Made by a program: the position numbers and the translations under genes
Part shown: piece by piece, positions 1-60,537 of the stretch
Position numbering within the stretch: the first letter of the stretch is position 1
How the letters are laid out: each line of letters starts with the position of its first letter
The notes under the pieces: model-generated
The model's database searches: none
Told to the model about the DNA's origin: nothing
What the model saw: the letters and a program-made list of their open reading frames with translations, nothing else
Source: Escherichia coli
GTDB taxonomy: Bacteria > Pseudomonadota > Gammaproteobacteria > Enterobacterales > Enterobacteriaceae
Length of the DNA: 60,537 bases
Direction: 5' to 3' (one strand)
Assembly (NCBI RefSeq): GCF_003334255.1
Contig: NZ_QOWU01000027.1

Positions 1-2351
1 AGTTATCGTGAGAGTAATTCATCGGCACGTTAAATCATATCAGGCGTAATACCACAACCCTTAAGTTAGCGCTTATGAGTAGTCTCCCCTCCCTGGCTTT
101 CGAAAAAGAAAAAATCGCCGATTCCGGTGCTGGATTTAGCGCCATTAGGCATTGAGCCAATCTGTTATCTGACAGAAGAAATCAGTAATCAACTTTTGGC
201 GAAATATATCTGGTATTCAAAACACATCACGGTTAGCCATGAAGAAAGTACTACCAACCTGTTGGCAAGGATGGGTTTTCAACGACGGATCGCTGGTACA
301 TATATTAAAGCTCCCGAAGCGGTAGTTGAGGCATGGCTAAATGAAGATTATTCAACCTTACTAAGTGAATTTAAGGTGTTTCATTCACCTACCGGGCATT
401 ATTGGCAGTTGGGGATTTTGACAACATTGCCGCTGGAGAAAGCAGTAAAAGCATGGAATGCCCTTACCCTATCTCCACATACCGATACCGAATACTCCAT
501 GTTACATTTTGGACTCAAAGGGTTACCTGGGTTAGTAAACTCACTTGCACGCTATCCACAAGAAGCCTTGCCCATCACGAATTACTTCGCAGCGAGTGAG
601 CTGGCACCTGCCGTCGCCCGCGCCTTCAACAAACTCAAAACCCTACGACAAGACGCCCGTAGCTGGCTGCTAAAATACCCGGAACATGCCATAACCGGCC
701 TGCTACCTGCGGCGCTCGGCAAAGCCGGTGAAGCCCAGGATAACGCCCGCGCTGCCTTGCGTATGCTTACCGAAAACGGTCATCAGCCATTACTGCAAGA
801 AATCGCCCGGCGTTATAACCAGCCGGAAGTAACAGACGCGGTGAACGCTCTGCTTGCGCTCGATCCCTTAGATAATCACCCGACAAAAATCCCCACTCTT
901 CCGGCCTTTTATCAGCCATCGCTCTGGACGCGCCCGGTATTAAAAGCAAACGCCCAATCACTGCCAGATAACGCCCTCCTCCACCTCGGTGAAATGCTCC
1001 GCTTCCCTCAGGAAGAGGCTCTATATCCGGGATTATTGCAGGTGAAAGATGCCTGTACCGCCGACTCACTGGCTGAATTTGCCTGGGATCTGTTTACCGC
1101 CTGGCAGACCGCTGGCGCGCCGTCGAAAGAAAGCTGGGCGTTCACTGCGTTAGGCGTTCTCGGTAACGATGACACCGCCCGCAAACTGACGCCATTAATC
1201 CGCGCCTGGCCTGGCGAATCTCAGCATAAACGTGCCACCGTTGGGTTGGATATTCTCGCTGCTATCGGTAGTGATATCGCCCTGATGCAGCTTAACGGCA
1301 TCGCCCAGAAACTGAAATTCAAAGCATTACAGGAGCGGGCAAAAGAAAAAATTGCCGACATTGCCGAAAGTCGCGAACTCACGGTGGCGGAGCTTGAAGA
1401 TCGGTTAGCACCGGATCTCGGTCTGGATGATAACGGTTCGCTGCTGCTGGATTTCGGCCCACGTCAGTTCACCGTCAGCTTTGATGAAACCTTAAAACCG
1501 TTTGTGCGCGATGCTTCCGGCAGCCGCCTGAAAGACCTGCCCAAACCAAACAAAAGCGATGATGAATCGCGGGCTGATGAGGCGGTTAACCGCTACAAAC
1601 TGCTGAAAAAAGATGCGCGTACCGTCGCCGCCCAGCAGGTGGCAAGGCTTGAATCCGCCATGTGCCTGCGCCGCCGCTGGTCACCAGAAAACTTCCAGCT
1701 CTTCCTGGTTGAGCACCCGATGGTTCGCCACTTAACCCGACGTCTGATTTGGGGCGTTTATAGCGCCGACAACCAGCTACAGGCGTGCTTTAGGGTAGCG
1801 GAAGATAACAGCTACAGCACCGCTGACGATGATCTTTTCACCCTGCCGGAAGGCGATATCTCTCTTGGTATTCCTCACGTTCTGGAAATATCACCGACGG
1901 ATGCTGCCGCCTTTGGTCAGCTTTTGCCGACTACGAACTGCTACCACCGTTCCGTCAGCTTGACCGTAACAGTTACGCCCTGACAGAAGCCGAGCGCAAT
2001 GCCAGCGAATTGATCCGCTGGGCAGGCAGAAAATGCCCGAGTGGTCGGGTAATGGGGCTGGCGAATAAAGGCTGGATAAAGGGCACCCCGCAGGATGCAG
2101 GCTGGATCGGCTGGATGATCAAACCTCTCGGTCGCTGGTCGTTAATCATGGAAATCGATGAAGGCTTTGCGGTAGGCATGTCGCCAGCCGAACTCAGCGC
2201 TGAGCAGCTCTTAAGCAAGCTGTGGCTATGGGAAGGCAAAGCAGAAAGATATGGCTGGGGGAGTAATTCAACACAGGAAGCGCAGTTCTCCGTAATCGAT
2301 GCCATCACCGCCAGCGAGCTAATTAACGATATTGAAGCCCTGTTTGAATAA
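1..2351 (+). pseudogene. molR: molR-like giant DUF4132-family gene, 3' portion, disrupted; window-truncated at 5' end
   Basis: ORF 127..1983 (GTG at 127, frame open back to 79) aligns block-for-block with YehI residues ~440-1150 (GEMLRF, FAWDLFTAWQ, LDFGPRQFTV, RLIWGVY). The homologous reading continues in another frame as ORF 2010..2351 (FADYELLPPFRQL...). The frame switch maps to a T-run at 1922-1925. Stops in all three frames within 1..78. Confidence 0.8.
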
Positions 2352-2360
2352 GGAAAGAGC

Positions 2361-5300
2361 ATGGACAAGGAATTACCGTGGCTGGCGGATAACGCCCAAC
2401 TGGAACTGAAATATAAAAAAGGCAAAACGCCGCTCAGTCATCGTCGCTGGCCGGGCGAACCAGTGTCCGTTATCACTGGAAGTCTCATCCAGACATTGGG
2501 TGATGAATTGCTACAAAAAGCTGAGAAGAAAAAAAACATTGTCTGGCGTTATGAGAATTTTTCACTGGAGTGGCAGTCCGCCATCACGCAGGCCATCAAC
2601 TTGATCGGCGAACACAAACCCTCAATCCCGGCCCGGACAATGGCGGCGCTAGCCTGTATCGCGCAAAATGACAGCCAACAGTTGCTCGACGAAATCGTCC
2701 AACAAGAGGGGCTGGAATATGCGACTGAGGTGGTGATTGCACGCCAGTTTATTGCGCGGTGTTATGAGAGTGATCCTCTGGTAGTGACATTGCAGTATCA
2801 GGACGAGGATTATGGCTATGGTTATCGCTCAGAAACCTATAACGAATTCGATCTCCGACTGCGTAAGCATCTCTCTCTGGCAGAGGAAAGCTGCTGGCAG
2901 CGTTGCGCCGACAAACTCATTGCCGCACTACCAGGAATAACCAAAGTTCGCCGCCCTTTTATTGCGCTGATCCTCCCGGAAAAACCAGAAATAGCCAATG
3001 AGTTGGTAGGCCTTGAATGCCCGCGAACTCATTTTCATTCTAAGGAGTGGTTAAAAGTTGTTGCTAATGACCCCACAGCGGTGAGAAAACTCGAACACTA
3101 CTGGAGCCAGGATATATTTAGCGATCGAGAAGCCAGCTACATGTCGCATGAAAACCACTTCGGCTACGCGGCCTGCGCCGCCCTTTTGCGCGAACAAGGA
3201 CTGGCAGCCATTCCGCGCCTCGCGATGTATGCCCATAAAGAAGATTGCGGCAGTCTGCTGGTACAAATTAACCATCCGCAAGTCATCCGCACCTTGCTAC
3301 TGGTGGCTGATAAAAACAAACCCAGCCTGCAACGTGTGGCTAAATACAGTAAAAACTTCCCCCATGCGACGCTCGCCGCACTGGCAGAACTGCTGGCGTT
3401 AACAGAACCACCAGCCCGCCCTGGTTATCCAATCATCGAAGACAAAAAGCTGCCTGCACAGCAAAAAGCACGCGATGAATACTGGCGTACGCTGTTACAA
3501 ACGCTGATGGCATCGCAGCCACAACTGGCAGCAGAAGTGATGCCGTGGTTAAGTACTCAACCCCAGTCAGTGCTGAAGAGTTATTTATCGGCACCGCCCA
3601 AACCGGTTATTGATGGCACCGATAACAGCAATCTGCCAGAAATCCTCGTTTCACCACCGTGGCGTAGTAAGAAAAAAATGACAGCTCCACGTCTTGATTT
3701 GGCACCGCTCGAATTAACTCCGCAAGTTTACTGGCAACCAGGCGAACAAGAGAGGCTTGCCGCCACTGAGCCTGCCCGTTATTTCAGCACGGAATCTCTT
3801 GCGCAACGCATGGAACAAAAAAGTGGACGAGTTGTATTACAGGAACTGGGTTTTGGGGATGATGTATGGCTGTTTCTGAATTATATACTCCCCGGAAAAC
3901 TGGATGCTGCACGCAATTCACTCATTGTTCAGTGGCATTACTACCAGGGGCGGGTTGAAGAGATCCTGAATGGCTGGAACTCCCCGGAAGCACAATTAGC
4001 AGAACAGGCGCTCCGCAGCGGTCACATAGAAGCGTTAATTAACATATGGGAAAATGACAACTACTCACGTTATCGTCCGGAAAAGAGTGTCTGGAACCTG
4101 TATTTATTGGCACAGTTGCCGCGTGAGATGGCTTTGACCTTCTGGCTGCGTATCAATGAGAAAAAGCATCTGTTCGCGGGTGAGGACTATTTTCTCAGTA
4201 TCCTCGGATTGGATGCGCTACCAGGTCTGCTGTTGGCTTTTTCACATCGTCCAAAAGAAACATTTCCGTTAATTTTAAATTTCGGCGCAACAGAACTGGC
4301 CCTGCCCGTTGCCCGCGTCTGGCACCGTTTTGCGGGCCAGCGTAATCTGGCTCGCCAGTGGATTTTACAATGGCCGGAACATACGGCTACTGCACTTATT
4401 CCACTCGTCTTTGTTAAACCCTGCGACAACAGCGAAGCGGCATTATTTGCCCTTCGTTTACTGTATGAACAAGGACATAGTGAATTACTGCAAACGGTTG
4501 CAAACCGCTGGGATCGCGCTGATATGTGGCCAGCCCTGGAAAAAATACTTACCCAGAACCCGATGGAAATTTACCCGGCACGCATTCCAAAAGCCCCTGA
4601 TTTCTGGCATCCGCAAATGTGGTCCAGGCCGCGCCTTATCACTAATAATCAAACTGTTACCAATGACGCTCTGGAAATTATCGGCGAAATGCTGCGCTTT
4701 ACCCAGGGGGGACGTTTTTATAGCGGGCTGGAACAACTGAAAACGTTCTGCCAGCCACAAACGCTGGCAGCTTTTGCCTGGGATCTCTTCACTGCGTGGC
4801 AACAAGCTGGTGCCCCCGCAAAAGACAACTGGGCATTTCTGGCGTTAAGTCTCTTTGGTGACGAAAGCACGGCACGGGATCTGACGACACAGATCCTCGC
4901 CTGGCCACAAGAAGGCAAATCTGCCCGTGCTGTCAGCGGCCTGAACATCCTTACCCTGATGAATAATGATATGGCGCTGATACAGCTGCATCATATATCG
5001 CAACGGGCTAAATCCCGCCCCTTACGTGATAACGCGGCGGAATTTCTTCAGGTGGTCGCAGAAAATCGCGGGCTAAGCCAGGAAGAGCTAGCGGACAGAT
5101 TAGTCCCAACCCTGGGCCTTGATGATCCGCAGGCGTTGAGTTTTGATTTTGGTCCCCGGCAGTTTACCGTTCGCTTCGATGAAAATCTCAACCCGGTTAT
5201 CTTTGATCAGCAAAACGTTCGCCAGAAAAGCGTTCCCCGTTTGCGCGCCGATGACGATCAACTGAAAGCGCCCGAGGCACTGGCCCGACTAAAAGGGCTA

Positions 5301-5993
5301 AAAAAAGATGCTACTCAGGTGAGCAAAAACCTGCTCCCGCGTCTTGAAACGGCCCTACGTACCACCCGACGCTGGTCGCTGGCAGATTTTCATTCTCTGT
5401 TTGTTAATCATCCCTTTACCCGTCTGGTTACCCAGCGATTAATATGGGGGGTTTATCCGGCAAATGAACCGCGTTGTTTACTCAAAGCCTTTCGTGTGGC
5501 CGCAGAGGGGGAGTTCTGCAATGCGCAAGATGAGCCAATTGACCTGCCTGCGGACGCTCTGATTGGCATTGCCCACCCGTTAGAAATGACAGCAGAAATG
5601 CGCAGTGAATTTGCACAGCTTTTTGCCGATTACGAAATTATGCCGCCTTTTCGCCAGTTGTCGCGCCGCACGGTGCTGCTCACACCTGACGAGTCAACCA
5701 GTAACAGCCTGACTCGCTGGGAAGGTAAATCCGCTACCGTTGGGCAACTTATGGGAATGCGATACAAAGGCTGGGAGTCAGGCTATGAGGACGCATTTGT
5801 CTATAACCTGGGTGAGTACCGGCTGGTCCTTAAGTTTTCACCCGGTTTTAACCACTACAATGTTGATAGCAAAGCGCTAATGAGCTTCCGTTCTCTTCGA
5901 GTGTACCGTGACAATAAATCCGTCACTTTTGCCGAACTTGATGTGTTTGATTTGAGTGAGGCGTTAAGCGCACCTGACGTCATTTTCCATTAA
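2361..5993 (+). CDS. yehI: YehI, large DUF4132-family protein of unknown function (1210 aa)
   Basis: Single ORF of 1210 aa; ATG at 2361 preceded by AAGGAAAGAG; C-terminal ~700 aa paralogous to the molR fragment upstream. Confidence 0.93.
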   Translation: MDKELPWLADNAQLELKYKKGKTPLSHRRWPGEPVSVITGSLIQTLGDELLQKAEKKKNIVWRYENFSLEWQSAITQAINLIGEHKPSIPARTMAALACIAQNDSQQLLDEIVQQEGLEYATEVVIARQFIARCYESDPLVVTLQYQDEDYGYGYRSETYNEFDLRLRKHLSLAEESCWQRCADKLIAALPGITKVRRPFIALILPEKPEIANELVGLECPRTHFHSKEWLKVVANDPTAVRKLEHYWSQDIFSDREASYMSHENHFGYAACAALLREQGLAAIPRLAMYAHKEDCGSLLVQINHPQVIRTLLLVADKNKPSLQRVAKYSKNFPHATLAALAELLALTEPPARPGYPIIEDKKLPAQQKARDEYWRTLLQTLMASQPQLAAEVMPWLSTQPQSVLKSYLSAPPKPVIDGTDNSNLPEILVSPPWRSKKKMTAPRLDLAPLELTPQVYWQPGEQERLAATEPARYFSTESLAQRMEQKSGRVVLQELGFGDDVWLFLNYILPGKLDAARNSLIVQWHYYQGRVEEILNGWNSPEAQLAEQALRSGHIEALINIWENDNYSRYRPEKSVWNLYLLAQLPREMALTFWLRINEKKHLFAGEDYFLSILGLDALPGLLLAFSHRPKETFPLILNFGATELALPVARVWHRFAGQRNLARQWILQWPEHTATALIPLVFVKPCDNSEAALFALRLLYEQGHSELLQTVANRWDRADMWPALEKILTQNPMEIYPARIPKAPDFWHPQMWSRPRLITNNQTVTNDALEIIGEMLRFTQGGRFYSGLEQLKTFCQPQTLAAFAWDLFTAWQQAGAPAKDNWAFLALSLFGDESTARDLTTQILAWPQEGKSARAVSGLNILTLMNNDMALIQLHHISQRAKSRPLRDNAAEFLQVVAENRGLSQEELADRLVPTLGLDDPQALSFDFGPRQFTVRFDENLNPVIFDQQNVRQKSVPRLRADDDQLKAPEALARLKGLKKDATQVSKNLLPRLETALRTTRRWSLADFHSLFVNHPFTRLVTQRLIWGVYPANEPRCLLKAFRVAAEGEFCNAQDEPIDLPADALIGIAHPLEMTAEMRSEFAQLFADYEIMPPFRQLSRRTVLLTPDESTSNSLTRWEGKSATVGQLMGMRYKGWESGYEDAFVYNLGEYRLVLKFSPGFNHYNVDSKALMSFRSLRVYRDNKSVTFAELDVFDLSEALSAPDVIFH

Positions 5994-6053
5994 AACACAG
6001 CGGGCAGTGATGCAACTGCCCGTTATCAACACGACTTACCAGCGGGGAAAGCG

Positions 6054-6371
6054 ATGATCGTGCAAAAAGAGCTGGTTGCTATTTACGATTATGAGGTCCC
6101 TGTACCTGAAGATCCGTTTTCCTTCAGACTTGAGATCCATAAATGCTCTGAATTATTTACAGGTTCCGTCTATCGACTGGAGCGATTCCGGCTACGTCCA
6201 ACATTTCATCAACGTGATCGAGAAGATGCTGACCCGCTAATAAATGATGCGTTGATTTATATAAGAGATGAGTGTATTGATGAGCGGAAATTACGAGGTG
6301 AATCACCTGAAACTGTAATAGCAATTTTTAATCGTGAACTACAGAATATATTCAACCAAGAAATAGAATAA
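6054..6371 (+). CDS. yehK: YehK, small protein of unknown function (105 aa)
   Basis: ORF 6054..6371; GGGGAAAG upstream of ATG; length matches E. coli YehK. Confidence 0.85.
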   Translation: MIVQKELVAIYDYEVPVPEDPFSFRLEIHKCSELFTGSVYRLERFRLRPTFHQRDREDADPLINDALIYIRDECIDERKLRGESPETVIAIFNRELQNIFNQEIE

Positions 6372-6540
6372 TATACTCTAAATAATTCAAATTGGTCCGA
6401 TCCGGCGCAACGTCCCAATGGCCTGGATTATAAATCTCATTATCTTAATTGCAACGGGGTCCAGCCGTGGTTATAATTCGTTCGTTGGAACACGATGTTG
6501 CACAGGCTGTGGTGTTAGGCCTGAAAATAGTAAATAAAAG

Positions 6541-6572
6541 AACCTGCCTCACCAGCAGGTTTTTTTATTTAC
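6541..6572 (+). terminator. Rho-independent terminator (hairpin ACCTGC-CTCACCA-GCAGGT followed by T7)
   Basis: Perfect 6-bp GC-rich stem, 7-nt loop, then TTTTTTTATTT on the + strand, about 170 bp downstream of the yehK stop. Confidence 0.8.
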
Positions 6573-6677
6573 TGTGATCTGCTTTCCAGATATTTTTCGC
6601 TCAAACAACTAATGCGCCAAACATTTATTGCGCGTAAAATATCGTTTATTTCATTAATACATTTCAGGGATGAATAT

Positions 6678-7766
6678 ATGTCACCGCAGAATAATCATCT
6701 GCAGCGTCCGCCTGCTGCTGTGTTATACGCCGATGAACTGGCAAAATTAAAACAAAATGATAACGCACCTTGCCCGCCCGGTTGGCAGTTAAGTTTGCCT
6801 GCGGCCCGTGCTTTTATCCTTGGCGACGAAGCGCAAAATATCAGCCGTAAAGTGGTGATTAGCCCCTCCGCTGTCGAACGTATGTTAGTCACTCTTGCTA
6901 CCGGCCGCGGTTTGATGTTGGTGGGGGAACCGGGTACCGCAAAATCTCTTCTTTCTGAATTACTGGCAACCGCTATTAGCGGCGATGCCGGGTTAACCAT
7001 CCAGGGCGGGGCATCTACCACCGAAGATCAAATCAAGTATGGCTGGAACTACGCCCTGCTTATCAATCATGGTCCGTCAACGGAAGCGCTGGTCCCTGCC
7101 CCGCTTTATCAGGGAATGCGCGACGGCAAAATCGTCCGTTTCGAAGAGATAACGCGTACACCGCTGGAAGTGCAGGACTGTCTGTTAGGTATGCTTTCTG
7201 ACAGGGTGATGACGGTGCCGGAACTCACTGGTGAAGCCAGTCAGCTCTATGCGCGAGAAGGCTTTAATATTATTGCCACTGCCAATACCCGCGATCGCGG
7301 CGTCAATGAAATGAGTGCTGCGCTAAAGCGTCGCTTCGATTTTGAAACGGTTTTTCCGATTATGGATTTCGCCCAGGAGTTGGAACTGGTCGCCAGTGCT
7401 TCGGCGCGTTTGCTGGCCCATAGCGGTATTCCGCATAAAGTGCCTGACGCGGTACTGGAATTACTGGTCCGCACCTTCCGCGATCTGCGTGCCAACGGCG
7501 AAAAGAAAACGTCAATGGATACACTGACAGCGATTATGTCCACCGCTGAAGCCGTGAACGTGGCCCATGCTGTGGGCGTCCGCGCCTGGTTTTTAGCGAA
7601 TCGCGCGGGGGAGCCTGCCGACCTGGTGGAATGTATTGCCGGAACCATCGTCAAAGATAACGAAGAAGATCGCGCGCGTCTGCGCCGTTACTTCGAACAG
7701 CGTGTCGCCACACATAAAGAAGCTCACTGGCAGGCTTATTATCAAGCCCGCCACCGCCTGCCGTGA
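6678..7766 (+). CDS. yehL: YehL, MoxR/AAA_5-type AAA+ ATPase (362 aa)
   Basis: ORF track 6612..7766; start placed at ATG 6678 (MSPQNNH) to give the 362-aa length. Walker A GEPGTAKS at ~6925-6948; Walker B-like VRFEEITR; stop TGA at 7764-7766. Confidence 0.9.
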   Translation: MSPQNNHLQRPPAAVLYADELAKLKQNDNAPCPPGWQLSLPAARAFILGDEAQNISRKVVISPSAVERMLVTLATGRGLMLVGEPGTAKSLLSELLATAISGDAGLTIQGGASTTEDQIKYGWNYALLINHGPSTEALVPAPLYQGMRDGKIVRFEEITRTPLEVQDCLLGMLSDRVMTVPELTGEASQLYAREGFNIIATANTRDRGVNEMSAALKRRFDFETVFPIMDFAQELELVASASARLLAHSGIPHKVPDAVLELLVRTFRDLRANGEKKTSMDTLTAIMSTAEAVNVAHAVGVRAWFLANRAGEPADLVECIAGTIVKDNEEDRARLRRYFEQRVATHKEAHWQAYYQARHRLP

Positions 7767-7776
7767 GGAAAGATGC

Positions 7777-10056
7777 ATGAGCGAGCCGTTAATTGTCGGC
7801 ATCCGGCATCATAGTCCGGCCTGCGCCCGGCTGGTGAAATCGTTAATCGAAAGCCAGCGGCCACGATACGTGTTGATTGAAGGCCCGGCTGATTTTAATG
7901 ACCGGGTAGACGAACTGTTTTTAGCCCACCAGCTTCCGGTAGCTATTTACAGTTATTGCCAGTATCAGGACGGTGCAGCCCCCGGGCGTGGTGCCTGGAC
8001 GCCATTTGCTGAATTTTCGCCGGAGTGGCAGGCGCTACAAGCCGCACGTCGCATTCAGGCACAAACTTACTTCATCGATTTGCCTTGCTGGGCGCAGAGT
8101 GAAGAAGAGGACGATTCGCCTGATACGCAAGATGAAAGCCAGGCCTTACTGCTGCGTGCCACCCGCATGGATAACAGCGATACCCTGTGGGATCACTTGT
8201 TCGAAGATGAAAGCCAGCAAACTGCATTACCCTCTGCGCTGGCGCACTATTTTGCCCAACTGCGGGGCGACGCCTCCGGCGATGCGCTCAATCGTCAGCG
8301 CGAAGCCTTTATGGCCCGCTGGATTGGATGGGCGATGCAGCAAAATAATGGCGACGTGTTAGTTGTCTGCGGTGGCTGGCACGCTCCGGCACTGGCAAAG
8401 ATGTGGCGCGAATGCCCTCAGAAAATTAACAAGCCAGAATTGCCCTCGCTGGCAGATGCCGTTACAGGTTGTTATCTCACACCCTACAGTGAAAAGCGCC
8501 TTGATGTGCTGGCAGGATACCTTTCAGGAATGCCTGCCCCGGTATGGCAAAACTGGTGCTGGCAGTGGGGCTTGCAGAAGGCCGGTGAACAACTGCTAAA
8601 AACTATCCTTACCCGTTTGCGCCAGCACAAATTGCCCGCTTCTACCGCGGATATGGCTGCCGCTCATCTGCATGCGATGGCGCTGGCACAGTTGCGCGGT
8701 CATACACTACCGTTACGCACTGACTGGCTGGATGCCATAGCAGGCTCGCTGATTAAAGAAGCCCTGAACGCGCCGTTGCCGTGGAGCTATCGCGGCGTTA
8801 TTCATCCCGATACCGATCCGATTCTGCTAACGTTGATAGACACATTAGCGGGTGACGGATTCGGTAAACTTGCCCCTTCTACGCCACAACCGCCTCTGCC
8901 AAAAGATGTCACCTGCGAACTGGAACGTACCGCAATCTCCCTTCCGGCGGAGCTTACCTTAAATCGCTTTACCCCCGATGGGCTGGCGCAAAGTCAGGTG
9001 TTACATCGGCTGGCAATACTGGAGATCCCTGGGATTGTACGCCAGCAGGGAAGTACACTGACACTTGCAGGCAACGGTGAAGAACGCTGGAAATTAACCC
9101 ACCCGCTTAGCCAGCATGCGGCATTGATTGAGGCCGCCTGCTTTGGCGCCACGCTCCAGGAAGCCGCACGCAATAAATTAGAAGCCGATATGCTGGACGC
9201 GGGTGGAATCGGCTGCATCACCGCATGTCTTAGCCAGGCGGCGTTAGCGAGTCTGGCGTCCTTCAGTCAACAATTACTGAAGCAACTCACGTTATTAATC
9301 GCCCAGGAAAATCAATTTGCCGAAATGGGCCCGGCGCTGGAAGTGCTATATGCCTTATGGCGGCTGGATGAAATTAGCGGTATGCAAGGTGCGCAGATAT
9401 TACAAACGACGTTATGCGCGGCTATCGATCGCACGCTGTGGCTGTGTGAATCCAACGGCAGACCGGATGAAAAGGAGTTTCACGCTCACCTGCATAGCTG
9501 GCAAGCGTTGTGCCATATTCTGCGCGATCTGCATAGCGGCGTTAATTTACCCGGCGTTTCTCTTTCTGCGGCGGTAGCCTTACTGGAGCGACGCAGTCAG
9601 GCGATTCATGCCCCGGCGCTGGATCGCGGCGCGACTCTTGGTGCGCTGATGCGTCTGGAACATCCCAACGCCAGTGCCGAAGCGGCGCTGACAATGCTGG
9701 CGCAGTTATCCCCGGCACAATCCGGCGAGGCGCTGCACGGTTTGCTGGCATTAGCCCGTCATCAACTGGCCTGTCAGCCGGCATTTATCGCCGGTTTCAG
9801 CAGTCATTTAAATCAACTAAGTGATGCCGATTTTACCAATGCCCTGCCCGATTTACGCGCGGCAATGGCCTGGCTACCGCCACGAGAACGCGGGACGCTG
9901 GCGCATCAGGTGCTTGAGCATTATCAACTGGCGCAACTTCCCGTTTCGGCACTGCAAATGCCGTTGCATTGTCCACCGCAAGCCATTGCACATCATCAAC
10001 AACTCGAACAGCAGGCACTGGCATCGCTGCAACACTGGGGAGTTTTCCATGTCTGA
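7777..10056 (+). CDS. yehM: YehM, protein of unknown function (759 aa)
   Basis: ORF track 7636..10056; start ATG 7777 (MSEPLIVGIRHH), 10 nt after the yehL stop, preceded by GAGGAAAG. Confidence 0.88.
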   Translation: MSEPLIVGIRHHSPACARLVKSLIESQRPRYVLIEGPADFNDRVDELFLAHQLPVAIYSYCQYQDGAAPGRGAWTPFAEFSPEWQALQAARRIQAQTYFIDLPCWAQSEEEDDSPDTQDESQALLLRATRMDNSDTLWDHLFEDESQQTALPSALAHYFAQLRGDASGDALNRQREAFMARWIGWAMQQNNGDVLVVCGGWHAPALAKMWRECPQKINKPELPSLADAVTGCYLTPYSEKRLDVLAGYLSGMPAPVWQNWCWQWGLQKAGEQLLKTILTRLRQHKLPASTADMAAAHLHAMALAQLRGHTLPLRTDWLDAIAGSLIKEALNAPLPWSYRGVIHPDTDPILLTLIDTLAGDGFGKLAPSTPQPPLPKDVTCELERTAISLPAELTLNRFTPDGLAQSQVLHRLAILEIPGIVRQQGSTLTLAGNGEERWKLTHPLSQHAALIEAACFGATLQEAARNKLEADMLDAGGIGCITACLSQAALASLASFSQQLLKQLTLLIAQENQFAEMGPALEVLYALWRLDEISGMQGAQILQTTLCAAIDRTLWLCESNGRPDEKEFHAHLHSWQALCHILRDLHSGVNLPGVSLSAAVALLERRSQAIHAPALDRGATLGALMRLEHPNASAEAALTMLAQLSPAQSGEALHGLLALARHQLACQPAFIAGFSSHLNQLSDADFTNALPDLRAAMAWLPPRERGTLAHQVLEHYQLAQLPVSALQMPLHCPPQAIAHHQQLEQQALASLQHWGVFHV

Positions 10057-11185
10057 ACTGAACGATCTTCTGACCACCCGTGAGCTACAACGCTGGCGAT
10101 TAATTCTTGGCGAAGCGGCAGAAACGACGCTTTGTGGGCTGGATGACAACGCCCGGCAGATAGACCACGCGCTGGAGTGGCTGTATGGGCGCGATCCTGA
10201 ACGGCTCCAGCGTGGTGAACGCTCCGGTGGATTAGGTGGCTCAAATCTCACCACCCCTGAGTGGATCAACAGTATTCACACGCTGTTTCCGCAACAGGTG
10301 ATTGAGCGGCTGGAAAGCGATGCCGTACTGCGCTACGGCATTGAAGATGTGGTGACAAATCTCGACGTGCTGGAACGTATGCAGCCTTCCGAAAGCCTGC
10401 TACGCGCCGTTTTGCACACCAAACATCTGATGAATCCCGAAGTACTGGCTGCCGCCCGCCAGATAGTGCGCCAGGTTGTTGAAGAAATTATGGCGCGACT
10501 GGCAAAGGAAGTTCGCCAGGCTTTTTCTGGTGTCCGCGATCGCCGTCGCCGTTCATTTGTTCCACTGGCGCGAAACTTTGATTTCAAAAGTACTCTGCGC
10601 GCCAACCTGCAACACTGGCACCCGCAACACGGCAAGTTGTATATCGAATCCCCCCGCTTTAACAGCCGCATTAAACGCCAAAGCGAACAATGGCAACTGG
10701 TCTTACTGGTTGATCAAAGCGGCTCGATGGTCGATTCGGTGATCCACTCTGCGGTGATGGCGGCCTGTTTGTGGCAGTTACCCGGCATTCGTACCCATCT
10801 GGTGGCGTTTGACACAAGCGTCGTTGATCTCACGGCAGACGTTGCCGATCCGATAGAGTTATTAATGAAAGTGCAATTAGGCGGCGGAACCAATATCGCC
10901 AGTGCCATGGAGTATGGTCGGCAACTTATTGAACAACCTGAAAAAAGCGTCATTATCCTAGTGAGCGATTTTTATGAAGGGGGTTCATCATCATTGCTGA
11001 CGCATCAGGTGAAAAAGTGTGTCCAGAGCGGCATCAAAGTGCTGGGACTGGCAGCGCTCGATAGCACAGCAACGCCTTGCTATGACCGCGATACGGCCCA
11101 GGCGCTGGTTAATGTCGGCGCACAAATAGCCGCCATGACACCGGGCGAGCTGGCATCATGGCTTGCGGAGAATCTTCAGTCATGA
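10049..11185 (+). CDS. yehP: YehP, von Willebrand factor A (VWA, CoxE-like) protein with complete MIDAS motif (378 aa)
   Basis: ORF track 9821..11185; start ATG 10049 (MSELNDLL) overlaps the yehM stop by 8 nt. MIDAS D-x-S-x-S (LVDQSGSM) at ~10711-10728, plus downstream T and D residues. Confidence 0.88.
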   Translation: MSELNDLLTTRELQRWRLILGEAAETTLCGLDDNARQIDHALEWLYGRDPERLQRGERSGGLGGSNLTTPEWINSIHTLFPQQVIERLESDAVLRYGIEDVVTNLDVLERMQPSESLLRAVLHTKHLMNPEVLAAARQIVRQVVEEIMARLAKEVRQAFSGVRDRRRRSFVPLARNFDFKSTLRANLQHWHPQHGKLYIESPRFNSRIKRQSEQWQLVLLVDQSGSMVDSVIHSAVMAACLWQLPGIRTHLVAFDTSVVDLTADVADPIELLMKVQLGGGTNIASAMEYGRQLIEQPEKSVIILVSDFYEGGSSSLLTHQVKKCVQSGIKVLGLAALDSTATPCYDRDTAQALVNVGAQIAAMTPGELASWLAENLQS

Positions 11186-13182
11186 ATTCACTACGTCCGG
11201 AATTATTAGAACTGACACCGCAGGCACTGACGGCGTTAAGCAATGCCGGTTTTGTTAAGCGCAGTCTTAAGGAACTGGAAAATGGCAACGTCCCGGAAAT
11301 CAGCCATGAGAACGGCGCTTTAATCGCCACCTTCAGTGACGGTGTCCATACCCAGCTGGCGAACGGCCAGGCACTGAAAGAGGCTCAGTGCACCTGTGGG
11401 GCCAGCGGCATGTGCCGTCATCGCGTGATGCTGGTGTTAAGTTATCAACGACTTTGTGCTACCGCCCAGCCTACGGGAAAAGAAGAGGAATGGGATCCGG
11501 CAATCTGGCTGGAAGAACTGGCTACCCTTCCCGATGCCACCCGCAAACGCGCACAGGTATTGGTCGCTAAAGGCATCACCATTGAGTTGTTATGTGCGCC
11601 GGGTGAAATTCCCTCTGCCCGCTTACCGATGAGCGATGTGCGTTTTTATTCCCGCAGCAGTATTCGTTTCGCCCGTTGTGATTGTATTGAAGGCACACTT
11701 TGCGAACATGTCGTACTGGCTGTGCAGGCCTTCGTCGAGGCCAAAGCGCAGCAAGCGGAATTTACTCATTTAATCTGGCAGATGCGCAGCGAACACGTCA
11801 CATCATCTGACGATCCGTTTGCCAGCGAAGAGGGCAACGCGTGTCGTCAATATGTTCAGCAATTAAGCCAGACATTATGGCTTGGCGGCATCAGCCAGCC
11901 GCTTATTCACTACGAGGCAGCATTCAACCGCGCATTGCAGGCGGCAGAGACCTGCAACTGGCGCTGGGTGAGTGAATCGCTACGGCAACTGCGCGCCAGC
12001 GTTGATGCCTTCCACGCCCGCGCCAGCCACTATAATGCCGGAGAATGCTTACATCAGCTTGCGGCATTAAACAGTCGATTAAATTGCGCACAAGAGATGG
12101 CCCGGCGCGACAGTATTGGTGAAGTTCCTCCTGTGCCGTGGCGCACGGTCGTTGGCTCTGGCATTGCCGGAGAAGCAAAGCTTGATCATCTGCGGCTGGT
12201 GTCTTTAGGTATGCGTTGCTGGCAGGATATTGAGCATTATGGTTTACGCATCTGGTTTACCGATCCCGACACCGGCAGTATTTTGCACCTTTCGCGCAGT
12301 TGGCCGCGAAGTGAACAGGAAAACTCACCGGCAGCTACGCGTCGGCTGTTTAGTTTTCAGGCTGGCGCACTGGCGGGCGGGCAAATTGTTTCACAAGCAG
12401 CAAAACGCAGTGCCGATGGCGAGCTGCTGTTAGCTACCCGCAACCGCTTAAGCAGCGTTGTGCCGCTGTCGCCTGATGCCTGGCAAATGTTGAGCGCGCC
12501 GTTACGCCAGCCGGGCATTGTGGCTTTGCGGGAATATTTACGCCAGCGTCCCCCCGCCTGCATACGGCCTCTTAATCAGGTCGATAACTTATTTATTCTG
12601 CCGGTCGCTGAGTGTATTTCGCTCGGTTGGGATAGCAGCCGCCAGACGCTGGATGCGCAGGTAATCAGCGGCGAAGGTGAAGATAATCTGCTGACGTTAT
12701 CACTGCCAGCCTCAGCCAGCGCGCCTTATGCCGTTGAACGCATGGCGGCGCTTTTGCAACAAACAGACGACCCCGTGTGTCTGGTTTCTGGCTTTGTCAG
12801 TTTTGTTGATGGGCAATTGACACTGGAACCACAGGTAATTATGACAAAGACTCGTGCCTGGGCGCTGGACGCTGAAACTGCGCCTGTGGCACCACTACCT
12901 TCTGCCAGCGTTTTGCCTGTGCCGTCTACTGCTCATCAGTTGCTGATGCGCTGCCAGGCGTTACTTATTCAACTGCTCCATAACGGCTGGCGCTATCAGG
13001 AACAGAGCGCTATTAGTCAGGCAGAGTTGCTGGCGAATGACCTCACCGCGGTGGGTTTTTATCGGCTGGCACATGTGTTGGGGCAATTTCGTAATACAGA
13101 AAGCGAGGCACGGGTAGAAGCAATAAATAACGGTGTTTTGCTTTGCGAACAATTATTCCCCATGCTTCAGCAACAAGGATGA
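11182..13182 (+). CDS. yehQ: YehQ, protein with two SWIM-type zinc-finger motifs (C-x-C-x5-C-x-H)
   Basis: ORF track 11158..13182; start ATG 11182 (MNSLRPELL) overlaps the yehP stop as ATGA. CTCGASGMCRH at ~11389-11421 and CDCIEGTLCEH at ~11677-11710. Exact start is uncertain. Confidence 0.82.
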   Translation: MNSLRPELLELTPQALTALSNAGFVKRSLKELENGNVPEISHENGALIATFSDGVHTQLANGQALKEAQCTCGASGMCRHRVMLVLSYQRLCATAQPTGKEEEWDPAIWLEELATLPDATRKRAQVLVAKGITIELLCAPGEIPSARLPMSDVRFYSRSSIRFARCDCIEGTLCEHVVLAVQAFVEAKAQQAEFTHLIWQMRSEHVTSSDDPFASEEGNACRQYVQQLSQTLWLGGISQPLIHYEAAFNRALQAAETCNWRWVSESLRQLRASVDAFHARASHYNAGECLHQLAALNSRLNCAQEMARRDSIGEVPPVPWRTVVGSGIAGEAKLDHLRLVSLGMRCWQDIEHYGLRIWFTDPDTGSILHLSRSWPRSEQENSPAATRRLFSFQAGALAGGQIVSQAAKRSADGELLLATRNRLSSVVPLSPDAWQMLSAPLRQPGIVALREYLRQRPPACIRPLNQVDNLFILPVAECISLGWDSSRQTLDAQVISGEGEDNLLTLSLPASASAPYAVERMAALLQQTDDPVCLVSGFVSFVDGQLTLEPQVIMTKTRAWALDAETAPVAPLPSASVLPVPSTAHQLLMRCQALLIQLLHNGWRYQEQSAISQAELLANDLTAVGFYRLAHVLGQFRNTESEARVEAINNGVLLCEQLFPMLQQQG

Positions 13183-13258
13183 AATAGTGCTTTTTACTAA
13201 GAGCTCTACTCCAGTTCCGGACTGCTCACGCCACGGTATTAGGCATATCCTATATAGC

Positions 13259-13286
13259 CCCTGGTGAGAGTCACCAGTTTCTTGAT
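13259..13286 (+). terminator. Rho-independent terminator downstream of yehQ
   Basis: Perfect inverted repeat CTGGTGA-GAG-TCACCAG followed by TTTCTTGATT. Confidence 0.7.
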
Positions 13287-13306
13287 TAAATAAAATGGAG
13301 TTTTAC

Positions 13307-13768
13307 ATGAAGGCTTTCAATAAGCTGTTTTCCCTCGTTGTTGCATCTGTTCTGGTTTTCTCTCTTGCTGGCTGCGGTGACAAAGAAGAATCGAAGAAAT
13401 TCAGCGCCAATCTGAACGGCACTGAAATTGCCATTACCTATGTCTACAAAGGTGACAAGGTGCTTAAGCAATCTTCTGAAACCAAAATTCAATTTGCCTC
13501 CATTGGTGCAACCACCAAAGAAGATGCTGCCAGGGCACTTGAGCCGTTAAGCGCCAAATACAAAAACATCGCGGGTGTTGAAGAAAAATTAACCTATACC
13601 GATACCTACGCGCAGGAAAACGTGACTATCGATATGGAAAAAGTGGATTTTAAAGCCCTGCAGGGTATTTCAGGAATCAACGTTTCTGCTGAAGATGCCA
13701 AAAAAGGTATCACTATGGCGCAAATGGAACTGGTGATGAAAGCCGCTGGTTTTAAAGAAGTGAAATAA
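13307..13768 (+). CDS. yehR: YehR, lipoprotein (153 aa)
   Basis: ORF track 13295..13768; start ATG 13307 with TGGAG SD; signal peptide ending in lipobox LAGC. Confidence 0.88.
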   Translation: MKAFNKLFSLVVASVLVFSLAGCGDKEESKKFSANLNGTEIAITYVYKGDKVLKQSSETKIQFASIGATTKEDAARALEPLSAKYKNIAGVEEKLTYTDTYAQENVTIDMEKVDFKALQGISGINVSAEDAKKGITMAQMELVMKAAGFKEVK

Positions 13769-13772
13769 TCTG

Positions 13773-13800
13773 TCGGCGGCCATGTTTCGCATGGCCGCCA
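13773..13800. terminator. Bidirectional hairpin terminator between convergent yehR and yehS
   Basis: 10-bp perfect stem GGCGGCCATG / CATGGCCGCC with loop TTTCG. Confidence 0.7.
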
Positions 13801-13808
13801 TACCCGTC

Positions 13809-14279
13809 TTAGCTTTTCTTCACATGCTGGCGCGCTGCCAGTCCACGCAGAAAATAACGTAAAAATTGATCGCCGCATTCGCGGAAGTTTTTATGATCCG
13901 GTGCACGCATCATCGCCGTAATTTCCGGCATCGAAACGCGGAACTGCTGTTCGGTGAGGATCGCCAGAATGTCATCGGTTTTCAGCGAAAACGCGATGCG
14001 TAATTTTTTCAGCACGATGTTGTTATTAATGCGACGTTCCGGCTCCAGTGCCGGAGCAGACTCATCCTTGCCGCGTTTTTCATAAATCAGGCCATTGAGG
14101 AATGACGACAAAACAATGTCCGGACAACGCTGAAAACCCTCTTCGTCTTCTTTACGTAGCCAGACGGCGATCTGTTCCGCGGTGGCTTCGACATTACCCA
14201 GCGCCAGAATACGCACCAGGTCATTATTATTGGCTTTCAAAATGTAGCGCACGCTGCGCAGAATATCGTTACTTAGCAT
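13809..14279 (-). CDS. yehS: YehS, DUF1456-family protein (156 aa)
   Basis: ORF track 13809..14336 (-); start trimmed to ATG at 14279 (MLSNDILRSV). Confidence 0.85.
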   Translation of the reverse strand: MLSNDILRSVRYILKANNNDLVRILALGNVEATAEQIAVWLRKEDEEGFQRCPDIVLSSFLNGLIYEKRGKDESAPALEPERRINNNIVLKKLRIAFSLKTDDILAILTEQQFRVSMPEITAMMRAPDHKNFRECGDQFLRYFLRGLAARQHVKKS

Positions 14280-14325
14280 GAGGCCTTCAGGTGTTGATGA
14301 GGCAAAAAGCCATTTTAGCAGTCTT

Positions 14326-15045
14326 TTACAGGCCAATCGCCTCTTTTAAGCTTTTCAGATAACGGCGGCTGACCGGCACGGTTAAGCCATTACGCAAAAT
14401 CAACTCGGCCTGGCCGTTATCTTCCAGACGAATCTCCTGTAAATGCGCGAGGTTAACCAGATACTGACGATGGCAGCGCAGTAGTGGTGTACGACTTTCC
14501 AGGGTACGTAATGTCAATTCGGTAAAGCCCTCTTTCCCTTCGTGGCTGGTAACGTAGACACCGCTCATCCGACTGCTGACAAATGCCACATCTTTCATTT
14601 GCAGCAAATAAATCCGACTATGCCCAGTACAAGGGATAAATTTCAGCGCCTGTTGATTTTCTGGTAACAGCGAAACATCCTGCTTGCTGCGTTCCTGCCG
14701 CAAACGCGCCAGCGTTTTCTCCAGTCGCGCTTCATCAATTGGCTTCAGCAGATAATCAAAGGCGTGTTCTTCAAAGGCTTTAATGGCGTATTCGTCAAAC
14801 GCGGTGAGAAAAACAATATACGGACGATGTTCCGGGTCGAGCATCCCCACCATTTCCAGACCACTGATGCGCGGCATCTGGATATCGAGAAACAGCACAT
14901 CCGGGCGCAGTTTATGCACCGCGCCGATCCCTTCCACGGCGTTTGAACACTCACCAACGATTTCAATATCGCTCTGCTCCTGCAAAAATACGCGCAGGTT
15001 CTCCCGTGCTAACGGTTCATCATCGACAATTAAGACTTTAATCAT
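14326..15045 (-). CDS. btsR: BtsR (YehT), LytTR-family response regulator (239 aa)
   Basis: ORF track 14326..15060 (-); receiver domain ([15 protein letters not shown]...D) and C-terminal LytTR domain; start overlaps the btsS stop as ATGA. Confidence 0.92.
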
Positions 15046-16727
15046 GCCTCGTCCCTCCATGGTAGTCGTAACGTTATTCGGGTGTAACTATCAGGCTCAC
15101 AGGCGACGCTTATCCCATAGTCATCGCCAAACCGTTCACGTAAACGCTTATCCACCAGATTCATCCCCAGCCCACTGGCATTGGTTACCGGTTGATACAA
15201 ACCGGCATTGTCTTCGATCTCCAGCATTAAATGTTGCCCCTCACGTCGGGCGCTGATTGCCACTCGCCCTGTATCCAGCAGTTGTGATGTCCCATGTTTA
15301 ATGGCGTTTTCCACTATCGGTTGCAGGGTAAACGCGGGCAATTGCTGCTGGGATAATTCTTGCGGAATAGCAATGTTGACCTGCAACCGCGACTGGAAGC
15401 GCGCCTTTTCAATTTGCAGATAAGCATTCACATGTTCAATTTCGTCGGCGAGAGTAACAAACTCCGAAGGCCGCTTTAAGTTTTTGCGGAAAAAAGTGGA
15501 AAGATACTGCACCAGCTGGCTGGCCTGTTCGCTGTCGCGACGGATCACCGCTTTAATGGTGTTAAGCGCATTAAACAAAAAATGGGGATTCACCTGGGCG
15601 TGAAGCAGTTTGATCTCTGACTGGGTGAGCATCGCTTTTTGCCGCTCATATTGCCCGGCAAGGATCTGCGCCGAAAGCAGTTGCGCAATCCCCTCGCCCA
15701 GCGTGCGGTTGATTGAACTGAATAAACGGTTTTTGGCTTCATACAATTTGATGGTGCCCATCACCCGCTGATTTTCACCACGCAACGGAATTACCAGCGT
15801 CGACCCCAGTTTGCATTGCGGATGCAAAGAGCAACGGTAAGGTACTTCGTTGCCATCAGCGTAGACCACTTCACCGGTTTCAATCGCTTTTAAGGTATAA
15901 GTCGAAGAAATCGGTTTGCCGGGTAAATGGTGGTCGTCACCAATTCCGGTAAAGGCCAGCAATTTCTCTCGATCGGTAATCGCGACTGCACCAATATCCA
16001 GCTCCTGATACAGCACCTGTGCCACTTTCATGCTGTTCACTTCGTTAAACCCCTGGCGCAAAATGCCTTCCGTCGAGGCCGCCACTTTCAGCGCAGTGGC
16101 AGAAAAAGCTGAAGTGTATTTTTCAAACATCGCGCGTTTATCGAGCAATATACGCATAAACAGCGCCGCGCCGACGGTATTGGTGACCATCATTGGCGCA
16201 GCAATATTACTCACCAGACGTACCGCATCTTCATAAGGTCGGGCGATCGCCAGGATGATCAACATTTGCACCATTTCAGCGACGAACGTGACGGCACCGG
16301 CGGTAATGGGGTTAAAGACTTTATCAGTGCGCCCGCGACGGATCAGGATGCTGTGTACCAGGCCGCCGAGCAATCCTTCAACGATGGTTGAGATCATGCA
16401 ACTTAGCGCGGTCATGCCCCCCATCGAATATCGATGTAAGCCGCCGGTCAGACCAACCAGCCCACCGACGACCGGACCGCCGAGTAAGCCGCCCATTACC
16501 GCGCCTATCGCACGGGTATTGGCAATAGAATCGTCAATGTGCAACCCAAACCAGGTGCCCATGATGCAGAAGATGGAAAAGACGATGTAGCAGAGAAATT
16601 TATGCGGCAGACGAACCGTGACCTGCATTAACGGTATGAATAATGGCGTTTTACTCATTAACCACGCAATGACTAAAAAAACGCACATCTGCTGAAGCAG
16701 CAGCAACACCAGATTAAAATCGTACAT
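15042..16727 (-). CDS. btsS: BtsS (YehU), LytS-family sensor histidine kinase (561 aa)
   Basis: ORF track 15042..16742 (-); N-terminal multi-pass membrane region, GAF region, H-box ([12 protein letters not shown]) and ATPase domain. Confidence 0.92.
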
Positions 16728-16948
16728 ACCCGCAAACCACACTTCCCTTTAAAACGCGTAACATACATTGCCTGCGTTTAACTTTCTTTGAACTCTTGCA
16801 GAAAAATGAGAATTCGTGAGTACGATCACTCAAAATCGCCTGGCAAAAATAAAATCACCCTATAGATGCACAAAAAACGGGCAAAACTACCTGGTTCGCA
16901 AAACTGCGTCTAAAGTTAAACCGGGACCTCGCGAGCAAGGGTGAGACG

Positions 16949-17680
16949 ATGGCGCTTTACACAATTGGTGAAGTGGCGTTGCTTTGTGATATTAATCCTG
17001 TCACGTTACGCGCGTGGCAGAGGCGTTACGGATTGCTGAAACCGCAACGGACAGACGGCGGTCATCGGCTGTTCAACGATGCCGATATTGACCGGATCCG
17101 CGAGATCAAACGCTGGATCGACAACGGCGTGCAGGTCAGCAAAGTTAAAATGCTGCTCAGTAATGAAAATGTTGATGTGCAGAACGGCTGGCGCGATCAG
17201 CAAGAAACATTACTGACTTACCTGCAAAGCGGCAATCTACATAGCCTGCGAACGTGGATCAAAGAGCGCGGTCAGGATTACCCCGCCCAGACACTCACCA
17301 CACATCTGTTTATTCCTCTGCGCCGACGGCTTCAGTGCCAACAACCGACTCTCCAGGCGCTGCTGGCGATCCTCGACGGCGTACTGATCAACTACATCGC
17401 CATTTGTCTGGCTTCGGCACGTAAAAAACAGGGTAAAGATGCGCTGGTGGTTGGCTGGAATATTCAGGATACCACCCGTCTGTGGCTGGAGGGCTGGATT
17501 GCCAGTCAACAAGGATGGCGCATTGATGTCCTCGCCCACTCGCTCAATCAACTACGCCCTGAACTATTCGAAGGCCGTACATTGCTGGTGTGGTGCGGTG
17601 AAAATCGAACCTCCGCCCAACAGCAGCAACTCACCAGTTGGCAAGAACAAGGCCATGATATTTTCCCACTCGGCATTTAA
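16949..17680 (+). CDS. mlrA: MlrA, MerR-family transcriptional regulator (243 aa)
   Basis: ORF 16949..17680; N-terminal MerR HTH (YTIGEVALLCDINPVTLRAWQRRYGLL). Confidence 0.92.
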   Translation: MALYTIGEVALLCDINPVTLRAWQRRYGLLKPQRTDGGHRLFNDADIDRIREIKRWIDNGVQVSKVKMLLSNENVDVQNGWRDQQETLLTYLQSGNLHSLRTWIKERGQDYPAQTLTTHLFIPLRRRLQCQQPTLQALLAILDGVLINYIAICLASARKKQGKDALVVGWNIQDTTRLWLEGWIASQQGWRIDVLAHSLNQLRPELFEGRTLLVWCGENRTSAQQQQLTSWQEQGHDIFPLGI

Positions 17681-17739
17681 TGATTCGTTAACAAATGCGC
17701 TTTACTGTACAATCCTTTCGTTAACATAAGGAGTGCATT

Positions 17740-17847
17740 ATGCGCATAGCTAAAATTGGGGTCATCGCCCTGTTCCTGTTTATGGCGTTAGGCGGAATTG
17801 GTGGCGTCATGCTCGCAGGTTATACCTTTATTTTGCGTGCTGGCTAA
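17740..17847 (+). CDS. yohO: YohO, small single-helix membrane protein (35 aa)
   Basis: Absent from the ORF track (too short). Manual translation gives [35 protein letters not shown], with AAGGAG SD 7 nt upstream and TAA at 17845-17847. Confidence 0.8.
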
Positions 17848-18559
17848 GCGCCTGCACCAGCCTTTCAAACAGGCGGTCTGCGATGATCGCCGCCAGTGCC
17901 ACCAGTAACGCCCCCTGGATCACATACGCGGTATTAAATCCGCTAAGCCCGATGATGATGGGCGTACCCAGCGTGCTGGCCCCTACCGTTGAGGCGATCG
18001 TCGCCGTACCAATGTTGATAATCACCGAAGTTCGCACGCCCGCCAGAATCACCGGAGCCGCCAGCGGTAGCTCGACCTTACGCAGTCGCTGACCACGACT
18101 CATTCCCATACCTTTCGCAACTTCTGTCACGCTGGCATCAATCGCTCCCAGCCCGGCAAGTGTCGCCTGCAGGACGGGCAGCACACCGTAAAGGATCAAG
18201 GCGATAATCGCTGGTTGCAGACCAAAGCCGATCACCGGAACGGCGATCGCCAGCACTGCGACGGGCGGAAAAGTCTGTCCAACGGCGGCAATAGTTTCCA
18301 CCAGTGGGCGAAATTCCGCGCCCCACGGGCGAGTGACAGCAATTCCGGCACCAGTGCCAATGATCACCGCAAACAAACTCGAAATTCCCACCAGCCAGAA
18401 ATGAGCCAGTGCCAGAGCTGCAAAACTTTCTTGCTGATAAACGGGTCGTGGCAGTTGTGGGAACAAGGCAGCAAACAGCGGCTGGCTGTAAGGCAGCCAG
18501 AAAATCAGCGCCACAAACAGAGCAATGAGCCAGAACAGCGGATCGCGCAACATCTTCAT
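17828..18559 (-). CDS. yehW: YehW, ABC transporter permease of the osmF-yehYXW osmoprotectant system (243 aa)
   Basis: ORF 17828..18559 (-); multi-pass membrane protein. Its 3' end overlaps the yohO 3' end by 20 nt. Confidence 0.92.
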
Positions 18560-18563
18560 ACGC

Positions 18564-19490
18564 TTACGCCTCCTCCAGCAGATCCTGAAAATGCAGCGTG
18601 CCGCAAGGCTGGCCCTGCGTGTTCATCACCGGCAGCACCTCGCATCCCCGCGCGACAAACAGGGAGAGCGCATCGCGTAGCGTCATCTCTTCTGCCAGTG
18701 CCTCACCTTCTGCCCGTTCTTCGCGACGCACGTAATCCGCCACACTACGTAACGAAAGCAGGCGCACCCCCAGTTCACTACGTCCAAAAAACTGGCGGAC
18801 AAAATCATTCGCCGGACGAGTCAGCATCGTCAGCGGATTGCCCTGCTGCACTACTTCACCGTGATCCATCAATACCAGATGTTCTGCCAGCCGTAGCGCC
18901 TCATCAATATCATGAGTGACCAGCACAATGGTACGCCCCAGCAAACGGTGAATGCGCGTCATCTCTTGTTGCAACGCGCCGCGCGTTACCGGGTCCAGTG
19001 CGCCAAAAGGTTCATCCATCAGTAAGACTTGCGGATCGGCAGCCAGTGCACGCGCCACTCCCACACGTTGCTGCTGACCACCGGAAAGCTGATGCGGATA
19101 ACGCTCACGCAAATTTGACTCCAGCCCCAGTAGCGCCATTAATTCGTCGATACGATCGTCAATCCGTGCCCGCGACCATTTTTGTAATTGCGGCACGGTA
19201 GCGATGTTTTGCGCCACGCTCCAGTGGGGGAACAGGCCAATAGATTGAATGGCATAGCCCATCCGGCGGCGCAACTCCAGTACTGGCAGCGAGCGAATTT
19301 CTTCTCCGGCAAAGCGGATCTCTCCGCTGTCATGCTCCACCAGGCGGTTAATCATTTTCAGGGTGGTGGATTTGCCGGAGCCAGATGTGCCAATCAGCAC
19401 CGAAAAACTCCCTTCCTGAAAATTGAGATTGAGATCGTTAACGGCTTTTTGTGCGCCGAACAGTTTGCTGACATGGCTAAATTCAATCAT
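18564..19490 (-). CDS. yehX: YehX, ABC transporter ATP-binding protein (308 aa)
   Basis: ORF 18564..19490 (-); Walker [13 protein letters not shown] signature LSGGQQQRV, Walker B LLMDEP. Confidence 0.93.
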
Positions 19491-20640
19491 TACGTTTCAC
19501 CTTCAGCAGTGCGATAAGCAAATCGAACAGCGCGTCGGTAAGCACCGCCAGAACAATTACCGGGATCACCCCCAGCAACACTAAATCAATGGCGCTGCTT
19601 AGCAGCCCCTGGAAAACCAGCGCACCAAAACCGCCTGCGCCGATTAACGCCGCAATCACCGCCATACCTACAGTTTGCACCATCACCACCCGCAGGCTGC
19701 GCAGAAATACCGGTAACGCCAGTGGTAACTGAACATGCAGGAATCGCTGCGCCCCGCTCATGCCCATCGCTCTGGCGCTCTCCAGCACATCGCGCGGGAT
19801 CTGGTTCAAACCGACTACCACGCCGCGCACCAGCGGCAGCAAGGCATAGAGCACCAGCGCAATCAGTGCGGGTGTCATTCCGGTTCCTGCTATGCCGAGC
19901 GTCCCCAGCCACGGAAAGGCCGTAACCAGCGCGGCAAGCGGCGCAATCAACAGGCCAAAGAGCGCCACCGAAGGCACGGTCTGAATCACATTGAGCAGAG
20001 AAAAAATTGCCCCCTGCCGAGCAGTGGAAAAGTAGCACCAGATGCCCAACGGCACACCAATCACTAACGCAGGCAGCACCGCACCAAACAGCAACGTCAG
20101 ATGTTGTGCCAGCGCGTCGTCAAACACATCCTGACGGTTGGCGTATTCTTTCATTAGTGAGAGATCGTTAAGCGTGCCGGAGTACAGCAACCACAGCGGA
20201 ATAATGGCAATCTGCATATGCAACAACCAGCGCCACAGCGGATGCGTGGAGATTCGGCGGATGGCATCGCTACAGGCCAGCAATGCCAGCGCCGCAGCCA
20301 GCCAGAAACCACTGCCGAGGCTGGTACGCGCCAGCGCACTGCCATTTTGCGCCAGTTGGGTCGCCGCCTTTCCAGCTCCCCACACCAGCAATACGAAGAC
20401 GAATTGCGCCAGAATGAGTGCACAAATGCTGCCTTTTTTACCGGGAATAAAACAGGCCGTCAGCCAGGCGCAACCAACGCCCACCAGCATCCAGATCGTT
20501 TGCGGCCACAGCTGCCAGAGATGACGCCCCTCACCCGAAACTAAACGATTAGGCGCGTAACTGATAAACGGCAGCGCCGCTGCGATTGCCGTCAGCAACA
20601 GCAGCAGCGCCAGAACAGGATTAATACGGAAATAAGTCAC
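19483..20640 (-). CDS. yehY: YehY, ABC transporter permease (385 aa)
   Basis: ORF 19483..20640 (-); hydrophobic multi-pass protein; overlaps the yehX start by 8 nt. Confidence 0.92.
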
Positions 20641-20646
20641 GGGAAA

Positions 20647-21564
20647 TTACTTCGTCCACCCTTTTTGTTTCAGGTAGTCGGCAGCCACTTTTTTGGCATC
20701 CAGTCCTTCCACAGCAATGCTGGCATTCAGTTGCTGCAATGTTTTTGCATCGAGGCTGGCGAAGACTGGCTGTAGCCACTGTGCCATTTGCGGATACTCC
20801 CTCAACACCGACTCACGCACCACTGGTGCAGGCGCGTAGATAGGTTGCACACCTTGCGGATCGCTTAAGGTTTGCAGCCCCAGCGCCGCTACCGGGCCGT
20901 CAGTGCCGTAAGCCATTGCAGCATTAACGCCAGAGGTTTGCTGGGCAGCGGCTTTGATCGTCACCGCCGTGTCGCCACCAGCCAGTGACAGCAACTGATC
21001 CTGACCGAGCTTAAAGCCATAGGCTTTTTCAAACGCGGGTAACGCATCGGCGCGTTCGATAAACTCTGCCGAGGCTGCCAGTTTGAAGGTGCCGCCCTCT
21101 TGCAGATAACGACCCAGGTCGGCAAGCGAAGTGAGTTTATTTTTCTCTGCCACATCCTGACGCACGGCGATAGTCCAGGTGTTATTTGCAGGCGCGGGCG
21201 TCAGCCAGATTAACTTGTTGTGCTCCGAATCGAGCTTTTTGACTTTCTCGTAACCTTGCTGCGCGTTTTTCCACGCTGCATCGTTTTCATCTTTAAAGAA
21301 GAAAGCGCCATTGCCGGTATATTCCGGATAGATATCCAGTTCACCGGAAGTAATCGCCCCGCGCACCACAGGAGTCGTTCCGAGTTGCACTTTATTCACC
21401 GTCGGTACGCCGTGGCTTTCCAGCACCTGCAAAATGATATTGCCGAGTAGCGCACCTTCGGTATCGATTTTTGAACCGACTTTAACGGGGGAAGCCGCCT
21501 GTAGCGGCAGGCTCACGGCTGCCAACATAACCAGTGAACCTGCCCAGAGCTTTAAGAGTGGCAT
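20647..21564 (-). CDS. osmF: OsmF (YehZ), periplasmic glycine betaine/osmoprotectant-binding protein (305 aa)
   Basis: ORF 20647..21564 (-); N-terminal signal peptide; first gene of the four-gene transporter operon. Confidence 0.92.
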   Translation of the reverse strand: MPLLKLWAGSLVMLAAVSLPLQAASPVKVGSKIDTEGALLGNIILQVLESHGVPTVNKVQLGTTPVVRGAITSGELDIYPEYTGNGAFFFKDENDAAWKNAQQGYEKVKKLDSEHNKLIWLTPAPANNTWTIAVRQDVAEKNKLTSLADLGRYLQEGGTFKLAASAEFIERADALPAFEKAYGFKLGQDQLLSLAGGDTAVTIKAAAQQTSGVNAAMAYGTDGPVAALGLQTLSDPQGVQPIYAPAPVVRESVLREYPQMAQWLQPVFASLDAKTLQQLNASIAVEGLDAKKVAADYLKQKGWTK

Positions 21565-21699
21565 GATGCTTTCCTCATTCTTTTACTGTTGTTTTCAGCG
21601 AATTAAGAGAAAAGCATAGTTGATAATGGCGGGGTTAGCTTGAGCGGAAGGATTCAGTTGCAGAATCAGATAAATACTTAAGAGGCATATTCGGTCCGG

Positions 21700-21770
21700 C
21701 GTTTCCTGCCGGATGCGGCGCGAGCGCCTTATCCGGCCTACAAAGGGCGCAAACGTCGCGCCCTTACTAA
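21700..21770. repeat. REP (repetitive extragenic palindromic) element
   Basis: GCCGGATGCGGCG...GCCTTATCCGGCCTACAAA consensus-like palindrome between osmF and bglX. Confidence 0.85.
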
Positions 21771-21774
21771 AGCA

Positions 21775-24072
21775 TTACAGCAACTCAAACTCGCCTTTCT
21801 TAACGCGTGCGGAATCAGTGCCGATAAAGACATTGAACTTGCCAGGCTCGGCGTCATATTTCATCTGTTGATTCCAGAACTTCAGCGCCTCAATATCGAT
21901 CGGGAAGCTGACAGTCTGAGTTTCGCCCGGTTTCAGGGTGATTTTCTCAAAGCCTTTCAGCTGTTTCACAGGGCGACTCATGGAAGCCGTCACATCCTGC
22001 AAGTACATCTGCACTACCGTGGCACCCTCGCGCTTACCGGTGTTCGTCACCTGCACGCTGGCAGTCACTTTGCCGTCACGCTTCATGGTCGGCGCAGAAA
22101 GTTTCACATCAGAGACGGTGAAAGTGGTGTAGCTCAGCCCATAGCCGAACGGATACAACGCCCCGTTAGCTTCATCAAAATAACGCGAAGTGTATTTGTT
22201 CGGCTTGTCGGCATTATACGGGCGACCGGTATTCAGATGGCTGTAGTACACCGGGATCTGCCCGACAGAACGCGGGAAGGACATTGGCAGCTTGCCGGAC
22301 GGGTTGTAATCGCCAAACAATACATCGGCAATTGCATTACCGCCTTCAGTCCCCGCAAACCAGGTTTCCAGAATCGCATCAGCCTGCTGATCTTCTTTCA
22401 CCAGCGCCAGCGGACGCCCGTTCATCAGCACCAGCACCAGCGGTTTACCGGTGGCTTTCAGCGCCGCAATCAAGTCACGTTGGCTTTGCGGAATAGTGAT
22501 ATCGGTCCGGCTGGAGGCTTCGTGCGCCATCCCCTGTGCTTCACCGACTACAGCCACCACCACATCAGATTGTTTCGCCGTCTGCACCGCTTCATCAATC
22601 ATCTCTTGCGGCGAACGCGGATCGACTTTGACCGCTTCTTCATACTGATTCAGGAAATCGATAATGCCTTTGTCACTGGTAACGTTCGCCCCTTTGGCAT
22701 ACAGCACTTTACCGTTTTCACCGACGGCATTTTTAATCCCGGTCAGTACGGTCACGGATTGATCGGCAACACCGGCTGCGGACCAGCTGCCCATCACGTC
22801 ACGTTTACTGTCCGCCAGTGGCCCAACCACCGCAATGGTGGCCGATTTTTTCAGCGGTAACGTTTCGAGACGGTTTTTCAGCAACACCAAGCTTTCGCGC
22901 GCCACTTCACGCGCTTCTTTACGGTGCAGGCGGCTTTCGGCATTGGTATCCACCGGGTCAGACTCTTTCGGCCCCAAATGGCTGTATGGGTCGTTAAACA
23001 ACCCCATATCATATTTAACGTTCAGTACATGGCGGGCAGCATCGTCCAGCTCTGCCATCGTCACTTTGCCGGATTTAATCAACCCAGGCAGATACTTCGA
23101 GTAGTACTCGTCGCTCATGCTCATGTTGATTCCGGATTTCAGCGCCACGCGCACCGCATCTTCCGGGTCTGCCGCCGTGCCATGTTTAATCAGCTCTTTG
23201 ATTGCACCGTGATCGGAAACGGTGATGCCTTTAAAGCCCCACTGGTCGCGCAGAACATCTTTCAGCAGCCAGGAATCGGAGGTGGCTGGCGTGCCGTTCA
23301 GCGAGTTCAGCGCCACCATCACCGCGCCGCTGCCTGCGTCCAGCCCCGCTTTGTACGGCGGCATATAATCATTAAACAGGCGCTGCGGACTCATATCGAC
23401 GGTGTTGTACTCTTTACCGCCTTCTACCGCGCCGTATGCGGCAAAGTGTTTGACGCTGGTCATCACCGAGTAGCGATCTGCCGGGCTTTTACCCTGCATC
23501 GCTTCCACCATGGTTTTACCCATTGTTGAGGTGAGATACGTATCTTCGCCAAAACCTTCGGAAGCACGTCCCCAGCGCGGATCGCGCGAGACATCGACCA
23601 TCGGTGCCCAGGTCATATTCAGGCCATCATCTGCCGCTTCATAAGCAGAGACACGTCCGACCGTTTTCACTGCATCGAGGTTAAAAGACGAGGCCAGACC
23701 GAGGCTAATCGGGAACACCGTGCGCTGACCGTGCAGCACGTCGTAAGCAAAGAAAAGAGGAATTTTCAGGCGGCTTAATTCCATCACCTGATCCTGCATG
23801 GCGCGGATATCCTGACGGGTTACGGTGTTGAAAATCGCCCCAACCTGACCGTCTTTGATCATCTCGCGGATCGCCTCTTTCGGGTTATCCGGGCCGACGC
23901 TGATTAAGCGCAGCTGACCAATTTTCTCATCAACTGTCATTTTCTTAAGCAGTTCGGTGACGAACGCATCCCGCGCTTCGGGCGTTAATGGATGGTTGCC
24001 GAATAAATCATCCGCCAGTGCTGGCTGCAGGGCCAGACTCACCGCGATTCCTACTGAACATAGCCATTTCAT
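21775..24072 (-). CDS. bglX: BglX, periplasmic beta-glucosidase, glycoside hydrolase family 3 (765 aa)
   Basis: ORF track 21775..24144 (-); start trimmed to ATG at 24072 (MKWLCSVGIAVSLALQPALA signal peptide). Confidence 0.92.
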   Translation of the reverse strand: MKWLCSVGIAVSLALQPALADDLFGNHPLTPEARDAFVTELLKKMTVDEKIGQLRLISVGPDNPKEAIREMIKDGQVGAIFNTVTRQDIRAMQDQVMELSRLKIPLFFAYDVLHGQRTVFPISLGLASSFNLDAVKTVGRVSAYEAADDGLNMTWAPMVDVSRDPRWGRASEGFGEDTYLTSTMGKTMVEAMQGKSPADRYSVMTSVKHFAAYGAVEGGKEYNTVDMSPQRLFNDYMPPYKAGLDAGSGAVMVALNSLNGTPATSDSWLLKDVLRDQWGFKGITVSDHGAIKELIKHGTAADPEDAVRVALKSGINMSMSDEYYSKYLPGLIKSGKVTMAELDDAARHVLNVKYDMGLFNDPYSHLGPKESDPVDTNAESRLHRKEAREVARESLVLLKNRLETLPLKKSATIAVVGPLADSKRDVMGSWSAAGVADQSVTVLTGIKNAVGENGKVLYAKGANVTSDKGIIDFLNQYEEAVKVDPRSPQEMIDEAVQTAKQSDVVVAVVGEAQGMAHEASSRTDITIPQSQRDLIAALKATGKPLVLVLMNGRPLALVKEDQQADAILETWFAGTEGGNAIADVLFGDYNPSGKLPMSFPRSVGQIPVYYSHLNTGRPYNADKPNKYTSRYFDEANGALYPFGYGLSYTTFTVSDVKLSAPTMKRDGKVTASVQVTNTGKREGATVVQMYLQDVTASMSRPVKQLKGFEKITLKPGETQTVSFPIDIEALKFWNQQMKYDAEPGKFNVFIGTDSARVKKGEFELL

Positions 24073-24267
24073 ATGGATTTTTCTTCCTTTGTTGCCCGAC
24101 GTGGCAGCGAAAATGGTGCAAAAACCGTAGTTTGCCATAAGCATGATGGAGAGAGAAAAAGAATGCTCAGTTTATTGTCTGAATTTTCAAAATATTCACT
24201 CGCTGAATTGTTATACAAGGCGCTATTCTAGTTTGTGATATTTTTTCGCCACCACAAGGAGTGGAAA

Positions 24268-25983
24268 ATGTCTTCCATGACAACAACTGATAATAAAGCC
24301 TTTTTGAATGAACTTGCTCGTCTGGTGGGTTCTTCACACCTGCTCACCGATCCCGCAAAAACGGCCCGCTATCGCAAGGGCTTCCGTTCTGGTCAGGGCG
24401 ACGCGCTGGCTGTCGTTTTCCCTGGCTCACTACTAGAATTGTGGCGGGTGCTGAAAGCCTGCGTCACCGCCGACAAAATTATTCTGATGCAGGCCGCCAA
24501 TACAGGCCTGACCGAAGGATCGACGCCAAACGGTAACGATTATGATCGCGATGTCGTTATCATCAGCACCCTGCGTCTCGACAAGCTGCACGTTCTTGGC
24601 AAGGGCGAACAGGTGCTGGCCTATCCGGGCACCACGCTCTATTCGCTGGAAAAAGCCCTCAAACCGCTGGGACGCGAACCGCACTCAGTGATTGGATCAT
24701 CGTGTATAGGCGCATCGGTCATCGGCGGTATTTGTAACAACTCCGGCGGCTCGCTGGTGCAACGTGGCCCGGCGTATACCGAAATGTCGTTATTCGCGCG
24801 TATAAATGAAGACGGCAAACTGACGCTGGTGAACCATCTGGGGATTGATCTGGGCGAAACGCCGGAGCAGATCCTTAGCAAGCTGGATGATGATCGCATC
24901 AAAGATGACGATGTGCGTCACGATGGTCGTCACGCCCACGATTATGACTATGTCCACCGCGTTCGTGATATTGAAGCCGACACGCCCGCACGTTATAACG
25001 CCGATCCTGATCGGTTATTTGAATCTTCTGGTTGCGCCGGGAAGCTGGCGGTCTTTGCAGTACGTCTTGATACCTTCGAAGCGGAAAAAAATCAGCAGGT
25101 GTTTTATATCGGCACCAACCAGCCGGAAGTGCTGACCGAAATCCGCCGTCATATTCTGGCTAACTTCGAAAATCTGCCGGTTGCCGGGGAATATATGCAC
25201 CGGGATATCTACGATATTGCGGAAAAATACGGCAAAGACACCTTCCTGATGATTGATAAGTTAGGCACCGACAAGATGCCGTTCTTCTTTAATCTCAAGG
25301 GACGCACCGATGCGATGCTGGAGAAAGTGAAATTCTTCCGTCCGCATTTTACTGACCGTGCGATGCAAAAATTCGGTCACCTGTTCCCCAGCCATTTACC
25401 GCCGCGCATGAAAAACTGGCGCGATAAATACGAGCATCATCTGCTGTTAAAAATGGCGGGCGATGGCGTGGGCGAAGCCAAATCGTGGCTGGTGGATTAT
25501 TTCAAACAGGCCGAAGGCGATTTCTTTGTCTGTACGCCGGAGGAAGGCAGCAAAGCGTTTTTACACCGTTTCGCCGCTGCGGGCGCAGCAATTCGTTATC
25601 AGGCGGTGCATTCCGATGAAGTCGAAGACATTCTGGCGTTGGATATCGCTCTGCGGCGTAACGACACCGAGTGGTATGAGCATTTACCGCCGGAGATCGA
25701 CAGCCAGCTGGTGCACAAGCTCTATTACGGCCATTTTATGTGCTATGTCTTCCATCAGGATTACATAGTGAAAAAAGGCGTGGATGTGCATGCGTTAAAA
25801 GAACAGATGCTGGAACTGCTACAGCAGCGCGGCGCGCAGTACCCTGCCGAGCATAACGTCGGTCATTTGTATAAAGCACCGGAGACGTTGCAGAAGTTCT
25901 ATCGCGAGAACGATCCGACCAACAGCATGAATCCGGGGATCGGTAAAACCAGTAAACGGAAAAACTGGCAGGAAGTGGAGTAA
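24268..25983 (+). CDS. dld: Dld, FAD-dependent D-lactate dehydrogenase (571 aa)
   Basis: ORF track 24235..25983; start ATG 24268 with AAGGAG SD at 24257-24262. Confidence 0.92.
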   Translation: MSSMTTTDNKAFLNELARLVGSSHLLTDPAKTARYRKGFRSGQGDALAVVFPGSLLELWRVLKACVTADKIILMQAANTGLTEGSTPNGNDYDRDVVIISTLRLDKLHVLGKGEQVLAYPGTTLYSLEKALKPLGREPHSVIGSSCIGASVIGGICNNSGGSLVQRGPAYTEMSLFARINEDGKLTLVNHLGIDLGETPEQILSKLDDDRIKDDDVRHDGRHAHDYDYVHRVRDIEADTPARYNADPDRLFESSGCAGKLAVFAVRLDTFEAEKNQQVFYIGTNQPEVLTEIRRHILANFENLPVAGEYMHRDIYDIAEKYGKDTFLMIDKLGTDKMPFFFNLKGRTDAMLEKVKFFRPHFTDRAMQKFGHLFPSHLPPRMKNWRDKYEHHLLLKMAGDGVGEAKSWLVDYFKQAEGDFFVCTPEEGSKAFLHRFAAAGAAIRYQAVHSDEVEDILALDIALRRNDTEWYEHLPPEIDSQLVHKLYYGHFMCYVFHQDYIVKKGVDVHALKEQMLELLQQRGAQYPAEHNVGHLYKAPETLQKFYRENDPTNSMNPGIGKTSKRKNWQEVE

Positions 25984-25989
25984 AAATTA

Positions 25990-26014
25990 CGGATGGCAGA
26001 GTATCGCCATCCGA
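25990..26014. terminator. Bidirectional hairpin between convergent dld and pbpG
   Basis: CGGATGGC-AGAGTATC-GCCATCCG, 8-bp perfect stem. Confidence 0.6.
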
Positions 26015-26020
26015 ATTCAC

Positions 26021-26953
26021 TTAATCGTTCTGTGCCGTCTGCCCCGCCGCCGCCATTTGGGCGGCTTTTTGTTTTTTATAGCTCAACGCTGCTGCCGGCA
26101 CAGGCATCACTTTACCGGTTTCAATCCAGGTACGCAGGCGGCTGGCATCGGCAAAATGGGTATATTTGCCAAACGCGTCCATCACTACCAGCGCCACCGG
26201 TTTATTATTGATAACCGTACGCATCACCAGACAATGGCCCGCCGCATTGGTAAAGCCGGTTTTGGTTAACTGAATATTCCAGTTATCGCGATACACCAGA
26301 TGATTAGTATTGCGGAACGGCAGCGTATACGTCGGATTAGAGAAGGTTGCCATATCTTCCCGGGTAGTACTTAACTGCCCGATCAACGGATATTGTTTGC
26401 TGGCAATGAGCAGTTTGGTTAAGTCACGGGCAGTTGAAACGTTATGCACCGACAATCCGGTAGGTTCAACAAAGCGCGTGTTGTTCATTCCGAGCGATTT
26501 CGCTTTCGCATTCATTGCCTTAATAAAGGCTTTGTAACCACCGGGATAATGGTGCGCAAGGCTTGCCGCCGCGCGGTTTTCTGAAGACATCAGCGCCAGC
26601 AACAGCATATCTTTACGGCTGATTTCGCTATTCAGTCGTACGCGCGAATAGACCCCTTTCATCTCCGGCGTCTGGCTGATATCCACTTTTAGTTTTTCAT
26701 CCAGCGGCAGTCGTGCATCCAGCACAACCATCGCGGTCATTAATTTGCTGATAGACGCAATCGGACGCACCAGATCCGGGTGGTTCGAATAGATCACTTT
26801 GTTGGTATTCAGATCAACAATCATCGCGCTACCGGAGGCAATTTCCGGTTGTGAAGCGGTGGTAGCGGCTGCCGTTTTCGCAACGGCCTGCGGTGCAAAA
26901 GGCACAGCCAGCATCAGGGCCAGGCTAAATAAAGAAACTCGAAATTTCGGCAT
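26021..26953 (-). CDS. pbpG: PbpG (PBP7), D-alanyl-D-alanine endopeptidase (310 aa)
   Basis: ORF track 26021..26962 (-); signal peptide; SxxK active-site motif (SISKLMT). Confidence 0.92.
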
Positions 26954-27126
26954 GATGAGCATTCAGATAGTGGTTCACGCGCACGGGTTGCGCACCGCCG
27001 GAGTAAGGATTTACTGAGGCTAGCGACGCCATCATAACGAGCAAAAAGTGCGATCGTCAAAGGAGAATCGTGAGGAAATGCTGCATTGCTGACATTTACG
27101 CCAGCAATGCAACGTCAAAGAACTTT

Positions 27127-27714
27127 CTAGAACAAACGATAACCGTAGCCCCATAGTATAACGGTTAGGGCGAGCAGCACTTCCAGTACCAGCACGCCAA
27201 TCGCCAGCGTCGAACTAGAGAAGCTAAGGCCTTCCTCTTTGTTGATATTCAGGAAGCTCGGAATACCAAGGTAAAGCAGGTAGCCGGTGTAAAACAGCGC
27301 CACCGTGCCGACCAGCGCACACAACCAGACCAGTGGATAAAGCGCCACCAGACCGCTTAAAAACAGCGGAGTTGCAACGTAGCCCGCGAAGACCATGCAG
27401 TGCGCAAGTGACGGACGCTGCGGATAATTACGCGCCATCCACCAGATGACCCGCCCCATCACCGCGACCCCAGCCAGCATAACGCCGTAAAACAAGACAG
27501 CCAGCGCCAGTCCGGTAAACCAGGATAACTTCAGGATAGTGCCATCGCCAAAATTCCAGCCAATCTGTGTAGTGCCAATGAAGGCGCAAATCACCGGAAT
27601 CGCCGCCATCAGCAAAACGTGGTGGGTGTAATGGTGAGAAATCGTTTCGTTTTCGCGATTAATCACCTGCATTTCACGATCGGGATGGGAAAACAGTCCC
27701 CAGACATGGCTCAT
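27127..27714 (-). CDS. yohC: YohC, Yip1-family inner membrane protein (195 aa)
   Basis: ORF track 27127..27738 (-); start trimmed to ATG 27714 (MSHVWGLF). Confidence 0.88.
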   Translation of the reverse strand: MSHVWGLFSHPDREMQVINRENETISHHYTHHVLLMAAIPVICAFIGTTQIGWNFGDGTILKLSWFTGLALAVLFYGVMLAGVAVMGRVIWWMARNYPQRPSLAHCMVFAGYVATPLFLSGLVALYPLVWLCALVGTVALFYTGYLLYLGIPSFLNINKEEGLSFSSSTLAIGVLVLEVLLALTVILWGYGYRLF

Positions 27715-27883
27715 ACCGCCCCCTTGTTGTGAGTTCATGAACCTGACAGTTCAAGTATAAGTCAGCTTGTGATTATTTTTTGTTCGCCCATGTAATTTTC
27801 ACTGTCTGATGAACGTCCTTTTTCAGCGTGAATGATTCACAGGGTGTATGCTTACTGGCAACCAAAGGGAGACAGACTGGCCT

Positions 27884-28462
27884 ATGGATCTCAATACACT
27901 TATCTCACAATATGGTTATGCCGCGCTGGTGATCGGTAGCCTGGCGGAAGGTGAAACCGTGACTTTGCTGGGAGGCGTTGCGGCGCATCAGGGGCTATTA
28001 AAGTTCCCGCTGGTGGTACTTTCTGTGGCGCTTGGCGGCATGATTGGCGACCAGGTGCTCTATCTGTGCGGGCGGCGGTTTGGCGGCAAGCTGTTACGCC
28101 GTTTCTCGAAACATCAGGATAAAATTGAGCGGGCGCAGAAACTTATCCAACGCCATCCGTATCTGTTTGTCATTGGTACGCGCTTTATGTATGGCTTTCG
28201 GGTGATTGGCCCGACGCTGATTGGTGCCAGCCAGCTGCCGCCGAAAATCTTTCTGCCGCTGAATATTCTCGGCGCATTTGCCTGGGCGTTGATTTTTACC
28301 ACTATTGGTTACGCTGGTGGTCAGGTGATTGCGCCGTGGTTGCACAATCTCGACCAGCATTTGAAGCACTGGGTCTGGTTGATTCTGGTCGTGGTTCTGG
28401 TGGTGGGCGTGCGCTGGTGGCTGAAACGACGCGGGAAGAAAAAGCCGGATCATCAGGCGTAA
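27884..28462 (+). CDS. yohD: YohD, DedA-family inner membrane protein (192 aa)
   Basis: ORF track 27848..28462; start ATG 27884 (MDLNTLISQYGY). Confidence 0.88.
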   Translation: MDLNTLISQYGYAALVIGSLAEGETVTLLGGVAAHQGLLKFPLVVLSVALGGMIGDQVLYLCGRRFGGKLLRRFSKHQDKIERAQKLIQRHPYLFVIGTRFMYGFRVIGPTLIGASQLPPKIFLPLNILGAFAWALIFTTIGYAGGQVIAPWLHNLDQHLKHWVWLILVVVLVVGVRWWLKRRGKKKPDHQA

Positions 28463-28471
28463 AACCATTGC

Positions 28472-28508
28472 CCTGGATAAGGCGTTCGCGCCGCATCCGA
28501 CATCCGGA
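28472..28508. repeat. REP element
   Basis: CCCTGGATAAGGCGTTCGCGCCGCATCCGACATCCGG between convergent yohD and yohF. Confidence 0.8.
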
Positions 28509-28591
28509 GTACCATGCCTGATACGACGCTTGTGCGTCTTTTCATGCCGACCAAAATATTACCCAATGAAATATCCACGCACCTCACTGCG

Positions 28592-29353
28592 CTATTCTGG
28601 GTTGAACTGTGGATTCGCCAACATAAAGCCGCCATCCACTATCAACGACTGCCCGGTGGTGTAATTTGCGCCCTCCGAACAAAGCCACACCACCAGGCTG
28701 GCAATCTCATGCGTTGCGCCAAAACGCCGCAAGGGAATCGAAGGCTCCGCGTCGGGCTTCACGTCGCTGTCATCCATGCCATTCATTGGCGTGGCGATCG
28801 CCCCAGGCGCGACTGCGTTCACCAAAATCTTATGCCTGACCAGCTCCAGCGCCATCGCTTTGGTTAACCCACCGAGCGCATGTTTAGCGGCTGTGTAGGC
28901 GCTGGCATCCGGCAGCGGCGTATGTTCATGTACCGACGTAATGTTGATGATGCGACCGCCCTGCCCTTGTTTCACCATCTGACGAGCCGCAATTTGCGAG
29001 CATAAGAATGCACCATCGACATCAACGGTAAAAATCTTGCGCCACTCATCAAAAGCCATATCAAGAAACGGCGCTTTGGTCATTGCACCCGCATTATTCA
29101 CCAGCACATCAATGCGCCCCAGCCGTTGAATGAGTTTCTCCAGCGCCAGTGCCCCTTCTGGTAGATTGCCGAGATCCAGCTGCACGATCTCCGCACGTAC
29201 GCCGTGGCTAACTACCTCACGCGCGGTATCTTTTGCCCCTTCTTCATCTGAGTGCCAGGTAATACCAATATCAAACCCCTGCTGCGCCAGTAATAACGCG
29301 CACTCTTTGCCGATCCCCGAATCGGAGGCGGTAATAATCGCAACCTGTGCCAT
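28592..29353 (-). CDS. yohF: YohF, short-chain dehydrogenase/reductase (253 aa)
   Basis: ORF track 28592..29365 (-); NAD(P)-binding TASDSGIG motif. Confidence 0.9.
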   Translation of the reverse strand: MAQVAIITASDSGIGKECALLLAQQGFDIGITWHSDEEGAKDTAREVVSHGVRAEIVQLDLGNLPEGALALEKLIQRLGRIDVLVNNAGAMTKAPFLDMAFDEWRKIFTVDVDGAFLCSQIAARQMVKQGQGGRIINITSVHEHTPLPDASAYTAAKHALGGLTKAMALELVRHKILVNAVAPGAIATPMNGMDDSDVKPDAEPSIPLRRFGATHEIASLVVWLCSEGANYTTGQSLIVDGGFMLANPQFNPE

Positions 29354-29405
29354 CGAGTTCTCCACTTAACGCTGAATAAACGTTAAGTATAGAAGGCGCA
29401 TATCA

Positions 29406-30842
29406 TCAGCGTTTGTAACCCCCGCCCAACGCACCAGTGAGTTGAATGGAGGCATCCAGCCACTGCCCTTGCAATAACAGGCCATTGGCCCGCTCACGCA
29501 GCGCGGGGATTCTGGCTTCGCTGACGCGGGAACCAGCAATGATGCCCGCGTTAAAGCGCGCCTGCGCAAGACCTACCACACGCAAGGCATCGCGCTCAAT
29601 TTGCGCCTGATGCTGGTTTTTCTCCGCCAGTGTCTGAACCTGACTGGCTGCCCGCGCCACGTCATTCACCGCTTCAACCACCGCTTTGTTGTAGCTGGCG
29701 ATAGACAAGTTGCTTTCGGCTTTTGCGATATCGAGATTGGCGTTAAGACGACCACTATCGAAAATGGGTAGCGTCAGGCCTGCCGTAACGCCCATTTGCT
29801 GCGCGGAATGACGGAACAGATCGCTTAAGTGCAACGCATCCTGTTGCAGGAAGGCCATCAGGTTGATGTCAGGATAAAATGCCGCTTTTGCCGCATCAAT
29901 GGTGCTTAGCGATGACTCAACGTACCAGTGCGCCGCCTGCAAATCTGCCCGCCGGGCCAGTAAGGAGTACCCCAGTTCATCAGGAAGCTGGCTTGCCACT
30001 TTCGGCAACGCGACCGGTTTAAGCTTCAATGACTTTGTCTGGTTATTTGTAAGTGCGCTTAACCGTGCCTCAATAATTTTCATTTTCCCCGCGACATCGT
30101 TGAGCTGCTGCCGGGTTTTGCTGGCATTAATATCGGTTTCCACACCTTCAACTGAAGAAGTAATCCCGTTCTGATATAGCTGGCGATCGGTCGCGATAAT
30201 GGTGTTCTGCTCTTTTTCTATTTGCTGCAAGACCGTGTTTAACGCCGCCTGGGTTTGCCACTCCCAGTACAGGCGGGCTACGCTGCCAGCCAGCAATTGG
30301 CGGGTTTGCTCGCGTTCCGCCGCCCGTGCTTTAACCGTACCCAGGCGGGCAGTAACCTCCGCCCGATTCTTTCCCCAGATATCGAGATGCCAGCCCGCCG
30401 TTAAGCCAAAAGTACCGTTGGTGTACCACGGGCCGGTCGTACCTGCGGCCGGATCGTTCAGAGCAAACGGCCCCATTAAGCCTTCTGCCGACATTTTTTG
30501 CCGCTCCATATCCGCCGAAAAGTCGATCTGCGGACCATCCTGAGTGGCAACTGCCTTCGCCTGGGCTTCAGCTAGCTGAATGCGCTGTTCAGCCACCTGC
30601 ATATCCGGTGCGTTCTGTAGTGCATTGTTAATTAAGGAAGTGAGTTGATTATCGTGATACTCCAGCCACCATTGGCTGTCTGGCCAACCATTTTTCAGCG
30701 CCGTGGGTAATGCGGTGTCAACTTGTGCAGCGGGCGTTTGCTGGCTTAACGCCTGGCGGGTTTCATGCATAGGCGCACACCCGGCCAGCATCAGTAACAG
30801 CGGAAAACAGGCGATGGCTGGATAAAAGGAATCACGATTCAT
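29406..30842 (-). CDS. mdtQ: MdtQ, OprM/TolC-type outer-membrane efflux lipoprotein; reads as an intact 478-aa frame here
   Basis: ORF track 29406..30932 (-) is one uninterrupted frame; start trimmed to ATG 30842 (MNRDSFYPAIACFPLLLMLAGC, lipobox). Confidence 0.85.
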   Translation of the reverse strand: MNRDSFYPAIACFPLLLMLAGCAPMHETRQALSQQTPAAQVDTALPTALKNGWPDSQWWLEYHDNQLTSLINNALQNAPDMQVAEQRIQLAEAQAKAVATQDGPQIDFSADMERQKMSAEGLMGPFALNDPAAGTTGPWYTNGTFGLTAGWHLDIWGKNRAEVTARLGTVKARAAEREQTRQLLAGSVARLYWEWQTQAALNTVLQQIEKEQNTIIATDRQLYQNGITSSVEGVETDINASKTRQQLNDVAGKMKIIEARLSALTNNQTKSLKLKPVALPKVASQLPDELGYSLLARRADLQAAHWYVESSLSTIDAAKAAFYPDINLMAFLQQDALHLSDLFRHSAQQMGVTAGLTLPIFDSGRLNANLDIAKAESNLSIASYNKAVVEAVNDVARAASQVQTLAEKNQHQAQIERDALRVVGLAQARFNAGIIAGSRVSEARIPALRERANGLLLQGQWLDASIQLTGALGGGYKR

Positions 30843-31065
30843 GGGGGAATAATCAGGTAAGAAAAGGTGCGCGGAGATTACCGTGTGTTGCGATATATTT
30901 TTTAGTTTCGCGTGGCAATACATCAGTGGCAATAAAACGACATATCCAGAAAAATATACACTAAGTGAATGATATCTTCCGATTTATCTTAATCGTTTAT
31001 GGATAACGGCAAAGGGCTTCGTTTTTTCCTATACTTATTCAGCACTCACAAATAAAGGAACGCCA

Positions 31066-31149
31066 ATGAAAATTATACTCTGGGCTGTATTGATTATTTT
31101 CCTGATTGGGCTACTGGTGGTGACTGGCGTATTTAAGATGATATTTTAA
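31066..31149 (+). CDS. yohP: YohP, small membrane protein (27 aa)
   Basis: Not in the ORF track. Manual translation gives MKIILWAVLIIFLIGLLVVTGVFKMIF, with AAGGAA SD upstream and TAA at 31147-31149. Confidence 0.8.
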   Translation: MKIILWAVLIIFLIGLLVVTGVFKMIF

Positions 31150-31249
31150 AATTAATTAATGTCATCAGGTCCGAAAATAACGAGAATATTTCAGTCTCTC
31201 ATCCTGTTGCGCTCCTGTCATGTGCATTGCTTCATATAATCACTGGCGC

Positions 31250-31420
31250 AAGGAGCGCGCAGGGGGCGGCCAATCGCCGCCGCCCCCTGCACCCCCGGGC
31301 TCTGGCGAACAAAATCGCCGCTGCGCGGTGCCCTCGGCTTATCCCTTACGGCTACCGGGTCGGGCGCGAGGTAACATCCCTGTAAAACGCGCCCTCAGCC
31401 CACATCCATGTGGGCTGCCC
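31250..31420. other. GC-rich noncoding element with two perfect palindromes
   Basis: Hairpin 1 at 31260..31289 (CAGGGGGCGGC-CAATCGCC-GCCGCCCCCTG, 11-bp stem). Hairpin 2 at 31396..31417 (CAGCCCACAT-CC-ATGTGGGCTG, 10-bp stem). Lies between yohP and the dusC 3' end. Confidence 0.5.
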
Positions 31421-31521
31421 CGGCCTTCAGGGAACGCCTCGGCAATTTTGACGCCACCAAACAACCGTGCGGCCTATTGATAAAGAGCTAACACATTGTC
31501 AAAAAACATCACTATGGTTTT

Positions 31522-32469
31522 TTAGAGTTTCTCGATATCAATTGCCTGAATAGCCCTTGCAATATCAGGGGAATTATTCAACACCCGAACATGCTGAAAT
31601 AATTCCGTTGCTTCATCGTATTCTTTACGCAAATAACTCAACCACTGTTTAATCCGCGCAACGTGATATAACCCGGTATCGCCCTGCTTTTCCAGACGGG
31701 TATATTTTTGCAGCAAAGCAACCACCTCCGGCCACGGCATTCGCGGTTCGTTATATTTTACCACCCGGCTCAGGTTGGGAATATTGAGCGCCCCGCGACC
31801 AATCATCACTGCGTCGCAGCCGCTGATCGCCATGCATTGTTGCGCGCTCTGCCAGTCCCAGATTTCACCGTTGGCAATCACCGGAATATTCAGCCGCTGG
31901 CGAATATCGCCAATCGCCTGCCAGTCAATATGCTCCGCGCGGTAACCCTGCTCTTTCGTCCGCCCATGCACCACCAGCTCCGTAGCGCCAGCCTGTTGAA
32001 CCGCATCGGCGATTTCAAATTTCTTCTCACCGCTGTCCCAGCCCAGACGCACTTTCACGCTGACGGGCAAATGCGCCGGTACAGCTTCACGCATCGCTTT
32101 TGCACCCTGGTAGATGAGTTCAGGATCTTTGAGTAACGTCGCCCCGCCGCCGCTACCGTTAACCGTTTTCGACGGGCAGCCGCAATTGAGATCCACGCCC
32201 CAGGAACCTAACTCCACCGCACGGGCGGCGTTCTCTGCCAGCCATTGTGGGAACTGACCTAACAACTGCACGCGCACCAGCGTACCAGATGGTGTCCGGC
32301 TGGCGTTTTGTAGCTCAGGGCAAATGCGATGAAAGACTTTTACCGGCAGCAGTTGATCCACCACGCGGACAAACTCGGTGATGCACAGATCGTAGTCGTT
32401 AACTTCGGTCAGCAATTCACGCACCAGAGAGTCAAGCACTCCCTCCATCGGTGCCAGTAACACACGCAT
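31522..32469 (-). CDS. dusC: DusC, tRNA-dihydrouridine synthase C (315 aa)
   Basis: ORF track 31522..32535 (-); start trimmed to ATG 32469 ([13 protein letters not shown]). Confidence 0.9.
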
Positions 32470-32671
32470 ATCATCACCCGCAAAAAAATGAGGCGCTATG
32501 TTAGCGCCTATGGTCAGCGGATTAAAGGTCTGCAAAGAGGGATTGCTGCAAACTGCAATCCCTCTCTATGCTTGATGTATGCCTGAGTTCGCTGCGCATT
32601 GCGTAATGCCGGGGAGCGAAAAAATAAGCGCTGATTTCTTAATGTGATCGGTAGCACGTTTTACGAATTAA

Positions 32672-33798
<1,127 letters not shown>

Positions 33799-33852
33799 AA
33801 TTTGCGATGCGTCGCGCATTTTTGATGTATGTTTCACGCGTTGCATAATTAA

Positions 33853-33868
33853 TGAGATTCAGATCACA
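33853..33868 (+). promoter_or_regulatory. Candidate CRP site upstream of cdd (TGAGA-N6-TCACA)
   Basis: TGAGATTCAGATCACA, ~60 bp upstream of the cdd ATG; cdd is a classical CRP/CytR-regulated gene. Confidence 0.5.
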
Positions 33869-33927
33869 TATAAAGCCACAACGGGTTCGTAAACTGTTAT
33901 CCCATTACATGATTATGAGGCAACGCC

Positions 33928-35923
<1,996 letters not shown>

Positions 35924-36116
35924 TATTCCCCTCTCCAGTTAATTATTGAGAATAATTATTACTTCACCTGATAAGCTGCGGATATCACATTCCTAACCGC
36001 AGCTATTTGTGAATCTTTTCACAGTTTAAATTCCCCCGCACGCTTAGCCTTAATATCAGTACATTATTATTTACTAAACGCTCGCCTTAATTACCTATAG
36101 CATTAAGGAAGATCAC

Positions 36117-37355
36117 ATGCCGCAACAAAATTATCTGGATGAACTCACTCCGGCTTTTACGTCTTTACTGGCGATTAAAGAAGCCTCTCGCTGTTTATTA
36201 TGTCACGACGCTCCCTGTAGTCAGGCTTGCCCGGCACAGACCGATCCGGGGAAATTTATTCGCTCAATCTACTTTCGTAATTTTAAAGGCGCTGCCGAGA
36301 CAATTCGCGAAAATAATGCCCTCGGTGCCGTTTGTGCCAGAGTGTGCCCGACGGAGAAATTATGCCAAAGCGGTTGTACCCGTGCCGGTGTTGATGCTCC
36401 CATTGATATCGGCCGCTTACAGCGTTTTGTTACTGATTTTGAACAACAAACCGGAATGGAAATTTATCAGCCCGGTACTAAAACGCTCGGCAAAGTCGCG
36501 ATTATTGGCGCAGGTCCTGCCGGATTGCAGGCCAGTGTGACACTGACAAACCAGGGTTATGACGTCACGATTTATGAGAAAGAAGCGCACCCCGGTGGCT
36601 GGTTGCGTAACGGTATTCCGCAATTCCGGTTACCGCAATCAGTGCTGGATGCAGAGATCGCCCGTATTGAAAAAATGGGCGTGACCATTAAGTGCAACAA
36701 CGAAGTCGGTAACACACTCACCCTTGAGCAGCTGAAAGCAGAAAACCGCGCGGTACTGGTCACCGTGGGGTTATCAAGCGGTTCCGGGCTACCGCTGTTT
36801 GAGCATAGTGACGTTGAGATTGCCGTCGACTTCTTGCAACGTGCACGACAGGCGCAAGGCGATATCAGCATTCCACAAAGCGCATTAATTATCGGCGGCG
36901 GTGATGTCGCGATGGACGTAGCCAGCACGCTGAAAGTTCTCGGCTGTCAGGCGGTAACTTGCGTAGCGCGTGAAGAGTTAGATGAGTTTCCGGCAAGCGA
37001 AAAAGAGTTTACCAGCGCCCGGGAGCTGGGCGTTTCGATCATCGATGGATTCACGCCAGTAGCCGTGGAAGGCAATAAAGTCACGTTTAAGCATGTACGG
37101 TTATCGGGCGAACTGACGATGGCGGCAGATAAAATTATTCTCGCCGTCGGTCAGCATGCCAGACTAGATGCCTTTGCGGAGTTAGAGCCGCAGCGTAACA
37201 CCATCAAAACACAAAATTACCAGACCCGCGACCCGCAAGTCTTTGCTGCTGGCGATATTGTTGAGGGTGACAAAACCGTGGTCTATGCCGTGAAAACCGG
37301 GAAAGAAGCCGCCGAGGCGATTCATCACTATTTAGAGGGAGCTTGCTCATGTTAA
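36117..37355 (+). CDS. preT: PreT, NAD-dependent dihydropyrimidine dehydrogenase subunit (412 aa)
   Basis: ORF 36117..37355; AAGGAAG SD; FAD/NAD Rossmann motif IIGAGPAGL. Confidence 0.92.
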
Positions 37356-38584
37356 CGAAAGATCTTTCGATTACTTTTTGCGGCGTGAAGTTTCCCAACC
37401 CGTTCTGCCTCTCTTCTTCGCCGGTAGGCAACTGCTATGAGATGTGTGCCAAAGCCTACGACACAGGTTGGGGCGGTGTGGTGTTTAAAACGATCGGCTT
37501 TTTTATCGCCAACGAAGTCTCGCCGCGTTTTGATCATCTGGTGAAAGAAGATACCGGTTTTATCGGCTTCAAAAATATGGAGCAGATTGCTGAACATCCG
37601 TTGGAAGAGAATCTGGCCGCCCTGCGTCGGCTGAAGGAAGATTACCCGGACAAAGTATTGATCGCTTCGATCATGGGGGAAAATGAGCAGCAATGGGAGG
37701 AGCTGGCGCGCCTGGTGCAAGAAGCTGGCGCGGATATGATCGAGTGTAACTTCTCCTGTCCGCAAATGACTTCTCATGCGATGGGTAGCGATGTCGGGCA
37801 AAGCCCGGAGCTGGTAGAAAAATATTGTCGGGCAGTGAAACGGGGTTCCACGCTGCCAATGCTGGCGAAGATGACGCCGAATATCGGTGATATGTGCGAA
37901 GTGGCGCTGGCGGCGAAGCGCGGCGGCGCAGATGGCATTGCGGCGATTAACACCGTTAAATCCATCACCAATATCGATCTTAATCAGAAAATCGGTATGC
38001 CGATCGTTAACGGAAAATCGAGTATTTCCGGATATTCCGGTAAAGCGGTAAAACCGATCGCCCTGCGCTTCATTCAGCAAATGCGCACCCATCCAGAACT
38101 GCGCGATTTCCCAATCAGCGGTATCGGCGGCATTGAAACCTGGGAGGATGCGGCTGAGTTTTTATTGCTCGGCGCAGCAACGTTACAGGTGACCACCGGC
38201 ATCATGCAGTACGGGTATCGGATAGTGGAAGATATGGCAAGCGGGTTGTCGCATTATCTCGCCGATCAGGGATTTGATTCGCTGCAGGAGATGGTAGGTC
38301 TGGCGAATAACAATATTGTCCCGGCGGAAGATTTAGACCGCAGTTATATTGTCTATCCCCGTATCAATCTTGATAAATGTGTTGGCTGTGGACGCTGTTA
38401 TATTTCCTGTTACGACGGCGGTCACCAGGCGATGGAATGGAGCGAGAAAACCCGCACACCGCATTGTAATACCGAGAAATGTGTGGGTTGTCTGCTTTGT
38501 GGTCACGTCTGCCCGGTGGGTTGTATTGAGCTCGGGGAAGTGAAGTTTAAGAAAGGCGAGAAAGAACACCCGGTAACGTTGTAA
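37349..38584 (+). CDS. preA: PreA, dihydropyrimidine dehydrogenase subunit with C-terminal 4Fe-4S ferredoxin motifs (411 aa)
   Basis: ORF track 37343..38584; start ATG 37349 overlaps the preT stop by 7 nt; [11 protein letters not shown] and [12 protein letters not shown] motifs. Confidence 0.9.
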
Positions 38585-38591
38585 AACCAGA

Positions 38592-38775
38592 GACGCATCC
38601 GGCATTTGGTTCCTGTCGCCGGATGCGGCTTGAACGCCTTATCCGGCCTACAAAACCATACAAATCAGTATGTTGAGCTTATTGTAGGCCGGATAAAACG
38701 CGCCAGCGTTGCATCCGGCATTTGGCTCCTGTTGCCGGATGCGGCGTGAACGCCTTATCCGGCCTACAAAACCAC
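38592..38775. repeat. BIME cluster (several REP units in alternating orientation)
   Basis: Repeated GCCGGATGCGGC(T/G)TGAACGCCTTATCCGGCCTACAAAACC units and inverted copies between preA and mglC. Confidence 0.88.
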
Positions 38776-38826
38776 ACAGATCATGATGTTATGTGCGTTT
38801 ATGACCGAATGCGGACCACATTCACA

Positions 38827-39837
38827 TCATTTCTTACGCGCGTATTTCAGTGAATCCAGCGCTACGGCGAAGATAATAATCGCCCCTTTGATGATGTACT
38901 GCCAGTATGGGTTTACGCCGATATACGTCAGGCCATAGTTGATGACGGTAAAAATAATTACCCCGGTCACCACGCCAATCACCGTCCCCACACCGCCGCT
39001 GAACGATACACCGCCTACCACGCACGCCGCGATAGCATCCAGCTCATACATAAAGCCGAGGTTGTTGGTGGCAGAGCCGATACGTCCGGCTTCTAACATC
39101 CCGCCAAAGGCATAGAACACGCCAGACAACGCGTAGATCATCAGCAGGTTCAGGCCGACGTTGACACCAGATACTTTTGCCGCTTCCGGGTTACCGCCAA
39201 TGGCAAAAATGTTCTTACCGAAGCGGGTTTTGTTCCACAACACCCAGACGAACGCCACCGCAATCAACGCGTAGAAGGTGATGTAAGAGAGACGGAAACT
39301 CCCCAGCGCGACAAAGCCCTGAGCAAAGGTAGAGAAGCCACTGTCAAAACCAGAAATTGGCGACGCCCCGACAAAGTCGTAATAGAGCGAGTTGATGCCA
39401 TAGACGATGATCATCGTGCCGAGCGTGGTAATGAACGGCGTCACGTTGAGATAAGCGATAATCAGACCGTTGATCAAACCGATCACCGCACCAATGGCAC
39501 AGACAATCAGAATAACCAGCGCAATCGGCATCGTCGCCATTTCCGGGAACACTTTGTTGGCGTTATCCATGGACTGCAATAATGTCGCAGCCACCACTGC
39601 CGCCAGCCCTACCTGACGACCAGCAGAAAGATCGGTCCCCTGGGTGACAATTAACCCTGCCACACCGAGCGCGATAATAATACGCACCGATGACTGGGTG
39701 AGAATATTACTTAAGTTCAACAGACTTAAAAATGTTGGGTCCTGGAAAATAATAATCGCCAGCAAAACTAAAAGAACGACGTAAATACCGCCCTCTTTCA
39801 GGTAAGTAAGAAAACTTTTCTTATTTAACGCACTCAT
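38827..39837 (-). CDS. mglC: MglC, galactose/methyl-galactoside ABC transporter permease (336 aa)
   Basis: ORF 38827..39837 (-). Confidence 0.93.
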   Translation of the reverse strand: MSALNKKSFLTYLKEGGIYVVLLVLLAIIIFQDPTFLSLLNLSNILTQSSVRIIIALGVAGLIVTQGTDLSAGRQVGLAAVVAATLLQSMDNANKVFPEMATMPIALVILIVCAIGAVIGLINGLIIAYLNVTPFITTLGTMIIVYGINSLYYDFVGASPISGFDSGFSTFAQGFVALGSFRLSYITFYALIAVAFVWVLWNKTRFGKNIFAIGGNPEAAKVSGVNVGLNLLMIYALSGVFYAFGGMLEAGRIGSATNNLGFMYELDAIAACVVGGVSFSGGVGTVIGVVTGVIIFTVINYGLTYIGVNPYWQYIIKGAIIIFAVALDSLKYARKK

Positions 39838-39852
39838 GGGAAGCCCCTAATC

Positions 39853-41373
39853 TTAAAGGTGCAAAGACGCAAGACGCAGAATTTCGTTTTGCGTTGTTGT
39901 TTTTGTATCGACAATTCCGGAAACGAGACCATTGCTCATGACCAGAATACGGTCTGTTATCCCTAACAACTCAGGCATTTCAGAGGAGATAATAATAATC
40001 CCCTTGCCTTTCTTCGCCAGTTCGGCAATTAACTGATAAATTTCAAACTTCGCCCCGACATCAATACCGCGCGTCGGTTCATCGAGCATTAATATTTCTG
40101 GTTGCGTTAGTAGCCAGCGACCAATAATCACCTTTTGCTGATTACCACCGGAGAGCGAACCAATTTGCGTCCGATGACCCGGCGTTTTTACCCGCATCGA
40201 ATCAATCACCCACTGGGTATCGCTTTTCATCCGCGAGTTATCCAGTAAACCAACTTTATTTTTGTAGTTGCGAATATTGGAAATTAACGAGTTAAAACCA
40301 ATATCCAGATAGGCATAAATTCCCGTTGAGCGGCGCTCCTCAGTTACCAGTGCAAATCCATGGTTTATGGCTTCGTTGGCATTATGGTTATTGATCTGTT
40401 TGCCGTGCAACGTTATGGTGCCAGCCGATTTCTCGCGAATACCAAATAACGTCTCAACAATATCGGTACGTTTCGCCCCCACCAGACCGGCAATACCGAG
40501 GATCTCCCCTTTATGCAGATCAAACGAGACATCGCGAATCGACGGCTGGCGCAGTGACGTCAGGTTACGTACCTCGAGGATGACTTCGCCCGGTTTGTTT
40601 TCTTTGTCAGGGAAACGCTGGTTAAGAGAACGCCCAACCATCATGGCGATGATCTTGTCCATCGTCAGTCCTGCCAGCGGTTCGGTGGCGATCCACTGAC
40701 CGTCGCGCAATACGGTAACTTCATCACATAACTGGAAGATTTCTTCCATTTTATGCGAGATATAAACAATACCGCAGCCGCGCTCTTTTAATTTACGAAT
40801 AATAGTGAACAGATGATTGACCTCTTTTTCGGTTAACGAAGAAGTCGGTTCATCCATAATCACAATTTTCGCGTTATAGGAAAACGCTTTGGCGATTTCG
40901 ATCATCTGCATTTGCGAAACGGATAATGTGCCGACGCGCGCACGCGGATCGATATCAATATCCAGTTCGTCAAAAATCGCTTTGGTTTCGCGGTACATTT
41001 TGTCCTGATCGACAAACATGCCTTTGGTGGGATATCGCCCCAGCCACATGTTATCCATCACCGAACGTTGTAATACCAGGTTTAACTCCTGGTGTACCAT
41101 CGAAATACCATTTTCCAGGGCTTCTTTTGCAGAATGGAAATCGATCTCTTTACCCTGGAATAAAATGGTGCCGGAGTCTTTTTGATAAATACCAAACAGG
41201 CATTTTAATAATGTCGATTTTCCTGCACCGTTTTCCCCCATTAATGCATGGATAGAATGTGGCCGGACTTTTAAATTAACGTTATCAAGTGCCTTAACAC
41301 CAGGAAAGGACTTGTTGATACCGCTCATTTCCAACAAGTATTCCCCGGAGGACGGAGTCGTTGAGCTGACCAT
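39853..41373 (-). CDS. mglA: MglA, galactose ABC transporter ATP-binding protein with duplicated ABC domains (506 aa)
   Basis: ORF 39853..41373 (-); two Walker A motifs ([18 protein letters not shown]). Confidence 0.93.
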
Positions 41374-41433
41374 ATAATTTTACCTTGTTGGCCATACAAT
41401 AAGGGCGCAGTAATAGACTGCGCCCAATCAGTC

Positions 41434-42432
41434 TTATTTCTTGCTGAATTCAGCCAGGTTGTCTTTATCTACGCCAACATAAGGTACGCGGACCACTTTG
41501 TTGTCGATTTTCCAGTTGGTGCCATCAGCCGCACCTTTACCATCGGCCAGGTTTTTCGCCAGATCAAAGGTCGCTTTCGCCTGGTTGTTAGCATCGTTCA
41601 GTACGGTGCCCGCCAGTGCACCGGATTTCACCAGCGCCAGCGCTTCTGGCAGCGCATCGACGCCAAACACCGGAATGCTGGACTTGTTGTGTGCTTTCAG
41701 CGCTTCAACCGCGCCCATTGCCATCGCATCGTTGTTGGCGATAACCACTTCGATTTTGTTGGCGTTCGGGCCAGACAGCCAGGCGTCCATCTTATCTTTC
41801 GCCTGAGCGGTGTCCCACATTGCGGTATCTAACTGTAACTGTTCAGTTTTGATGCCTTTATCGTTCAATTCTTTAATCACGTAAGTGGTACGTGCTTCTG
41901 CATCCGGATGGCCCGGTTCACCTTTCAGCAGTACGAACTGAATCTGACCGTCTTTGTTCAGATCCCAACCCTGATTCGCCGCCCAGTGTTTAGCAATCAA
42001 ATCGCCTTGAATAATGCCGGACTCTTTGGAGTCAGTGCCAACGTAGTAGGCTTTGTCGTAGCTATCCAGCGCCTTACGAGACGGTTCTTTGTTGAAGAAA
42101 ACCACCGGCACGTTTTGCCCACGCGCTTTCTCAATCACCGTACCCGCAGCTGCCGGGTCAACCAGGTTGATTGCCAGTGCCTTCACCCCTTTCGCCAGCA
42201 ATACGTCGATCTGATCGTTCTGCTTGGACTGGTCATTCTGAGAATCATTCATCAGCAGCTGAACATCTGGCGCGGCTTTCGCATCTTGCTCAATAGCCTT
42301 GCGCACTACAGACATAAAGTTATCGTCGTACTTATAGATTGTTACACCAATGCGAGTATCAGCAGCGTGTGCAGCGGCACCGAATAACATGCTGGCCATC
42401 ACAGCAGACAGGGTTAACACCTTCTTATTCAT
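41434..42432 (-). CDS. mglB: MglB, periplasmic D-galactose/D-glucose-binding protein (332 aa)
   Basis: ORF 41434..42432 (-); signal peptide [23 protein letters not shown]. Confidence 0.93.
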
Positions 42433-42683
42433 GGTATCTCCGGTTTTTCTTATGCAGGGTAGTGCTTGAGATAAATGCTCGGCGGGGCAGTAGAGTTAAT
42501 GAAGTGTTACTGAACGCCGAAGCTCACTTTTTAAAATTCGTTCTTCCATGCCCGGTAACGCTCCAGAAAACGGCTTTAATTGTTGTTATGACGCTGTTAC
42601 CTCGGCAAAAGTGATTATTCACTGTTACATACGGGTTACAACGTTAAAACGGTGCAATCATAGCTATCACATTGTTAAGATAC

Positions 42684-42699
42684 TGTGAAATCACTCACA
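42684..42699 (-). promoter_or_regulatory. Consensus CRP site (TGTGA-N6-TCACA) in the mglB upstream region
   Basis: TGTGAAATCACTCACA is a perfect match to both CRP half-sites. An adjacent TGAAAGCGGTTACA resembles a GalR/GalS operator half-palindrome. Confidence 0.6.
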
Positions 42700-42711
42700 G
42701 ATTGAAAGCGG

Positions 42712-43752
42712 TTACATCGCCTGATTTGTTGAGTTAGTGATCGCCGCCGCATTCTGGCGTGTTGCGACAGAATGGCGACGCACTAACGTCGGCATAAAAC
42801 AGTGGCTGGCACGAGGATCAATATTGCCTGCTGCCCCCTGCAAGGCCAGTTCGGTGGCTAATTTCGCCATTGAAGCAATGGGATAACGCACGGTCGTTAA
42901 TTGCGGGTCGGTGTAACGGGCGATGGGAATATCATCGAAACCGATGATTGAGAGATGTAACGGAATCGCAATGCCATTATCTTTTAATGCTGTCAGTGCG
43001 CCAGCGGCCATATTGTCGTTATAAGCAAATACAGCGGTAAGTTGTAGATTGCGCCCCAGCAGTTCAACCATCGCCGCCTCACCGCCCGGCATGTCCGGCG
43101 TACCAGCGCCAATCCAGCTTTCCGGCGGAATAATATCCTGCTCTTTCAACGCACTCATCCAGCCTGCTTTACGCATGGCGTCATCTTCAATGCCGTGGCT
43201 GGAAGAAAGATAACCAATACGTTGATGACCGTTATTCAGCAACATGCGCGTCGCCATTCGGGCACCGCTGAGATTATCCAGGCAAACGCAACGATGGGCG
43301 TACCCCGGCACAACGCGGTTGATTAACACCATACCGGGAATGTTATCCATAAATTGCGCCAGTTCATCGTCACTCAATGCTTTTGAGTGAACAATCAACG
43401 CATTACAACGCTGGCGAATTAACACCTCAATGGCGTGACGCTCTTTTTCCGCTTCATGATAGCTATTGCCGATTAGCACGTATTTCTGATGCTGCTGAGC
43501 GACCAGATCCACCGCTTTTACCAGCGCGCCGAAAAACGCATCAGAAACGTCCATCACCACCACGCCAATGGTGTCGCTAACCTGAGTTGCCAGCGCCTGG
43601 GCATTGGCGTTTGGCCGATAATCCAGCTCACTCACGGCTTTCATTACTGCTTCACGCGTGTCGGCACTGACCAGCGTGCTGTTATTGAGCACCCGGGAAA
43701 CCGTTGCCACAGAGACGCCAGCCTGACGCGCTACATCACGAATGGTGATCAT
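42712..43752 (-). CDS. galS: GalS, LacI/GalR-family repressor of the mgl/gal regulon (346 aa)
   Basis: ORF track 42712..43758 (-); start trimmed to ATG 43752 ([26 protein letters not shown]). Confidence 0.92.
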
Positions 43753-43832
43753 ATTCACTACCTGTTATGAGATTGCAGTAAATGACTGCTTGCTGGCGGC
43801 TATTTTGTCAGCACTGAATACAGGACTTCGTG

Positions 43833-43864
43833 AATCGAGTCACAGCAATGGAAACGGTTACAGC
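43833..43864 (-). promoter_or_regulatory. galS promoter region: CRP-like site plus GalR/GalS-type operator
   Basis: CGTGAATCGAGTCACA (CRP-like) immediately followed by ATGGAAACGGTTACAG, which matches the TG-AA-CG-TT-CA operator core; ~80-110 bp upstream of the galS ATG. Confidence 0.5.
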
Positions 43865-43893
43865 CGTTTTGTTAACGAATGTGATCCAGATCG

Positions 43894-45051
43894 TTATCTT
43901 GATGTTTTAGATATTGCCGGTCCGGCAGCACGCAAAGTTAACTGACGCCAGAGCCATTCCACCGGCCCCTGGCGGAAGTAACGCAGCCAGATAACAGAGA
44001 AGAGGATATTCGCCAGCCATACCGGAATAACAAACGCCAGCAGCTCCAGGCGGTCAAAATGCATAAACAAACCGAGGTGGTAAAAAAGCGTGGTACAAAT
44101 CAGCGTTTGCAATAGATAGTTGGTCAGCGCCATCCGTCCGACGCAGGCGATCGCAAGCACCAGCTTAAAGCGGCTCAATTGCGGCCAGAAGCCATAAAAC
44201 AGCGACGCATAGCCAATCGCCTGAAACGGCGCACTCAGTTCCCGCGGCATTTGAAGTAAGAAGGCACACCAGCGATACGCCCAGTCCAGCTGCCATTGCA
44301 GGGCGATGGCAGGAAGGTTAATGGTCACCCCAATCGCCACCAGCACAAAACCAGTACGACGATAGTGACGTAAGCTGAACTGCCCTTTCAGCCAGCCGCT
44401 GCGCATCAGCGCCGCACCAATGAGCATCATCCCTGCCAGTTGCCAGCCATACTGTGCGCCCAGTGCCAGTAAACTGTTGCCAACACCATCGGCACGATTA
44501 CTGATCGCTTCAACGCCGCCGTGAAGCTTCCAGTATTTTTCATACAAAATAGCCGATGCATCCGGCGTCCAGGCGCGGCTGGTCTGGCTGTCGGAAATCA
44601 GCCCCAATAACAGCAAAACGCCAAGCCCCACCAGATAAAGCATGACGCCTGTATTAAACAGGCTTTTTACCGATGGCGCATCGCGCACCAGCCGCCAGCA
44701 GATTAAGCCCACCAGCCCGTAAGCCAGCAAAATATCGCCGTCCCAGAACAATAAACCGTGAATAAAGCCCAACAAGACTAACAGCGTTAACCGCGACTGG
44801 ATCCAGCGTCTGCCACGGGGCAGCAACATTTGCAGGCCCGCACCAAACAGTAGCGCAAAAAGCGTGAGGAATTTCACCTGGCCGATGAGATCAAGAAATG
44901 CCCAAGTCCATGCATCCCGCGGCGTAATAGCACCGTACCAGGCGGGATTGAGATAAGCCGCCTTTGGTAGCCCAAAGGCGCTGATGTTTAATAGCAGGAT
45001 CCCCAGAATGGCGACGCCGCGAACAAAATCGAGCGTGACGTTGCGCTCCAT
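43894..45051 (-). CDS. yeiB: YeiB, DUF418-family inner membrane protein (385 aa)
   Basis: ORF 43894..45051 (-); 16 nt downstream of folE, likely co-transcribed. Confidence 0.9.
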   Translation of the reverse strand: MERNVTLDFVRGVAILGILLLNISAFGLPKAAYLNPAWYGAITPRDAWTWAFLDLIGQVKFLTLFALLFGAGLQMLLPRGRRWIQSRLTLLVLLGFIHGLLFWDGDILLAYGLVGLICWRLVRDAPSVKSLFNTGVMLYLVGLGVLLLLGLISDSQTSRAWTPDASAILYEKYWKLHGGVEAISNRADGVGNSLLALGAQYGWQLAGMMLIGAALMRSGWLKGQFSLRHYRRTGFVLVAIGVTINLPAIALQWQLDWAYRWCAFLLQMPRELSAPFQAIGYASLFYGFWPQLSRFKLVLAIACVGRMALTNYLLQTLICTTLFYHLGLFMHFDRLELLAFVIPVWLANILFSVIWLRYFRQGPVEWLWRQLTLRAAGPAISKTSR

Positions 45052-45067
45052 GGTTCCTGCCTTTTAA

Positions 45068-45736
45068 TCAGTTGTGATGACGCACAGCGCGCAGAAACTC
45101 GTGGCGCGTATTCTGACTGGATTTGAACAATCCACCAAGAGAGGTCGTTGTCGTGGCACTGGTTGCATCGCGGATGCCACGCGCCTTCACGCAGTAATGC
45201 ACCGCGTCGATCGAGACAGCCACGTTATTGGTGCCCAGCAGCGTTTGTAGCGCAATAAGAATTTGCTGCGTCAGACGTTCCTGCACCTGCGGACGCTGGG
45301 CAAAGAACTGCACAATGCGGTTAATTTTTGACAGACCGATCACCGAATCTTTCGGGATATAGGCCACCGTCGCTTTGCCATCGATGGTAACAAAATGGTG
45401 TTCACAGGTGCTGGTCAGAGTGATATCGCGCACGGTGACCATTTCATCGACCTTCATTTTGTTTTCAATGAGGGTGATTTTCGGGAAATTGGCGTAATCC
45501 AGACCGGAGAAAATTTCATCGACATACATTTTAGCGATGCGATGCGGCGTTTCCATCAAACTGTCATCAGCCAGGTCGAGATTCAGCAGCTGCATGATTT
45601 CGGTCATATGACCAGCAATAAGGCTTTTGCGCGTTTCGTTATCCATTTCATGCACGGGCGGGCGCAGCGGTGTTTCCAGTCCTCGCGCAACTAACGCTTC
45701 ATGAACCAGGGCCGCTTCTTTACTGAGTGATGGCAT
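45068..45736 (-). CDS. folE: FolE, GTP cyclohydrolase I (222 aa)
   Basis: ORF 45068..45736 (-). Confidence 0.93.
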
Positions 45737-45960
45737 TTATGATTTCTCCTGCAGGTGTGACGCCTCCGCCCTGCGTGGGGGCAAAGTTATTAAGCTGATT
45801 TACAGCCTGATTATTGTGCGTGAGGCGGCGCACATAATCCAGTATTCACAGCGATAATTATTGTAATTGCCGCTGCCTTTCATCAGCAGATGTTAAAACA
45901 TCGTTATGCAAATACGGAAGTGAAAGTTACTCACAGCACATTGAATAAACGGTATGATGA

Positions 45961-46830
<870 letters not shown>

Positions 46831-46861
46831 AAGTCCGCCCGGTTCGCCGGGCATCTTCTCA

Positions 46862-48852
46862 TCAGAAGCGATAATCCACTGCCATAAAGTAACGACGTCC
46901 GTCTTCGTTATAGCTGTAGTCGTCACGACTGAGATCCTTGTCGCCAAGGTTCAGCACGCCTGCGCGCAGTTTGACGTCTTTAGTCACCTGCCAGGCCGCG
47001 CCGGTATTCCAGATGGTATAACCGCCCGGTGTTTTAGCCGTCGCGCTGTCGGCGCGTTTCTGCCCGGTATAGTGCCCAGAAACATAGAATGACCAGTCTT
47101 CCAGCGCCAGCGGTTTCCAGTCCAGCGTACCGTTAGCAGTATGGAACGGCAGATCGGATAGCGGTTTGTTTTCGCCGTTGCTGACATCACGACCATCGTT
47201 GTAGGTGTAGTTGATCGACAGTTTCCATTCATCGTTGAACGGAATTTTCAGTTCGGTTTCCACGCCCTGAATACGAGCTTTGTTAACGTTGTAGTAGCTA
47301 AATACCGGTATGCGCCGTCCGTTAGCGCCCGTCTCAAAACCAACAAAGTTTTGGTAGCCCGGTGCAGCGTTGACGTCAGACGTACGGCTGATGCTGATAC
47401 GATCTTTCACATCGTTACGGAAAACGGTAACGCTGGATTCAACCCCTTCCAGCCAGCCTTCTTCACCCATGTAGTAAAGCCCCAGCTCCCAACTTTCGCT
47501 GGTTTCTGGTTTCAGATCCGGGCTACCCACAATCTTACATGCGCCACGGCAGGAATTGCTCGTCCAGTCAGGGCTAAGTTGCAACAGAGAAGGTGCTTTA
47601 AATGCCGTCGCCCAGCCCCCTTTCACCGTTACGGTGTCGGTGGCGTTATAAACCAGGTAGGCACGCGGACTCCAGTGTTCACCGTAGGTTTCGTGATCGT
47701 CCATACGCACGCCGGTCGTCAGCGCCAGCGGCTCGAAGATCCGCCATTCATCTTCCACAAACAGCGCGTACTGGCTGGCAGACGTTTTGGAGCTGGTTCC
47801 CCCGGTCAGGTTCACCGCATCGCTAAGTTTGTCGTGACGCCATTCACCGCCAACCGTGAGAAACTGATTAATCGCCGTCAGCGGCAACGTGTATTTGCCG
47901 TCGACCGTATTGCTTTCGGAAGTTATCGGGCTGCTGTTGCCAGGGTTTTTGTTCTCGACTTTCTCACCGTAGTATTTCAGTTCGCTGGTGCCGTAATCCC
48001 AACGCCCATTATGGCTGACGGAGTAGTTCTGGCGTTCCAGGCGGTTTTTGTCCAGCGAGTCGGAATCACGATCCTGACGGTCGAAACCGTATCCGGCAGT
48101 AAAATCGTGATTTTGATTCGGTGTCCAGGCAAATTCGACATTGCCGTGCGGCTGGAGAATCCTTCAATACGCGGCGTTTCTCCGGTATCGGTGGTCGTTG
48201 AGTTTTGCGGGTCATCCTTTTCACGTTTTGCCAGGCTGCCGTAAGCTTTCATTCCCAGCACACCATCAATTAATGGTCCACTGGTAAAGAACTGACCGTT
48301 ATAGGTGTCACCGCGATCGCGATGTTCCTGAATGGTGGTATCGACGGTAACGGTACCCGACCATTTCTGACCGATTTTTTTGGTGATGATATTCACTACA
48401 CCGCCGAGCGCATCGGAACCGTACAGCGACGACATCGGGCCACGGACCACTTCAATACGTTCGATGGAATCGACCGGGATCCAGTTCAGATCGAAATCAT
48501 TGTGGCGGAAGACGGCATTGCGGGAGTTCACGCGTTTACCGTCGACGAGAATCAGGGTATAGCTGCTGTCCAGACCACGAATACTAACGCCCTTACGGTT
48601 ATCCCCTTCGTTCGTCAGTTGTACGCCAGGCACTTCTTTGAGGACATCCTTCAGATTCTGTACCGGTTTTCGCTGCAGGTCTTCCTGGGTAATGACGCTG
48701 ATACTGGCAGGTGCATCTTTAAGATTTTGTTCCACGGAAGATGCAGTGACAACCATCGTTTCGCCATCATCATCGACCGCTAACACAGGCCATGCACAAG
48801 AAATAGCGGACAAACACAGCCCGACCCGTACGAAAGGGTTCAACCTAAACAT
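46862..48852 (-). pseudogene. cirA: cirA (TonB-dependent catecholate siderophore / colicin I receptor) disrupted by a single-base frameshift
   Basis: Two minus-strand ORFs (47977..48852, N-terminal; 46862..47887, C-terminal ending ...AVDYRF) in different frames. Total span is 1991 nt, one short of the 1992 nt needed for a 663-aa protein plus stop. Both frames are open across ~48130-48150; a missing base near 48137/48138 restores [15 protein letters not shown]... Confidence 0.85.
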
Positions 48853-49022
48853 TCCATATCTCCATGAGGTAACTACGAAAATAAAATGGGTTATCGCTCA
48901 CATCTTCTTCACGTCCCCTTGCGTACGGCAGCATCGCGGTGGACTTATTTTTTATGCAGGTGATCATCCCAGAAAGCCGGAACAGCCTCTGATTTGTCAG
49001 CCTTTTTTGATTGCGGCGTAAC

Positions 49023-49049
49023 GATAATGCAAACGATAACAATTATCAA
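49023..49049 (-). promoter_or_regulatory. Fur box(es) upstream of cirA
   Basis: Minus-strand sequence TGATAATTGTTATCGTTTGCATTATCG holds overlapping GATAAT/ATTATC hexamers typical of Fur operators, ~170 bp upstream of the cirA ATG. Confidence 0.6.
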
Positions 49050-49096
49050 TCCAAATGTTAAATTTTATATCCGCATGATTTGTCAGGGAAATGGAA

Positions 49097-49126
49097 TTGA
49101 AAAAGCCCTCTCGGTTGAGAGGGCTT
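49097..49126 (-). terminator. Rho-independent terminator of lysP
   Basis: Minus-strand hairpin AGCCCTCTC-AACC-GAGAGGGCT (9-bp stem) followed by TTTTTCAATT, ~20 nt downstream of the lysP stop. Confidence 0.8.
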
Positions 49127-49145
49127 AGCAAGGAAGGGAGGAAAC

Positions 49146-50615
49146 TTATTTCTTATCGTTCTGCGGGAACTTCATTTCGCTGTAGCGTACGAAGTGAGTT
49201 CCTTTAATCAGCTTGTAGCCGAACCAAATAATCAGGAACAGCGGGATACCAATATACGTTGCCGCTACGCCGCCCCAGTCAATAGTATCTTTCAGGAACG
49301 CTTCGTAGTTCTGGCCCAAAGTGATAATCAGACACAGAATGAATGCGAAGATCGGCCCCAGTGGGAAGAAACCTGAACGGTACGGCAGATCGTTAATGTC
49401 GTGTCCCTGCAATACGTAACCGCGACGGAAGCGATAGTGGCTAATGGCAATCCCCAGCCAGGCGATAAAACCCGTCATCCCGGAGGTGTTCAGCAGCCAC
49501 AGGTATACCGTCTGGTTGCCAAACATGGAGGTCAGGAAGCACAGACCGGCAATCACCGTCGTCGCATACAGCGCATTACGCGGCACGCCACCACGCGACA
49601 GTTTAGCGAAAATGCGCGGCGCTTTACCGTCACACGCCAGGGTGTACAGCATACGAGTAGACGCATACATACCGGAGTTACCCGCTGACAGCACCGCCGT
49701 CAGAATAACTGCGTTCATCACCGCCGCCGCAGAGAGCAGACCCGCGTGCTGGAACACCAGGGTGAACGGACTAACGCTGATGTCTTTAACATCGTTACGC
49801 AGCAGGCTCGGATCGGTGTACGGAATAATCAGGCTGATAATCAGGATCGCGAACACATAGAACAACAGGATTCGCCAGAACACCTGACGTACCGCGCGTG
49901 GAATGTTTTTCGCCGGATCTTCGGACTCGCCTGCAGCAATACCGATCAGCTCGGTTCCCTGGAAAGAGAAGCCGACAATCATAGCTACGCCGATCATCGC
50001 CGCAAAACCACCAGCAAACGGCGCTTCGCCGATTGTCCAGTTGCTCCAGCCCGCAGGCTGCGCGCCTTTGAAGATACCGATAATCATCAGCACGCCAACG
50101 ATGATAAAGACAATAACTGTCGTGACTTTGATCAGTGAGAACCAGTATTCCGCTTCACCAAAGCCACGAACTGAGATGTAGTTCAGCAGGAAGATAACGC
50201 CGAGGAACAACGCACTCCAGATCCAGCCCGGTGTATCCGGGAACCACCAGCTCATGACCAGCTGAGCTGCAACCAGGTCAACGGCGATAGTCACCGCCCA
50301 GTTGTACCAGTAGTTCCAGCCCAGCGCGAAGCCAAAGCCTTCTTCAACATAGTTCTGACCGTAAGTGGCAAACGAACCGGAAACCGGCATATATGCAGCC
50401 AGTTCACCGAGACTGGTCATCAGGAAGTAAACCATCAGGCCAATCAGCATATACGAGAGCAATGCCCCGCCCGGACCTGCCTGAGAAATCGTTGCGCCAG
50501 AGGCAACAAAAAGACCTGTACCGATGGAACCGCCAATGGCAATCATCGTCAGGTGACGCGCCTTTAATTCACGGCGTAAGCCCGGCGCTTCTGTGGTTTT
50601 AGTTTCGGAAACCAT
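49146..50615 (-). CDS. lysP: LysP, lysine-specific permease, APC family (489 aa)
   Basis: ORF 49146..50615 (-). Confidence 0.93.
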   Translation of the reverse strand: MVSETKTTEAPGLRRELKARHLTMIAIGGSIGTGLFVASGATISQAGPGGALLSYMLIGLMVYFLMTSLGELAAYMPVSGSFATYGQNYVEEGFGFALGWNYWYNWAVTIAVDLVAAQLVMSWWFPDTPGWIWSALFLGVIFLLNYISVRGFGEAEYWFSLIKVTTVIVFIIVGVLMIIGIFKGAQPAGWSNWTIGEAPFAGGFAAMIGVAMIVGFSFQGTELIGIAAGESEDPAKNIPRAVRQVFWRILLFYVFAILIISLIIPYTDPSLLRNDVKDISVSPFTLVFQHAGLLSAAAVMNAVILTAVLSAGNSGMYASTRMLYTLACDGKAPRIFAKLSRGGVPRNALYATTVIAGLCFLTSMFGNQTVYLWLLNTSGMTGFIAWLGIAISHYRFRRGYVLQGHDINDLPYRSGFFPLGPIFAFILCLIITLGQNYEAFLKDTIDWGGVAATYIGIPLFLIIWFGYKLIKGTHFVRYSEMKFPQNDKK

Positions 50616-50819
50616 ACAAAAATGCTATCCATCTTAAAAATGAGGCGCGATTGTAGCAGACGATTGGCAATCCTTCCGGCAGAAATACACGGTTATAAGA
50701 CACCTTCATGATCGCCCAGGGATTATAAGTAAAGCAGCCAATCTCTTTTCTGGCGAATGCATGCTGAAGGCGCTGCGTCACGAAATCGACACAGCACCAG
50801 CATGTTCTTGTACAGCAAC

Positions 50820-51701
50820 TTAACGCGGCACATTTGCGGGATCGCAATAGTCCAGAAAGCGCCGTAGCGCGTTGGAAAGGTGTTTTTGCCGATGATGTAT
50901 ACGCCACAACGTACGCATCAGGCGCGGCAGAGGGACCGCAACTTCACTTAATGTGCCTGCCTGCAATTGATCTTCAATCACACGTCGCGACAGGCAACTA
51001 ATTCCCAACCCATGACGCACCGCATGTTTGATTGCCTCGGAGTTACCTAATTCCATCGCCATCTCAAACTTCGGTAAATGTGACAGCAACAGATAATCGA
51101 CAATCTCCCGCGTGCCGGAACCGCGTTCACGCAGGATCCACGGCGCAGCGGCCAGCTGTTCTAAGGTGACCGGACCACGGGCCAACGGCGAAGTCGGCGC
51201 GGCGAAAACCACCAGCTCGTCTTCCAGCCACGGTTCAGAAATGATTTCAGTGCTGTGGCACGGTCCTTCAATAAAGCCAATATCAACGCGGAAATCCAGC
51301 ACCGCTTGCATCACGTCCTGGCTATTCCCAACGCTAAGTTCAATCGGCAACTGCGGATAATCATGGCGATAACGGGCGATAACTGCAGGCAGAATGTAGT
51401 TACCGATGGTACTACTGGCATAGATACGAATCGCGCCGTTGTCTTCGCGAAACAGTTGTTCGATTTCAACCGCCTGTTCAAGCAATGCCAACGCACGCGG
51501 ATAGAGCAGCCGCCCGTGTTCATTAACAACCAGTCTTTTCCCCACGCGATCAAACAGTTGCACGCCAAGCTGCCCTTCCAGGTCGGTCAAGGCTGCGCTC
51601 ACTGCTGATTGCGACAACGCCAGCATCACCGACGCCTGGGTGGTTGATCCACTTTTCAATACTTCTGCAAAAACTTCCAACTGCCGGAGGGTGATGTGCA
51701 T
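50820..51701 (-). CDS. yeiE: YeiE, LysR-type transcriptional regulator (293 aa)
   Basis: ORF 50820..51701 (-); N-terminal LysR HTH; divergent from yeiH. Confidence 0.92.
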
Positions 51702-51799
51702 AGTCGCTTACCACTTATAAAGATTAATTATAAATATATAATCAATTTTATTTTTAAACCAGTTAGTCGTAACCTTATGCCCGGTTAAAGGAGAGGGTT

Positions 51800-52849
51800 A
51801 TGACGAATATCACCTTACAGAAACAACATCGTACACTGTGGCATTTTATTCCGGGGTTAGCCCTGAGTGCAGTTATCACCGGGGTCGCCCTGTGGGGTGG
51901 TTCCATTCCCGCGGTTGCGGGTGCCGGGTTTAGTGCCCTCACCCTCGCAATCTTGTTGGGGATGGTTTTAGGCAACACCATCTATCCGCACATCTGGAAA
52001 AGCTGTGACGGTGGTGTGCTGTTTGCCAAGCAATATTTATTACGTCTGGGTATCATTCTTTATGGCTTCCGTCTGACGTTCTCGCAAATTGCCGATGTCG
52101 GTATCAGTGGGATCATCATTGACGTGTTGACGCTGTCCAGTACCTTCCTGCTGGCTTGCTTCCTGGGGCAGAAAGTGTTTGGTCTGGATAAGCACACCAG
52201 CTGGTTGATCGGTGCCGGTAGCAGTATCTGTGGTGCTGCCGCGGTACTGGCGACTGAGCCGGTAGTGAAAGCGGAAGCCAGTAAAGTAACCGTGGCTGTT
52301 GCAACCGTTGTTATCTTCGGGACCGTCGCGATTTTCCTCTACCCGGCGATATATCCGCTGATGTCTCAATGGTTTAGTCCGGAAACTTTCGGTATCTACA
52401 TTGGTTCTACTGTGCACGAAGTGGCGCAGGTGGTGGCGGCAGGTCATGCCATCAGCCCGGATGCGGAAAACGCAGCAGTTATTTCCAAAATGCTGCGCGT
52501 GATGATGCTGGCTCCGTTCCTCATCCTGCTGGCGGCGCGTGTTAAACAGCTGTCTGGGGCGAACAGCGGCGAGAAAAGCAAAATCACTATTCCGTGGTTT
52601 GCCATCTTGTTCATCGTAGTTGCCATCTTTAACTCGTTCCACCTGTTACCGCAGAGCGTGGTGAACATGCTGGTAACGCTGGATACCTTCCTGCTGGCAA
52701 TGGCGATGGCGGCGCTGGGTCTGACCACTCACGTCAGCGCGCTGAAAAAAGCTGGGGCGAAACCTCTGCTGATGGCACTGGTACTGTTTGCCTGGCTGAT
52801 TGTTGGTGGTGGTGCGATTAACTATGTGATTCAAAGCGTCATCGCATAA
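51800..52849 (+). CDS. yeiH: YeiH, UPF0324-family inner membrane protein (349 aa)
   Basis: ORF 51800..52849; GGAGAGGG SD upstream. Confidence 0.9.
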
Positions 52850-52922
52850 ACCACTACATCTTGCTCCTGTTAACCCGCTATCATTACCGTTTTCCTCCAG
52901 CGGGTTTAACAGGAGTCCTCGC

Positions 52923-53780
52923 ATGAAATACATTGGAGCGCACGTTAGTGCTGCTGGCGGTCTGGCAAATGCCGCAATTCGCGCCGCCGAAATCGACGCA
53001 ACCGCGTTTGCCTTGTTCACCAAAAACCAACGTCAGTGGCGTGCCGCACCGCTCACGACGCAAACCATCGATGAATTCAAAGCCGCCTGTGAAAAATATC
53101 ACTACACATCGGCGCAAATTCTTCCCCACGACAGTTATCTGATTAACCTCGGACATCCGGTCACTGAAGCTCTGGAAAAATCGCGCGATGCCTTTATAGA
53201 TGAAATGCAGCGTTGCGAACAGCTGGGGCTTTCTTTGCTCAACTTCCACCCTGGCAGCCATCTGATGCAGATTTCAGAAGAGGATTGCCTTGCGCGTATT
53301 GCCGAATCCATCAACATTGCGCTGGATAAAACTCAAGGTGTGACAGCGGTGATAGAAAACACCGCCGGTCAGGGCAGTAACTTAGGGTTTAAATTCGAAC
53401 ATCTCGCGGCGATTATCGACGGCGTGGAAGATAAATCCCGCGTCGGCGTCTGCATTGATACCTGCCATGCTTTCGCTGCCGGGTATGATTTGCGTACTCC
53501 AGCCGAATGCGAGAAAACATTCGCGGATTTTGCCCGTACTGTCGGCTTTAAGTATCTGCGCGGGATGCACCTTAACGATGCGAAAAGCACCTTTGGCAGC
53601 CGCGTTGACCGCCATCATAGCCTCGGTGAAGGCAATATCGGTCATGATGCGTTCCGCTGGATCATGCAGGACGACCGTTTCGACGGCATTCCGCTGATCC
53701 TCGAAACCATCAACCCGGATATCTGGGCAGAAGAGATCGCCTGGCTGAAAGCGCAACAAACTGAAAAAGCGGTAGCCTGA
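52923..53780 (+). CDS. nfo: Nfo, endonuclease IV (285 aa)
   Basis: ORF 52923..53780 ([13 protein letters not shown]...). Confidence 0.93.
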
Positions 53781-53782
53781 AG

Positions 53783-54871
53783 ATGAATAACCGGGAAAAG
53801 GAGATCCTTGCAATTTTACGGCGTAACCCGCTGATTCAGCAGAACGAAATTGCGGACATGCTGCAAATCAGCCGTTCGCGCGTTGCGGCGCATATTATGG
53901 ATTTAATGCGCAAAGGCCGGATTAAAGGCAAAGGTTACATTCTCACCGAGCAGGAATACTGCGTAGTGGTGGGGACAATCAATATGGATATTCGCGGGAT
54001 GGCGGATATCCGTTACCCGCAATCGGCTTCTCATCCCGGTACAATTCATTGCTCAGCGGGCGGCGTGGGACGCAACATCGCCCACAATCTGGCGCTGTTA
54101 GGCCGTGACGTCCATTTGCTTTCAGTGATTGGCGATGACTTTTATGGCGAAATGCTCCTGGAAGAAACGCGCCGTGCCGGCGTGAATGTCTCCGGCTGCG
54201 TTCGTTTGCATGGTCAAAGCACATCGACGTATCTGGCAATTGCCAATCGAGACGATCAAACCGTGCTGGCGATTAACGATACCCATCTGCTGGAACAGTT
54301 GACACCGCAACTACTGAACGGGTCGCGCGATTTACTTCGTCATGCGGGCGTGGTACTGGCTGATTGCAACCTGACAGCCGAGGCGCTGGAATGGGTCTTT
54401 ACCCTCGCTGATGAAATCCCGGTGTTTGTCGATACCGTTTCAGAATTCAAAGCGGGCAAAATCAAACACTGGCTGGCGCATATTCACACCCTGAAACCCA
54501 CTTTACCGGAGCTGGAAATTTTATGGGGACAGGCGATCACCAGCGATGCTGACCGTAATACCGCAGTGAATGCATTGCATCAGCAAGGTGTTCAGCAACT
54601 GTTTGTTTATTTGCCCGATGAGTCAGTTTATTGCAGCGAAAAGGATGGAGAACAATTTTTGCTGACCGCGCCAGCGCATACGACAGTAGACAGTTTTGGT
54701 GCTGACGATGGTTTTATGGCGGGCCTGGTATATAGCTTTCTTGAAGGATACAGTTTCCGCGACAGCGCCCGTTTTGCGGTAGCCTGCGCGGCAATTTCGC
54801 GCGCCAGCGGCAGCTTAAACAACCCTACCCTGTCTGCCGATAACGCGCTTTCATTAGTGCCAATGGTGTAA
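53783..54871 (+). CDS. yeiI: YeiI, PfkB-family sugar kinase with N-terminal HTH domain (362 aa)
   Basis: ORF 53783..54871, starting 2 nt after the nfo stop. Confidence 0.9.
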   Translation: MNNREKEILAILRRNPLIQQNEIADMLQISRSRVAAHIMDLMRKGRIKGKGYILTEQEYCVVVGTINMDIRGMADIRYPQSASHPGTIHCSAGGVGRNIAHNLALLGRDVHLLSVIGDDFYGEMLLEETRRAGVNVSGCVRLHGQSTSTYLAIANRDDQTVLAINDTHLLEQLTPQLLNGSRDLLRHAGVVLADCNLTAEALEWVFTLADEIPVFVDTVSEFKAGKIKHWLAHIHTLKPTLPELEILWGQAITSDADRNTAVNALHQQGVQQLFVYLPDESVYCSEKDGEQFLLTAPAHTTVDSFGADDGFMAGLVYSFLEGYSFRDSARFAVACAAISRASGSLNNPTLSADNALSLVPMV

Positions 54872-54877
54872 CAATGT

Positions 54878-54970
54878 TGCCGGATGCGACGCTTAACGCG
54901 TCTTATCCGGCCTACAAATCAGGCAATTTCAGCAAGTAAATGTAGGCCTGATAAGCTTGCGCATCAGGCA
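54878..54970. repeat. REP elements (two units)
   Basis: GCCGGATGCGACGCTTAACGCGTCTTATCCGGCCTACAAA and inverted GTAGGCCTGATAAGC...GCATCAGGC between yeiI and nupX. Confidence 0.85.
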
Positions 54971-54977
54971 ATGACAC

Positions 54978-56228
54978 TCAAGCTAAACCAATAAAGAACC
55001 CGGCAATGGTCGCACTCATCAAGTTGGAAAGCGTCGCCGCCGCCAGCGCCCGTAAACCAAGCTGGGCGATTTCCGGCGCACGGTGTGGCGCAACCGCAGA
55101 AAACGCCCCCACCACCACCCCGATAGAACCAAAGTTAGCGAAACCGCACAACGCGAAGGAAATAATCGCCACAGTTTTAGCATCGAGAGTGCCAGCCGTT
55201 TGCAGATAGGGTGAGAAATTGAGATAAGCGACAAATTCATTTATTGCCAGTTTCTGTCCAATCAAACTCCCGGCAAGATTCGCATCACTCCAGTCCACAC
55301 CCATCACCCACGCCAGTGGAGCCAGCAGGTAACCTAAAATGGACTCCAGCGAGGCATGTTCAAAACCAAACCAGCCACCAACGCCGCCGATAATACCGTT
55401 AATCAACGCAATTATTGCAACAAATGCCATCACCACTGTTGCCACACCTGCGGCGATTTTCAGCCCGGTCATTGCCCCTGTCGCAGCGGCTTCAATAATG
55501 CTTTTTGGCGGTGTTTCGGTGAAAGAGAGGTTATTAAAGGAAACCTGCGAAGATTCCGTTGCCGGGCTTAACAGGCGGGCAAACAAGATCCCGCCAGGGA
55601 TCGCCATTAATGATGCCGCCAGCAGATATTCCACAGGCACGCCCAGTGCGGCGTAACCAATCATTGTCGAACCAGCAATCGAGGCCATGCCACTACAAAT
55701 CGCTGTAAATAATTCATTGCGATTCAGACGATCGATAAAGGGTTTGACGATTGCCGGAATTTCGTTTTGCCCGAGGAAAATGGTGGTGACCGCGACGAAT
55801 GACTCGATCTTGCTGATATTTAATGCTTTCTGGAAGATACCGCCGAGAATTCGAATTAAAATCCCCATCACACCGATGTAGTAGAGAATACTCACCAGCG
55901 CGGTGACGAAGATAATTGCCGGTAACACCCTGAAACCAAAGATAAATCCTGCACCATCAAATAAGGTATCCATTTTCGGTCCGACCAGAGAACCGAAGAT
56001 AAATGCGCTACCCGCGTCGCTGTACGCCATCACTTTATGCACGCCAAAAGCGACTTTTTCAGCGACCCAACGCCCTGGCGGTAACCAAAGCATAATGCCG
56101 CCAATCACGACCTGTAACACTAACGCCGCGCCAACGGTACGCAGGCTGATCTTCTTCTTGTTTACTGACAGTAAAAACGCAATCGTCAGCAATACCACCA
56201 TTCCCAGAACACTTCTCATGACATCCAT
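54978..56228 (-). CDS. nupX: NupX, NupC-family (CNT) nucleoside transporter (416 aa)
   Basis: ORF 54978..56228 (-); near-identical paralog of psuT in this window. Confidence 0.92.
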   Translation of the reverse strand: MDVMRSVLGMVVLLTIAFLLSVNKKKISLRTVGAALVLQVVIGGIMLWLPPGRWVAEKVAFGVHKVMAYSDAGSAFIFGSLVGPKMDTLFDGAGFIFGFRVLPAIIFVTALVSILYYIGVMGILIRILGGIFQKALNISKIESFVAVTTIFLGQNEIPAIVKPFIDRLNRNELFTAICSGMASIAGSTMIGYAALGVPVEYLLAASLMAIPGGILFARLLSPATESSQVSFNNLSFTETPPKSIIEAAATGAMTGLKIAAGVATVVMAFVAIIALINGIIGGVGGWFGFEHASLESILGYLLAPLAWVMGVDWSDANLAGSLIGQKLAINEFVAYLNFSPYLQTAGTLDAKTVAIISFALCGFANFGSIGVVVGAFSAVAPHRAPEIAQLGLRALAAATLSNLMSATIAGFFIGLA

Positions 56229-56327
56229 AGTGATTATCTCTTCATGTCATATTGGGCGACGGCTTTCTGCCCATCAGAAATAGCCAGGCCTGCATCTTGC
56301 GATACCGGCCCGGCTTGTTATCAACAC

Positions 56328-57269
56328 TTAATGGGTTTTGATGTAGCCGCGCACGCACTCTTCGACTAATCCCCAGAACCAGTCTGTATCAATAGTGATG
56401 CCGACTTTGGTATTGGCGGGCTTGCCAAGAACGCCCAGCTCGTCGCAGACGGTACGCCCATAGCAAGGGCCACTGTTGACGTCCACTTCGACGTACATCT
56501 CCTGGGTTTTAATGCCATCAGGGTTAATCAGATAACCGATGCAGGTGGCGTCGTGCACCGGGCCGCCAGCAAGGCCGTAGTTTTCGAACTGCGTTTTGAG
56601 AGTGAAGTTCATGATGTCGCTGAACAGCTCTCCGGCGGGGCCGCCTGCCCTTTCCATCCGAGCAATCACGTCCGGGGTGCAAACGGTCTGGTTGGTGAGA
56701 TCGAGGCCCATCATCACTAATGGAACGCCGGAGGTGAACACTACGCGTGCGGCTTCCGGGTCGGCAAAGATGTTGAACTCGGCAGATGGCGTGAAGTTGC
56801 CTGTACCGTAAGCGCCGCCCATTAGCACAATTTCACGGATTTTGGGCAGGATCGCGGGTTGCATACGCATTGCCACCGCGATATTTGAAAGCGGACCAAC
56901 CGGCACCAGAGTGATATCGCCATCGCTTGCCATCAGGGTATCAATGATATATTTCACCGCATGAGTGCTTTCTGCCTGGCGGGTCAGCGGCTCGAATACC
57001 GGGCCATCCAGTCCGGTTTCACCGTGAATATTATCGGCAACGATTTGTTGACGCATAATGGGCTGCGGCATCCCCGCATAAACCGGAACATTAATCTCCA
57101 GTTTCTGGCAAACATTCAGGCCATTAATTAATGTTTTATCAAGCGTCTGATTACCCGCTACAATAGTGATGCCTAATAAATCTATTGCCGGATGTTTCGC
57201 CGCCATCATTATAGCAATAGCATCATCATGACCCGGATCACAATCCAGAATAATTTTTCTCTTTTCCAT
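56328..57269 (-). CDS. rihB: RihB, pyrimidine-specific ribonucleoside hydrolase (313 aa)
   Basis: ORF 56328..57269 (-); N-terminal DxDxxxDD motif (DCDPGHDD). Confidence 0.92.
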
Positions 57270-57437
57270 TGTTTATTTCCTCTGTTTCCAGTTGCGTTAT
57301 TTTTTCTACAGCAAAGAAAATTCGACCGGGCCGATGATTGAATCTTAACAACAGCGTACGTATGCTAAATATGAGAAATCTCATAGCGGATAAACATCGT
57401 GAAAGAAATCCACAATAATGATCTTAAGCAGCAATTG

Positions 57438-58097
57438 ATGAGTGAATCCGCGTTTAAGGATTGCTTTTTAACGGATGTTTCAGCCGATACGCGGCTGTTT
57501 CATTTTTTAGCGCGTGACTACATTGTGCAGGAAGGGCAACAGCCGTCCTGGCTGTTTTACCTGACGCGAGGCCGCGCCAGGCTTTACGCCACGCTAGCTA
57601 ATGGTCGCGTGTCGCTGATCGATTTCTTTGCCGCCCCCTGTTTTATTGGCGAGATTGAGTTAATCGATAAAGACCATGAACCGCGTGCGGTGCAGGCTAT
57701 TGAAGAGTGTTGGTGCCTTGCGCTCCCTATGAAACATTACCGTCCGCTGTTATTAAACGACACGCTATTTTTACGAAAACTCTGCGTCACCTTAAGTCAT
57801 AAAAATTATCGTAATATTGTTTCTTTAACTCAGAATCAATCATTTCCGTTAGTGAATCGCCTGGCAGCATTTATATTACTCTCGCAGGAAGGTGATCTTT
57901 ATCACGAAAAGCATACGCAAGCGGCAGAGTATTTAGGCGTTTCTTATCGACATCTTTTATATGTTCTCGCGCAGTTCATTCACGACGGTTTATTAATTAA
58001 AAGCAAGAAAGGGTATCTCATTAAAAACAGAAAGCAGTTGTCAGGACTGGCGCTGGAGATGGACCCGGAGAATAAATTCTCCGGGATGATGCAGTAA
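57438..58097 (+). CDS. yeiL: YeiL, CRP/FNR-family transcriptional regulator (219 aa)
   Basis: ORF track 57399..58097; start ATG 57438 ([10 protein letters not shown]). Confidence 0.88.
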
Positions 58098-58119
58098 AAA
58101 TTATTTTCAATAGCGCGAT

Positions 58120-58160
58120 TGCCGGATGCAACGCTTAATACGTTTTATCCGGTCTACAAA
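58120..58160. repeat. REP element
   Basis: GCCGGATGCAACGCTTAATACGTTTTATCCGGTCTACAAA between yeiL and psuT. Confidence 0.8.
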
Positions 58161-58167
58161 TCGAGCA

Positions 58168-59418
58168 TTACGCCAGACCAATAAAGAACCCGGCAATAGT
58201 CGCACTCATCAGGTTGGAAAGCGTTGCTGCTGCCAGCGCCCGTAAACCAAGCTGGGCGATTTCCGGCGCGCGTTTTGGCGAAATAGCCGAAAATGCGCCA
58301 ACGACAACACCGATAGAACCAAAGTTAGCAAAACCACAAAGCGCAAAGGAGATAATCGCAATGGTTTTCACTTCCAGCGTGCCGCCCGTTTGCAGGTATG
58401 GGGAGAAACTCAGGTAAGCGACGAATTCGTTAATCGCCAGTTTCTGCCCAATCAGGCTACCCGCAAGATTGGCATCACTCCAGTCCACACCCATGATCCA
58501 CGCCAGCGGTGCCAGCACATAGCCAAAAATACTTTCCAGAGAGGCATTGGCGAAACCAAACCAGCCGCCAATTCCGCCGATAATGCCGTTGATCAGCGCA
58601 ATAATTGCGACAAACGCCATTACCACCGTCGCCACACCAGCGGCGATTTTTAGCCCGGTCATCGCACCGCTCGCCGCCGCTTCGATAAAGCTTTTTGGCG
58701 GCGTTTCGCTGAACGACAGATTTTCAAATGTGACCTGCGAAGGCTCGGTTGCCGGGCTAAGAATACGTGCAAACAAAATCCCGCCAGGGATCGCCATCAG
58801 CGATGCCGCTAACAGGTAGTCAATTGGTACGCCCATTCCGGCATAACCAATCATCATCGAACCAGCAATGGACGCCATCCCGCTACAAATTGCGGTAAAC
58901 AACTCGTTGCGATTCATGCGATCGATAAACGGTTTAACGATCGCCGGGATCTCATTTTGCCCGAGGAAAATAGTAGTAACCGCAACAAAAGATTCGATTT
59001 TGCTGATGTTGAGGGCTTTCTGGAAAATGCTGCCAAGGATGCGAATCAGCAGCCCCATCACGCCAATGTAGTACAGCAGACTGATGAGCGCAGTAACGAA
59101 AATAATCGCCGGAAGTACGCGAAAGGCGAAGATAAAACCCGCACCGTCAAACAGGACATCCATTTTCGGCCCAACCAGCGAACCAAAAATGAAGGCGCTA
59201 CCGGCATCACTGTAAGACATCACTTTATGAACGCCTAATGCCGCCTGTTCTACTGCCCATTTTCCCGGTGGGAAGTAGAGCATGATGCCACCAATAGCGA
59301 TTTGCAGCAGCAGTGCGGCTCCAACCGTGCGCAAACTGATGCTCTTTTTATTCACTGACAACAGAAATGCTATTGCCAGTAACACCACCATCCCCACAAC
59401 ACTTCTCATTATATCCAT
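58168..59418 (-). CDS. psuT: PsuT (YeiM), NupC-family putative pseudouridine transporter (416 aa)
   Basis: ORF 58168..59418 (-). Confidence 0.92.
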   Translation of the reverse strand: MDIMRSVVGMVVLLAIAFLLSVNKKSISLRTVGAALLLQIAIGGIMLYFPPGKWAVEQAALGVHKVMSYSDAGSAFIFGSLVGPKMDVLFDGAGFIFAFRVLPAIIFVTALISLLYYIGVMGLLIRILGSIFQKALNISKIESFVAVTTIFLGQNEIPAIVKPFIDRMNRNELFTAICSGMASIAGSMMIGYAGMGVPIDYLLAASLMAIPGGILFARILSPATEPSQVTFENLSFSETPPKSFIEAAASGAMTGLKIAAGVATVVMAFVAIIALINGIIGGIGGWFGFANASLESIFGYVLAPLAWIMGVDWSDANLAGSLIGQKLAINEFVAYLSFSPYLQTGGTLEVKTIAIISFALCGFANFGSIGVVVGAFSAISPKRAPEIAQLGLRALAAATLSNLMSATIAGFFIGLA

Positions 59419-59511
59419 AATGATTTTCCCTTCATGCCGGTAAACCCGGCGTCAGCGCCAGGTTTTGGTATGCTTGATGAGTACGGGCGACGGCTTTCTG
59501 CCCGTCAGAAA

Positions 59512-60450
59512 TTAACCCGCGAGACGCTGATATTCTTTGGCAATTTCGCTCGCCAGAATGGCGTTGTTGAACACCAGCTGGATGTTGGATTTCAGGCTGT
59601 CACCGCCGGTCAGTTCAGCAACGCGCGCCAGCAGGAATGGCGTACTTTCTTTACCAATGACTCCCTGAGCTTCAGCTTCAGCTACCGCCTGATCGATCGC
59701 CGCATTGATAGTGTGTTCCGGCATAGCAAACTGTTCCGGGATCGGGTTCGCTACCACGAGGCCACCGTTCAGACCGCTTTGCCATTTCACCGCCATTGCA
59801 CGGGCAATTTCGCTGGCGCTGTCGAGACGAATGCTGACGTCAAACGGGCTGGTGCGGCAGAAAAACGCAGGCAGCGCTTTAGTCTGATAGCCAATTAACG
59901 GCACACCGAAGGTTTCTAAATACTCAGTGGTTAATCCTAAATCGAGAATAGATTTCGCCCCGGCACAAACAACGGTGACATTAGTATTTGCCAGTTCTTG
60001 CAAATCGGCAGAAATATCGAAGGTATGTTCCGCCCCGCGATGCACACCACCAATTCCCCCGGTGGCAAATACTTTAATTCCGGCAAGCGCCGCAATAATC
60101 ATCGTTGAAGCCACAGTGGTTGCGCCATTTTTTCCGGCGGCAACAACAAAAGGTAAATCGCGACGACTAACTTTGGTCACGTTATGCCCTTCACGACCCA
60201 GTAATTCAATTTCTTCTTTGCTTAACCCCACTTTCATCACGCCGCCAATAATGGCGATCGTGGCAGGTACAGCGCCCTGTTTACGAATAGTTTCTTCAAC
60301 TTCAATTGCGGTCTGGGCATTTTGTGGGAACGGCATCCCGTGAGAAATAATGGTCGATTCCAGCGCCACAACCGGTTTTTTGTTTTTTAAAGCGTCCTGC
60401 ACTTCCGGGGAAATTTGTAATAATTCAGGGGAAATTTTTAATTCAGACAT
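59512..60450 (-). CDS. psuG: PsuG (YeiN), pseudouridine-5'-phosphate glycosidase (312 aa)
   Basis: ORF track 59512..60474 (-). Start trimmed to ATG at 60448-60450 (MSELKISPEL); the track's extension uses a TTG that lies inside IS1 sequence. Confidence 0.9.
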   Translation of the reverse strand: MSELKISPELLQISPEVQDALKNKKPVVALESTIISHGMPFPQNAQTAIEVEETIRKQGAVPATIAIIGGVMKVGLSKEEIELLGREGHNVTKVSRRDLPFVVAAGKNGATTVASTMIIAALAGIKVFATGGIGGVHRGAEHTFDISADLQELANTNVTVVCAGAKSILDLGLTTEYLETFGVPLIGYQTKALPAFFCRTSPFDVSIRLDSASEIARAMAVKWQSGLNGGLVVANPIPEQFAMPEHTINAAIDQAVAEAEAQGVIGKESTPFLLARVAELTGGDSLKSNIQLVFNNAILASEIAKEYQRLAG

Positions 60451-60460
60451 TCTGCGTTCT

Positions 60461-60537
60461 GGTGATGCTGCCAACTTACTGATTTAGTGTATGATGGTGT
60501 TTTTGAGGTGCTCCAGTGGCTTCTGTTTCTATCAGCT
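60461..60537 (+). mobile_element. insA: IS1 left terminal inverted repeat and start of insA (window-truncated)
   Basis: GGTGATGCTGCCAACTTACTGATTTAGTGTATGATGGTGTTTTTGAGGTGCTCCAGTGGCTTCTGTTTCTATCAGCT matches the canonical IS1 end and the beginning of insA (GTG GCT TCT GTT TCT ATC AGC = MASVSIS). Begins 10 bp upstream of the psuG ATG. Confidence 0.88.

Follow-up and report, generated by a model that had tools for sequence, protein, structure and literature searches.

A GC-rich block between yohP and dusC in Escherichia coli is the published repeat TRIP1c/RRS-dusC and carries a conserved strand-specific fold resembling the TwoAYGGAY motif

The GC-rich block between yohP and dusC in Escherichia coli is the middle of an already published element, the repeat TRIP1c, which is also known as RRS-dusC. 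It very probably programs replication gaps as a repeat that folds in the lagging-strand template, and the unit under selection would be a conserved fold. About 280 nt of one strand carry this fold, which is conserved by compensatory substitutions across Enterobacteriaceae. Positions below are those of the window, the whole stretch of 60,537 nucleotides of E. coli DNA that was analysed, unless a genome coordinate is given.

The window is from E. coli K-12 and matches NC_000913.3 exactly, the genome coordinate being the window position plus 2,197,916. The yohP gene occupies 31066–31149 on the plus strand and dusC 31522–32469 on the minus strand; the start of mdtQ lies at 30842. TRIP1c was described as a unit of 273 bp located 43 bp 3′ of the yohI/dusC stop and 363 bp 5′ of the yohG/mdtQ start (Li et al. 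2024, PMC10888264). Taken together with the dusC stop at 31522 and the mdtQ start at 30842, these distances place the whole unit at 31206–31478, with the minus strand as the folded, G-rich strand. The same paper lists TRIP1a at aqpZ-ybjE and TRIP1b at putP-ycdN, the latter incomplete, with 125 bp deleted internally (PMC10888264). The near-perfect part of 222 bp was named RRS-dusC or RRS-lysO, for 'Replication Risk Sequence', and RRS was equated with Rudd's 1999 TRIP1 (Pham et al. 2023, 2024; PMC10287960, PMC11194060). When the two K-12 copies are aligned, the nearly perfect block of about 222 bp that RRS-dusC has in common with RRS-lysO spans approximately 31240–31461 (minus strand), and the near-perfect identity runs from CACTGGCGC to GACGCCACC. 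The published G-quadruplex (G4) 20-mer GGGGGTGCAGGGGGCGGCGG (PMC11194060) has one exact match in the window, at 31277–31296 on the minus strand, and a G4Hunter score of 1.84. The published start of the ssDNA enrichment zone, genome position 2229192, falls inside the dusC element. Since both the coordinates and the G4 20-mer match the published element, the block is already known, and the earlier note was mistaken in calling it unexplained: three experimental papers and one survey treat exactly this element. The annotation of NC_000913.3 has zero features at the dusC, lysO and putP element loci.

The GC content in 100-nt windows is 0.64–0.72 over 31200–31450, compared with 0.33–0.40 in both flanks, in agreement with the earlier description of the block as markedly GC-rich. 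The extent proposed there, 31250–31420, delimits a real feature but only the middle of a repeat unit of approximately 31206–31478. Both of the perfect hairpins reported in it exist. The second (31396–31405/31408–31417, arms 2 nt apart) has the 10 bp ascribed to it, while the stem of the first (31259–31270/31279–31290, 8-nt loop) has 12 bp and not 11. A direct repeat beginning with CCCCGG was found by repeat scan at 31293–31310 and 31418–31435, and the core-deleted derivatives, TRIP1b and the lysO allele of strain UTI89, have their junctions at or adjoining it. The REP consensus had been judged absent from the block, and indeed the REP-derived Rfam model naRNA4 has no match in the element even at E <= 10; naRNA4 matches REPs near copies of the element at other loci, not the dusC element in the window.

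The suggestion of a different repeat family proved correct, the family being TRIP1/RRS, with members TRIP1a to TRIP1e. By megablast the segment is multi-copy and present in 5426 of 5426 complete E. coli genomes, at one to eight places in each (median three). In K-12, the copy at aqpZ-lysO (locus L007, 3019–3289) has 94% identity over 272 bp on the opposite strand (BLAST; window side 31199–31470), and the copy at putP-efeU (locus L012, 1856–1994) is short, consisting of two pieces without the core because its middle is missing. Both an inverted aqpZ-lysO partner and a partial putP-efeU copy are expected of TRIP1. RRS-lysO/TRIP1a has the same G4 20-mer, hairpins and core fold as the dusC copy and differs from it in its locus and a few substitutions. 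The folded strand of the dusC copy is sense and lies downstream of dusC, whereas at lysO and putP it is antisense to both adjoining genes. The dusC and lysO copies are thus two nearly identical, mutually inverted repeats, each about 650 kb from dif in K-12. A second copy within the window was not found.

Related copies were found in other Escherichia, Klebsiella, Enterobacter, Citrobacter, Pseudescherichia, Pseudocitrobacter, Kluyvera, Pluralibacter and Mangrovibacter, with 13 places in one K. pneumoniae chromosome and at least seven in Enterobacter sp. ENT03. The element loci differ between genera, and tandem and back-to-back pairs of elements occur. There was no match in the phage collection. 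The plasmid collection gave 34 matches, which look like mislabelled chromosomal DNA: the examined ones carry chromosomal housekeeping genes, and several of the records are chromosome-sized. The earlier idea of a horizontally acquired remnant does not agree with the universal presence of the element at fixed loci in E. coli, nor with the lack of matches in the phage collection. About half of the matches listed by the pattern scan of genome contigs are chance matches in GC-rich genomes, and five rescanned loci labelled 'Clostridia' (L019, L078, L123, L128 and L106) contain no TwoAYGGAY at the gathering threshold. One of them, L106, is a contig of a 'Sporobacter' MAG with a copy of the enterobacterial type.

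At dusC, the element lies 44 bp past the dusC stop and about 57 bp past the yohP stop. Among 60 copies, which are non-independent because many are orthologous, neighbouring genes are convergent in 19 cases, codirectional in 24 and divergent in two. With codirectional neighbours the folded strand is sense in 13 copies and antisense in 11, that is, without orientation bias; a GC-skew proxy for the direction of replication, which is noisy, likewise shows no bias (20 vs 23).

Compared as RNA with shuffled sequences, both strands of the element are far more stable (z = −4.4 and −4.9). Folding as ssDNA gave −79.9 kcal/mol for the minus and −73.7 kcal/mol for the plus strand, with z about −5.5 for both. 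The core was analysed in an alignment of 60 distinct copies in the minus-strand orientation (A4), for which RNAalifold yielded compensatory changes in 20 of 35 predicted pairs. A core structure of 51 pairs was then completed by hand and compared with controls in which the pairing partners were slid along the alignment. Over the 60 copies, 92.6% of the cells of this structure are paired, compared with 35–45% for slid partners; 27 of the 51 pairs show changes in both partners. The covariation score reaches 0.274, and the slid controls do not exceed 0.071. Wobble cells in the core, read on the G-rich minus strand, comprise 185 G-U and 21 A-C, a ratio of about 9:1, which identifies the window minus strand, also the G4 strand, as the one that folds. 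One core pair is G-U in 57 of the 60 copies. Such a pair is more typical of RNA than of DNA and counts against a DNA-only reading.

The architecture starts with a closing stem, P0/P1, that leads to a three-way junction with the hairpin P1.1, continues through P2 and P3 and ends in two adjacent hairpins. The TwoAYGGAY-like core spans 31303–31456 on the minus strand, with P0 formed by 31452–31456/31303–31307 and P1 by 31443–31450/31310–31317; together these stems contain 13 pairs, seven of which changed on both sides. The inner stems P2 (31432–31442/31332–31344) and P3 (31419–31425/31350–31359), supported by pair counts in the 60 copies, add 16 more pairs. The small hairpin at the three-way junction, P1.1 (31318–31328, CCGC-GCA-GCGG), has compensatory changes in three of its four pairs, CCGC/GCGG being replaced by UUGC/GCAA.

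Both terminal hairpins of the core are also on the minus strand. Hairpin A (31396–31417), seen as an inverted repeat and in the pair counts, has a stem of 9–10 bp and the loop AUGGAU at 31404–31409. Five of its nine pairs are compensatory and 99.3% of cells are paired, and over this changing stem the loop always reads C-A-(U/G/A)-G-G-A-(U/A)-G. Hairpin B (31363–31393), derived from folding and alignment, consists of an outer stem GGCGCG/CGCGCC, an inner stem AC/GU and the loop AGGGAU at 31376–31381. Its inner closing pair covaries, being G-C in 33 copies and A-U in 26, and its loop reads C-A-(G/U/A or nothing)-G-G-A-(U/C/A)-G.

Two further hairpins follow on the 3′ side of the minus strand. 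Hairpin H3 (31259–31290, GGCGAUUG) has a perfect 12-bp stem and an 8-nt loop; the inverted repeat covaries across genera, and the loop keeps GGCG. Hairpin H4 (31209–31258) is formed by the arms 31209–31216/31251–31258 (GCGCUCCU/AGGAGCGC), followed by AAC on the minus strand, and in other genera its pairs GCUCC/GGAGC are replaced by GUUCAC/GUGAAC. In the alignment that covers H3 and H4 (A5), 10 of 15 pairs are compensatory. The loops keep the sequences CAUGGAUG and CA(N)GGA(Y)G while their stems covary, which argues against the role of a simple obstacle.

The second G-run of the published G4 20-mer sits in the 5′ arm of H3 on the minus strand (31279–31290), which the 20-mer overlaps. The H3 stem is preserved by paired changes: both E. 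whittamii and the inverted E. coli alleles have GGGGGAGGA in place of the arm GGGGGCGGC, and the other arm changes to match. In Citrobacter the stem is GUUAAGGGUGC/GCACCCUUAAC and in Pluralibacter GCAGAGAGGGC/GCCCUCUUUGC, and both keep the loop GGCG. The K-12 copy, with runs of 5, 5, 2 and 2 G, fails the canonical G4 regular expression (four runs of at least 3 G, loops of 1–7 nt), and despite this its sequence is G4-prone. Among 58 distinct copies, a G4Hunter score of at least 1.5 is reached in 29, the exact 20-mer is present in 14, and four runs of at least 3 G occur in one only. As H3 covaries while G4 potential is found in 29 of 58 copies, the hairpin is conserved throughout and the potential for a G4 is confined to some lineages.

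In the E. coli chromosome oriC lies at about 3.9 Mb and dif at about 1.6 Mb, so by replichore geometry the fork at 2.229 Mb runs toward lower coordinates. The window minus strand is therefore the lagging-strand template, in agreement with the published assignment (PMC11194060). By ssGap-seq, strong RecA and SSB signals were observed on lagging-strand ssDNA, extending from each RRS over 1.4–2.5 kb and dependent on the RRS (Pham et al., PMC10287960/PMC11194060). In vitro, the G-rich strand stopped Pol I, II and IV, and it reduced M13 replication; the block depends on orientation, and the stops on this strand coincide with the site of the predicted G4 (PMC11194060). An RRS is active at any site of insertion, both copies can be deleted only if an amplification compensates for the loss, and deletion or inversion of both alters supercoiling genome-wide (Pham et al., PMC10287960/PMC11194060). 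In single-molecule experiments nearly every encounter with a replisome produced a gap if the lagging template was the G-rich strand; with the C-rich strand in this role, the proportion was about two thirds (Kusi-Appauh et al. 2026, bioRxiv 10.64898/2026.06.16.732529).

In the mechanism that we favour, the events at the fork are those demonstrated in the published work. The replication fork unwinds the region and exposes the G-rich window minus strand as the lagging-strand template. This strand folds very stably, according to the published papers by a G-quadruplex together with secondary structure. The fold blocks DNA polymerases, the Okazaki fragment stays unfinished, and SSB and RecA bind the resulting single-stranded gap, which can reach 2 kb. 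The substitution pattern suggests that the selected unit would be the fold of about 280 nt and not the G4 alone, with a TwoAYGGAY-type core bearing two A-N-G-G-A-Y loops and two 3′ hairpins. The alternative 'structured RNA', which had been offered for the block, captures part of this, namely that one strand has a strongly covarying TwoAYGGAY-like fold; the published, tested function belongs to ssDNA during replication.

The orientation of the element varies within E. coli, which counts against this mechanism, as do the absence of bias in the GC-skew proxy and the restriction of G4 potential to half of the distinct copies. The K-12 arrangement is present in 3317 of the 5426 genomes, about 39% being without it, and most genomes with a different dusC locus match in the flanks only, over a span of 779 bp. 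In all three alternative dusC alleles examined, one of them from an O157:H7 strain, the element is inverted with respect to yohP as well as dusC and accompanied by unrelated filler sequence. At aqpZ-lysO, 4029 genomes are K-12-like. In another O157:H7 strain the copy at the lysO locus is inverted; the UTI89 lysO copy has the same inverted orientation as in O157:H7 and lacks the core, with a junction different from that of TRIP1b. Among the alternative alleles examined at dusC and lysO there was no empty site, all of them being inverted or core-deleted copies. Li et al. also recorded both directions of the element and found 99% of E. coli copies at five fixed loci (PMC10888264).

The search against Rfam proposed in the earlier note did give a match to TwoAYGGAY (RF01731), an RNA motif of Weinberg et al. 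2010. The match by cmscan covers 31313–31464 on the minus strand with 30.9 bits and E = 0.011 (search of 901 nt), under the gathering cut-off of 43 bits, and the K-12 lysO copy (30.6 bits) and an inverted allele (28.4 bits) are also below the cut-off. Judged by its curated score, the K-12 copy falls outside TwoAYGGAY. Homologues from Pluralibacter gergoviae, in contrast, exceed the cut-off with 51.9, 47.2 and 46.3 bits, and the Citrobacter homologue scores 36.4. The Pluralibacter copies align to the K-12 core at E = 3e-12, and the 3′ hairpins are common to Pluralibacter, Citrobacter-type and some Escherichia copies. The other Rfam matches in the region (AgvB, a miRNA and a snoRNA) are weak and were rejected as noise.

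TwoAYGGAY and the element have in common a long closing stem followed by two adjacent hairpins, whose loops carry A-Y-G-G-A-Y in TwoAYGGAY. In K-12 the loop of hairpin A, AUGGAU, fits AYGGAY, while that of hairpin B, AGGGAU, has a purine at position 2; in other copies the hairpin B loops are AUGGAU, AAGGAC or A-GGAC. The tandem G-A pairs of TwoAYGGAY are absent in K-12, which has U-U and U-A at these positions, and are present in hairpin B of Pluralibacter (C-GA-GGC...GCC-GA-G) and Mangrovibacter, as read by eye from the alignment. On its 3′ side the enterobacterial element has two hairpins that TwoAYGGAY lacks, and one of these is G4-prone. TwoAYGGAY is catalogued as an RNA without known function, whereas RRS has a demonstrated effect at the level of DNA. 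At least five TwoAYGGAY copies with conserved flanks are present in Psychromonas ingrahamii in the original alignment, and from this we infer that TwoAYGGAY also behaves as a dispersed repeat. The papers on RRS and TRIP1 do not mention TwoAYGGAY, CsrA or the hairpins, and RRS is absent from the TwoAYGGAY literature found, so the link appears to be unreported before.

We regard the core of enterobacterial RRS as a divergent branch of the TwoAYGGAY class. Going further, we tentatively propose that RRS/TRIP1 and TwoAYGGAY form one class in which a strand-specific branched fold with two invariant A-N-G-G-A-Y loops is selected and the G4 is a lineage-specific addition, and we give this proposal slightly less than an even chance. 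The invariant loops would call for a sequence-specific partner. On an RNA copy this could be CsrA or a different protein; alternatively, it could be a factor recognising the folded ssDNA.

The element could instead act as a minus-strand RNA of the TwoAYGGAY class, made in K-12 by read-through from dusC, whose two GGA loops bind a CsrA dimer or another RNA-binding protein and thereby either sequester this protein or tag the host mRNA. We consider this possible but rather unlikely. The TwoAYGGAY matches are on the folded strand, and the Pluralibacter homologues exceed the Rfam cut-off; CsrA binding was proposed earlier for TwoAYGGAY. The loops ACAUGGAUGU and UUACAGGGAUGU (minus strand) fit the CsrA SELEX consensus ruACArGGAugu with GGA in a hairpin loop, as it is in CsrB, CsrC and RsmZ, and two variant copies (L118 and L025) have a third CAGGGAUG hairpin. 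The spacing of the two sites suits a CsrA dimer. Compared with CsrB, CsrC and RsmZ, however, the element has two or three sites and not 9–22, no promoter or terminator was found for it, and it has no sequence homology to them. The stretch from the dusC stop to the element contains no predicted terminator, as read-through would require, but a scan of 30950–31700 also gave no promoter or terminator consensus in or adjoining the element, with 0 terminator-like sites on either strand, in line with the absence of a T-tract reported earlier. The conserved G-U pair and the 9:1 wobble excess on the folded strand favour RNA, yet G-T wobbles occur in folded ssDNA too. Also against this reading, the folded strand is sense about as often as antisense in codirectional contexts (13 vs 11) and antisense to both neighbours at the K-12 lysO and putP loci. 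A gene table from CsrA CLIP-seq gives dusC and ybjE as 'No' in four yes/no columns (headings unverified) and as 'NS' overall, which is weak evidence, since reads from repeats map to several places and may be dropped. A role at the 3′ ends of the convergent yohP and dusC transcripts, as an exonuclease barrier or a terminator without a U-tract of the kind proposed for REP/BIME, is very unlikely in our view. It would account for the short distances to both stop codons, the stable hairpins on both strands and the preference of the family for gene 3′ ends. No T-tract or terminator-like site supports it, the aqpZ-lysO copy follows a separate aqpZ terminator, and the strand-specific covariation and invariant loops would be left unexplained; moreover, the phenotype that has been shown is one of replication.

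The repeat could also be a selfish or formerly mobile one, MITE-like or spread through a single-stranded intermediate, with a mobilising enzyme that reads the fold and loops and with gaps as a tolerated or co-opted side effect. The variable copy number (one to eight in E. coli, 13 in the K. pneumoniae chromosome, at least seven in Enterobacter sp. ENT03), the different loci in different genera and the at least five TwoAYGGAY copies in Psychromonas ingrahamii are consistent with this. So are the tandem and back-to-back pairs, the occurrence of both orientations at the same locus with unrelated filler between the element and the genes, and gene contexts distributed as for REP elements. Mobility is nevertheless unlikely, given that the inverted-repeat scan found no terminal inverted repeats joining the element ends, visual inspection of the junctions showed no target duplication, and in the annotated loci none of the genes adjoining the element is transposase-like. 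The phage collection has no copies and the examined plasmid-collection matches are chromosomal in content; in E. coli, 99% of copies are at the five fixed loci, the alleles examined at dusC and lysO include no empty site, and at least one copy is conditionally essential according to the literature. A coding origin or a horizontally acquired remnant is almost certainly wrong. An open reading frame for an 86-aa Pro/Gly/Arg-rich protein does exist at 31220–31480 on the plus strand, and the block is much richer in GC than its flanks. Other copies, however, have 1-nt indels inside the frame, and the substitutions track base-pairing and not codon structure, so that the coding reading is rejected, in line with the earlier doubt about this frame; the presence of the element in every complete E. 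coli genome and across Enterobacteriaceae contradicts the remnant. Replication gaps programmed by a folded lagging-strand template thus remain the reading that we prefer.

For programmed gaps set off by a folded G-rich strand, only one other bacterial sequence has been reported, the pilE G4 of Neisseria gonorrhoeae. It differs in being a short canonical G4 that is linked to pilin recombination and the promoter of an sRNA. It does not occur as a dispersed repeat, and it has no similarity to RRS in sequence or fold. With REP/BIME the element shares an intergenic position, high GC content, palindromic character, a preference for gene 3′ ends and avoidance of divergent promoter regions, and both have been discussed as contributors to genome topology. 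The element is, however, branched, about 280 nt long and present in few copies per genome, whereas REP is a palindrome of about 35 nt present in hundreds.

The block between yohP and dusC is thus a named, experimentally studied element that programs replication gaps and influences chromosome topology. Three results could change how RRS is studied. Natural E. coli lineages, including O157:H7, have the element in an orientation which, when it was introduced experimentally into K-12, produced no RecA/SSB peak on ssDNA. What is conserved is not the G4 but a covarying fold, about 280 nt long, whose GGA loops are invariant. The fold also ties RRS to an Rfam family without known function that is found far outside enterobacteria. 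If the two do form one class, the TwoAYGGAY 'RNAs' of Psychromonas, Clostridia and gut metagenomes could be RRS-like elements that program replication gaps, and RRS could conversely have an RNA life.

The yohP-dusC intergenic region exists in two forms overall, as seen when positions 31157-31530 of the window were compared with the corresponding loci L002, L003 and L133. In the alternative form, found at all three of these loci, the element is inverted and accompanied by unrelated filler sequence, and the final codons of dusC are altered (951 nt vs. 948 nt). The K-12 form is absent from approximately 39% of the 5426 complete E. coli genomes. In one E. coli strain (match H125, NZ_CM184352.1), the yohP-dusC stretch is split by an IS1A element.

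In O157:H7, the RRS copies at both aqpZ-lysO (L001) and yohP-dusC (L133), which were taken from two different strains of this serotype, are inverted relative to their flanking genes as compared with K-12. In engineered K-12 strains carrying RRS in the O157:H7-type orientation, the RecA/SSB single-stranded DNA peak was reported to be absent.

The TwoAYGGAY-like core has been lost in at least two independent deletions, one in the aqpZ-lysO copy of UTI89 (L134) and the other in the putP-efeU copy of K-12 (L012, 1856-1994). Both deletion sites lie at or beside CCCCGG/CTGC direct repeats, and each deletion has left its copy with nothing but a 5' tail and 3' hairpins. Variant copies with an inserted segment that contains a third hairpin with the loop CAGGGAUG were identified in E. 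whittamii (L118, 8480-8770) and Pseudescherichia vulneris (L025, 3240-3525). The E. whittamii locus also contains a JUMPstart element (10919-10956; 57.9 bits, over the cut-off) about 2 kb from the RRS copy, to which it is probably unrelated. Klebsiella pneumoniae has a tandem pair of near-identical copies (L008, 2501-2715 and 2938-3152), 437 bp apart and flanked by pcaC and a mechanosensitive-channel gene. Four Citrobacter loci (L020, L058, L059 and L097) each carry a pair of diverged copies in a back-to-back arrangement, the 5' end of one copy facing that of the other. Enterobacterial-type copies with 82-94% identity were also found on contigs of metagenome-assembled genomes labeled Desulfacinum (L031), 'Proteobacteria' (L054) and Sporobacter termitidis (L106), and probably result from binning contamination.

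A promoter-like site with 10 of 12 matches (ATGACA, a 16-nt spacer and TATCAT) lies at 31138-31165 on the minus strand of the window, overlapping yohP at its 3' end. It is probably a chance match, since the scan that detected it yielded no more promoter-like sites than shuffled sequence. On the plus strand, a weak, sub-threshold Rfam match to AgvB at 31172-31232 (22.9 bits vs. a cut-off of 56) overlaps the edge of the element and is considered to be noise. In copies belonging to several genera, a short CA(C/T)AT(A/G) motif recurs approximately 25 nt past hairpin H4 (columns ~130-140 in the alignment of the 3' part of the element; window positions ~31170-31185). Based on the recurrence of this motif, the conserved unit may extend some 30 nt outside the published TRIP1c boundary.

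Follow-up and report, generated by a model that had tools for sequence, protein, structure and literature searches.

The galS–mglB region and its regulatory sites

The window, by which we mean the whole 60.5 kb stretch of DNA that was analysed, carries mglA, mglB, galS and yeiB on the minus strand (Table 1). The segment from 42300 to 44000 is 100% identical to Escherichia coli K-12 MG1655, and its sequence was found in all 5426 of the 5426 complete E. coli genomes. Window coordinates equal MG1655 NC_000913.3 coordinates minus 2,197,916, and the older MG1655 coordinate system (v2), which is used in part of the literature cited below, is offset from NC_000913.3 by 1,978 bp. The RefSeq annotation of the identical MG1655 sequence bears out the names galS and mglB, which the original prediction had assigned from sequence. 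The galS stop codon is a TAA at 42712-42714; at the other end of the gene, the galS reading frame in the list of open reading frames reaches further upstream, to a GTG at 43758.

Table 1. Genes and regulatory features of the galS–mglB region (window coordinates; positions relative to a transcription start are those of the promoter named).
Feature	Position	Strand	Sequence	Remarks
mglA	39853-41373	minus		RefSeq annotation
mglB	41434-42432	minus		periplasmic galactose/glucose-binding protein; first gene of mglBAC; ATG at 42432; open reading frame list and RefSeq
mglB 5′ untranslated leader	42433-42650	minus		about 218 nt; putative start
Leader block	42453-42463	minus	ACUACCCUGCA	(nearly) invariant across the 34 leaders aligned
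PmglB -10 hexamer	42657-42662	minus	TATGAT	at least 95% conserved across 80 aligned sequences
PmglB CRP core	42684-42699	minus	TGTGAAATCACTCACA	0 mismatches to TGTGA-N6-TCACA; centre 42691.5
mgl operator (GalS/GalR site)	42702-42717	minus	ATGTAACCGCTTTCAA	16-mer; centre 42709.5, about -59.5
galS	42712-43752	minus		LacI-family galactose isorepressor; RefSeq
Internal galS operator OI	43695-43710	minus	GTGGCAACGGTTTCCC (sense strand)	listed in PMC5110547; mapped by coordinate offset
PgalS start	43794	minus	A	42 nt before galS ATG
PgalS -10 hexamer	43802-43807	minus	CAAAAT	conserved as CAnAAT (CAAAAT/CAGAAT)
PgalS CRP core	43829-43844	minus	CGTGAATCGAGTCACA (TGTGACTCGATTCACG)	one mismatch to core; centre 43836.5, about -42.5
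galS external operator OE	43848-43863	minus	CTGTAACCGTTTCCAT	centre 43855.5, about -61.5
Second, weaker CRP-like site	43880-43895	minus	AACGATCTGGATCACA	centre 43887.5, about -93.5 from galS start
yeiB	43894-45051	minus		RefSeq annotation

On the mglB side of galS, a perfect CRP consensus with an adjacent operator had been predicted about 250 bp upstream of mglB, and both sites are present. The CRP core lies within a 22-mer spanning 42681-42702, and the core of the operator (TGAAAGCGGTTACA, 42703-42716) has no mismatch to the 14-bp gal operator core TGNAANCGNTTNCA. The distance also agrees with the one predicted, as 259.5 bp separate the CRP centre from the mglB ATG downstream. Operator and CRP site are spaced 18 bp centre to centre, and the 16-bp operator overlaps the galS stop codon. 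The -10 hexamer is centred 32 bp from the CRP centre, a geometry that is the same as that of PgalS.

On the other side of the gene, a CRP-like site plus operator had been placed at 43833-43864. Both sites are real, although this range starts four bases into the CRP-like site. The core of the external operator OE (TGGAAACGGTTACA, 43849-43862) is a perfect 14-bp operator core, and the centres of the PgalS -10 hexamer and CRP site are 32 bp apart. The CRP centre lies 84.5 bp from the galS ATG; with the galS (mglD) mRNA start quoted as -42 (PMC2763269, Table 3), this puts the CRP centre at -42.5, not -41.5, and the operator at -61.5. A further operator, OI, sits within the stretch of galS that encodes the helix-turn-helix (VATVSR) and is separated from OE by 153 bp. 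It had been overlooked in the original prediction, which was right about the two flanking ones.

Occupancy at both promoters, the evidence to which the original prediction had pointed, is provided by published GalR ChIP-chip and CRP genomic SELEX data. Sites inferred from GalR ChIP-chip at 2240625 (mglB, TTGAAAGCGGTTACA), 2241771 (galS, ATGGAAACGGTTACA) and 2241619 (GTGGCAACGGTTTCC, listed as OI(galS)) correspond to window positions 42702-42716, 43848-43862 and 43696-43710, respectively (PMC5110547). Genomic SELEX recovered galS and mglB, both known targets of CRP (PMC3105977), and the PgalS CRP site is visible in Reg-Seq footprints (Reg-Seq preprint). At mglB, the repressor and activator sites have been described as partly overlapping (PMC2516365). 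The GalR ChIP-chip paper also names an “O (mglB)”, GTGCACCGGATTTCAC, inside mglB at 41616-41631; it appears in the 3C and in-silico tables and is absent from the ChIP-chip inferred sites (PMC5110547), and its status as an operator looks weak.

Published genetic data also cover the mglB-side pair. Two recurrent chemostat alleles, given in older coordinates as 2,238,647 (GalS site) and 2,238,630 (CRP site) (PMC7863352), convert to window position 42709, which is the central CG of the mgl operator, and to 42692 in the spacer of the PmglB CRP site. Recurrent operator mutations, placed 3 bp from the end of mglD/galS, derepress mglBAC (PMC2763269; PMC7863352). Under glucose limitation, adaptive mutation falls mainly on the mgl operator.

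Significance and conservation of the paired sites

Across the window, the operator core occurs 3 times without mismatch, and the CRP core 5 times with no more than one. Singly, each motif was only weakly enriched over shuffled sequences (5 matches vs. 1.6 expected for CRP, and 5 vs. 2.7 for the operator), as might be expected if the motif pairs were chance matches to short degenerate consensus patterns. We also scored composites, defined as a perfect operator core and a CRP core with at most one mismatch whose centres are 15-25 bp apart. Two composites were observed in the window, whereas none of 2000 first-order Markov random sequences contained even one.

Conservation was measured in 80 species-level loci that a scan with MglB had retrieved; they represent about 30 genera within the Enterobacteriaceae. 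Both composites were present in 80/80 loci, where the operator cores are perfect and the spacing is always 18 bp in the mgl composite and 19 bp in the galS one. Both half-sites of the PmglB CRP site were perfect in all 80 species, and the PgalS CRP core kept the form TGTGA-N6-TCACG in 79 of them. In both composites the operator lies upstream of the CRP site on the sense strand. Compared with the 16-bp hyphenated dyad GTGNAANCGNTTNCAC, O-mgl and galS OE deviate only at the outermost positions, 1 and 16. The absence of composites from random sequences and the invariance of positions and spacings across 80 species rule out a chance match for practical purposes, and the published occupancy and mutation data, which cover the sites of both composites, leave this reading with almost no credit.

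Two further perfect motif matches in the window stand alone. A perfect CRP core (TGTGAATCTTTTCACA, 36008-36023) lies between yeiS and preT, about 100 bp upstream of the preT (yeiT) ATG, and yeiT is one of the known targets of CRP that genomic SELEX picked up (PMC3105977). A perfect gal operator core (TGCAAACGGTTGCA, 4489-4502) lies within the yehI coding sequence and is probably due to chance, with about 0.12 such matches expected per window.

The mglB transcription start and leader

From the position of the CRP centre (42691.5 minus 41.5) and a -10 hexamer 7 nt upstream, we infer that mglB transcription starts at 42650 ± 2. The CRP position of -41.5 and the leader of 218 nt would follow from this promoter geometry and from secondary statements in the literature. 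In the Reg-Seq data, a mutation at about +30 of mglB creates a consensus -10 and is needed for a new start. This site fits AATAAT at 42614-42619, together with a native start near 42648-42650; if the mutation falls exactly on A42619, transcription would begin at 42648, with the CRP site centred at -43.5.

The distal position of the mglB-side sites had been taken to imply either a long leader or DNA looping. The first alternative is supported by the conserved -10 hexamer and by a 5′ UTR reported as “about 250 bp” for mglBAC in E. coli and Yersinia pestis (PMC3119520), and looping is not needed: the module would lie far from the ATG simply because transcription starts about 218 nt upstream of it. 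Alternatively, the module at 42684-42717 could be an upstream class I or remote element that serves a promoter near the ATG, in which case the leader would be short. A consensus scan did return one promoter-like match downstream, TTGTAA-16-AATAAT at 42641-42614. However, most genera have CTGAAA and TTAATC in its place, the mutation seen by Reg-Seq was required before a new start arose there, and no conserved -10/-35 pair occurs near the mglB ATG. A short leader is also at odds with the reported UTR length of about 250 bp (PMC3119520), and with the description of an Hfq peak and a Spot 42 site as within the 5′ UTR (PMC5207318). Such a leader is thus very improbable, and we rejected 42641-42614 as the native mglB promoter because it is not conserved and fires only after mutation.

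A long leader is consistent with the spacing in other species, as the distance from CRP core to ATG was 237-268 nt in 79/80 and 461 nt in the remaining one. In the exception, Citrobacter amalonaticus S646, the mglB leader is interrupted by 194 bp of inserted sequence (locus positions 2775-2968), which looks ERIC-like. The block complementary to Spot 42, described below, is intact in this strain despite the insertion.

Several segments of the leader are conserved. These blocks include UAUGUAAC near +21, CUGGAGCGUUACC, CACGGAAGA and CAGUAAC, and several of them hold GGA motifs. A literature search on CsrA control of mglB gave nothing specific. Near +30, the sequence of a small hairpin (GUGAAUAAUCAC) varies while its self-complementarity is kept in several genera, and the pairing CUUCGGCG...CGCCGAG shows weak covariation. 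A scan of 42300-44000 against Rfam at an E-value threshold produced no match, RNAalifold found no consensus structure in the UTR with 34 mglB leaders, and the E. coli leader folded no better than shuffles (z = -1.05). Given the lack of a consensus structure and this z score, we claim no structured riboregulator. When helices were specified by hand, 76% of cells were paired and double changes occurred in 8 pairs vs. 5.7 in shuffles, which offers modest covariation backing for one long-range leader hairpin.

The most conserved leader block beyond the Shine-Dalgarno region in the 34-leader alignment was ACUACCCUGCA. Within it, UACCCUGC (42454-42461) is complementary to nt 1-8 of Spot 42 (MG1655 spf). 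The predicted duplex with MG1655 Spot 42 had an energy of -15.0 kcal/mol for nt 1-15 and -24.8 kcal/mol for nt 1-30; over the whole leader, the value of -37.0 kcal/mol was indistinguishable from that of shuffled leaders (-32.9 ± 3.6). In Salmonella, Holmqvist et al. found that Spot 42/Hfq represses mglB via a conserved site in the 5′ UTR, and the pairing was confirmed by compensatory mutations (PMC5207318). We assign the block to Spot 42 because a seed-complementary sequence is conserved and because of these published experiments, not because of duplex energy. The E. coli mglB leader thus carries a putative Spot 42/Hfq target that matches the site validated in Salmonella, with block complementarity and conservation in 33 other aligned species sequences as the evidence on the E. 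coli side.

In these respects mglB resembles the Spot 42 targets in multi-output feed-forward control, such as galK, srlA and fucI, which are CRP-activated genes whose mRNAs are repressed via the Spot 42 5′ seed. The putative pairing block of mglB is likewise found immediately upstream of its Shine-Dalgarno sequence. Spot 42 is itself repressed by CRP.

Two CRP-dependent promoters of the gal regulon

Taken together, these data make it very probable that PgalS and PmglB are two independent sigma-70 promoters arranged in tandem on the minus strand, both following the standard plan of the gal regulon. Our own analysis provides the sites with their significance, their geometry in 80 species and the module shared with galE and galP; for occupancy, for the dependence on CRP and GalS, for operator mutations and for Spot 42 regulation we rely on the literature. 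At each promoter, cAMP-CRP centred about 41.5-42.5 bp upstream of the start would activate RNA polymerase directly, in the class II manner, and the 16-bp GalS/GalR operator, 18-19 bp beyond the CRP site at about -60, would abut it. Without galactose, repressor bound at the operator would be expected to block CRP-dependent initiation, and galactose would release it. GalS is expected to be the main repressor for mgl, and GalR may bind the same operator. As CRP would also drive galS, which would be autoregulated, CRP, GalS and mglBAC would form an incoherent feed-forward loop, to which pairing of Spot 42 and Hfq just upstream of the ribosome-binding site would add a post-transcriptional arm acting on the mglB leader. 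The circuit of CRP, GalS and its targets has been described as an incoherent feed-forward loop with cAMP-dependent input functions (PMC2516365). With two promoters in tandem, the bracketing of galS by both pairs of sites follows as a matter of course.

We considered whether the bracketing might itself be functional, with the operators flanking galS cooperating through a repressor DNA loop and the distal site acting by looping. Candidate loops would join O-mgl (42709.5) to OE (43855.5), 1146 bp away, or the galS OE to OI, 153 bp away. GalR does loop OE and OI at galE. An OE/OI pair is listed for galS as well, and 3C contacts (“mega-loops”) have been found between operators of the gal regulon, with those of galS and mglB among them (PMC5110547). 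However, at both promoters the CRP site stands in standard class II geometry to a conserved -10, which requires no loop, and the mglB input function is monotonic, unlike those of the looped galE and galP (PMC2516365). In addition, single point mutations in the sole mgl operator derepress mglBAC and sweep chemostats (PMC2763269, PMC7863352), and so strong an effect argues against looping as the main mechanism. We consider both the cooperative bracketing and the particular loops named above unlikely. Looping is possible at most as an extra layer over the two independent promoters, not as an alternative to them.

The second, weaker CRP-like site may add detail to PgalS. It overlaps the yeiB stop codon, and in 81/81 sequences its centre is exactly 51 bp upstream of that of the main galS CRP site, with GA-N6-TCACA invariant and the spacer variable; 15 of its 22 positions match the CRP consensus. 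For stationary phase, acetate and galactose, Reg-Seq reports that an activator, left unidentified there, has a site near -95 of galSp (Reg-Seq preprint); the signal belongs to high-cAMP conditions. The CRP-like site at 43880-43895 may be this “-95” site, CRP being a candidate for its activator on the strength of the motif.

From galS to the mglB ATG, the minus strand showed no terminator-like site, and galS transcripts must consequently enter the mgl operator, CRP site, promoter and leader. The position of the galS stop relative to the operator varies among genera. Only in Escherichia (5/81 sequences) does it fall within the mgl operator; in most other genera it begins 13-16 bp, and ends 10-13 bp, upstream of the 14-bp operator core; an embedded stop was accordingly rejected as a general rule. 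Tentatively, and with more doubt than confidence, we propose both that PgalS is a tandem-CRP promoter, with sites about five helical turns apart and the operator between them, and that galS, having no terminator of its own, couples the two promoters. If true, PgalS and PmglB would be coupled by read-through or interference. In the mglB leader, galS transcripts might then be terminated or processed at a C-rich tract and the partly conserved CUUCGGCG...CGCCGAG hairpin. If confirmed, the second CRP-like site, the absence of a galS terminator and the leader blocks would add modest detail to the circuit.

The arrangement as a whole is already known: it is that of the E. coli galS and mglBAC promoters, PgalS and PmglB. 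These promoters of the galactose regulon are said to have been described by Weickert and Adhya in 1993 and by Hogg et al. in 1991. The circuit is among the best-studied in E. coli, and it was re-derived correctly from sequence alone, which makes it useful as a positive control for such a scan. PmglB and PgalS as given in PMC5110547 and PMC3119520 are the same locus with the same sequences, and we found no difference; the CRP dependence, GalS autoregulation and GalS repression of mgl described for them agree with the locus analysed here.

The layout is shared beyond this locus. The MG1655 control regions of galE P1 and galP also carry the module, with operator and CRP site 19 bp apart, and their CRP centres lie 67.5 bp (galE) and 71.5 bp (galP) from the ATG. 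As at PmglB and PgalS, the operator is upstream of the CRP site; CRP is in the class II position relative to the promoter, a position that it would also hold at PmglB and PgalS. The matched architecture bracketing galS was therefore read correctly in the original prediction, but it reflects a general plan of CRP-dependent gal-regulon promoters and is not a peculiarity of galS. Within this plan, galE and galP differ from mglB in having a second operator for GalR/HU looping and short leaders, whereas mglB has one promoter-proximal operator, a spacing of 18 bp and a leader put at 218 nt.

Follow-up and report, generated by a model that had tools for sequence, protein, structure and literature searches.

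The colicin I receptor of Escherichia coli, CirA, is also a TonB-dependent transporter of Fe-catecholates. Its barrel of 22 strands is closed off by a plug at the N-terminus, its extracellular loop 2 comprises mature residues 210-231, and R436 and R490, in loops 7 and 8, are among its contacts with colicin Ia and microcin V (PMC12511343). Its receptor role for colicin Ia and microcin V is described in the same paper and in its references 35-36. Catecholates of the dihydroxybenzoylserine type are also taken up via CirA, and a cirA deletion mutant of MG1655 has been used, and complemented, in colicin Ib competition (PMC3879352). Truncations of cirA recur in cefiderocol-resistant, NDM-producing E. 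coli ST167, where a small indel in the gene leads to a premature stop and to a predicted CirA deficiency, as in the allele described here; loss of cirA adds to cefiderocol resistance mainly when NDM and PBP3 changes are present (PMC12457464, PMC10319620). Disrupted alleles from Klebsiella and Enterobacter (PMC8579844, PMC12054181) resemble it in the gene affected, in mutational class and in the predicted deficiency, and for K. pneumoniae there is a genome-wide survey of incomplete CirA (PMC12054181).

The window analysed here, a single stretch of 60,537 nt, is collinear with K-12 MG1655 from 78 to 60460 (K-12 2197994-2258377). In the K-12 annotation cirA (b2155) lies between yeiG and lysP, and the window carries its cirA at the same place, on the minus strand at 46862-48852. 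This gene was compared base by base with cirA of NC_000913.3 (2244778-2246769, 1992 nt). It is 1991 nt long, and over its whole length the lone difference is that codon 236 (GAC, Asp) has lost its first base, the G at CDS position 706. Where K-12 reads AGC CGC GAC GGC AAT the window reads AGC CGC ACG GCA ATG, and re-insertion of the G restores 100% identity. With its position between yeiG and lysP kept, and 1991 of 1992 nt identical, the gene is an orthologue of cirA. The region upstream is the same in both strains, and from 48148 to 59792 the window has no differences from K-12. That the rest of cirA and the upstream region are unchanged points to a recent inactivation.

The allele is designated c.706delG, p.Asp236ThrfsTer57. 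It specifies 235 native residues followed by 56 aberrant ones, ie a product of 291 aa compared with 663 aa in K-12. Two minus-strand open reading frames, in different frames, now occupy the gene (Table 1): one of 291 aa (47977..48852), which starts with the ATG at 48852 and has the N-terminus MFRLNPF, and one of 341 aa. The native C-terminal frame stays open over 48163-46862; the 3' part is intact in sequence, yet ribosomes would no longer enter it in the correct frame. An earlier, sequence-only reading of this DNA had described cirA as 1991 nt long and one base short, through a change of GCGACGG to GCACGG, and had predicted a non-functional CirA from a frameshift after ...GFSSR. The K-12 comparison bears out both the single-base loss and the motif, and the reading frames, together with the profile scores given below for the two fragments, agree with the prediction. 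Two details needed correction: the base is missing 10 nt away from the position proposed (~48137/48138), and the aberrant tail has 56 codons rather than 55.

Table 1. Coordinates of the parts of the cirA locus in the window.
Feature	Coordinates	Strand	Remarks
cirA 5' part, native frame, codons 1-235	48148..48852	-	signal peptide, TonB box, plug and first barrel strands; identical to K-12
Deletion site, c.706delG	48147..48148	-	the two bases that flank the missing G
Out-of-frame tail, 56 aberrant codons ending ...APAN, and stop TGA (47979-47977)	47977..48147	-	from frame translation and the K-12 comparison
cirA 3' part, rest of codon 236 to codon 663, and stop	46862..48147	-	no differences from K-12; barrel strands 4-22, loops 2-11
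Residual 341-aa ORF, TTG start, no signal peptide	46862..47887	-	reported by gene callers as a separate 'TonB-dependent receptor' fragment
cirA upstream region (promoter, leader) to the lysP stop	48853..49145	-	same as K-12

Structures of K-12 CirA are 2HDF, 2HDI and 9NN6. In an alignment with the 639-residue chain of 2HDF, the structure of the colicin I receptor, residues 26-235 of the truncated product are 100% identical to residues 2-211, and the match ends there. As loop 2 starts at mature residue 210, and the match ends at 211, about 19 of the strands are missing. By this alignment the product is predicted to retain the signal peptide, the TonB box, the plug and about three of the 22 strands, and to lack about 19 strands, loops 2-11 and the C-terminal end, ...DYRF. 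Translation would start normally and the signal peptide would direct export; the ribosome would leave the native frame at mature residue 211, at the start of extracellular loop 2, and would stop 56 codons later. Without the ...DYRF end and most of the strands the product would be unable to form an outer-membrane barrel, leaving the cell without CirA. This is the fate that we infer for the truncated protein.

Both pieces were scored against the NCBIfam equivalog NF007478 (catecholate siderophore receptor CirA), which has a cut-off of 745 bits. The 291-aa product reaches 513.6 bits over profile positions 1-237, and the 341-aa fragment reaches 735.8 bits over positions 323-663, compared with 1460.1 bits for intact K-12 CirA. 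Since each piece falls below the cut-off, the gene is predicted to be null; the DNA is that of a cirA orthologue, and no product encoded by it passes as a complete CirA. Pfam Plug matches the 291-aa product, and in loci retrieved from public assemblies (L004-L013) TonB_dep_Rec_b-barrel is found on the separate 341-aa gene. Thus the plug and a complete 22-stranded barrel, which a functional TonB-dependent transporter combines in one exported polypeptide, do not occur together.

The frequency of the allele was examined first in 5,426 complete RefSeq genomes of E. coli, where neither a query with the whole gene nor an 81-nt probe across the site found an exact match to the deletion allele. The probe aligned at 81/82 with one gap in all 5,421 genomes that cover the site, and the best full-length single-piece cirA matches among the complete genomes all span 1992 nt. 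The extra base in those 5,421 genomes also disposes of the idea, raised with the original observation, that reference alleles might have the same length as the window's. Given this absence from complete genomes an artefact was suspected at first; the exact protein was then found in many draft and metagenome assemblies. By exact-protein look-up (ENA, Logan) at least 22 contigs, from public assemblies with unrelated accessions, encode the 291-aa product, and in each the 341-aa barrel fragment is called directly after it. The sources include ERR589767, ERR1948968, ERR3469164, SRR31098083, SRR31098095, SRR31654386, ERR14045506, ERZ19210862 and ERZ2857xxxx; they are ENA metagenome assemblies and Logan assemblies, ie the allele is supported by draft and metagenome assemblies only. 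The 291-aa protein also has the NCBI accessions CUJ89108.1 and CAM3173898.1. Taken together, these observations make it highly probable that the missing base is a real single-base deletion, that cirA is here a recent null allele and that no CirA is made. Most simply, the deletion would be a heritable allele in a circulating lineage which is K-12-like at the cirA locus.

The allele could have a single origin, or the same deletion could arise repeatedly, at a hotspot under selection by colicins, phages or antibiotics. The deletion-bearing contigs are not all identical, four of them (L005, L007, L011 and L013) having 10-13 SNPs relative to the window over 5-17 kb, with four clustered SNPs inside the cirA of L013. 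Inspection of the sequence itself shows the site to lie within a small inverted repeat (GCCG-CGA-CGGC), and the recurrence of disruptive pressure on cirA is evident from the at least 1000 contigs that carry the 341-aa C-terminal fragment. Against several origins, all the deletion-bearing loci have a K-12-like haplotype in common, and cirA is identical to that of the window in seven of the ten retrieved loci, the other three having one private SNP. The 13 extra SNPs of L007 (SRR31098083) and L013 (ERR14045506), found over 5-11 kb and mostly transitions, match no known intact haplotype, the best complete genomes being no closer to them than the K-12 type. Independent origins on standing intact haplotypes, considered as the source of these SNPs, are for that reason unsupported; a mutator sub-lineage, a noisy assembly or a mixture of strains in the metagenomes are possible sources. 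We regard repeated origin as unlikely, and one origin with later private changes, or metagenome contigs that are chimeric or noisy, appears to fit better. The distinctive YehI variant of the window is widespread, with 181 blocks in the public assembly collection, and greatly outnumbers the deletion, so that the deletion probably marks a sub-branch within a commoner lineage.

It could also be argued that the base was lost in sequencing or assembly and that the cirA of the strain is intact. The window does resemble a short-read draft contig, its two ends being pieces of IS421 and of IS1A of exactly 77 nt each, the base is present in every complete genome that covers the site, and errors in a consensus commonly take the form of single-base indels. 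Such errors concentrate in homopolymers, however, and the deleted G (CGC|GAC) is outside any homopolymer. A systematic artefact at this site would also be expected in some of the 5,426 complete genomes. The identical frameshifted protein comes from unrelated projects, and two isolate-like contigs (L008 and L009) match the window at 100% identity over 10.4-10.6 kb; a third (L006) differs from it by one base over 16.3 kb. The recurrence of the same truncated protein on so many unrelated contigs, at a site that is not a homopolymer, makes a one-off assembly error distinctly improbable, and the statement in the sequence-only reading that the frameshift could equally be such an error gives that option too much weight, in view of the deposits in NCBI and the unrelated runs.

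Rescue of a real deletion by ribosomal or transcriptional recoding, or by assembly of separately made halves, is very unlikely on the evidence of the sequence, indeed close to negligible: both halves are open and unchanged, and in FhuA a plug and a barrel that are exported separately can complement one another, but the stretch from the deletion to the stop was searched for the marks of a programmed frameshift, and it has no slippery heptamer (X XXY YYZ), no A/T run longer than five and no other long slippage tract, its longest runs being AAAA, TTTT and AAAAA. The first start in the C-terminal frame is the TTG at 47887, which has no evident Shine-Dalgarno sequence and gives a product without a signal peptide, and native codons 236-322 (about 87 residues, the next barrel strands after the first three) are supplied by neither half.

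Complete genomes represent the lineage of the window poorly, the first 20 kb of the window reaching at best 99.4% identity to any of them. Many complete genomes of ST167 are available in RefSeq. With ST167 so well sequenced, the lineage of the window is probably not ST167. The position of its lesion also differs from that of the ST167 allele, codon 236 compared with a frameshift at S90 (PMC12457464, PMC10319620), and c.706delG was not found in the E. coli cefiderocol papers examined, in which the positions given are others, S90 among them. Among complete genomes, strain 268.2 has IS1 in cirA, and strains EC4, XJW9B277 and DETEC-E223 have IS elements in or beside the gene. Compared with disrupted alleles of this kind (insertions of IS1, ISVsa5 and IS150, and other frameshifts) the outcome is the same, and the lesion of the window differs from the insertions in being a point deletion. 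The identical 341-aa C-terminal fragment (window 46865-47887) that is called separately on at least 1000 public contigs, which include complete chromosomes and an O25b:H4 record, implies that disruption of cirA upstream of codon 323 is widespread in E. coli; the deletion allele of the window accounts for only about 11-22 of these contigs. The allele adds a new position to a class of lesion that is well known, and inactivation of cirA is recurrent and well documented in Enterobacterales. Selection by colicins, microcins or phages, or drift, is as possible a cause as antibiotic selection.

Several other features of the window were recorded in the comparison with K-12. The window opens with the end of an IS421 (IS4/IS186 family) at 1-77 and closes with the left end of IS1A at 60461-60537, each exactly 77 nt long, and K-12 has neither insertion at those two places. 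Equal overhangs of 77 nt suggest a draft contig from a de Bruijn graph with k=77 that breaks at repeats. The IS1 junction (60460/60461; K-12 2258377) falls within the final codons of psuK, some 10 nt ahead of where psuG starts, and the insertion probably clips the C-terminus of PsuK and separates psuG-psuT from the upstream psuK promoter. The genes nupX (54987-56246) and psuT (58177-59436) are paralogous nucleoside transporter genes with about 79% DNA identity, as they are in K-12, and represent an ordinary feature. Divergence from K-12 is sharply mosaic: about 340 of 345 differences lie in the first ~20 kb, from yehH to yehX, and the remaining 40 kb has about six, a pattern that would fit a recombination boundary near 19.8-21 kb. 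Compared with K-12, where mdtQ is annotated as a pseudogene, the window has an additional T at 30691 within this gene (29406-30932, minus strand); a 508-aa ORF is open across mdtQ, which appears to be intact in this strain. In yehH, also a pseudogene in K-12, there are two single-base gaps relative to K-12 (at 1403 and 1922), and a 618-aa ORF is open at 127-1983, up to the IS421 junction region; the relatives L014 and L016 have an uninterrupted 1141-aa WGR/DUF4132 gene at this place.

The expected phenotype follows from the loss of a receptor. CirA is both receptor and translocator for colicins Ia/Ib and microcin V, so that its loss would give resistance directly, and the strain should be insensitive to all three. 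Uptake of catecholates of the dihydroxybenzoylserine type that depends on CirA should also be lost, and the entry of catechol-conjugated beta-lactams such as cefiderocol should be lower. The other catecholate receptors, Fiu and FepA, are encoded outside the window and may compensate for iron uptake. The sequence-only reading had expected resistance both to the colicins and some microcins and to siderophore-conjugated antibiotics. As regards colicins Ia/Ib and microcin V, that expectation is upheld by the receptor role of CirA (PMC3879352, PMC12511343); as regards cefiderocol it does not hold for loss of cirA alone, deletion of the gene in ATCC 25922 having left the MIC of cefiderocol no higher (PMC10319620). 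Susceptibility to cefiderocol should be lowered only in combination with other determinants, mainly NDM or PBP3 changes. The full resistance genotype consists of NDM, PBP3 YRIN/YRIK and loss of cirA, of which only cirA lies in the window, ftsI and any plasmids being outside it, and no resistance genes were found within the 60,537 nt.

Transcription and the signal peptide appear intact, so that export of the plug under iron limitation is possible. An exported, soluble plug with a TonB box might then titrate periplasmic TonB under iron limitation and damp all TonB-dependent uptake, a suggestion to which we give very little credence. If it were true, the allele would protect more widely than a simple deletion of cirA, ie against colicins, microcins, phages and siderophore-drug conjugates, which could help to explain why it persists in a gut lineage that is present in several isolates and metagenomes of unrelated origin.

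The deletion reveals no new mechanism, and the exact truncated protein is already in public databases. Its value for this isolate lies in annotation, where cirA should carry a pseudogene flag, and in prediction of phenotype: the strain would be one step nearer to cefiderocol non-susceptibility if NDM or PBP3 changes are present or are later acquired.

Follow-up and report, generated by a model that had tools for sequence, protein, structure and literature searches.

The yeiE–yeiH locus

The window, that is, the whole stretch of 60,537 nucleotides of Escherichia coli DNA considered here, carries two divergently oriented genes, yeiE and yeiH, with a short A+T-rich region between them:

50820–51701, minus strand: yeiE (open reading frame and RefSeq annotation), coding for a LysR-type sulfite-sensing regulator of 293 amino acids
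51702–51799: divergent control region of yeiE and yeiH, 98 bp, equivalent to NC_000913.3 2249619–2249716 in strain MG1655
51800–52849, plus strand: yeiH (open reading frame and annotation), coding for a PF03601 inner-membrane protein, the sulfite-resistance effector (function from PMC12880088)

The gap was found in 5426/5426 complete E. coli genomes, in which the RefSeq names of the flanking genes are YeiE and YeiH, and yeiH is divergent from yeiE in 79/79 related loci. The gene calls and the divergent layout of a preliminary description made from the sequence alone were thus correct. As in other LysR-type operators, the 98 bp lie between the regulator gene (minus strand) and its divergent target (plus strand). 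The A+T content is 70% in the gap and 88% in its core.

Close homologues of the window's YeiE possess the PF00126 [HTH_1] and PF03466 [LysR_substrate] domains, and the protein itself has 8/8 of the residues which contact sulfite in Cronobacter YeiE (S96, S97, N126, S127, E145, R191, S195 and T197; PMC8931317). Since all of the sulfite-binding residues are present we regard the regulator as a true YeiE; its domains and these eight residues place it among the sulfite-sensing LysR-type regulators of the YeiE/FinR group. The binding of sulfite by YeiE was described by Hong et al. 2022 (PMC8931317), and in Hyphomicrobium YeiH has been described as a sulfite exporter (PMC12423496). One E. coli entry (P0001) has a YeiE-like protein of 349 rather than 293 amino acids, with additional weak Pfam matches to PF12727 and PF12849; the extra length may reflect a wrongly called start codon or a fusion.

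Transcription initiation

Both genes have start sites mapped by Kim et al. 2012 (PMC3415461, supplementary file 2). On NC_000913.2 that of yeiE lies at 2247664 (minus strand, 16 reads, 5' UTR of 24 nt) and that of yeiH at 2247722 (plus strand, 13 reads, 5' UTR of 17 nt). The sequences flanking them match the window exactly, giving the following arrangement:

51725, minus strand: yeiE transcription start (+1; PMC3415461)
51733–51738, minus strand: putative yeiE −10 element TATATT, placed from the published start site
51770–51775, plus strand: putative yeiH −10 element TAACCT, at −13 to −8
51783, plus strand: yeiH transcription start (+1; PMC3415461)
51789–51795, plus strand: yeiH ribosome-binding site AAAGGAGA, 94–99% conserved, 5–7 nt before the ATG

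The putative yeiH −10 element shows the TAnnnT pattern among related loci, with T51770 and A51771 never varying and T51775 conserved in 92%; no −35 element was recognizable in the yeiH promoter. A simple scan of the region for sigma-70 consensus promoters, together with a terminator scan, gave no matches. The sigma-70 holoenzyme alone selects the yeiE–yeiH spacer in vitro by genomic SELEX (PMC3946193), and the two results together fit weak, regulated promoters. The E. coli gap represents the shortest version, with a 24-nt yeiE leader lacking an obvious ribosome-binding site; most other genera have 20–30 extra nucleotides on the yeiE side.

Symmetry in the intergenic region

The preliminary description had drawn attention to two strings, TTATAA-N7-TTATAA and ATTATAAATATATAAT, as dyads fitting the T-N11-A pattern of LysR-type boxes, and both are present where it placed them. 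They belong to these elements:

51715–51720: outer TTATAA, a possible secondary half-site, −68 to −63 of yeiH
51728–51733: inner TTATAA, common to TTATAA-N7-TTATAA and the central dyad, 99–100% conserved
51723–51746: central dyad ATTAATTATA-AATA-TATAATCAAT, centered between 51734 and 51735, with the core RATTAT-N6-ATAATC at 51726–51743

The outer and inner TTATAA are 7 nt apart. The 16-mer ATTATAAATATATAAT (51727–51742) reads ATTATA-N4-TATAAT and is the core of the central dyad, the family consensus of which is ATTRATTATA-N4-TATAATCAAT. A repeat search lengthened it to 13-nt arms (51720–51732 and 51737–51749) which are 85% complementary.

Because the published yeiH start is 51783, the central dyad occupies −60 to −37 of that promoter (center −48.5); relative to yeiE it extends from +3 to −21. 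The yeiE start site falls within its left arm and the putative yeiE −10 element at its exact center, so that it overlaps the regulator's own promoter, as LysR-type operators do. An RNA element was considered and rejected, the dyad lying outside both mapped transcripts and giving no match in Rfam.

The single sequence says little about the significance of these repeats. In 5000 dinucleotide-preserving shuffles of the 70% A+T gap, the T-N11-A pattern was expected 10.2 times, against 12 observed (p = 0.28), and perfect 6-nt inverted repeats within 8 nt were expected 0.66 times, against 2 observed (p = 0.16). Dyads whose 10-nt arms contain no more than one mismatch turned up in 7% of the shuffled gaps (p = 0.07) and in 28% of shuffles confined to the 88% A+T core (p = 0.28). 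On one sequence, then, the dyads are mostly not distinctive and barely above chance.

A match to T-N11-A is uninformative here because in DNA of this A+T content the pattern occurs at chance frequency. Furthermore, the central dyad is even-centered, its symmetric T/A pairs being T-N10-A and T-N12-A, and it is therefore not a symmetric T-N11-A box. TTATAA-N7-TTATAA, the sole odd-centered dyad of the region, does have a symmetric T-N11-A (T51718 to A51730). The earlier statement that the dyads fit this pattern consequently holds in the formal sense for one of the two, of which just half is conserved (see below).

No further copies of the dyad were found elsewhere in the 60-kb window. The 35-nt stretch 51718–51752 is identical in 5409/5426 E. 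coli genomes and single-copy at BLAST sensitivity.

Conservation within the Enterobacteriaceae

A scan of a genome collection with YeiE yielded 80 Enterobacteriaceae loci (protein identity 82–100%), 79 of which had upstream DNA; these supplied 77 distinct yeiE–yeiH gaps for alignment, the gap length ranging from 97 to 247 bp among the 79 loci. Three adjoining blocks stand out, which together occupy −76 to −21 of yeiH:

51707–51718: left block CTTACCACTTAT, 87–100% conserved, a candidate distal LysR-type site, −76 to −65 of yeiH and +19 to +8 of yeiE
51722–51750: near-invariant block GATTRATTATAAATATATAATCAATTTTA, 29 nt, 28/29 columns at least 95% conserved in the 77 sequences
51751–51762: right block TTTTTAARCCAG, conserved, a candidate activation site, −32 to −21 of yeiH and −26 to −37 of yeiE

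Positions 51736–51750 are invariant in all 77 sequences. As a neutral control we took from these genomes the four-fold degenerate positions of yeiE, at which the consensus frequency averages 0.60 and just 1.7% attain 95%. Within the yeiE coding sequence no more than 5 successive columns are at 95% or above. The block 51722–51750 is thus conserved far beyond neutral sites or any stretch of the yeiE coding sequence.

Within this alignment the two dyads fare differently. In the outer TTATAA the bases TTAT (51715–51718) are 97–100% conserved, while 51719–51721 are at just 64–79%, and because the latter vary TTATAA-N7-TTATAA is not conserved as a dyad. The single common variant within the near-invariant block is A/G at 51726, with G in about a third of genera, and this G makes the 10-nt arms perfect (ATTGATTATA-N4-TATAATCAAT). 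Since a variant at 51726 perfects the arms, and since the core persists in distant loci despite a change of spacer (see below), the symmetry itself looks to have been selected, judging from the aligned sequences. In 76/79 of the Enterobacteriaceae loci, and in three more distant ones (L083, L090 and L091), there is a single copy of the core RATTAT-N6-ATAATC, always within this gap.

The left block is no core promoter element of yeiE or of yeiH; the right block overlies the −35/spacer region of yeiH and the −35 region of yeiE. All of the length variation in the gap lies next to the yeiE start codon (the 51702–51706 side in the window), the block itself keeping a fixed distance from the yeiH ATG.

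In several Citrobacter genomes (locus L011, 2331–2480; also L016–L018, L020 and L048) an insertion of about 125 bp, beginning TATACCCTAAATAATTCGAGTTGCAGGAAGGCGGCAAG, lies between the yeiE start codon and TACCAC. It would fall in the yeiE 5' leader, just left of the equivalent of window position 51709, and since it immediately precedes TACCAC it marks the left edge of the constrained DNA. We take it to resemble an ERIC/IRU intergenic repeat. A rearrangement in 1/5426 genomes (E. coli AST216, locus L095) splits yeiE from the gap and yeiH, with a breakpoint at about window position 51694 adjoining phage tail-fiber genes and a recombinase gene; the operator region and yeiH are intact.

Loci of more distant relatives

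The search for close homologs returned near relatives only, and the distant orthologs were obtained through a search of representatives and contig look-ups. The gaps beside them contain the following:

L083, YeiE identity 68%: perfect ATTGATTATA-AAAA-TATAATCAAT, with TAACCT at equal spacing
L092, YeiE identity 69%: right arm present, left arm degenerate
L090, YeiE identity 53% (L090/L091): GATTAT-N6-ATAATC, with a changed spacer
L086, YeiE identity 52%: right-arm-like sequence only, ATTATCCGTTTT
L093, YeiE identity 49%: right-arm-like sequence only, TTATTCGTTTTT

TWACC blocks related to the left block are also seen in distant ortholog loci, and L083 retains a repeat with a 13-bp offset, together with a perfect ATC-N9-GAT, at the position of TTATAA-N7-TTATAA. 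A direct repeat of the form TWAYCNNTTWT with a 31-bp offset (TTACCACTTAT at 51708–51718 and TAATCAATTTT at 51739–51749) takes first place, alone or shared, in L083, L090 and L086; it is unremarkable in E. coli and was found post hoc, and we treat it as a hint only. The offset amounts to three helical turns and joins the left block to the right dyad arm.

The recognition-helix sequence SQSAxSxAL is common across the YeiE/FinR family, and with so nearly identical a helix the comparison did not separate lineages which keep the dyad from those which lack it. Among relatives of about 50% identity, L084, L089 and L094 are not adjacent to yeiH. Homologs at this level (L089, 181–537; L094, 658–1191; L088, 2933–3976) adjoin other sulfur-related genes, namely a rhodanese, or an Rrf2 regulator with a cysteine-desulfurase-like gene, and at one such locus yeiH is arranged tail-to-tail rather than divergently.

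Regulation by YeiE

Much of the regulation at this locus has been established in Salmonella Typhimurium. There Westerman et al. 2026 (PMC12880088) found that purified YeiE shifts a fragment carrying the yeiE/yeiH regulatory region and that the protein represses transcription from its own promoter. [quoted passage not shown] In E. coli a strong YeiE ChIP peak at the yeiE regulatory region is attributed to Gao et al. 2018, as cited in PMC12880088; Gao et al. 2018 also tied YeiE to iron genes. The proposal in the preliminary description that YeiE controls the adjacent yeiH is borne out by the Salmonella gel shift, autorepression and yeiE-dependent sulfite induction (PMC12880088).

The Salmonella enterica gap (locus L096) is 120 bp, as compared with 98 bp in E. 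coli, the extra 22 bp lying in the yeiE leader, and it is identical to that of E. coli across 51708–51763 (56 bp). The published PyeiE reporter primers map to L096 983–1005 and 1528–1550, giving a 568-bp product that spans the gap. Because the identical DNA lies inside the reporter fragment, the two experiments which the preliminary description had proposed, a gel shift with purified YeiE and a yeiH reporter in a yeiE deletion, have in essence already been published for Salmonella with the predicted result, on fragments of several hundred bp. No motif, footprint or site mutation of the yeiE/yeiH site is reported in PMC12880088, and we found no footprint or mutational mapping of the operator in the accessible literature.

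YeiE is reported to target the cysJ promoter in both Cronobacter and E. coli; in the latter (MG1655, L082 5900–6214) this promoter contains no ATTGATTATA half-site within 2 mismatches. The dyad being single-copy and absent from cysJ, the wider set of YeiE targets is therefore not derivable from this motif.

The arrangement resembles other divergent operators of LysR-type regulators, such as those of BenM/benA and CbnR with the sliding dimer: the regulator is divergent from its target with an A+T-rich dyad between, the conserved stretch covers about −76 to −21, the regulator's −10 and +1 are overlapped, and the target promoter is without a good −35. It is unlike them in that the dyad is an even-centered 10-N4-10 at −48.5 where the canonical site is a 15-bp T-N11-A near −65, and in that the distal block at −76 to −65 has little symmetry. 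FinR of Pseudomonas aeruginosa, a homologous and likewise sulfite-responsive regulator, has the same divergent layout, and its operator, at −46 to −83 relative to the promoter of its target, overlaps the finR promoter as well (Boonma et al. 2017, PMC5302815); the target, unlike here, is fprA and not yeiH. The FinR box TATCCA-N5-TGGATA was looked for in the gap and discarded, the best match being 7/12, which 90% of shuffles reach (p = 0.9). An OxyR half-site was likewise discarded, its consensus match being at chance level.

The putative operator

Based upon these data we regard the 98-bp gap as a compact control region shared by two divergent promoters set back to back, and its A+T-rich central dyad as most likely the main YeiE operator. 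The suggestion that an A+T-rich dyad in this region is a LysR-type binding site was therefore sound in that it pointed to the most conserved DNA of the locus, in a position typical of the family; for the exact bases contacted by YeiE, the sub-site on which it is anchored and its ligand-dependent shift, we rely upon inference.

Under the general model for LysR-type regulators (reviewed in PMC11495319), a YeiE tetramer would span roughly 51707–51762 (−76 to −21 of yeiH), with its strongest contacts presumably on ATTRATTATA-N4-TATAATCAAT (51723–51746). That this stretch matches the usual extent of a LysR-type tetramer footprint (PMC11495319) counts in favor of a YeiE operator. With the yeiE −10 element at the dyad center and +1 in the left arm, bound YeiE would block RNA polymerase from both and so bring about autorepression. 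The right arm ends at −37 of the yeiH promoter, so that YeiE would sit against the −35 region. The yeiH promoter, with its weak −10 element TAACCT and no usable −35, would be silent without sulfite-bound YeiE. Sulfite is envisaged to change which flanking half-sites are taken by the second DNA-binding dimer and thereby to recruit polymerase to yeiH, the resulting YeiH conferring sulfite resistance.

Several observations speak against the central dyad as the operator. Its center lies at −48.5 of yeiH and not at the canonical −65, it is even-centered rather than a symmetric T-N11-A, and orthologs at 49–52% identity retain right-arm-like sequence only. The missing half-site at E. coli cysJ and the mismatch to the FinR box point the same way. 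LysR-type operators are expected to have a recognition site near −65 and an activation site near −35; here the conserved extent is −76 to −21, with the strongest dyad centered at −48.5. Part of the conservation of the block must, moreover, be due to promoter elements, given that the dyad includes the putative yeiE −10 and that the spacer is selected by sigma-70 holoenzyme alone.

These difficulties invite other explanations. It is unlikely, in our opinion, that TTATAA-N7-TTATAA (51715–51733, with its center at 51724, or −59 of yeiH) serves as the primary site and the central dyad an overlapping secondary activation site. As the only odd-centered dyad, with a symmetric T-N11-A, the former has the canonical geometry of the family (PMC11495319); it is nearer to −65, the TTAT of its outer half is near-invariant, and the 13-bp-offset repeat and perfect ATC-N9-GAT of L083 (68% identity) fall at its position. 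Against this, positions 51719–51721 in its outer half are 64–79% conserved as compared with at least 99% for their symmetric partners, the exact TTATAA has become TTATTA, TTATTC or TTATAT in many genera, and the central dyad is both longer and better conserved. The block might instead be conserved mainly as the packed core elements of two overlapping divergent promoters, with YeiE binding elsewhere in the cloned fragments, which are far longer than the gap in the published gel-shift and reporter work. The putative yeiE −10 at the dyad center, perfect TATAAT hexamers on both strands and the selection of the spacer by sigma-70 holoenzyme alone (PMC3946193) all accord with such packing. We judge it very improbable all the same: an unbroken run of 15 invariant positions, at −11 to −25 of yeiE, is not what promoter spacers and upstream elements normally show; promoter function leaves unexplained both the symmetry of the dyad and the variant which perfects it; the left block (+8 to +19 of yeiE, −76 to −65 of yeiH) is no promoter element; and both promoters are weak, neither registering in the consensus scan.

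That the dyad is the site of some other DNA-binding protein (ArgR, Fur, IHF or a nucleoid protein preferring A+T-rich DNA) strikes us as hardly credible. In its favor are the very high A+T content of the DNA, the connection between YeiE and iron genes made by Gao et al. 2018, and a match of 51729–51746 to the 18-bp ARG-box consensus at 14/16 positions (uncorrected p = 0.009 among the 9 patterns examined). This lone ARG-box-like match was rejected for want of a second box beside it, and it lacks the key G of TGAAT. Fur reached 12/19 (p = 0.30), and matches to IHF, CRP, Lrp and FNR were at chance. A nucleoid-protein site would not need invariance at the level of single bases, and the element always accompanies the yeiE–yeiH pair. 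At L083 the yeiE homolog is closely followed downstream by a gene for an arginine repressor; this and the ARG-box-like match are probably a coincidence.

Within the preferred reading, that of a YeiE operator, a non-canonical form deserves mention as a tentative and rather doubtful suggestion. Three TTATA-type half-sites (51715–51720, 51728–51733 and 51737–51743) might share the middle one, sulfite moving one YeiE DNA-binding dimer between the upstream T-N11-A dyad at −59 and the downstream even-centered dyad at −48.5. If this were true, one small shift would both relieve yeiE repression and activate yeiH, within 98 bp.

Significance

The control of yeiH by YeiE is already known from published work, and since the regulatory link is not new the present analysis adds no new biology: this is an ordinary LysR-type control region. 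What is added is a precise and testable candidate site, placed against mapped start sites, and a warning that matching to T-N11-A is meaningless in A+T-rich DNA. YeiE–YeiH is emerging as a defense of enteric bacteria, pathogens included, against sulfite stress. An operator defined at the level of single bases would enable the construction of clean operator mutants, the design of a sulfite biosensor and a search for further genes controlled by YeiE.

Follow-up and report, generated by a model that had tools for sequence, protein, structure and literature searches.

A conserved leader stem-loop and rare recombination at the paralogous transporter genes nupX and psuT of Escherichia coli

The genes nupX and psuT of Escherichia coli are best explained jointly, at a likelihood that we place a little above even, as old paralogues that are preceded by a selected intercistronic stem-loop and that undergo rare recombination and gene conversion. 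The window, i.e. the whole stretch of 60,537 nucleotides analysed here, contains the following genes and repeats:

54978-56228, minus strand: nupX (yeiJ) coding sequence, 416 aa (open reading frame; RefSeq annotation of identical DNA)
58168-59418, minus strand: psuT (yeiM) coding sequence, 416 aa (open reading frame; RefSeq annotation; ungapped alignment to nupX)
59512-60450, minus strand: psuG, the enzyme gene immediately 5′ of the psuT leader (open reading frame; annotation)
56328-58097, no single strand: segment between psuT and nupX, with rihB (56328-57269, minus strand) and yeiL (57399-58097, plus strand)
54871-54975, no strand assigned: REP-type repeats 3′ of nupX (alignment)

nupX is the final gene of the rihB-nupX pair; its paralogue psuT is the final gene of psuK-psuG-psuT, where psuG (939 nt) and psuK share 13 nt in intact strains. 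A preliminary description of this DNA had called the two genes near-identical duplicates of 416 aa each, in direct orientation and 3.2 kb apart. Length, orientation and distance agree with the open reading frames, whose starts are separated by 3,190 nt, and the residues do align without a gap. The term near-identical is too strong, since about 367 of the 416 residues (88%) and 986 of the 1,251 nucleotides (78.8%) are the same. The differences fall on third codon positions in 198 of 265 cases, and the longest identical runs comprise 38, 23, 21, 20 and 20 nt. A single related REP is located 3′ of psuT (about 58118-58162, by alignment), and the REP-derived Rfam family naRNA4 gives weak, sub-threshold matches at 54865-54912 and 58067-58154.

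The paralogy is already annotated and the family is already known. Three Pfam domains, namely PF01773 (Nucleos_tra2_N), PF07670 (Gate) and PF07662 (Nucleos_tra2_C), all occur on homologues of 88-99% identity and on the called genes (the assignment uses precomputed matches on homologues of NupX and PsuT). Together with a length of about 400-420 aa they place both proteins in the CNT (NupC) family, and RefSeq names both products 'NupC/NupG family nucleoside CNT transporter'. The CNT/NupC members of E. coli are NupC, NupX and PsuT, of which the latter two fall within the NupX/PsuT/vcCNT clade (PMC11241209). NupX transports uridine and cytidine weakly, whereas PsuT shows no uptake of uridine, cytidine or xanthosine (PMC11241209); the paralogues are therefore functionally different. 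Across the sampled enterobacteria (Escherichia, Citrobacter, Klebsiella, Enterobacter, Leclercia, Kluyvera, Buttiauxella, Superficieibacter and Entomohabitans) the proteins cluster by gene context and not by genus. nupX and psuT would thus be old paralogues, one behind the nucleosidase gene rihB and the other behind the pseudouridine-catabolism genes psuK-psuG.

Recombination between the two genes is visible in a survey of 5,426 complete E. coli genomes, made with a query in which the outer flanking sequences, nfo-yeiI and psuG, were joined. Five genomes (loci L093 to L097) harbor a single transporter gene of 1,251 nt between yeiI and psuG. These genes are in-frame hybrids with a psuT-like 5′ end and a nupX-like 3′ end, and all five loci lack rihB and yeiL, which are present in 5,419 of the 5,426 genomes. 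Each hybrid switches once from psuT to nupX at the diagnostic sites (in L093, 265 of 265 sites are consistent), and the five crossover intervals are all different and all within nt 754-1251 of the coding sequence (CDS), its 3′-terminal 40%. One chimera, a clean switch and loss of the intervening DNA are the signs of deletion by homologous recombination between direct repeats. The crossover intervals include two tracts of identity:

55282-55304, minus strand: 23-nt tract identical in nupX and psuT (CDS nt 925-947; psuT copy at 58472-58494)
55042-55079, minus strand: 38-nt tract, the longest identity of nupX and psuT (CDS nt 1150-1187; psuT copy at 58232-58269)

The 23-nt tract is enclosed by the crossover interval of the EH10-18-47 hybrid (CDS nt 925-959), and the 38-nt tract lies inside that of the 11PC hybrid. 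Rare crossovers in the more similar 3′ part would fuse psuT and nupX in frame and remove rihB-yeiL. It had been proposed that the direct repeats could delete or amplify this segment, unless their identity was too low or patchy. The identity is indeed low and patchy, yet the five genomes with a hybrid and without rihB-yeiL indicate that deletion occurs despite it. For amplification the survey yielded nothing, as the reciprocal duplication was not found.

Chromosome-level assemblies, as opposed to finished 'CP' genomes, account for three of the five records, as might be expected if the hybrids were assembly artefacts in which two paralogues had collapsed into one. We regard such a collapse as highly improbable: genes of 79% identity are too divergent to be merged by an assembler, the five crossover points are distinct, and four hybrid proteins are each encoded on several independent public contigs (4, 6, 6 and 29). 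For one hybrid the order psuK-psuG-hybrid-yeiI-nfo is found in 24 of the 24 contigs read. The locus is also altered in other ways. In 18% of complete E. coli genomes nupX has an internal deletion, IS1 elements have inserted or caused deletions at the locus in several strains, and part of the nupX-psuT locus has been captured on IncHI1 plasmids.

Gene conversion affects the same 3′ region. In SCPM-O-B-8794, nupX and psuT are identical over 137 nt including the 38-nt tract, with an identity of 95-100% over CDS nt 1042-1251 and about 78% elsewhere. In a tree of the 3′ region the Escherichia nupX and psuT genes group together (bootstrap 99), which they do not in a tree of the 5′ region; for Kluyvera and Entomohabitans the same 3′ pattern is weakly supported. 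A local tract of near-identity and a grouping limited to one region are characteristic of gene conversion or concerted evolution, which would homogenise the 3′ part of the pair. Fusion genes of the haemoglobin Lepore type are known to arise by unequal crossover between paralogues in direct orientation, and tufA and tufB exemplify gene conversion among duplicate genes in bacteria. The pair resembles these systems in the in-frame hybrid, the loss of intervening DNA, the position of crossovers in the longest identical tracts and the patches of concerted evolution. It differs from them in that the substrates are 79% identical, the longest identical tract measures 38 nt and no reciprocal duplication was observed.

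The second component of the explanation concerns the leaders. Both genes are preceded by a 28-nt motif, GGGCGACGGCTTTCTGCCC(A/G)TCAGAAAT, which matches exactly at 56254-56281 and 59485-59512. These are its only two occurrences in the window, where none is expected by chance even with three mismatches allowed, and E. coli genomes contain a median of two and a maximum of three copies (5,425 genomes). The preliminary description had noted the shared motif in front of both genes, placing the first copy (56245-56272) 9 nt and the second 1-2 nt away from these positions. The motif is upstream of both starts without directly adjoining them: on the sense strand its 3′ end is 25 nt from the ATG of nupX and 66 nt from that of psuT. 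Each copy separates the transporter gene from the enzyme gene 5′ of it (rihB or psuG); the psuT copy starts on the final nucleotide of the psuG stop codon (59512-59514). The copies are non-coding and identical at 27 of 28 positions, compared with 79% for the coding sequences, and the two leaders can be aligned only over the motif and the ribosome-binding region. The duplication included the leader motif and not the coding sequence alone; the 5′ boundary of the duplicated unit would be a small stem-loop that closely precedes the ribosome-binding region of the transporter gene. The leaders contain the following structures:

56253-56273, minus strand: nupX leader stem-loop, stem U-GGGC / GCCC-A (5 bp in K-12), 11-nt loop AGAAAGCCGUC (motif match, fold, covariation)
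59483-59505, minus strand: psuT leader stem-loop, stem AC-GGGC / GCCC-GU (6 bp), the same 11-nt loop AGAAAGCCGUC (motif, fold, covariation)
59442-59465, minus strand: second, terminator-like hairpin of the psuT leader, AAACCUGGCG-CUGA-CGCCGGGUUU (fold and consensus structure)
56282-56315, minus strand: strong hairpin between rihB and the nupX motif, AGCCGGGCC...GGCCUGGCU, then AUUUCU (minimum free energy, MFE, fold)

The consensus of the shared element consists of a 6-bp stem, RY-GGGC / GCCC-RY, and an 11-nt loop that is usually AGnnnGCnGUC. In psuT the stem begins 6 nt past the psuG stop codon; a fixed distance from the upstream stop (6-11 nt) is found in the psuG-psuT context only. Stability is modest in most species (-8 to -11 kcal/mol) and reaches -20 in Enterobacter nupX, where the element collapses to a 12-bp stem that is paired throughout and capped by a triloop. 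The second psuT hairpin, just 5′ of the Shine-Dalgarno sequence, is represented in the consensus of 11 psuT-type leaders by a 7-bp GC-rich stem followed by a conserved GGGUUU; in the K-12 nupX leader it is absent, the alignment having a 38-nt gap there. The intergenic RNA between rihB and nupX (MFE -36.6 kcal/mol, z = -3.8) carries its hairpin directly 3′ of rihB and directly 5′ of the motif.

The stem-loop precedes all 19 of the 19 NupX/PsuT-type genes examined, in about nine enterobacterial genera and within otherwise divergent leaders, so that the motif is kept in orthologues of both genes. In a sample of 21 related sequences, 95.2% of the cells of the 6-bp stem are paired, compared with 88% in shuffles, and the covariation score is 0.306 compared with 0.183 ± 0.024; none of 500 shuffles was as high in either measure, and slid partner columns, used as a control, gave 33-54% pairing. 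Three stem pairs are altered on both sides (AU/GC, CG/UA and GC/AU), the four GC-to-AU cells counting as one event since all are in one clade. These 21 sequences share a conserved RNA secondary structure. The sense strand has six G-U cells and no A-C cells (G-U on the opposite strand), and the B2-type psuT variant keeps its pairing through two substitutions that both result in G-U. In the loop, G21 and U22 (numbering of alignment A3) never vary, G14 and G18 hardly vary, and the remainder is variable. A covariance model matches only leaders of NupX/PsuT-type genes; about 70 loci with more distantly related CNT genes gave no match. Conservation across about nine genera with compensatory changes in the stem marks the stem-loop as a selected element; judged from these alignments, selection would act on base pairing in the sense-strand RNA, a claim to which we give the same slightly better than even standing as to the explanation as a whole.

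The E. coli nupX copy, in its loop and its 5′ flank ATTTCT, resembles psuT-type leaders and not the nupX-type leaders of other genera. Its 27 of 28 identities with the psuT copy exceed what the element would need, and a short conversion of the leader in the Escherichia lineage, which few positions suggest, has probably added to them. Such conversion, known to happen between the coding sequences, could also mean that the motif is a functionless leftover of the duplication that is merely kept alike in E. coli. We consider this unlikely, as the stem-loop stands before both paralogues in about nine genera despite unalignable flanks and its stem pairs covary so that pairing is maintained. In Enterobacter the two copies of a genome have very different loops and both retain the stem, which conversion therefore does not preserve there.

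Being an imperfect inverted repeat next to regulator genes at many of these loci, the sequence could also be read as a palindromic DNA operator (GGGC-N11-GCCC) for YeiL or YeiI, helix-turn-helix (HTH) regulators, controlling an internal transporter promoter. YeiL belongs to the CRP/FNR family, and YeiI is an HTH fused to a PfkB kinase. An operator is still less probable than a functionless leftover. G-U pairs on the sense strand only break the symmetry at the DNA level, and half-site bases vary even inside one Enterobacter genome (GGGC and AGGC). Neither leader has a convincing sigma-70 promoter, and the yeiL-rihB and psuK upstream regions contain no similar site. Neither gene locally accompanies all copies: psuT occurs without an adjacent yeiL in Leclercia, Citrobacter and K. 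michiganensis, and nupX without an adjacent yeiI in Buttiauxella and K. spallanzanii.

A selected RNA stem-loop located between enzyme and transporter cistrons, and without a U-tract, would most likely serve as an intercistronic structure influencing the stability or processing of the mRNA. As a decay barrier or processing determinant it would set the level of transporter relative to enzyme message, in psuT-type leaders jointly with the second, weak terminator-like hairpin. The alternatives given earlier, a shared regulatory element or a duplicated 5′ UTR, both find support: the element is selected and lies within the duplicated unit, and its regulatory role is what we infer. We found no experiments for either leader that address RNA ends, half-lives or expression. 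Intercistronic stem-loops are known as decay barriers and processing determinants, such as the malE-malF REP hairpins of E. coli and the hairpins of the Rhodobacter puf operon. Like these, the nupX/psuT stem-loop is GC-rich, lacks a U-tract, stands between an upstream cistron and a membrane-protein cistron of one operon, and is conserved more as structure than as sequence. It differs in that it is not dispersed, having two copies per genome, that its loop is partly conserved and that it is known here from sequence alone. We note that a pure decay barrier has no need for invariant loop positions, of which there are two here and two nearly so.

Two familiar kinds of element were rejected. Intrinsic terminators are resembled by the second hairpin of psuT-type leaders (a 7-bp GC-rich stem, then UUU(U)) and by the hairpin after rihB (then AUUUCU), unlike the shared motif: its stem is followed by AAUAUGAC in nupX and GUACUCAU in psuT, and by no U-run in any species, so that the defining feature fails. 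A terminator scan listed nothing at either motif. A dispersed REP or BIME repeat would be present in tens to hundreds of copies per genome, compared with the two or three found.

The stem-loop might instead be a dedicated cis-regulatory RNA of NupX/PsuT-type genes, recognised by a specific protein or metabolite, responsive to nucleosides and possibly working via the downstream terminator-like hairpin. The conserved loop positions would suit such an element, as would its restriction to nucleoside-transporter genes and the hairpin between motif and ribosome-binding site in psuT-type leaders. We hold this to be improbable, since the element measures only about 23 nt with an otherwise variable loop, the Enterobacter nupX copy has collapsed to the triloop-capped stem of 12 bp, we found no alternative pairing to the terminator-like hairpin that is shared by different genera, and K-12 nupX retains the motif despite having lost that hairpin. 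Rfam 15, searched at a permissive E-value, likewise has no curated RNA family over either motif; the sole match over a leader, isrJ (18.9 bits, gathering score 37, E = 5.7), is at chance level. If true, the stem-loop would report, for example, nucleoside or pseudouridine availability and govern what share of the operon transcript extends into, or keeps, the transporter cistron, and it would be a previously undescribed class of cis-regulator in Enterobacteriaceae.

The stem-loop, the evidence for natural recombination and the instability of the locus appear to be new, unreported details; the biology is of an ordinary kind and does not overturn current understanding. Instability of the locus in E. 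coli is relevant to the use of these genes as core markers and to the engineering of pseudouridine metabolism. In wild E. coli, repeats of 79% identity, with identical tracts of at most 38 nt, give rise to in-frame fusions and to the loss of 3.2 kb, and the hybrids and conversion help to calibrate how far divergence shields paralogues from recombination. In many enterobacteria, a stem-loop unmatched in Rfam marks where enzyme gene and transporter gene meet in two nucleoside-catabolism operons, providing a cheap and well-defined target for studying the ratio of enzyme to transporter within operons.

The window carries nfo-yeiI-nupX-rihB-yeiL-psuT-psuG-psuK, as given by ORF calls and by the RefSeq annotation of identical DNA. 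Two small catabolic units, rihB-nupX and psuK-psuG-psuT, can be distinguished, each with its transporter gene in last position. The features concerned are:

54978-56228, minus strand: nupX, 416 aa (ORF call and RefSeq annotation)
58168-59418, minus strand: psuT, 416 aa (ORF call and RefSeq annotation)
56254-56281, minus strand: nupX copy of the 28-nt leader motif (exact match)
59485-59512, minus strand: psuT copy of the 28-nt leader motif (exact match)
59442-59465, minus strand: second hairpin of psuT-type leaders (from folding), followed by UUU and lying directly before the ribosome-binding site
54871-54975: two REP-type repeats after nupX
58118-58162: one REP-type repeat after psuT

Both genes, as well as their transporter family, are already known. 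Their starts are 3,190 nt apart, and they align without gaps, with approximately 367 of 416 amino acids (88%) and 986 of 1,251 nucleotides (78.8%) identical. Third codon positions account for 198 of the 265 nucleotide differences, and identity along the CDS increases from 0.66-0.77 over the first 200 nt to 0.78-0.85 past nt 900. The longest identical runs comprise 38, 23, 21, 20 and 20 nt. By these figures, the term 'near-identical' used in the preliminary description is an overstatement.

The similarity is nevertheless accompanied by the predicted deletion of the intervening rihB-yeiL segment. The outer flanks nfo-yeiI and psuG were joined into a query that yields one joined match only if the flanks are less than 2 kb apart; such matches are found in 5 of the 5,426 complete E. 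coli genomes, with one IS1-mediated case excluded (strains EH10-18-47, CFSAN004176, E203449, 11PC and SY019). Each of these loci consists of nfo-yeiI, a single 1,251-nt CNT gene and psuG-psuK, with rihB and yeiL gone. At sites that distinguish the paralogues, every hybrid is psuT-like at its 5' end and nupX-like at its 3' end, with one switch, located at CDS nt 925-959, 961-986, 1081-1121, 754-791, and 1123 to the end, respectively; the last interval is ambiguous, the downstream REP being a possible site. All five intervals are within the 3' 40% of the gene, several of them include one of the longest identical tracts (23, 20 or 38 nt), and all five hybrids retain the psuT leader with both hairpins. 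Four hybrid proteins recur on 29, 6, 6 and 4 public contigs, one of them in the same deleted context in all 24 contigs read, and the hybrids are therefore real lineages rather than assembly errors. A literature search found no description of psuT::nupX hybrids, so that they appear to be new, but deletion between direct repeats is a known kind of event.

Amplification of the same segment, also envisaged earlier, was not observed: a junction query sensitive to crossovers between CDS nt 600 and 1150 found no reciprocal tandem duplication. Coverage of this query peaks at 85%, which reflects the similarity of the nupX and psuT 3' ends, each taken with its REP, in 1,416 genomes; in no genome is the yeiL part additionally covered, and nearly all genomes have just one copy of rihB-yeiL.

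Gene conversion between nupX and psuT, likewise a known kind of process, occurs as well, as alignments and trees show. In strain SCPM-O-B-8794, both genes are identical over 137 nt and share 95-100% identity across CDS 1042-1251, compared to about 78% elsewhere. In a tree of the 3' 435 nt the Escherichia alleles of nupX and psuT all group together (bootstrap 99), whereas in a tree of the 5' 330 nt they do not. We note that psuT is unusually polymorphic within E. coli, with 82-130 differences per 1,251 nt (K-12, LSN03-016011/A and O18; alleles of loci L001 and L002 versus window 58168-59418). Most of this variation falls in the 3' half, a pattern compatible with mosaic alleles arising from exchange with nupX.

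Across genera, rihB-linked and psuG-linked proteins of the NupX/PsuT type form separate groups, distinguished by seven context-specific residue positions, all up to residue 308; the duplication is therefore older than the split of these genera. Published transport assays likewise set the two apart, with weak uptake of uridine and cytidine by NupX and no uptake of any nucleoside assayed by PsuT (PMC11241209). The order of the modules varies: psuT-yeiL-rihB-nupX-yeiI in E. coli, Kluyvera and Entomohabitans, yeiL-rihB-nupX-psuK-psuG-psuT in Enterobacter, the psuKGT module alone in E. albertii, Citrobacter, K. michiganensis and Leclercia, and the rihB-nupX module alone in Buttiauxella and K. spallanzanii. 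In a gene-context table that scores presence or absence of genes and not their identities, the four taxa with psuKGT alone share the reduced arrangement of the E. coli hybrids. Their single-copy 'psuT' genes may or may not be ancient psuT::nupX hybrids, given that no context-specific residue lies beyond 308 and that the 3' region is subject to concerted evolution.

The locus varies in further ways. The same internal nupX deletion of about 1.18 kb (window 54978-56228; 2960-3110 in L001) is present in 971 of 5,426 complete E. coli genomes, including Nissle 1917, the type strain ATCC 11775 and strain O18. It fuses 22 N-terminal codons out of frame to the last ~45 nt, and leaves an orphaned leader motif with two substitutions (AUUUAUGAUGGGCAGAGAGCC...) and an intact stem. 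In its last 77 nt (60461-60537) the window runs into an IS1 element, of which it contains the terminal inverted repeat and the beginning. The insertion lies within the 3' end of psuK, about 10 nt ahead of the psuG start codon, and would cut off psuG-psuT from the psuK promoter. This junction occurs as one contiguous match in 1 of 5,426 genomes (strain 2EC1); in several other strains IS1 is found elsewhere in psuG, psuK or rihB, and in some of them, such as strain 8600 (locus L003), a deletion adjoins it. A chromosomal-type yeiL-psuT-psuG-psuK segment resides on six large plasmids (185-303 kb); on the one inspected (NZ_CP064017.1, 21135-25115), a conjugative IncHI1 plasmid with mcr-3.1, it is adjoined by ISVsa5. 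In some E. coli lineages the nupX-yeiI spacer is 51 nt shorter and has one REP; REPs are a possible second substrate for rearrangement at this locus.

The second similarity concerns the leaders. The motif reported earlier is present at both genes, exactly as described, although its first coordinate had been placed 9 nt off. As coding-strand RNA it reads AUUUCUGAYGGGCAGAAAGCCGUCGCCC, with 27 of 28 positions identical between the E. coli copies. No further copy exists in the window with up to 3 mismatches allowed (chance expectation zero), and 5,425 E. coli genomes have a median of 2 and a maximum of 3 places. Apart from the motif, only ~25 nt in the region of the Shine-Dalgarno sequence and the start codon align between the leaders, the conserved AAGRGA being simply the Shine-Dalgarno sequence; a 38-nt stretch of the psuT leader is absent from that of K-12 nupX. 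The K-12 nupX leader (window 56229-56253) is also 12 nt shorter, from stem-loop to Shine-Dalgarno, than that of SCPM-O-B-8794 (L004, 2964-3000), whose longer version (AUAACGGGAUCAGACCUGACAUG) is similar to nupX leaders of Buttiauxella and Kluyvera. The psuT motif overlaps psuG by one base, the last of its stop codon, and the nupX motif follows the rihB stop at a distance of 46 nt, with a strong hairpin immediately before it.

The motif is predicted to fold into a GGGC/GCCC stem, which is one pair longer in nupX (U-A) and two pairs longer in psuT (C-G and A-U); at the only position where the copies differ (U versus C), the partner base, immediately 3' of the motif, differs accordingly (A versus G). 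As no U-run follows the stem, an intrinsic terminator is ruled out. A competing UUUCUG/CAGAAA hairpin in E. coli was not adopted, being patchy across genera: a complementary upstream segment exists in Superficieibacter (CUGACU/AGUCAG), partly in Citrobacter, and not in Leclercia. A uORF (AUGAAGGGA...) overlapping the start codon was rejected, its AUG missing in K. spallanzanii and Leclercia.

Leaders were collected from loci found by protein similarity; the contig scan alone gave at least 8 close relatives among the 80 loci listed. The proposed conservation of the leader element is confirmed: the stem-loop precedes all 19 NupX/PsuT-type genes examined, with compensatory stem changes, in Escherichia (coli, albertii), Citrobacter (three species), Klebsiella (michiganensis, spallanzanii), Enterobacter, Leclercia, Kluyvera, Buttiauxella, Superficieibacter and Entomohabitans, and is kept with either rihB or psuG as upstream gene. 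A homologue of 72% identity whose leader differs in sequence lacks it, and a covariance-model search of ~70 loci of more distant CNT genes gave no further stem-loops. Among 21 distinct copies aligned without gaps, a small sample of related sequences, 95.2% of the cells of the 6-bp stem are paired, compared to 88.4% in shuffles (observed value reached by 0 of 500) and 33-54% in slid controls. Two-sided changes occur at three stem pairs (AU/GC/GU, CG/UA/UG and GC/AU, the last being one event in a single clade). The phylogroup-B2-type psuT copy has two substitutions (GAC to GGU) and retains pairing via G-U at both. The 11-nt loop varies (AGAAAGCCGUC, AGUUUGCCGUC, AGUAAGCGGUC, CGUUUGCGGUU), and in Enterobacter nupX it reads GAUCCCGGGUU, which pairs on to give a stem of 12 bp; the loop's only invariant dinucleotide noted is a G-U close to its 3' end.

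That the motif is a relic of the duplication, maintained by conversion, is unlikely: the stem-loop is conserved across genera though its flanks cannot be aligned, and the two Enterobacter copies differ in the loop, yet both retain the stem. The two E. coli copies resemble each other more closely than the element would demand, and the nupX copy agrees in its loop and its ATTTCT flank with psuT-type leaders and not with those found before nupX in other genera. It is therefore plausible that a short conversion tract in Escherichia contributed to the 27/28 identity. Six wobble cells occur, each of them G-U when read on the coding strand, with no A-C cell, which favours an RNA structure of the sense transcript over a DNA palindrome. 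A DNA operator bound by YeiL or YeiI is thus disfavoured; moreover, half-site bases vary within one genome, the yeiL-rihB and psuK promoter regions have no similar site, and co-occurrence of yeiL/yeiI with motif copies is incomplete. The invariant loop G-U and the terminator-like hairpin downstream would suit a specific ligand- or protein-binding RNA, a candidate we regard as improbable given that the element is tiny and that a search for an alternative pairing conserved across genera found none.

Rfam, at a permissive threshold, matched no family at the motif or over either leader, and neither Rfam nor a literature search provided a description of the stem-loop, which appears to be new, yet intercistronic hairpins are a known kind of element. 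These also serve as the model for its putative role. Comparative analysis shows a sense-strand structure that selection has maintained between the enzyme and transporter genes, without a terminator tail and dedicated to this transporter clade. Its effect is most likely exerted on the mRNA, where an intercistronic structure would influence processing or decay and thereby determine how much transporter message there is relative to enzyme message.

Follow-up and report, generated by a model that had tools for sequence, protein, structure and literature searches.

An IS1 insertion in the 3′ end of psuK, ten nucleotides from the psuG start codon, in a K-12-like Escherichia coli lineage

The polarity that IS1 exerts in either orientation, through Rho, is a classical property of the element. 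Its termini can also act on neighbouring genes, and hybrid promoters made with them have been described (Steinrueck and Guet 2017, PMC5526668; Prentki et al. 1986, as listed in Table 1 of PMC9330008). [quoted passage not shown]

The locus we describe here, the psuK-psuG junction of an Escherichia coli contig, is related to each of these systems. It resembles proU AD3 in that IS1 stands a few bases before a start codon, at or in the RBS; it differs in that another operon is concerned, that IS1 at the same time interrupts the 3′ end of the gene upstream, which overlaps psuG, and that the effect is predicted. With the hybrid promoters it shares the same terminus and an outward -35-like hexamer directed toward the neighbour, but its flank is devoid of a -10 at the right spacing and, the ATG being only 10 nt from the IS end, a hybrid promoter could yield no translatable psuG mRNA. 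The closest cases are other IS1 copies in psuK itself, that is the same element in the same gene, several of them within 50 bp of the site studied here; the nearest are the left end of a copy in E. coli 2EC1 and the right junction of a copy on the draft contig PGJH01000053, each 1 bp away. None of these copies, however, is found at K-12 position 3223, and some are associated with deletions or lie in the opposite orientation. The present insertion lies nearer to psuG than any of them, and the psuG Shine-Dalgarno sequence is lost both here and at the site 1 bp away.

The window, by which we mean the whole stretch of DNA analysed (60,537 nt), has at its right edge the following features:

58168..59418, minus strand: psuT, NupC-family nucleoside transporter, 416 aa, downstream of psuG (annotation of the identical K-12 gene)
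59512..60450, minus strand: psuG, pseudouridine-5′-phosphate glycosidase, 312 aa, common V220A allele, coding sequence intact
60438..60460, minus strand: orphaned psuK tail, 23 nt (nt 920-942: AG AAC GCA GAA TGT CTG AAT TAA), overlapping the psuG start
60452..60460, no strand assigned: 9-bp IS1 target site CTGCGTTCT, the copy adjoining the IS1 left end (K-12 L001 3215-3223)
60461..60537, plus strand: IS1 left end, cut off by the contig end
60461-60483: left terminal inverted repeat of IS1, ~23 bp, GGTGATGCTGCCAACTTACTGAT, identical to annotated IS1A left ends
60468-60495: inward insA promoter-like site, CTGCCA-16-TATGAT (promoter scan)
60516 onward: first 7 insA codons from the GTG start, GTG GCT TCT GTT TCT ATC AGC, read as (M)ASVSIS

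The last 77 nt (GGTGATGCTGCCAACTTACTGATTTAGTGTATGATGGTGTTTTTGAGGTGCTCCAGTGGCTTCTGTTTCTATCAGCT), which occur once in the window, match the IS1 left end at 77 of 77 positions, with no match in 100 dinucleotide-preserving shuffles. They are identical to the first 77 nt of a 768-bp element of E. coli 2EC1 (L002 4225-4301) annotated in RefSeq as an 'IS1-like element IS1A family transposase', and the insA start at 60516 corresponds to the RefSeq CDS start at L002 4280, which is IS1 nt 56. The identity with the IS1 of E. coli and Shigella (IS1A/IS1 family) covers the terminal repeat of 23 bp and continues through the insA promoter region to the insA start; the insA frame begins ~55 nt from the left end and its promoter lies partly inside the terminal repeat, as expected of IS1. 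No difference in kind was observed and, with 77 of the 768 nt present in the window, the isoform (IS1A, B, D and others) is left at the family level, the full-length features having been read in related loci that carry 768-bp copies and in the right-end stubs of three public contigs (L009-L011).

The same 77 nt belong to a multi-copy repeat, E. coli genomes containing a median of 10 places that match them, and the opposite edge of the window is built alike. Positions 1-77 are the terminus of an IS186/IS421 element (IS4 family) inserted in a DUF4132 (molR/yehH-like) gene, and the junction at 77/78 is common to eight complete genomes, K-12 having no IS at that site. In ECCNB12-2 and others, IS421 occupies the same DUF4132 site in the opposite orientation, and the match is limited to the 23-bp terminal repeat (window 55-77). 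Since both ends consist of exactly 77 nt of a multi-copy IS, the window is a complete short-read contig broken at repeats: the assembler, unable to cross such a repeat, would have stopped 77 nt into IS1. We infer from the two stubs a k-mer of 77, and the break in a repeat means that the sequence has no extension past 60537 within this assembly.

Aligned as a whole to K-12, the window is homologous from 78 to 60460 only. The region 78-20000 (yehI-yehX) is ~1.7% divergent from K-12 and the region 20000-60460 differs from it at only 4 positions, a contrast that points to a recombination boundary near 20 kb. The mdtQ gene is intact here (508-aa ORF, 29406-30932, minus strand, with a difference at 30691); in K-12 a T-run is one T shorter, and the gene is annotated there as a pseudogene with a frameshift.

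When window 60238-60537 was compared by megablast with 5,426 complete E. coli genomes, K-12-type genomes aligned to query positions 1-223 only, and hence the chromosomal homology stops exactly at 60460. The psuG ATG occupies 60450-60448 on the minus strand, so that 10 nt (TCTGCGTTCT, 60451-60460) separate it from IS1. In the K-12 MG1655 annotation, psuK (L001 3201-4142) and psuG (2275-3213), both on the minus strand, overlap by 13 nt, and IS1 is consequently located within the psuK coding sequence, with no intergenic spacer. Window position 60460 is K-12 L001 3223, which is psuK nt 920 of 942 in codon 307 of 313; only the 23-nt tail is left in the window and the remainder of the gene is displaced beyond IS1. 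The gene order, the single strand and the psuK/psuG overlap are those of the psuK-psuG-psuT cluster, and psuG and psuT are near-identical to their K-12 counterparts. The paralogues nupX and psuT, ~79% identical and lying 3 kb apart on the same strand, form an internal repeat (54987-56246 and 58177-59436), which is a known feature of K-12.

The insertion splits the psuG Shine-Dalgarno sequence as GG|AG (K-12 GTGGAGAACGCAGAATG versus window CACCAGAACGCAGAATG). The strongest pairing that the 25 nt preceding the ATG form with the 3′ end of 16S rRNA amounts to -6.4 kcal/mol with a 7-nt spacing in K-12 and to -1.8 kcal/mol with a 16-nt spacing in the window; psuT retains its own Shine-Dalgarno sequence (-5.3 kcal/mol). 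A 320-aa ORF starting from TTG at 60474 runs into IS1 and puts MAASPERR before the normal MSELK start of PsuG; this extended protein has no exact match in a 15-billion-protein collection, and the normal 312-aa PsuG is present on more than 1000 contigs. These results bear out the first-pass annotation of the sequence, which had read a canonical IS1 end followed by the start of insA from 60461, had placed the element 10 bp from the psuG ATG, had regarded it as separating psuG-psuT from an upstream kinase gene that it might truncate, and had dismissed the TTG start as an artefact.

The far side of the element was sought in public data. Fusion proteins reading from psuK into the IS1 right end were predicted for target duplications of 7-11 bp and submitted to an exact-match lookup in the 15-billion-protein collection. 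The product of a 9-bp duplication, a 310-aa protein ending in SLVENAG, was found on 7 public contigs (including those of the GenBank proteins CAM3060518.1, CUK08965.1, OWD38296.1 and RCQ37999.1) and that of an 8-bp duplication (335 aa) on a single one, PGJH01000053 (L011); the products of 7- and 10-bp duplications (315 and 316 aa) are absent from the collection. On the 9-bp contigs (L009, L010), psuK continues to nt 928 and is followed by the IS1 right end, ...GTGGAGAACGCAG|GGTAATGACTCCAAC...; the public-draft junction reads psuK...GAGAACGCAG|GGTAATGACTCC, where GGTAATGACTCC is the IS1 right end. The junction ...GTGGAGAACGCAG|GGTAATGACTCC is the exact complement of that of the window for a 9-bp duplication, with an equal IS1 orientation, and a second copy of CTGCGTTCT would thus stand beyond the IS1 right end. 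The search for the other IS1 end and for a target-site duplication of 8-9 bp, which the first-pass annotation had put forward as a check, was in this way carried out through public assemblies and points to the 9-bp duplication CTGCGTTCT, the partner junction having been read in assemblies or read sets other than the source assembly but belonging to the same lineage. The IS1 stubs of L009 and L011 (120 and 127 nt, versus 77 in the window) indicate that these contigs come from assemblies other than that of the window. PGJH01000053 was rejected as a record of the same event and treated as separate: its more natural partner is the left junction of 2EC1 type, 1 bp away, with which it gives a 9-bp duplication.

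What connects the window to the partner junction is a rare marker shared with another read set. The cirA gene, encoding the catecholate siderophore and colicin I receptor, has a 1-bp deletion at ~48147, in the non-homopolymer context GCCGT[C]GCGG, which splits it into ORFs of 291 aa (47977-48852, minus strand) and 341 aa (46862-47887, minus strand). The 291-aa product occurs on only 22 public contigs, gut metagenome assemblies among them, and not in the closest complete genomes; the deletion is probably genuine, a loss-of-function allele by which a lineage can be recognised. One of these contigs comes from Logan run ERR1948968 and shows 100% identity with the window along 10,557 nt. The psuK′-IS1 right junction (L010) is present in this run too, and its presence together with the rare frameshift makes a simple insertion most likely. 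The best-matching complete genomes (LD27-1, LR-06, L9, MB06232 and K-12) have neither the cirA deletion nor the IS1; LD27-1 and LR-06 are identical over 25 kb. Two of the cirA-frameshift contigs exceed 0.2 Mb, while those that encode the 310-aa fusion all stay at or below 50 kb; this contrast suggests that cirA mutated before IS1 entered psuK.

None of the 5,426 complete E. coli genomes contains the exact junction of the window; 2EC1 alone comes within 1 bp, with a flanking deletion. IS1 is found elsewhere in psuK in 13 of the 5,426 (2EC1, U1, 2017.15.02CC, FFFEB2, VG888-46E9, VTB97584v, L1_E925, BL12/GS04/BHD6, 2017-19-1CC, 23AR1101 and PCP06171), at about 11 distinct sites. In seven complete genomes, a copy oriented as in the window lies no more than ~650 bp from the psuG start. 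Four of these copies are simple insertions (L003, L004, L007 and L008) with 9-bp duplications at L001 3254-3262, 3323-3331, 3738-3746 and 3765-3773; the other three (2EC1, VTB97584v and L1_E925) have no duplication, and the DNA next to them has lost 513, 681 and 550 bp, respectively, by deletion. An apparent orientation bias, with only left ends facing psuG, proved to be an artefact of the query: a mirrored query gave six more genomes with IS1 in the opposite orientation, at sites 3237-3245 and 3781-3789. Two of these loci (L025 and L027) also have 9-bp duplications, and all six simple sites mapped consist of a single 768-bp IS1 with a 9-bp duplication.

The 2EC1 locus (L002 4225-5825) contains two IS1 copies in psuK. 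The flanks of the first correspond to K-12 3224 on the left, which is the site implied by PGJH01000053, and to 3738 on the right, which is the VG888-46E9 site; this arrangement suggests either that two pre-existing IS1 insertions recombined or that an adjacent deletion took place. The second copy, a simple insertion, has the 8-bp duplication AATATTCA.

The model we propose, and consider highly probable, is that a single 768-bp IS1 moved by ordinary transposition into the final codons of psuK, in an E. coli lineage of K-12-like (phylogroup A) type. The insertion would have duplicated the 9-bp CTGCGTTCT (60452-60460), placing the left end of the element toward psuG and its right end toward psuK. 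The K-12 cluster has a single minus-strand promoter-like site, located upstream of psuK (L001 4215-4188), and the promoter scan found no sigma70-like site on that strand between psuK and psuT. The insertion would cut off psuG, and largely psuT, from this only recognisable promoter. Read-through RNA starting from it would have to cross ~773 untranslated nt over IS1, which would expose it to Rho-type polarity, and the RNA that reaches the psuG start would present neither an RBS nor translational coupling. The outcome would be a loss-of-function (polar) mutation of pseudouridine catabolism, with no activation.

The alternative that deserves most attention, although we hold it unlikely, is that the junction at 60460/60461 results from an IS1-mediated adjacent deletion, an inversion or a recombination between IS1 copies, in which case psuK would be partly or wholly missing or relocated and no duplication would exist. 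The other side of IS1 lies beyond the window, the 2EC1 left end is 1 bp from its junction, and the deletions without duplication seen in three of the seven same-orientation relatives are the main reason for keeping this reading. It is opposed by the complementary junction on 7 contigs, where psuK is intact to nt 928 before the IS1 right end, by the co-occurrence of that junction and of the cirA frameshift, on sequence 100% identical to the window, in ERR1948968, and by the size of the implied duplication, 9 bp as at all six simple psuK insertions mapped. A larger IS1-bounded segment beyond 60537, such as a Tn9-like composite transposon or a tandem IS1, would reproduce the data as far as the outer ends go, which are all that short-read stubs display, for composites in direct repeat give the same two junctions and the same 9-bp duplication, and 2EC1 does carry two copies in psuK; yet each simple psuK insertion examined is a single 768-bp element and the data contain no sign of cargo, so that we regard such a segment as very improbable. 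An assembly chimera, in which an IS1 stub had been misjoined to psuG with no insertion at all, is scarcely credible: the junction does lie at a contig end and in a repeat, but de Bruijn contigs enter a repeat only along junction-spanning k-mers, and the matching junction on the opposite side, at the same 9-bp target, occurs in independent assemblies and read sets.

A different objection concerns the effect of the insertion rather than its structure, and supposes that the -35 of the IS1 left end forms a hybrid outward promoter that activates psuG-psuT or makes it constitutive. IS1 termini can activate neighbours in the right context through their half promoter (PMC5526668; Table 1 of PMC9330008), and the hexamer TTGGCA, 8 nt from the IS end, does face psuG. 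However, the -10 candidates at a spacer of 16-18 nt (GAATGT, AATGTC and ATGTCT) have at most 2 of 6 matches and overlap the psuG ATG, so that transcription would begin inside the psuG coding sequence, and the psuG Shine-Dalgarno sequence is destroyed. At its threshold, the scanner reported no outward, minus-strand promoter-like site, either for the 77-nt stub or for a full IS1 placed in the window orientation, the sole site detected in the stub being the inward insA promoter. Of the elements of an IS-created hybrid promoter (a -35, a -10 at the proper spacing and a start upstream of the RBS), only the -35-like part is present. The first-pass annotation had noted that IS1 ends can create hybrid outward promoters; the general statement stands, the half promoter being known (PMC5526668), but the geometry of this site disfavours it, and we give activation even less credit than a composite element.

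Simple transposition of a single IS1 thus remains the preferred reading, and its consequences can be considered gene by gene. Given the 9-bp duplication, the kinase would consist of residues 1-309 of PsuK followed by a glycine, without the four terminal residues ECLN. The crystal structure of E. coli PsuK is modelled only to Asn308 (PMC9247573), and since the structure is described no further than this residue, the kinase is probably intact after the truncation; PsuK 1-309 + Gly would probably stay active. As judged from the sequence, psuG expression is likely lost, and that of psuT, which would depend largely on upstream transcription, is probably reduced. A sigmaS-RNAP SELEX peak is listed inside psuG (PMC5493296), from which some psuT expression may persist. 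The predicted net effect is that pseudouridine catabolism is lost or strongly reduced through the silencing of psuG.

The insertion is real but routine, insertional or polar inactivation in an operon being the best-known class of IS effects, and it is already present in several public draft assemblies; no published mention of it was found in the literature searched. It involves no new element, mechanism or system. Its recognition explains the contig end and the over-long psuG ORF, and flags psuK as 4 residues shorter, while the prediction of fusion proteins recovers from public data the missing side of a contig broken at a repeat.

In conclusion, our analysis predicts that this lineage is unable to catabolise pseudouridine normally, psuG being probably silent and psuT reduced. 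The position of the other psuK copies adds a further question. Five of the ~11 IS1 sites lie within 48 bp of the psuG start, two of them just 1 bp apart, but a rough scan statistic worked out by hand, for 5 of 11 sites in 48 bp out of 650 bp, puts p at ~0.07, too weak a value to convince, and a hot spot at the psuG start was rejected as a statistical result. Could the 3′ end of psuK next to psuG nevertheless be a preferred or selected target of IS1, with at least 11 sites in both orientations in the last 650 bp and, here, an allele that would keep an active kinase with a silent glycosidase? We think it rather improbable, somewhat more so than a rearranged junction. If it were so, gut E. coli would have lost or rewired pseudouridine catabolism repeatedly, perhaps as an adaptation, and pseudouridine-5′-phosphate might accumulate.
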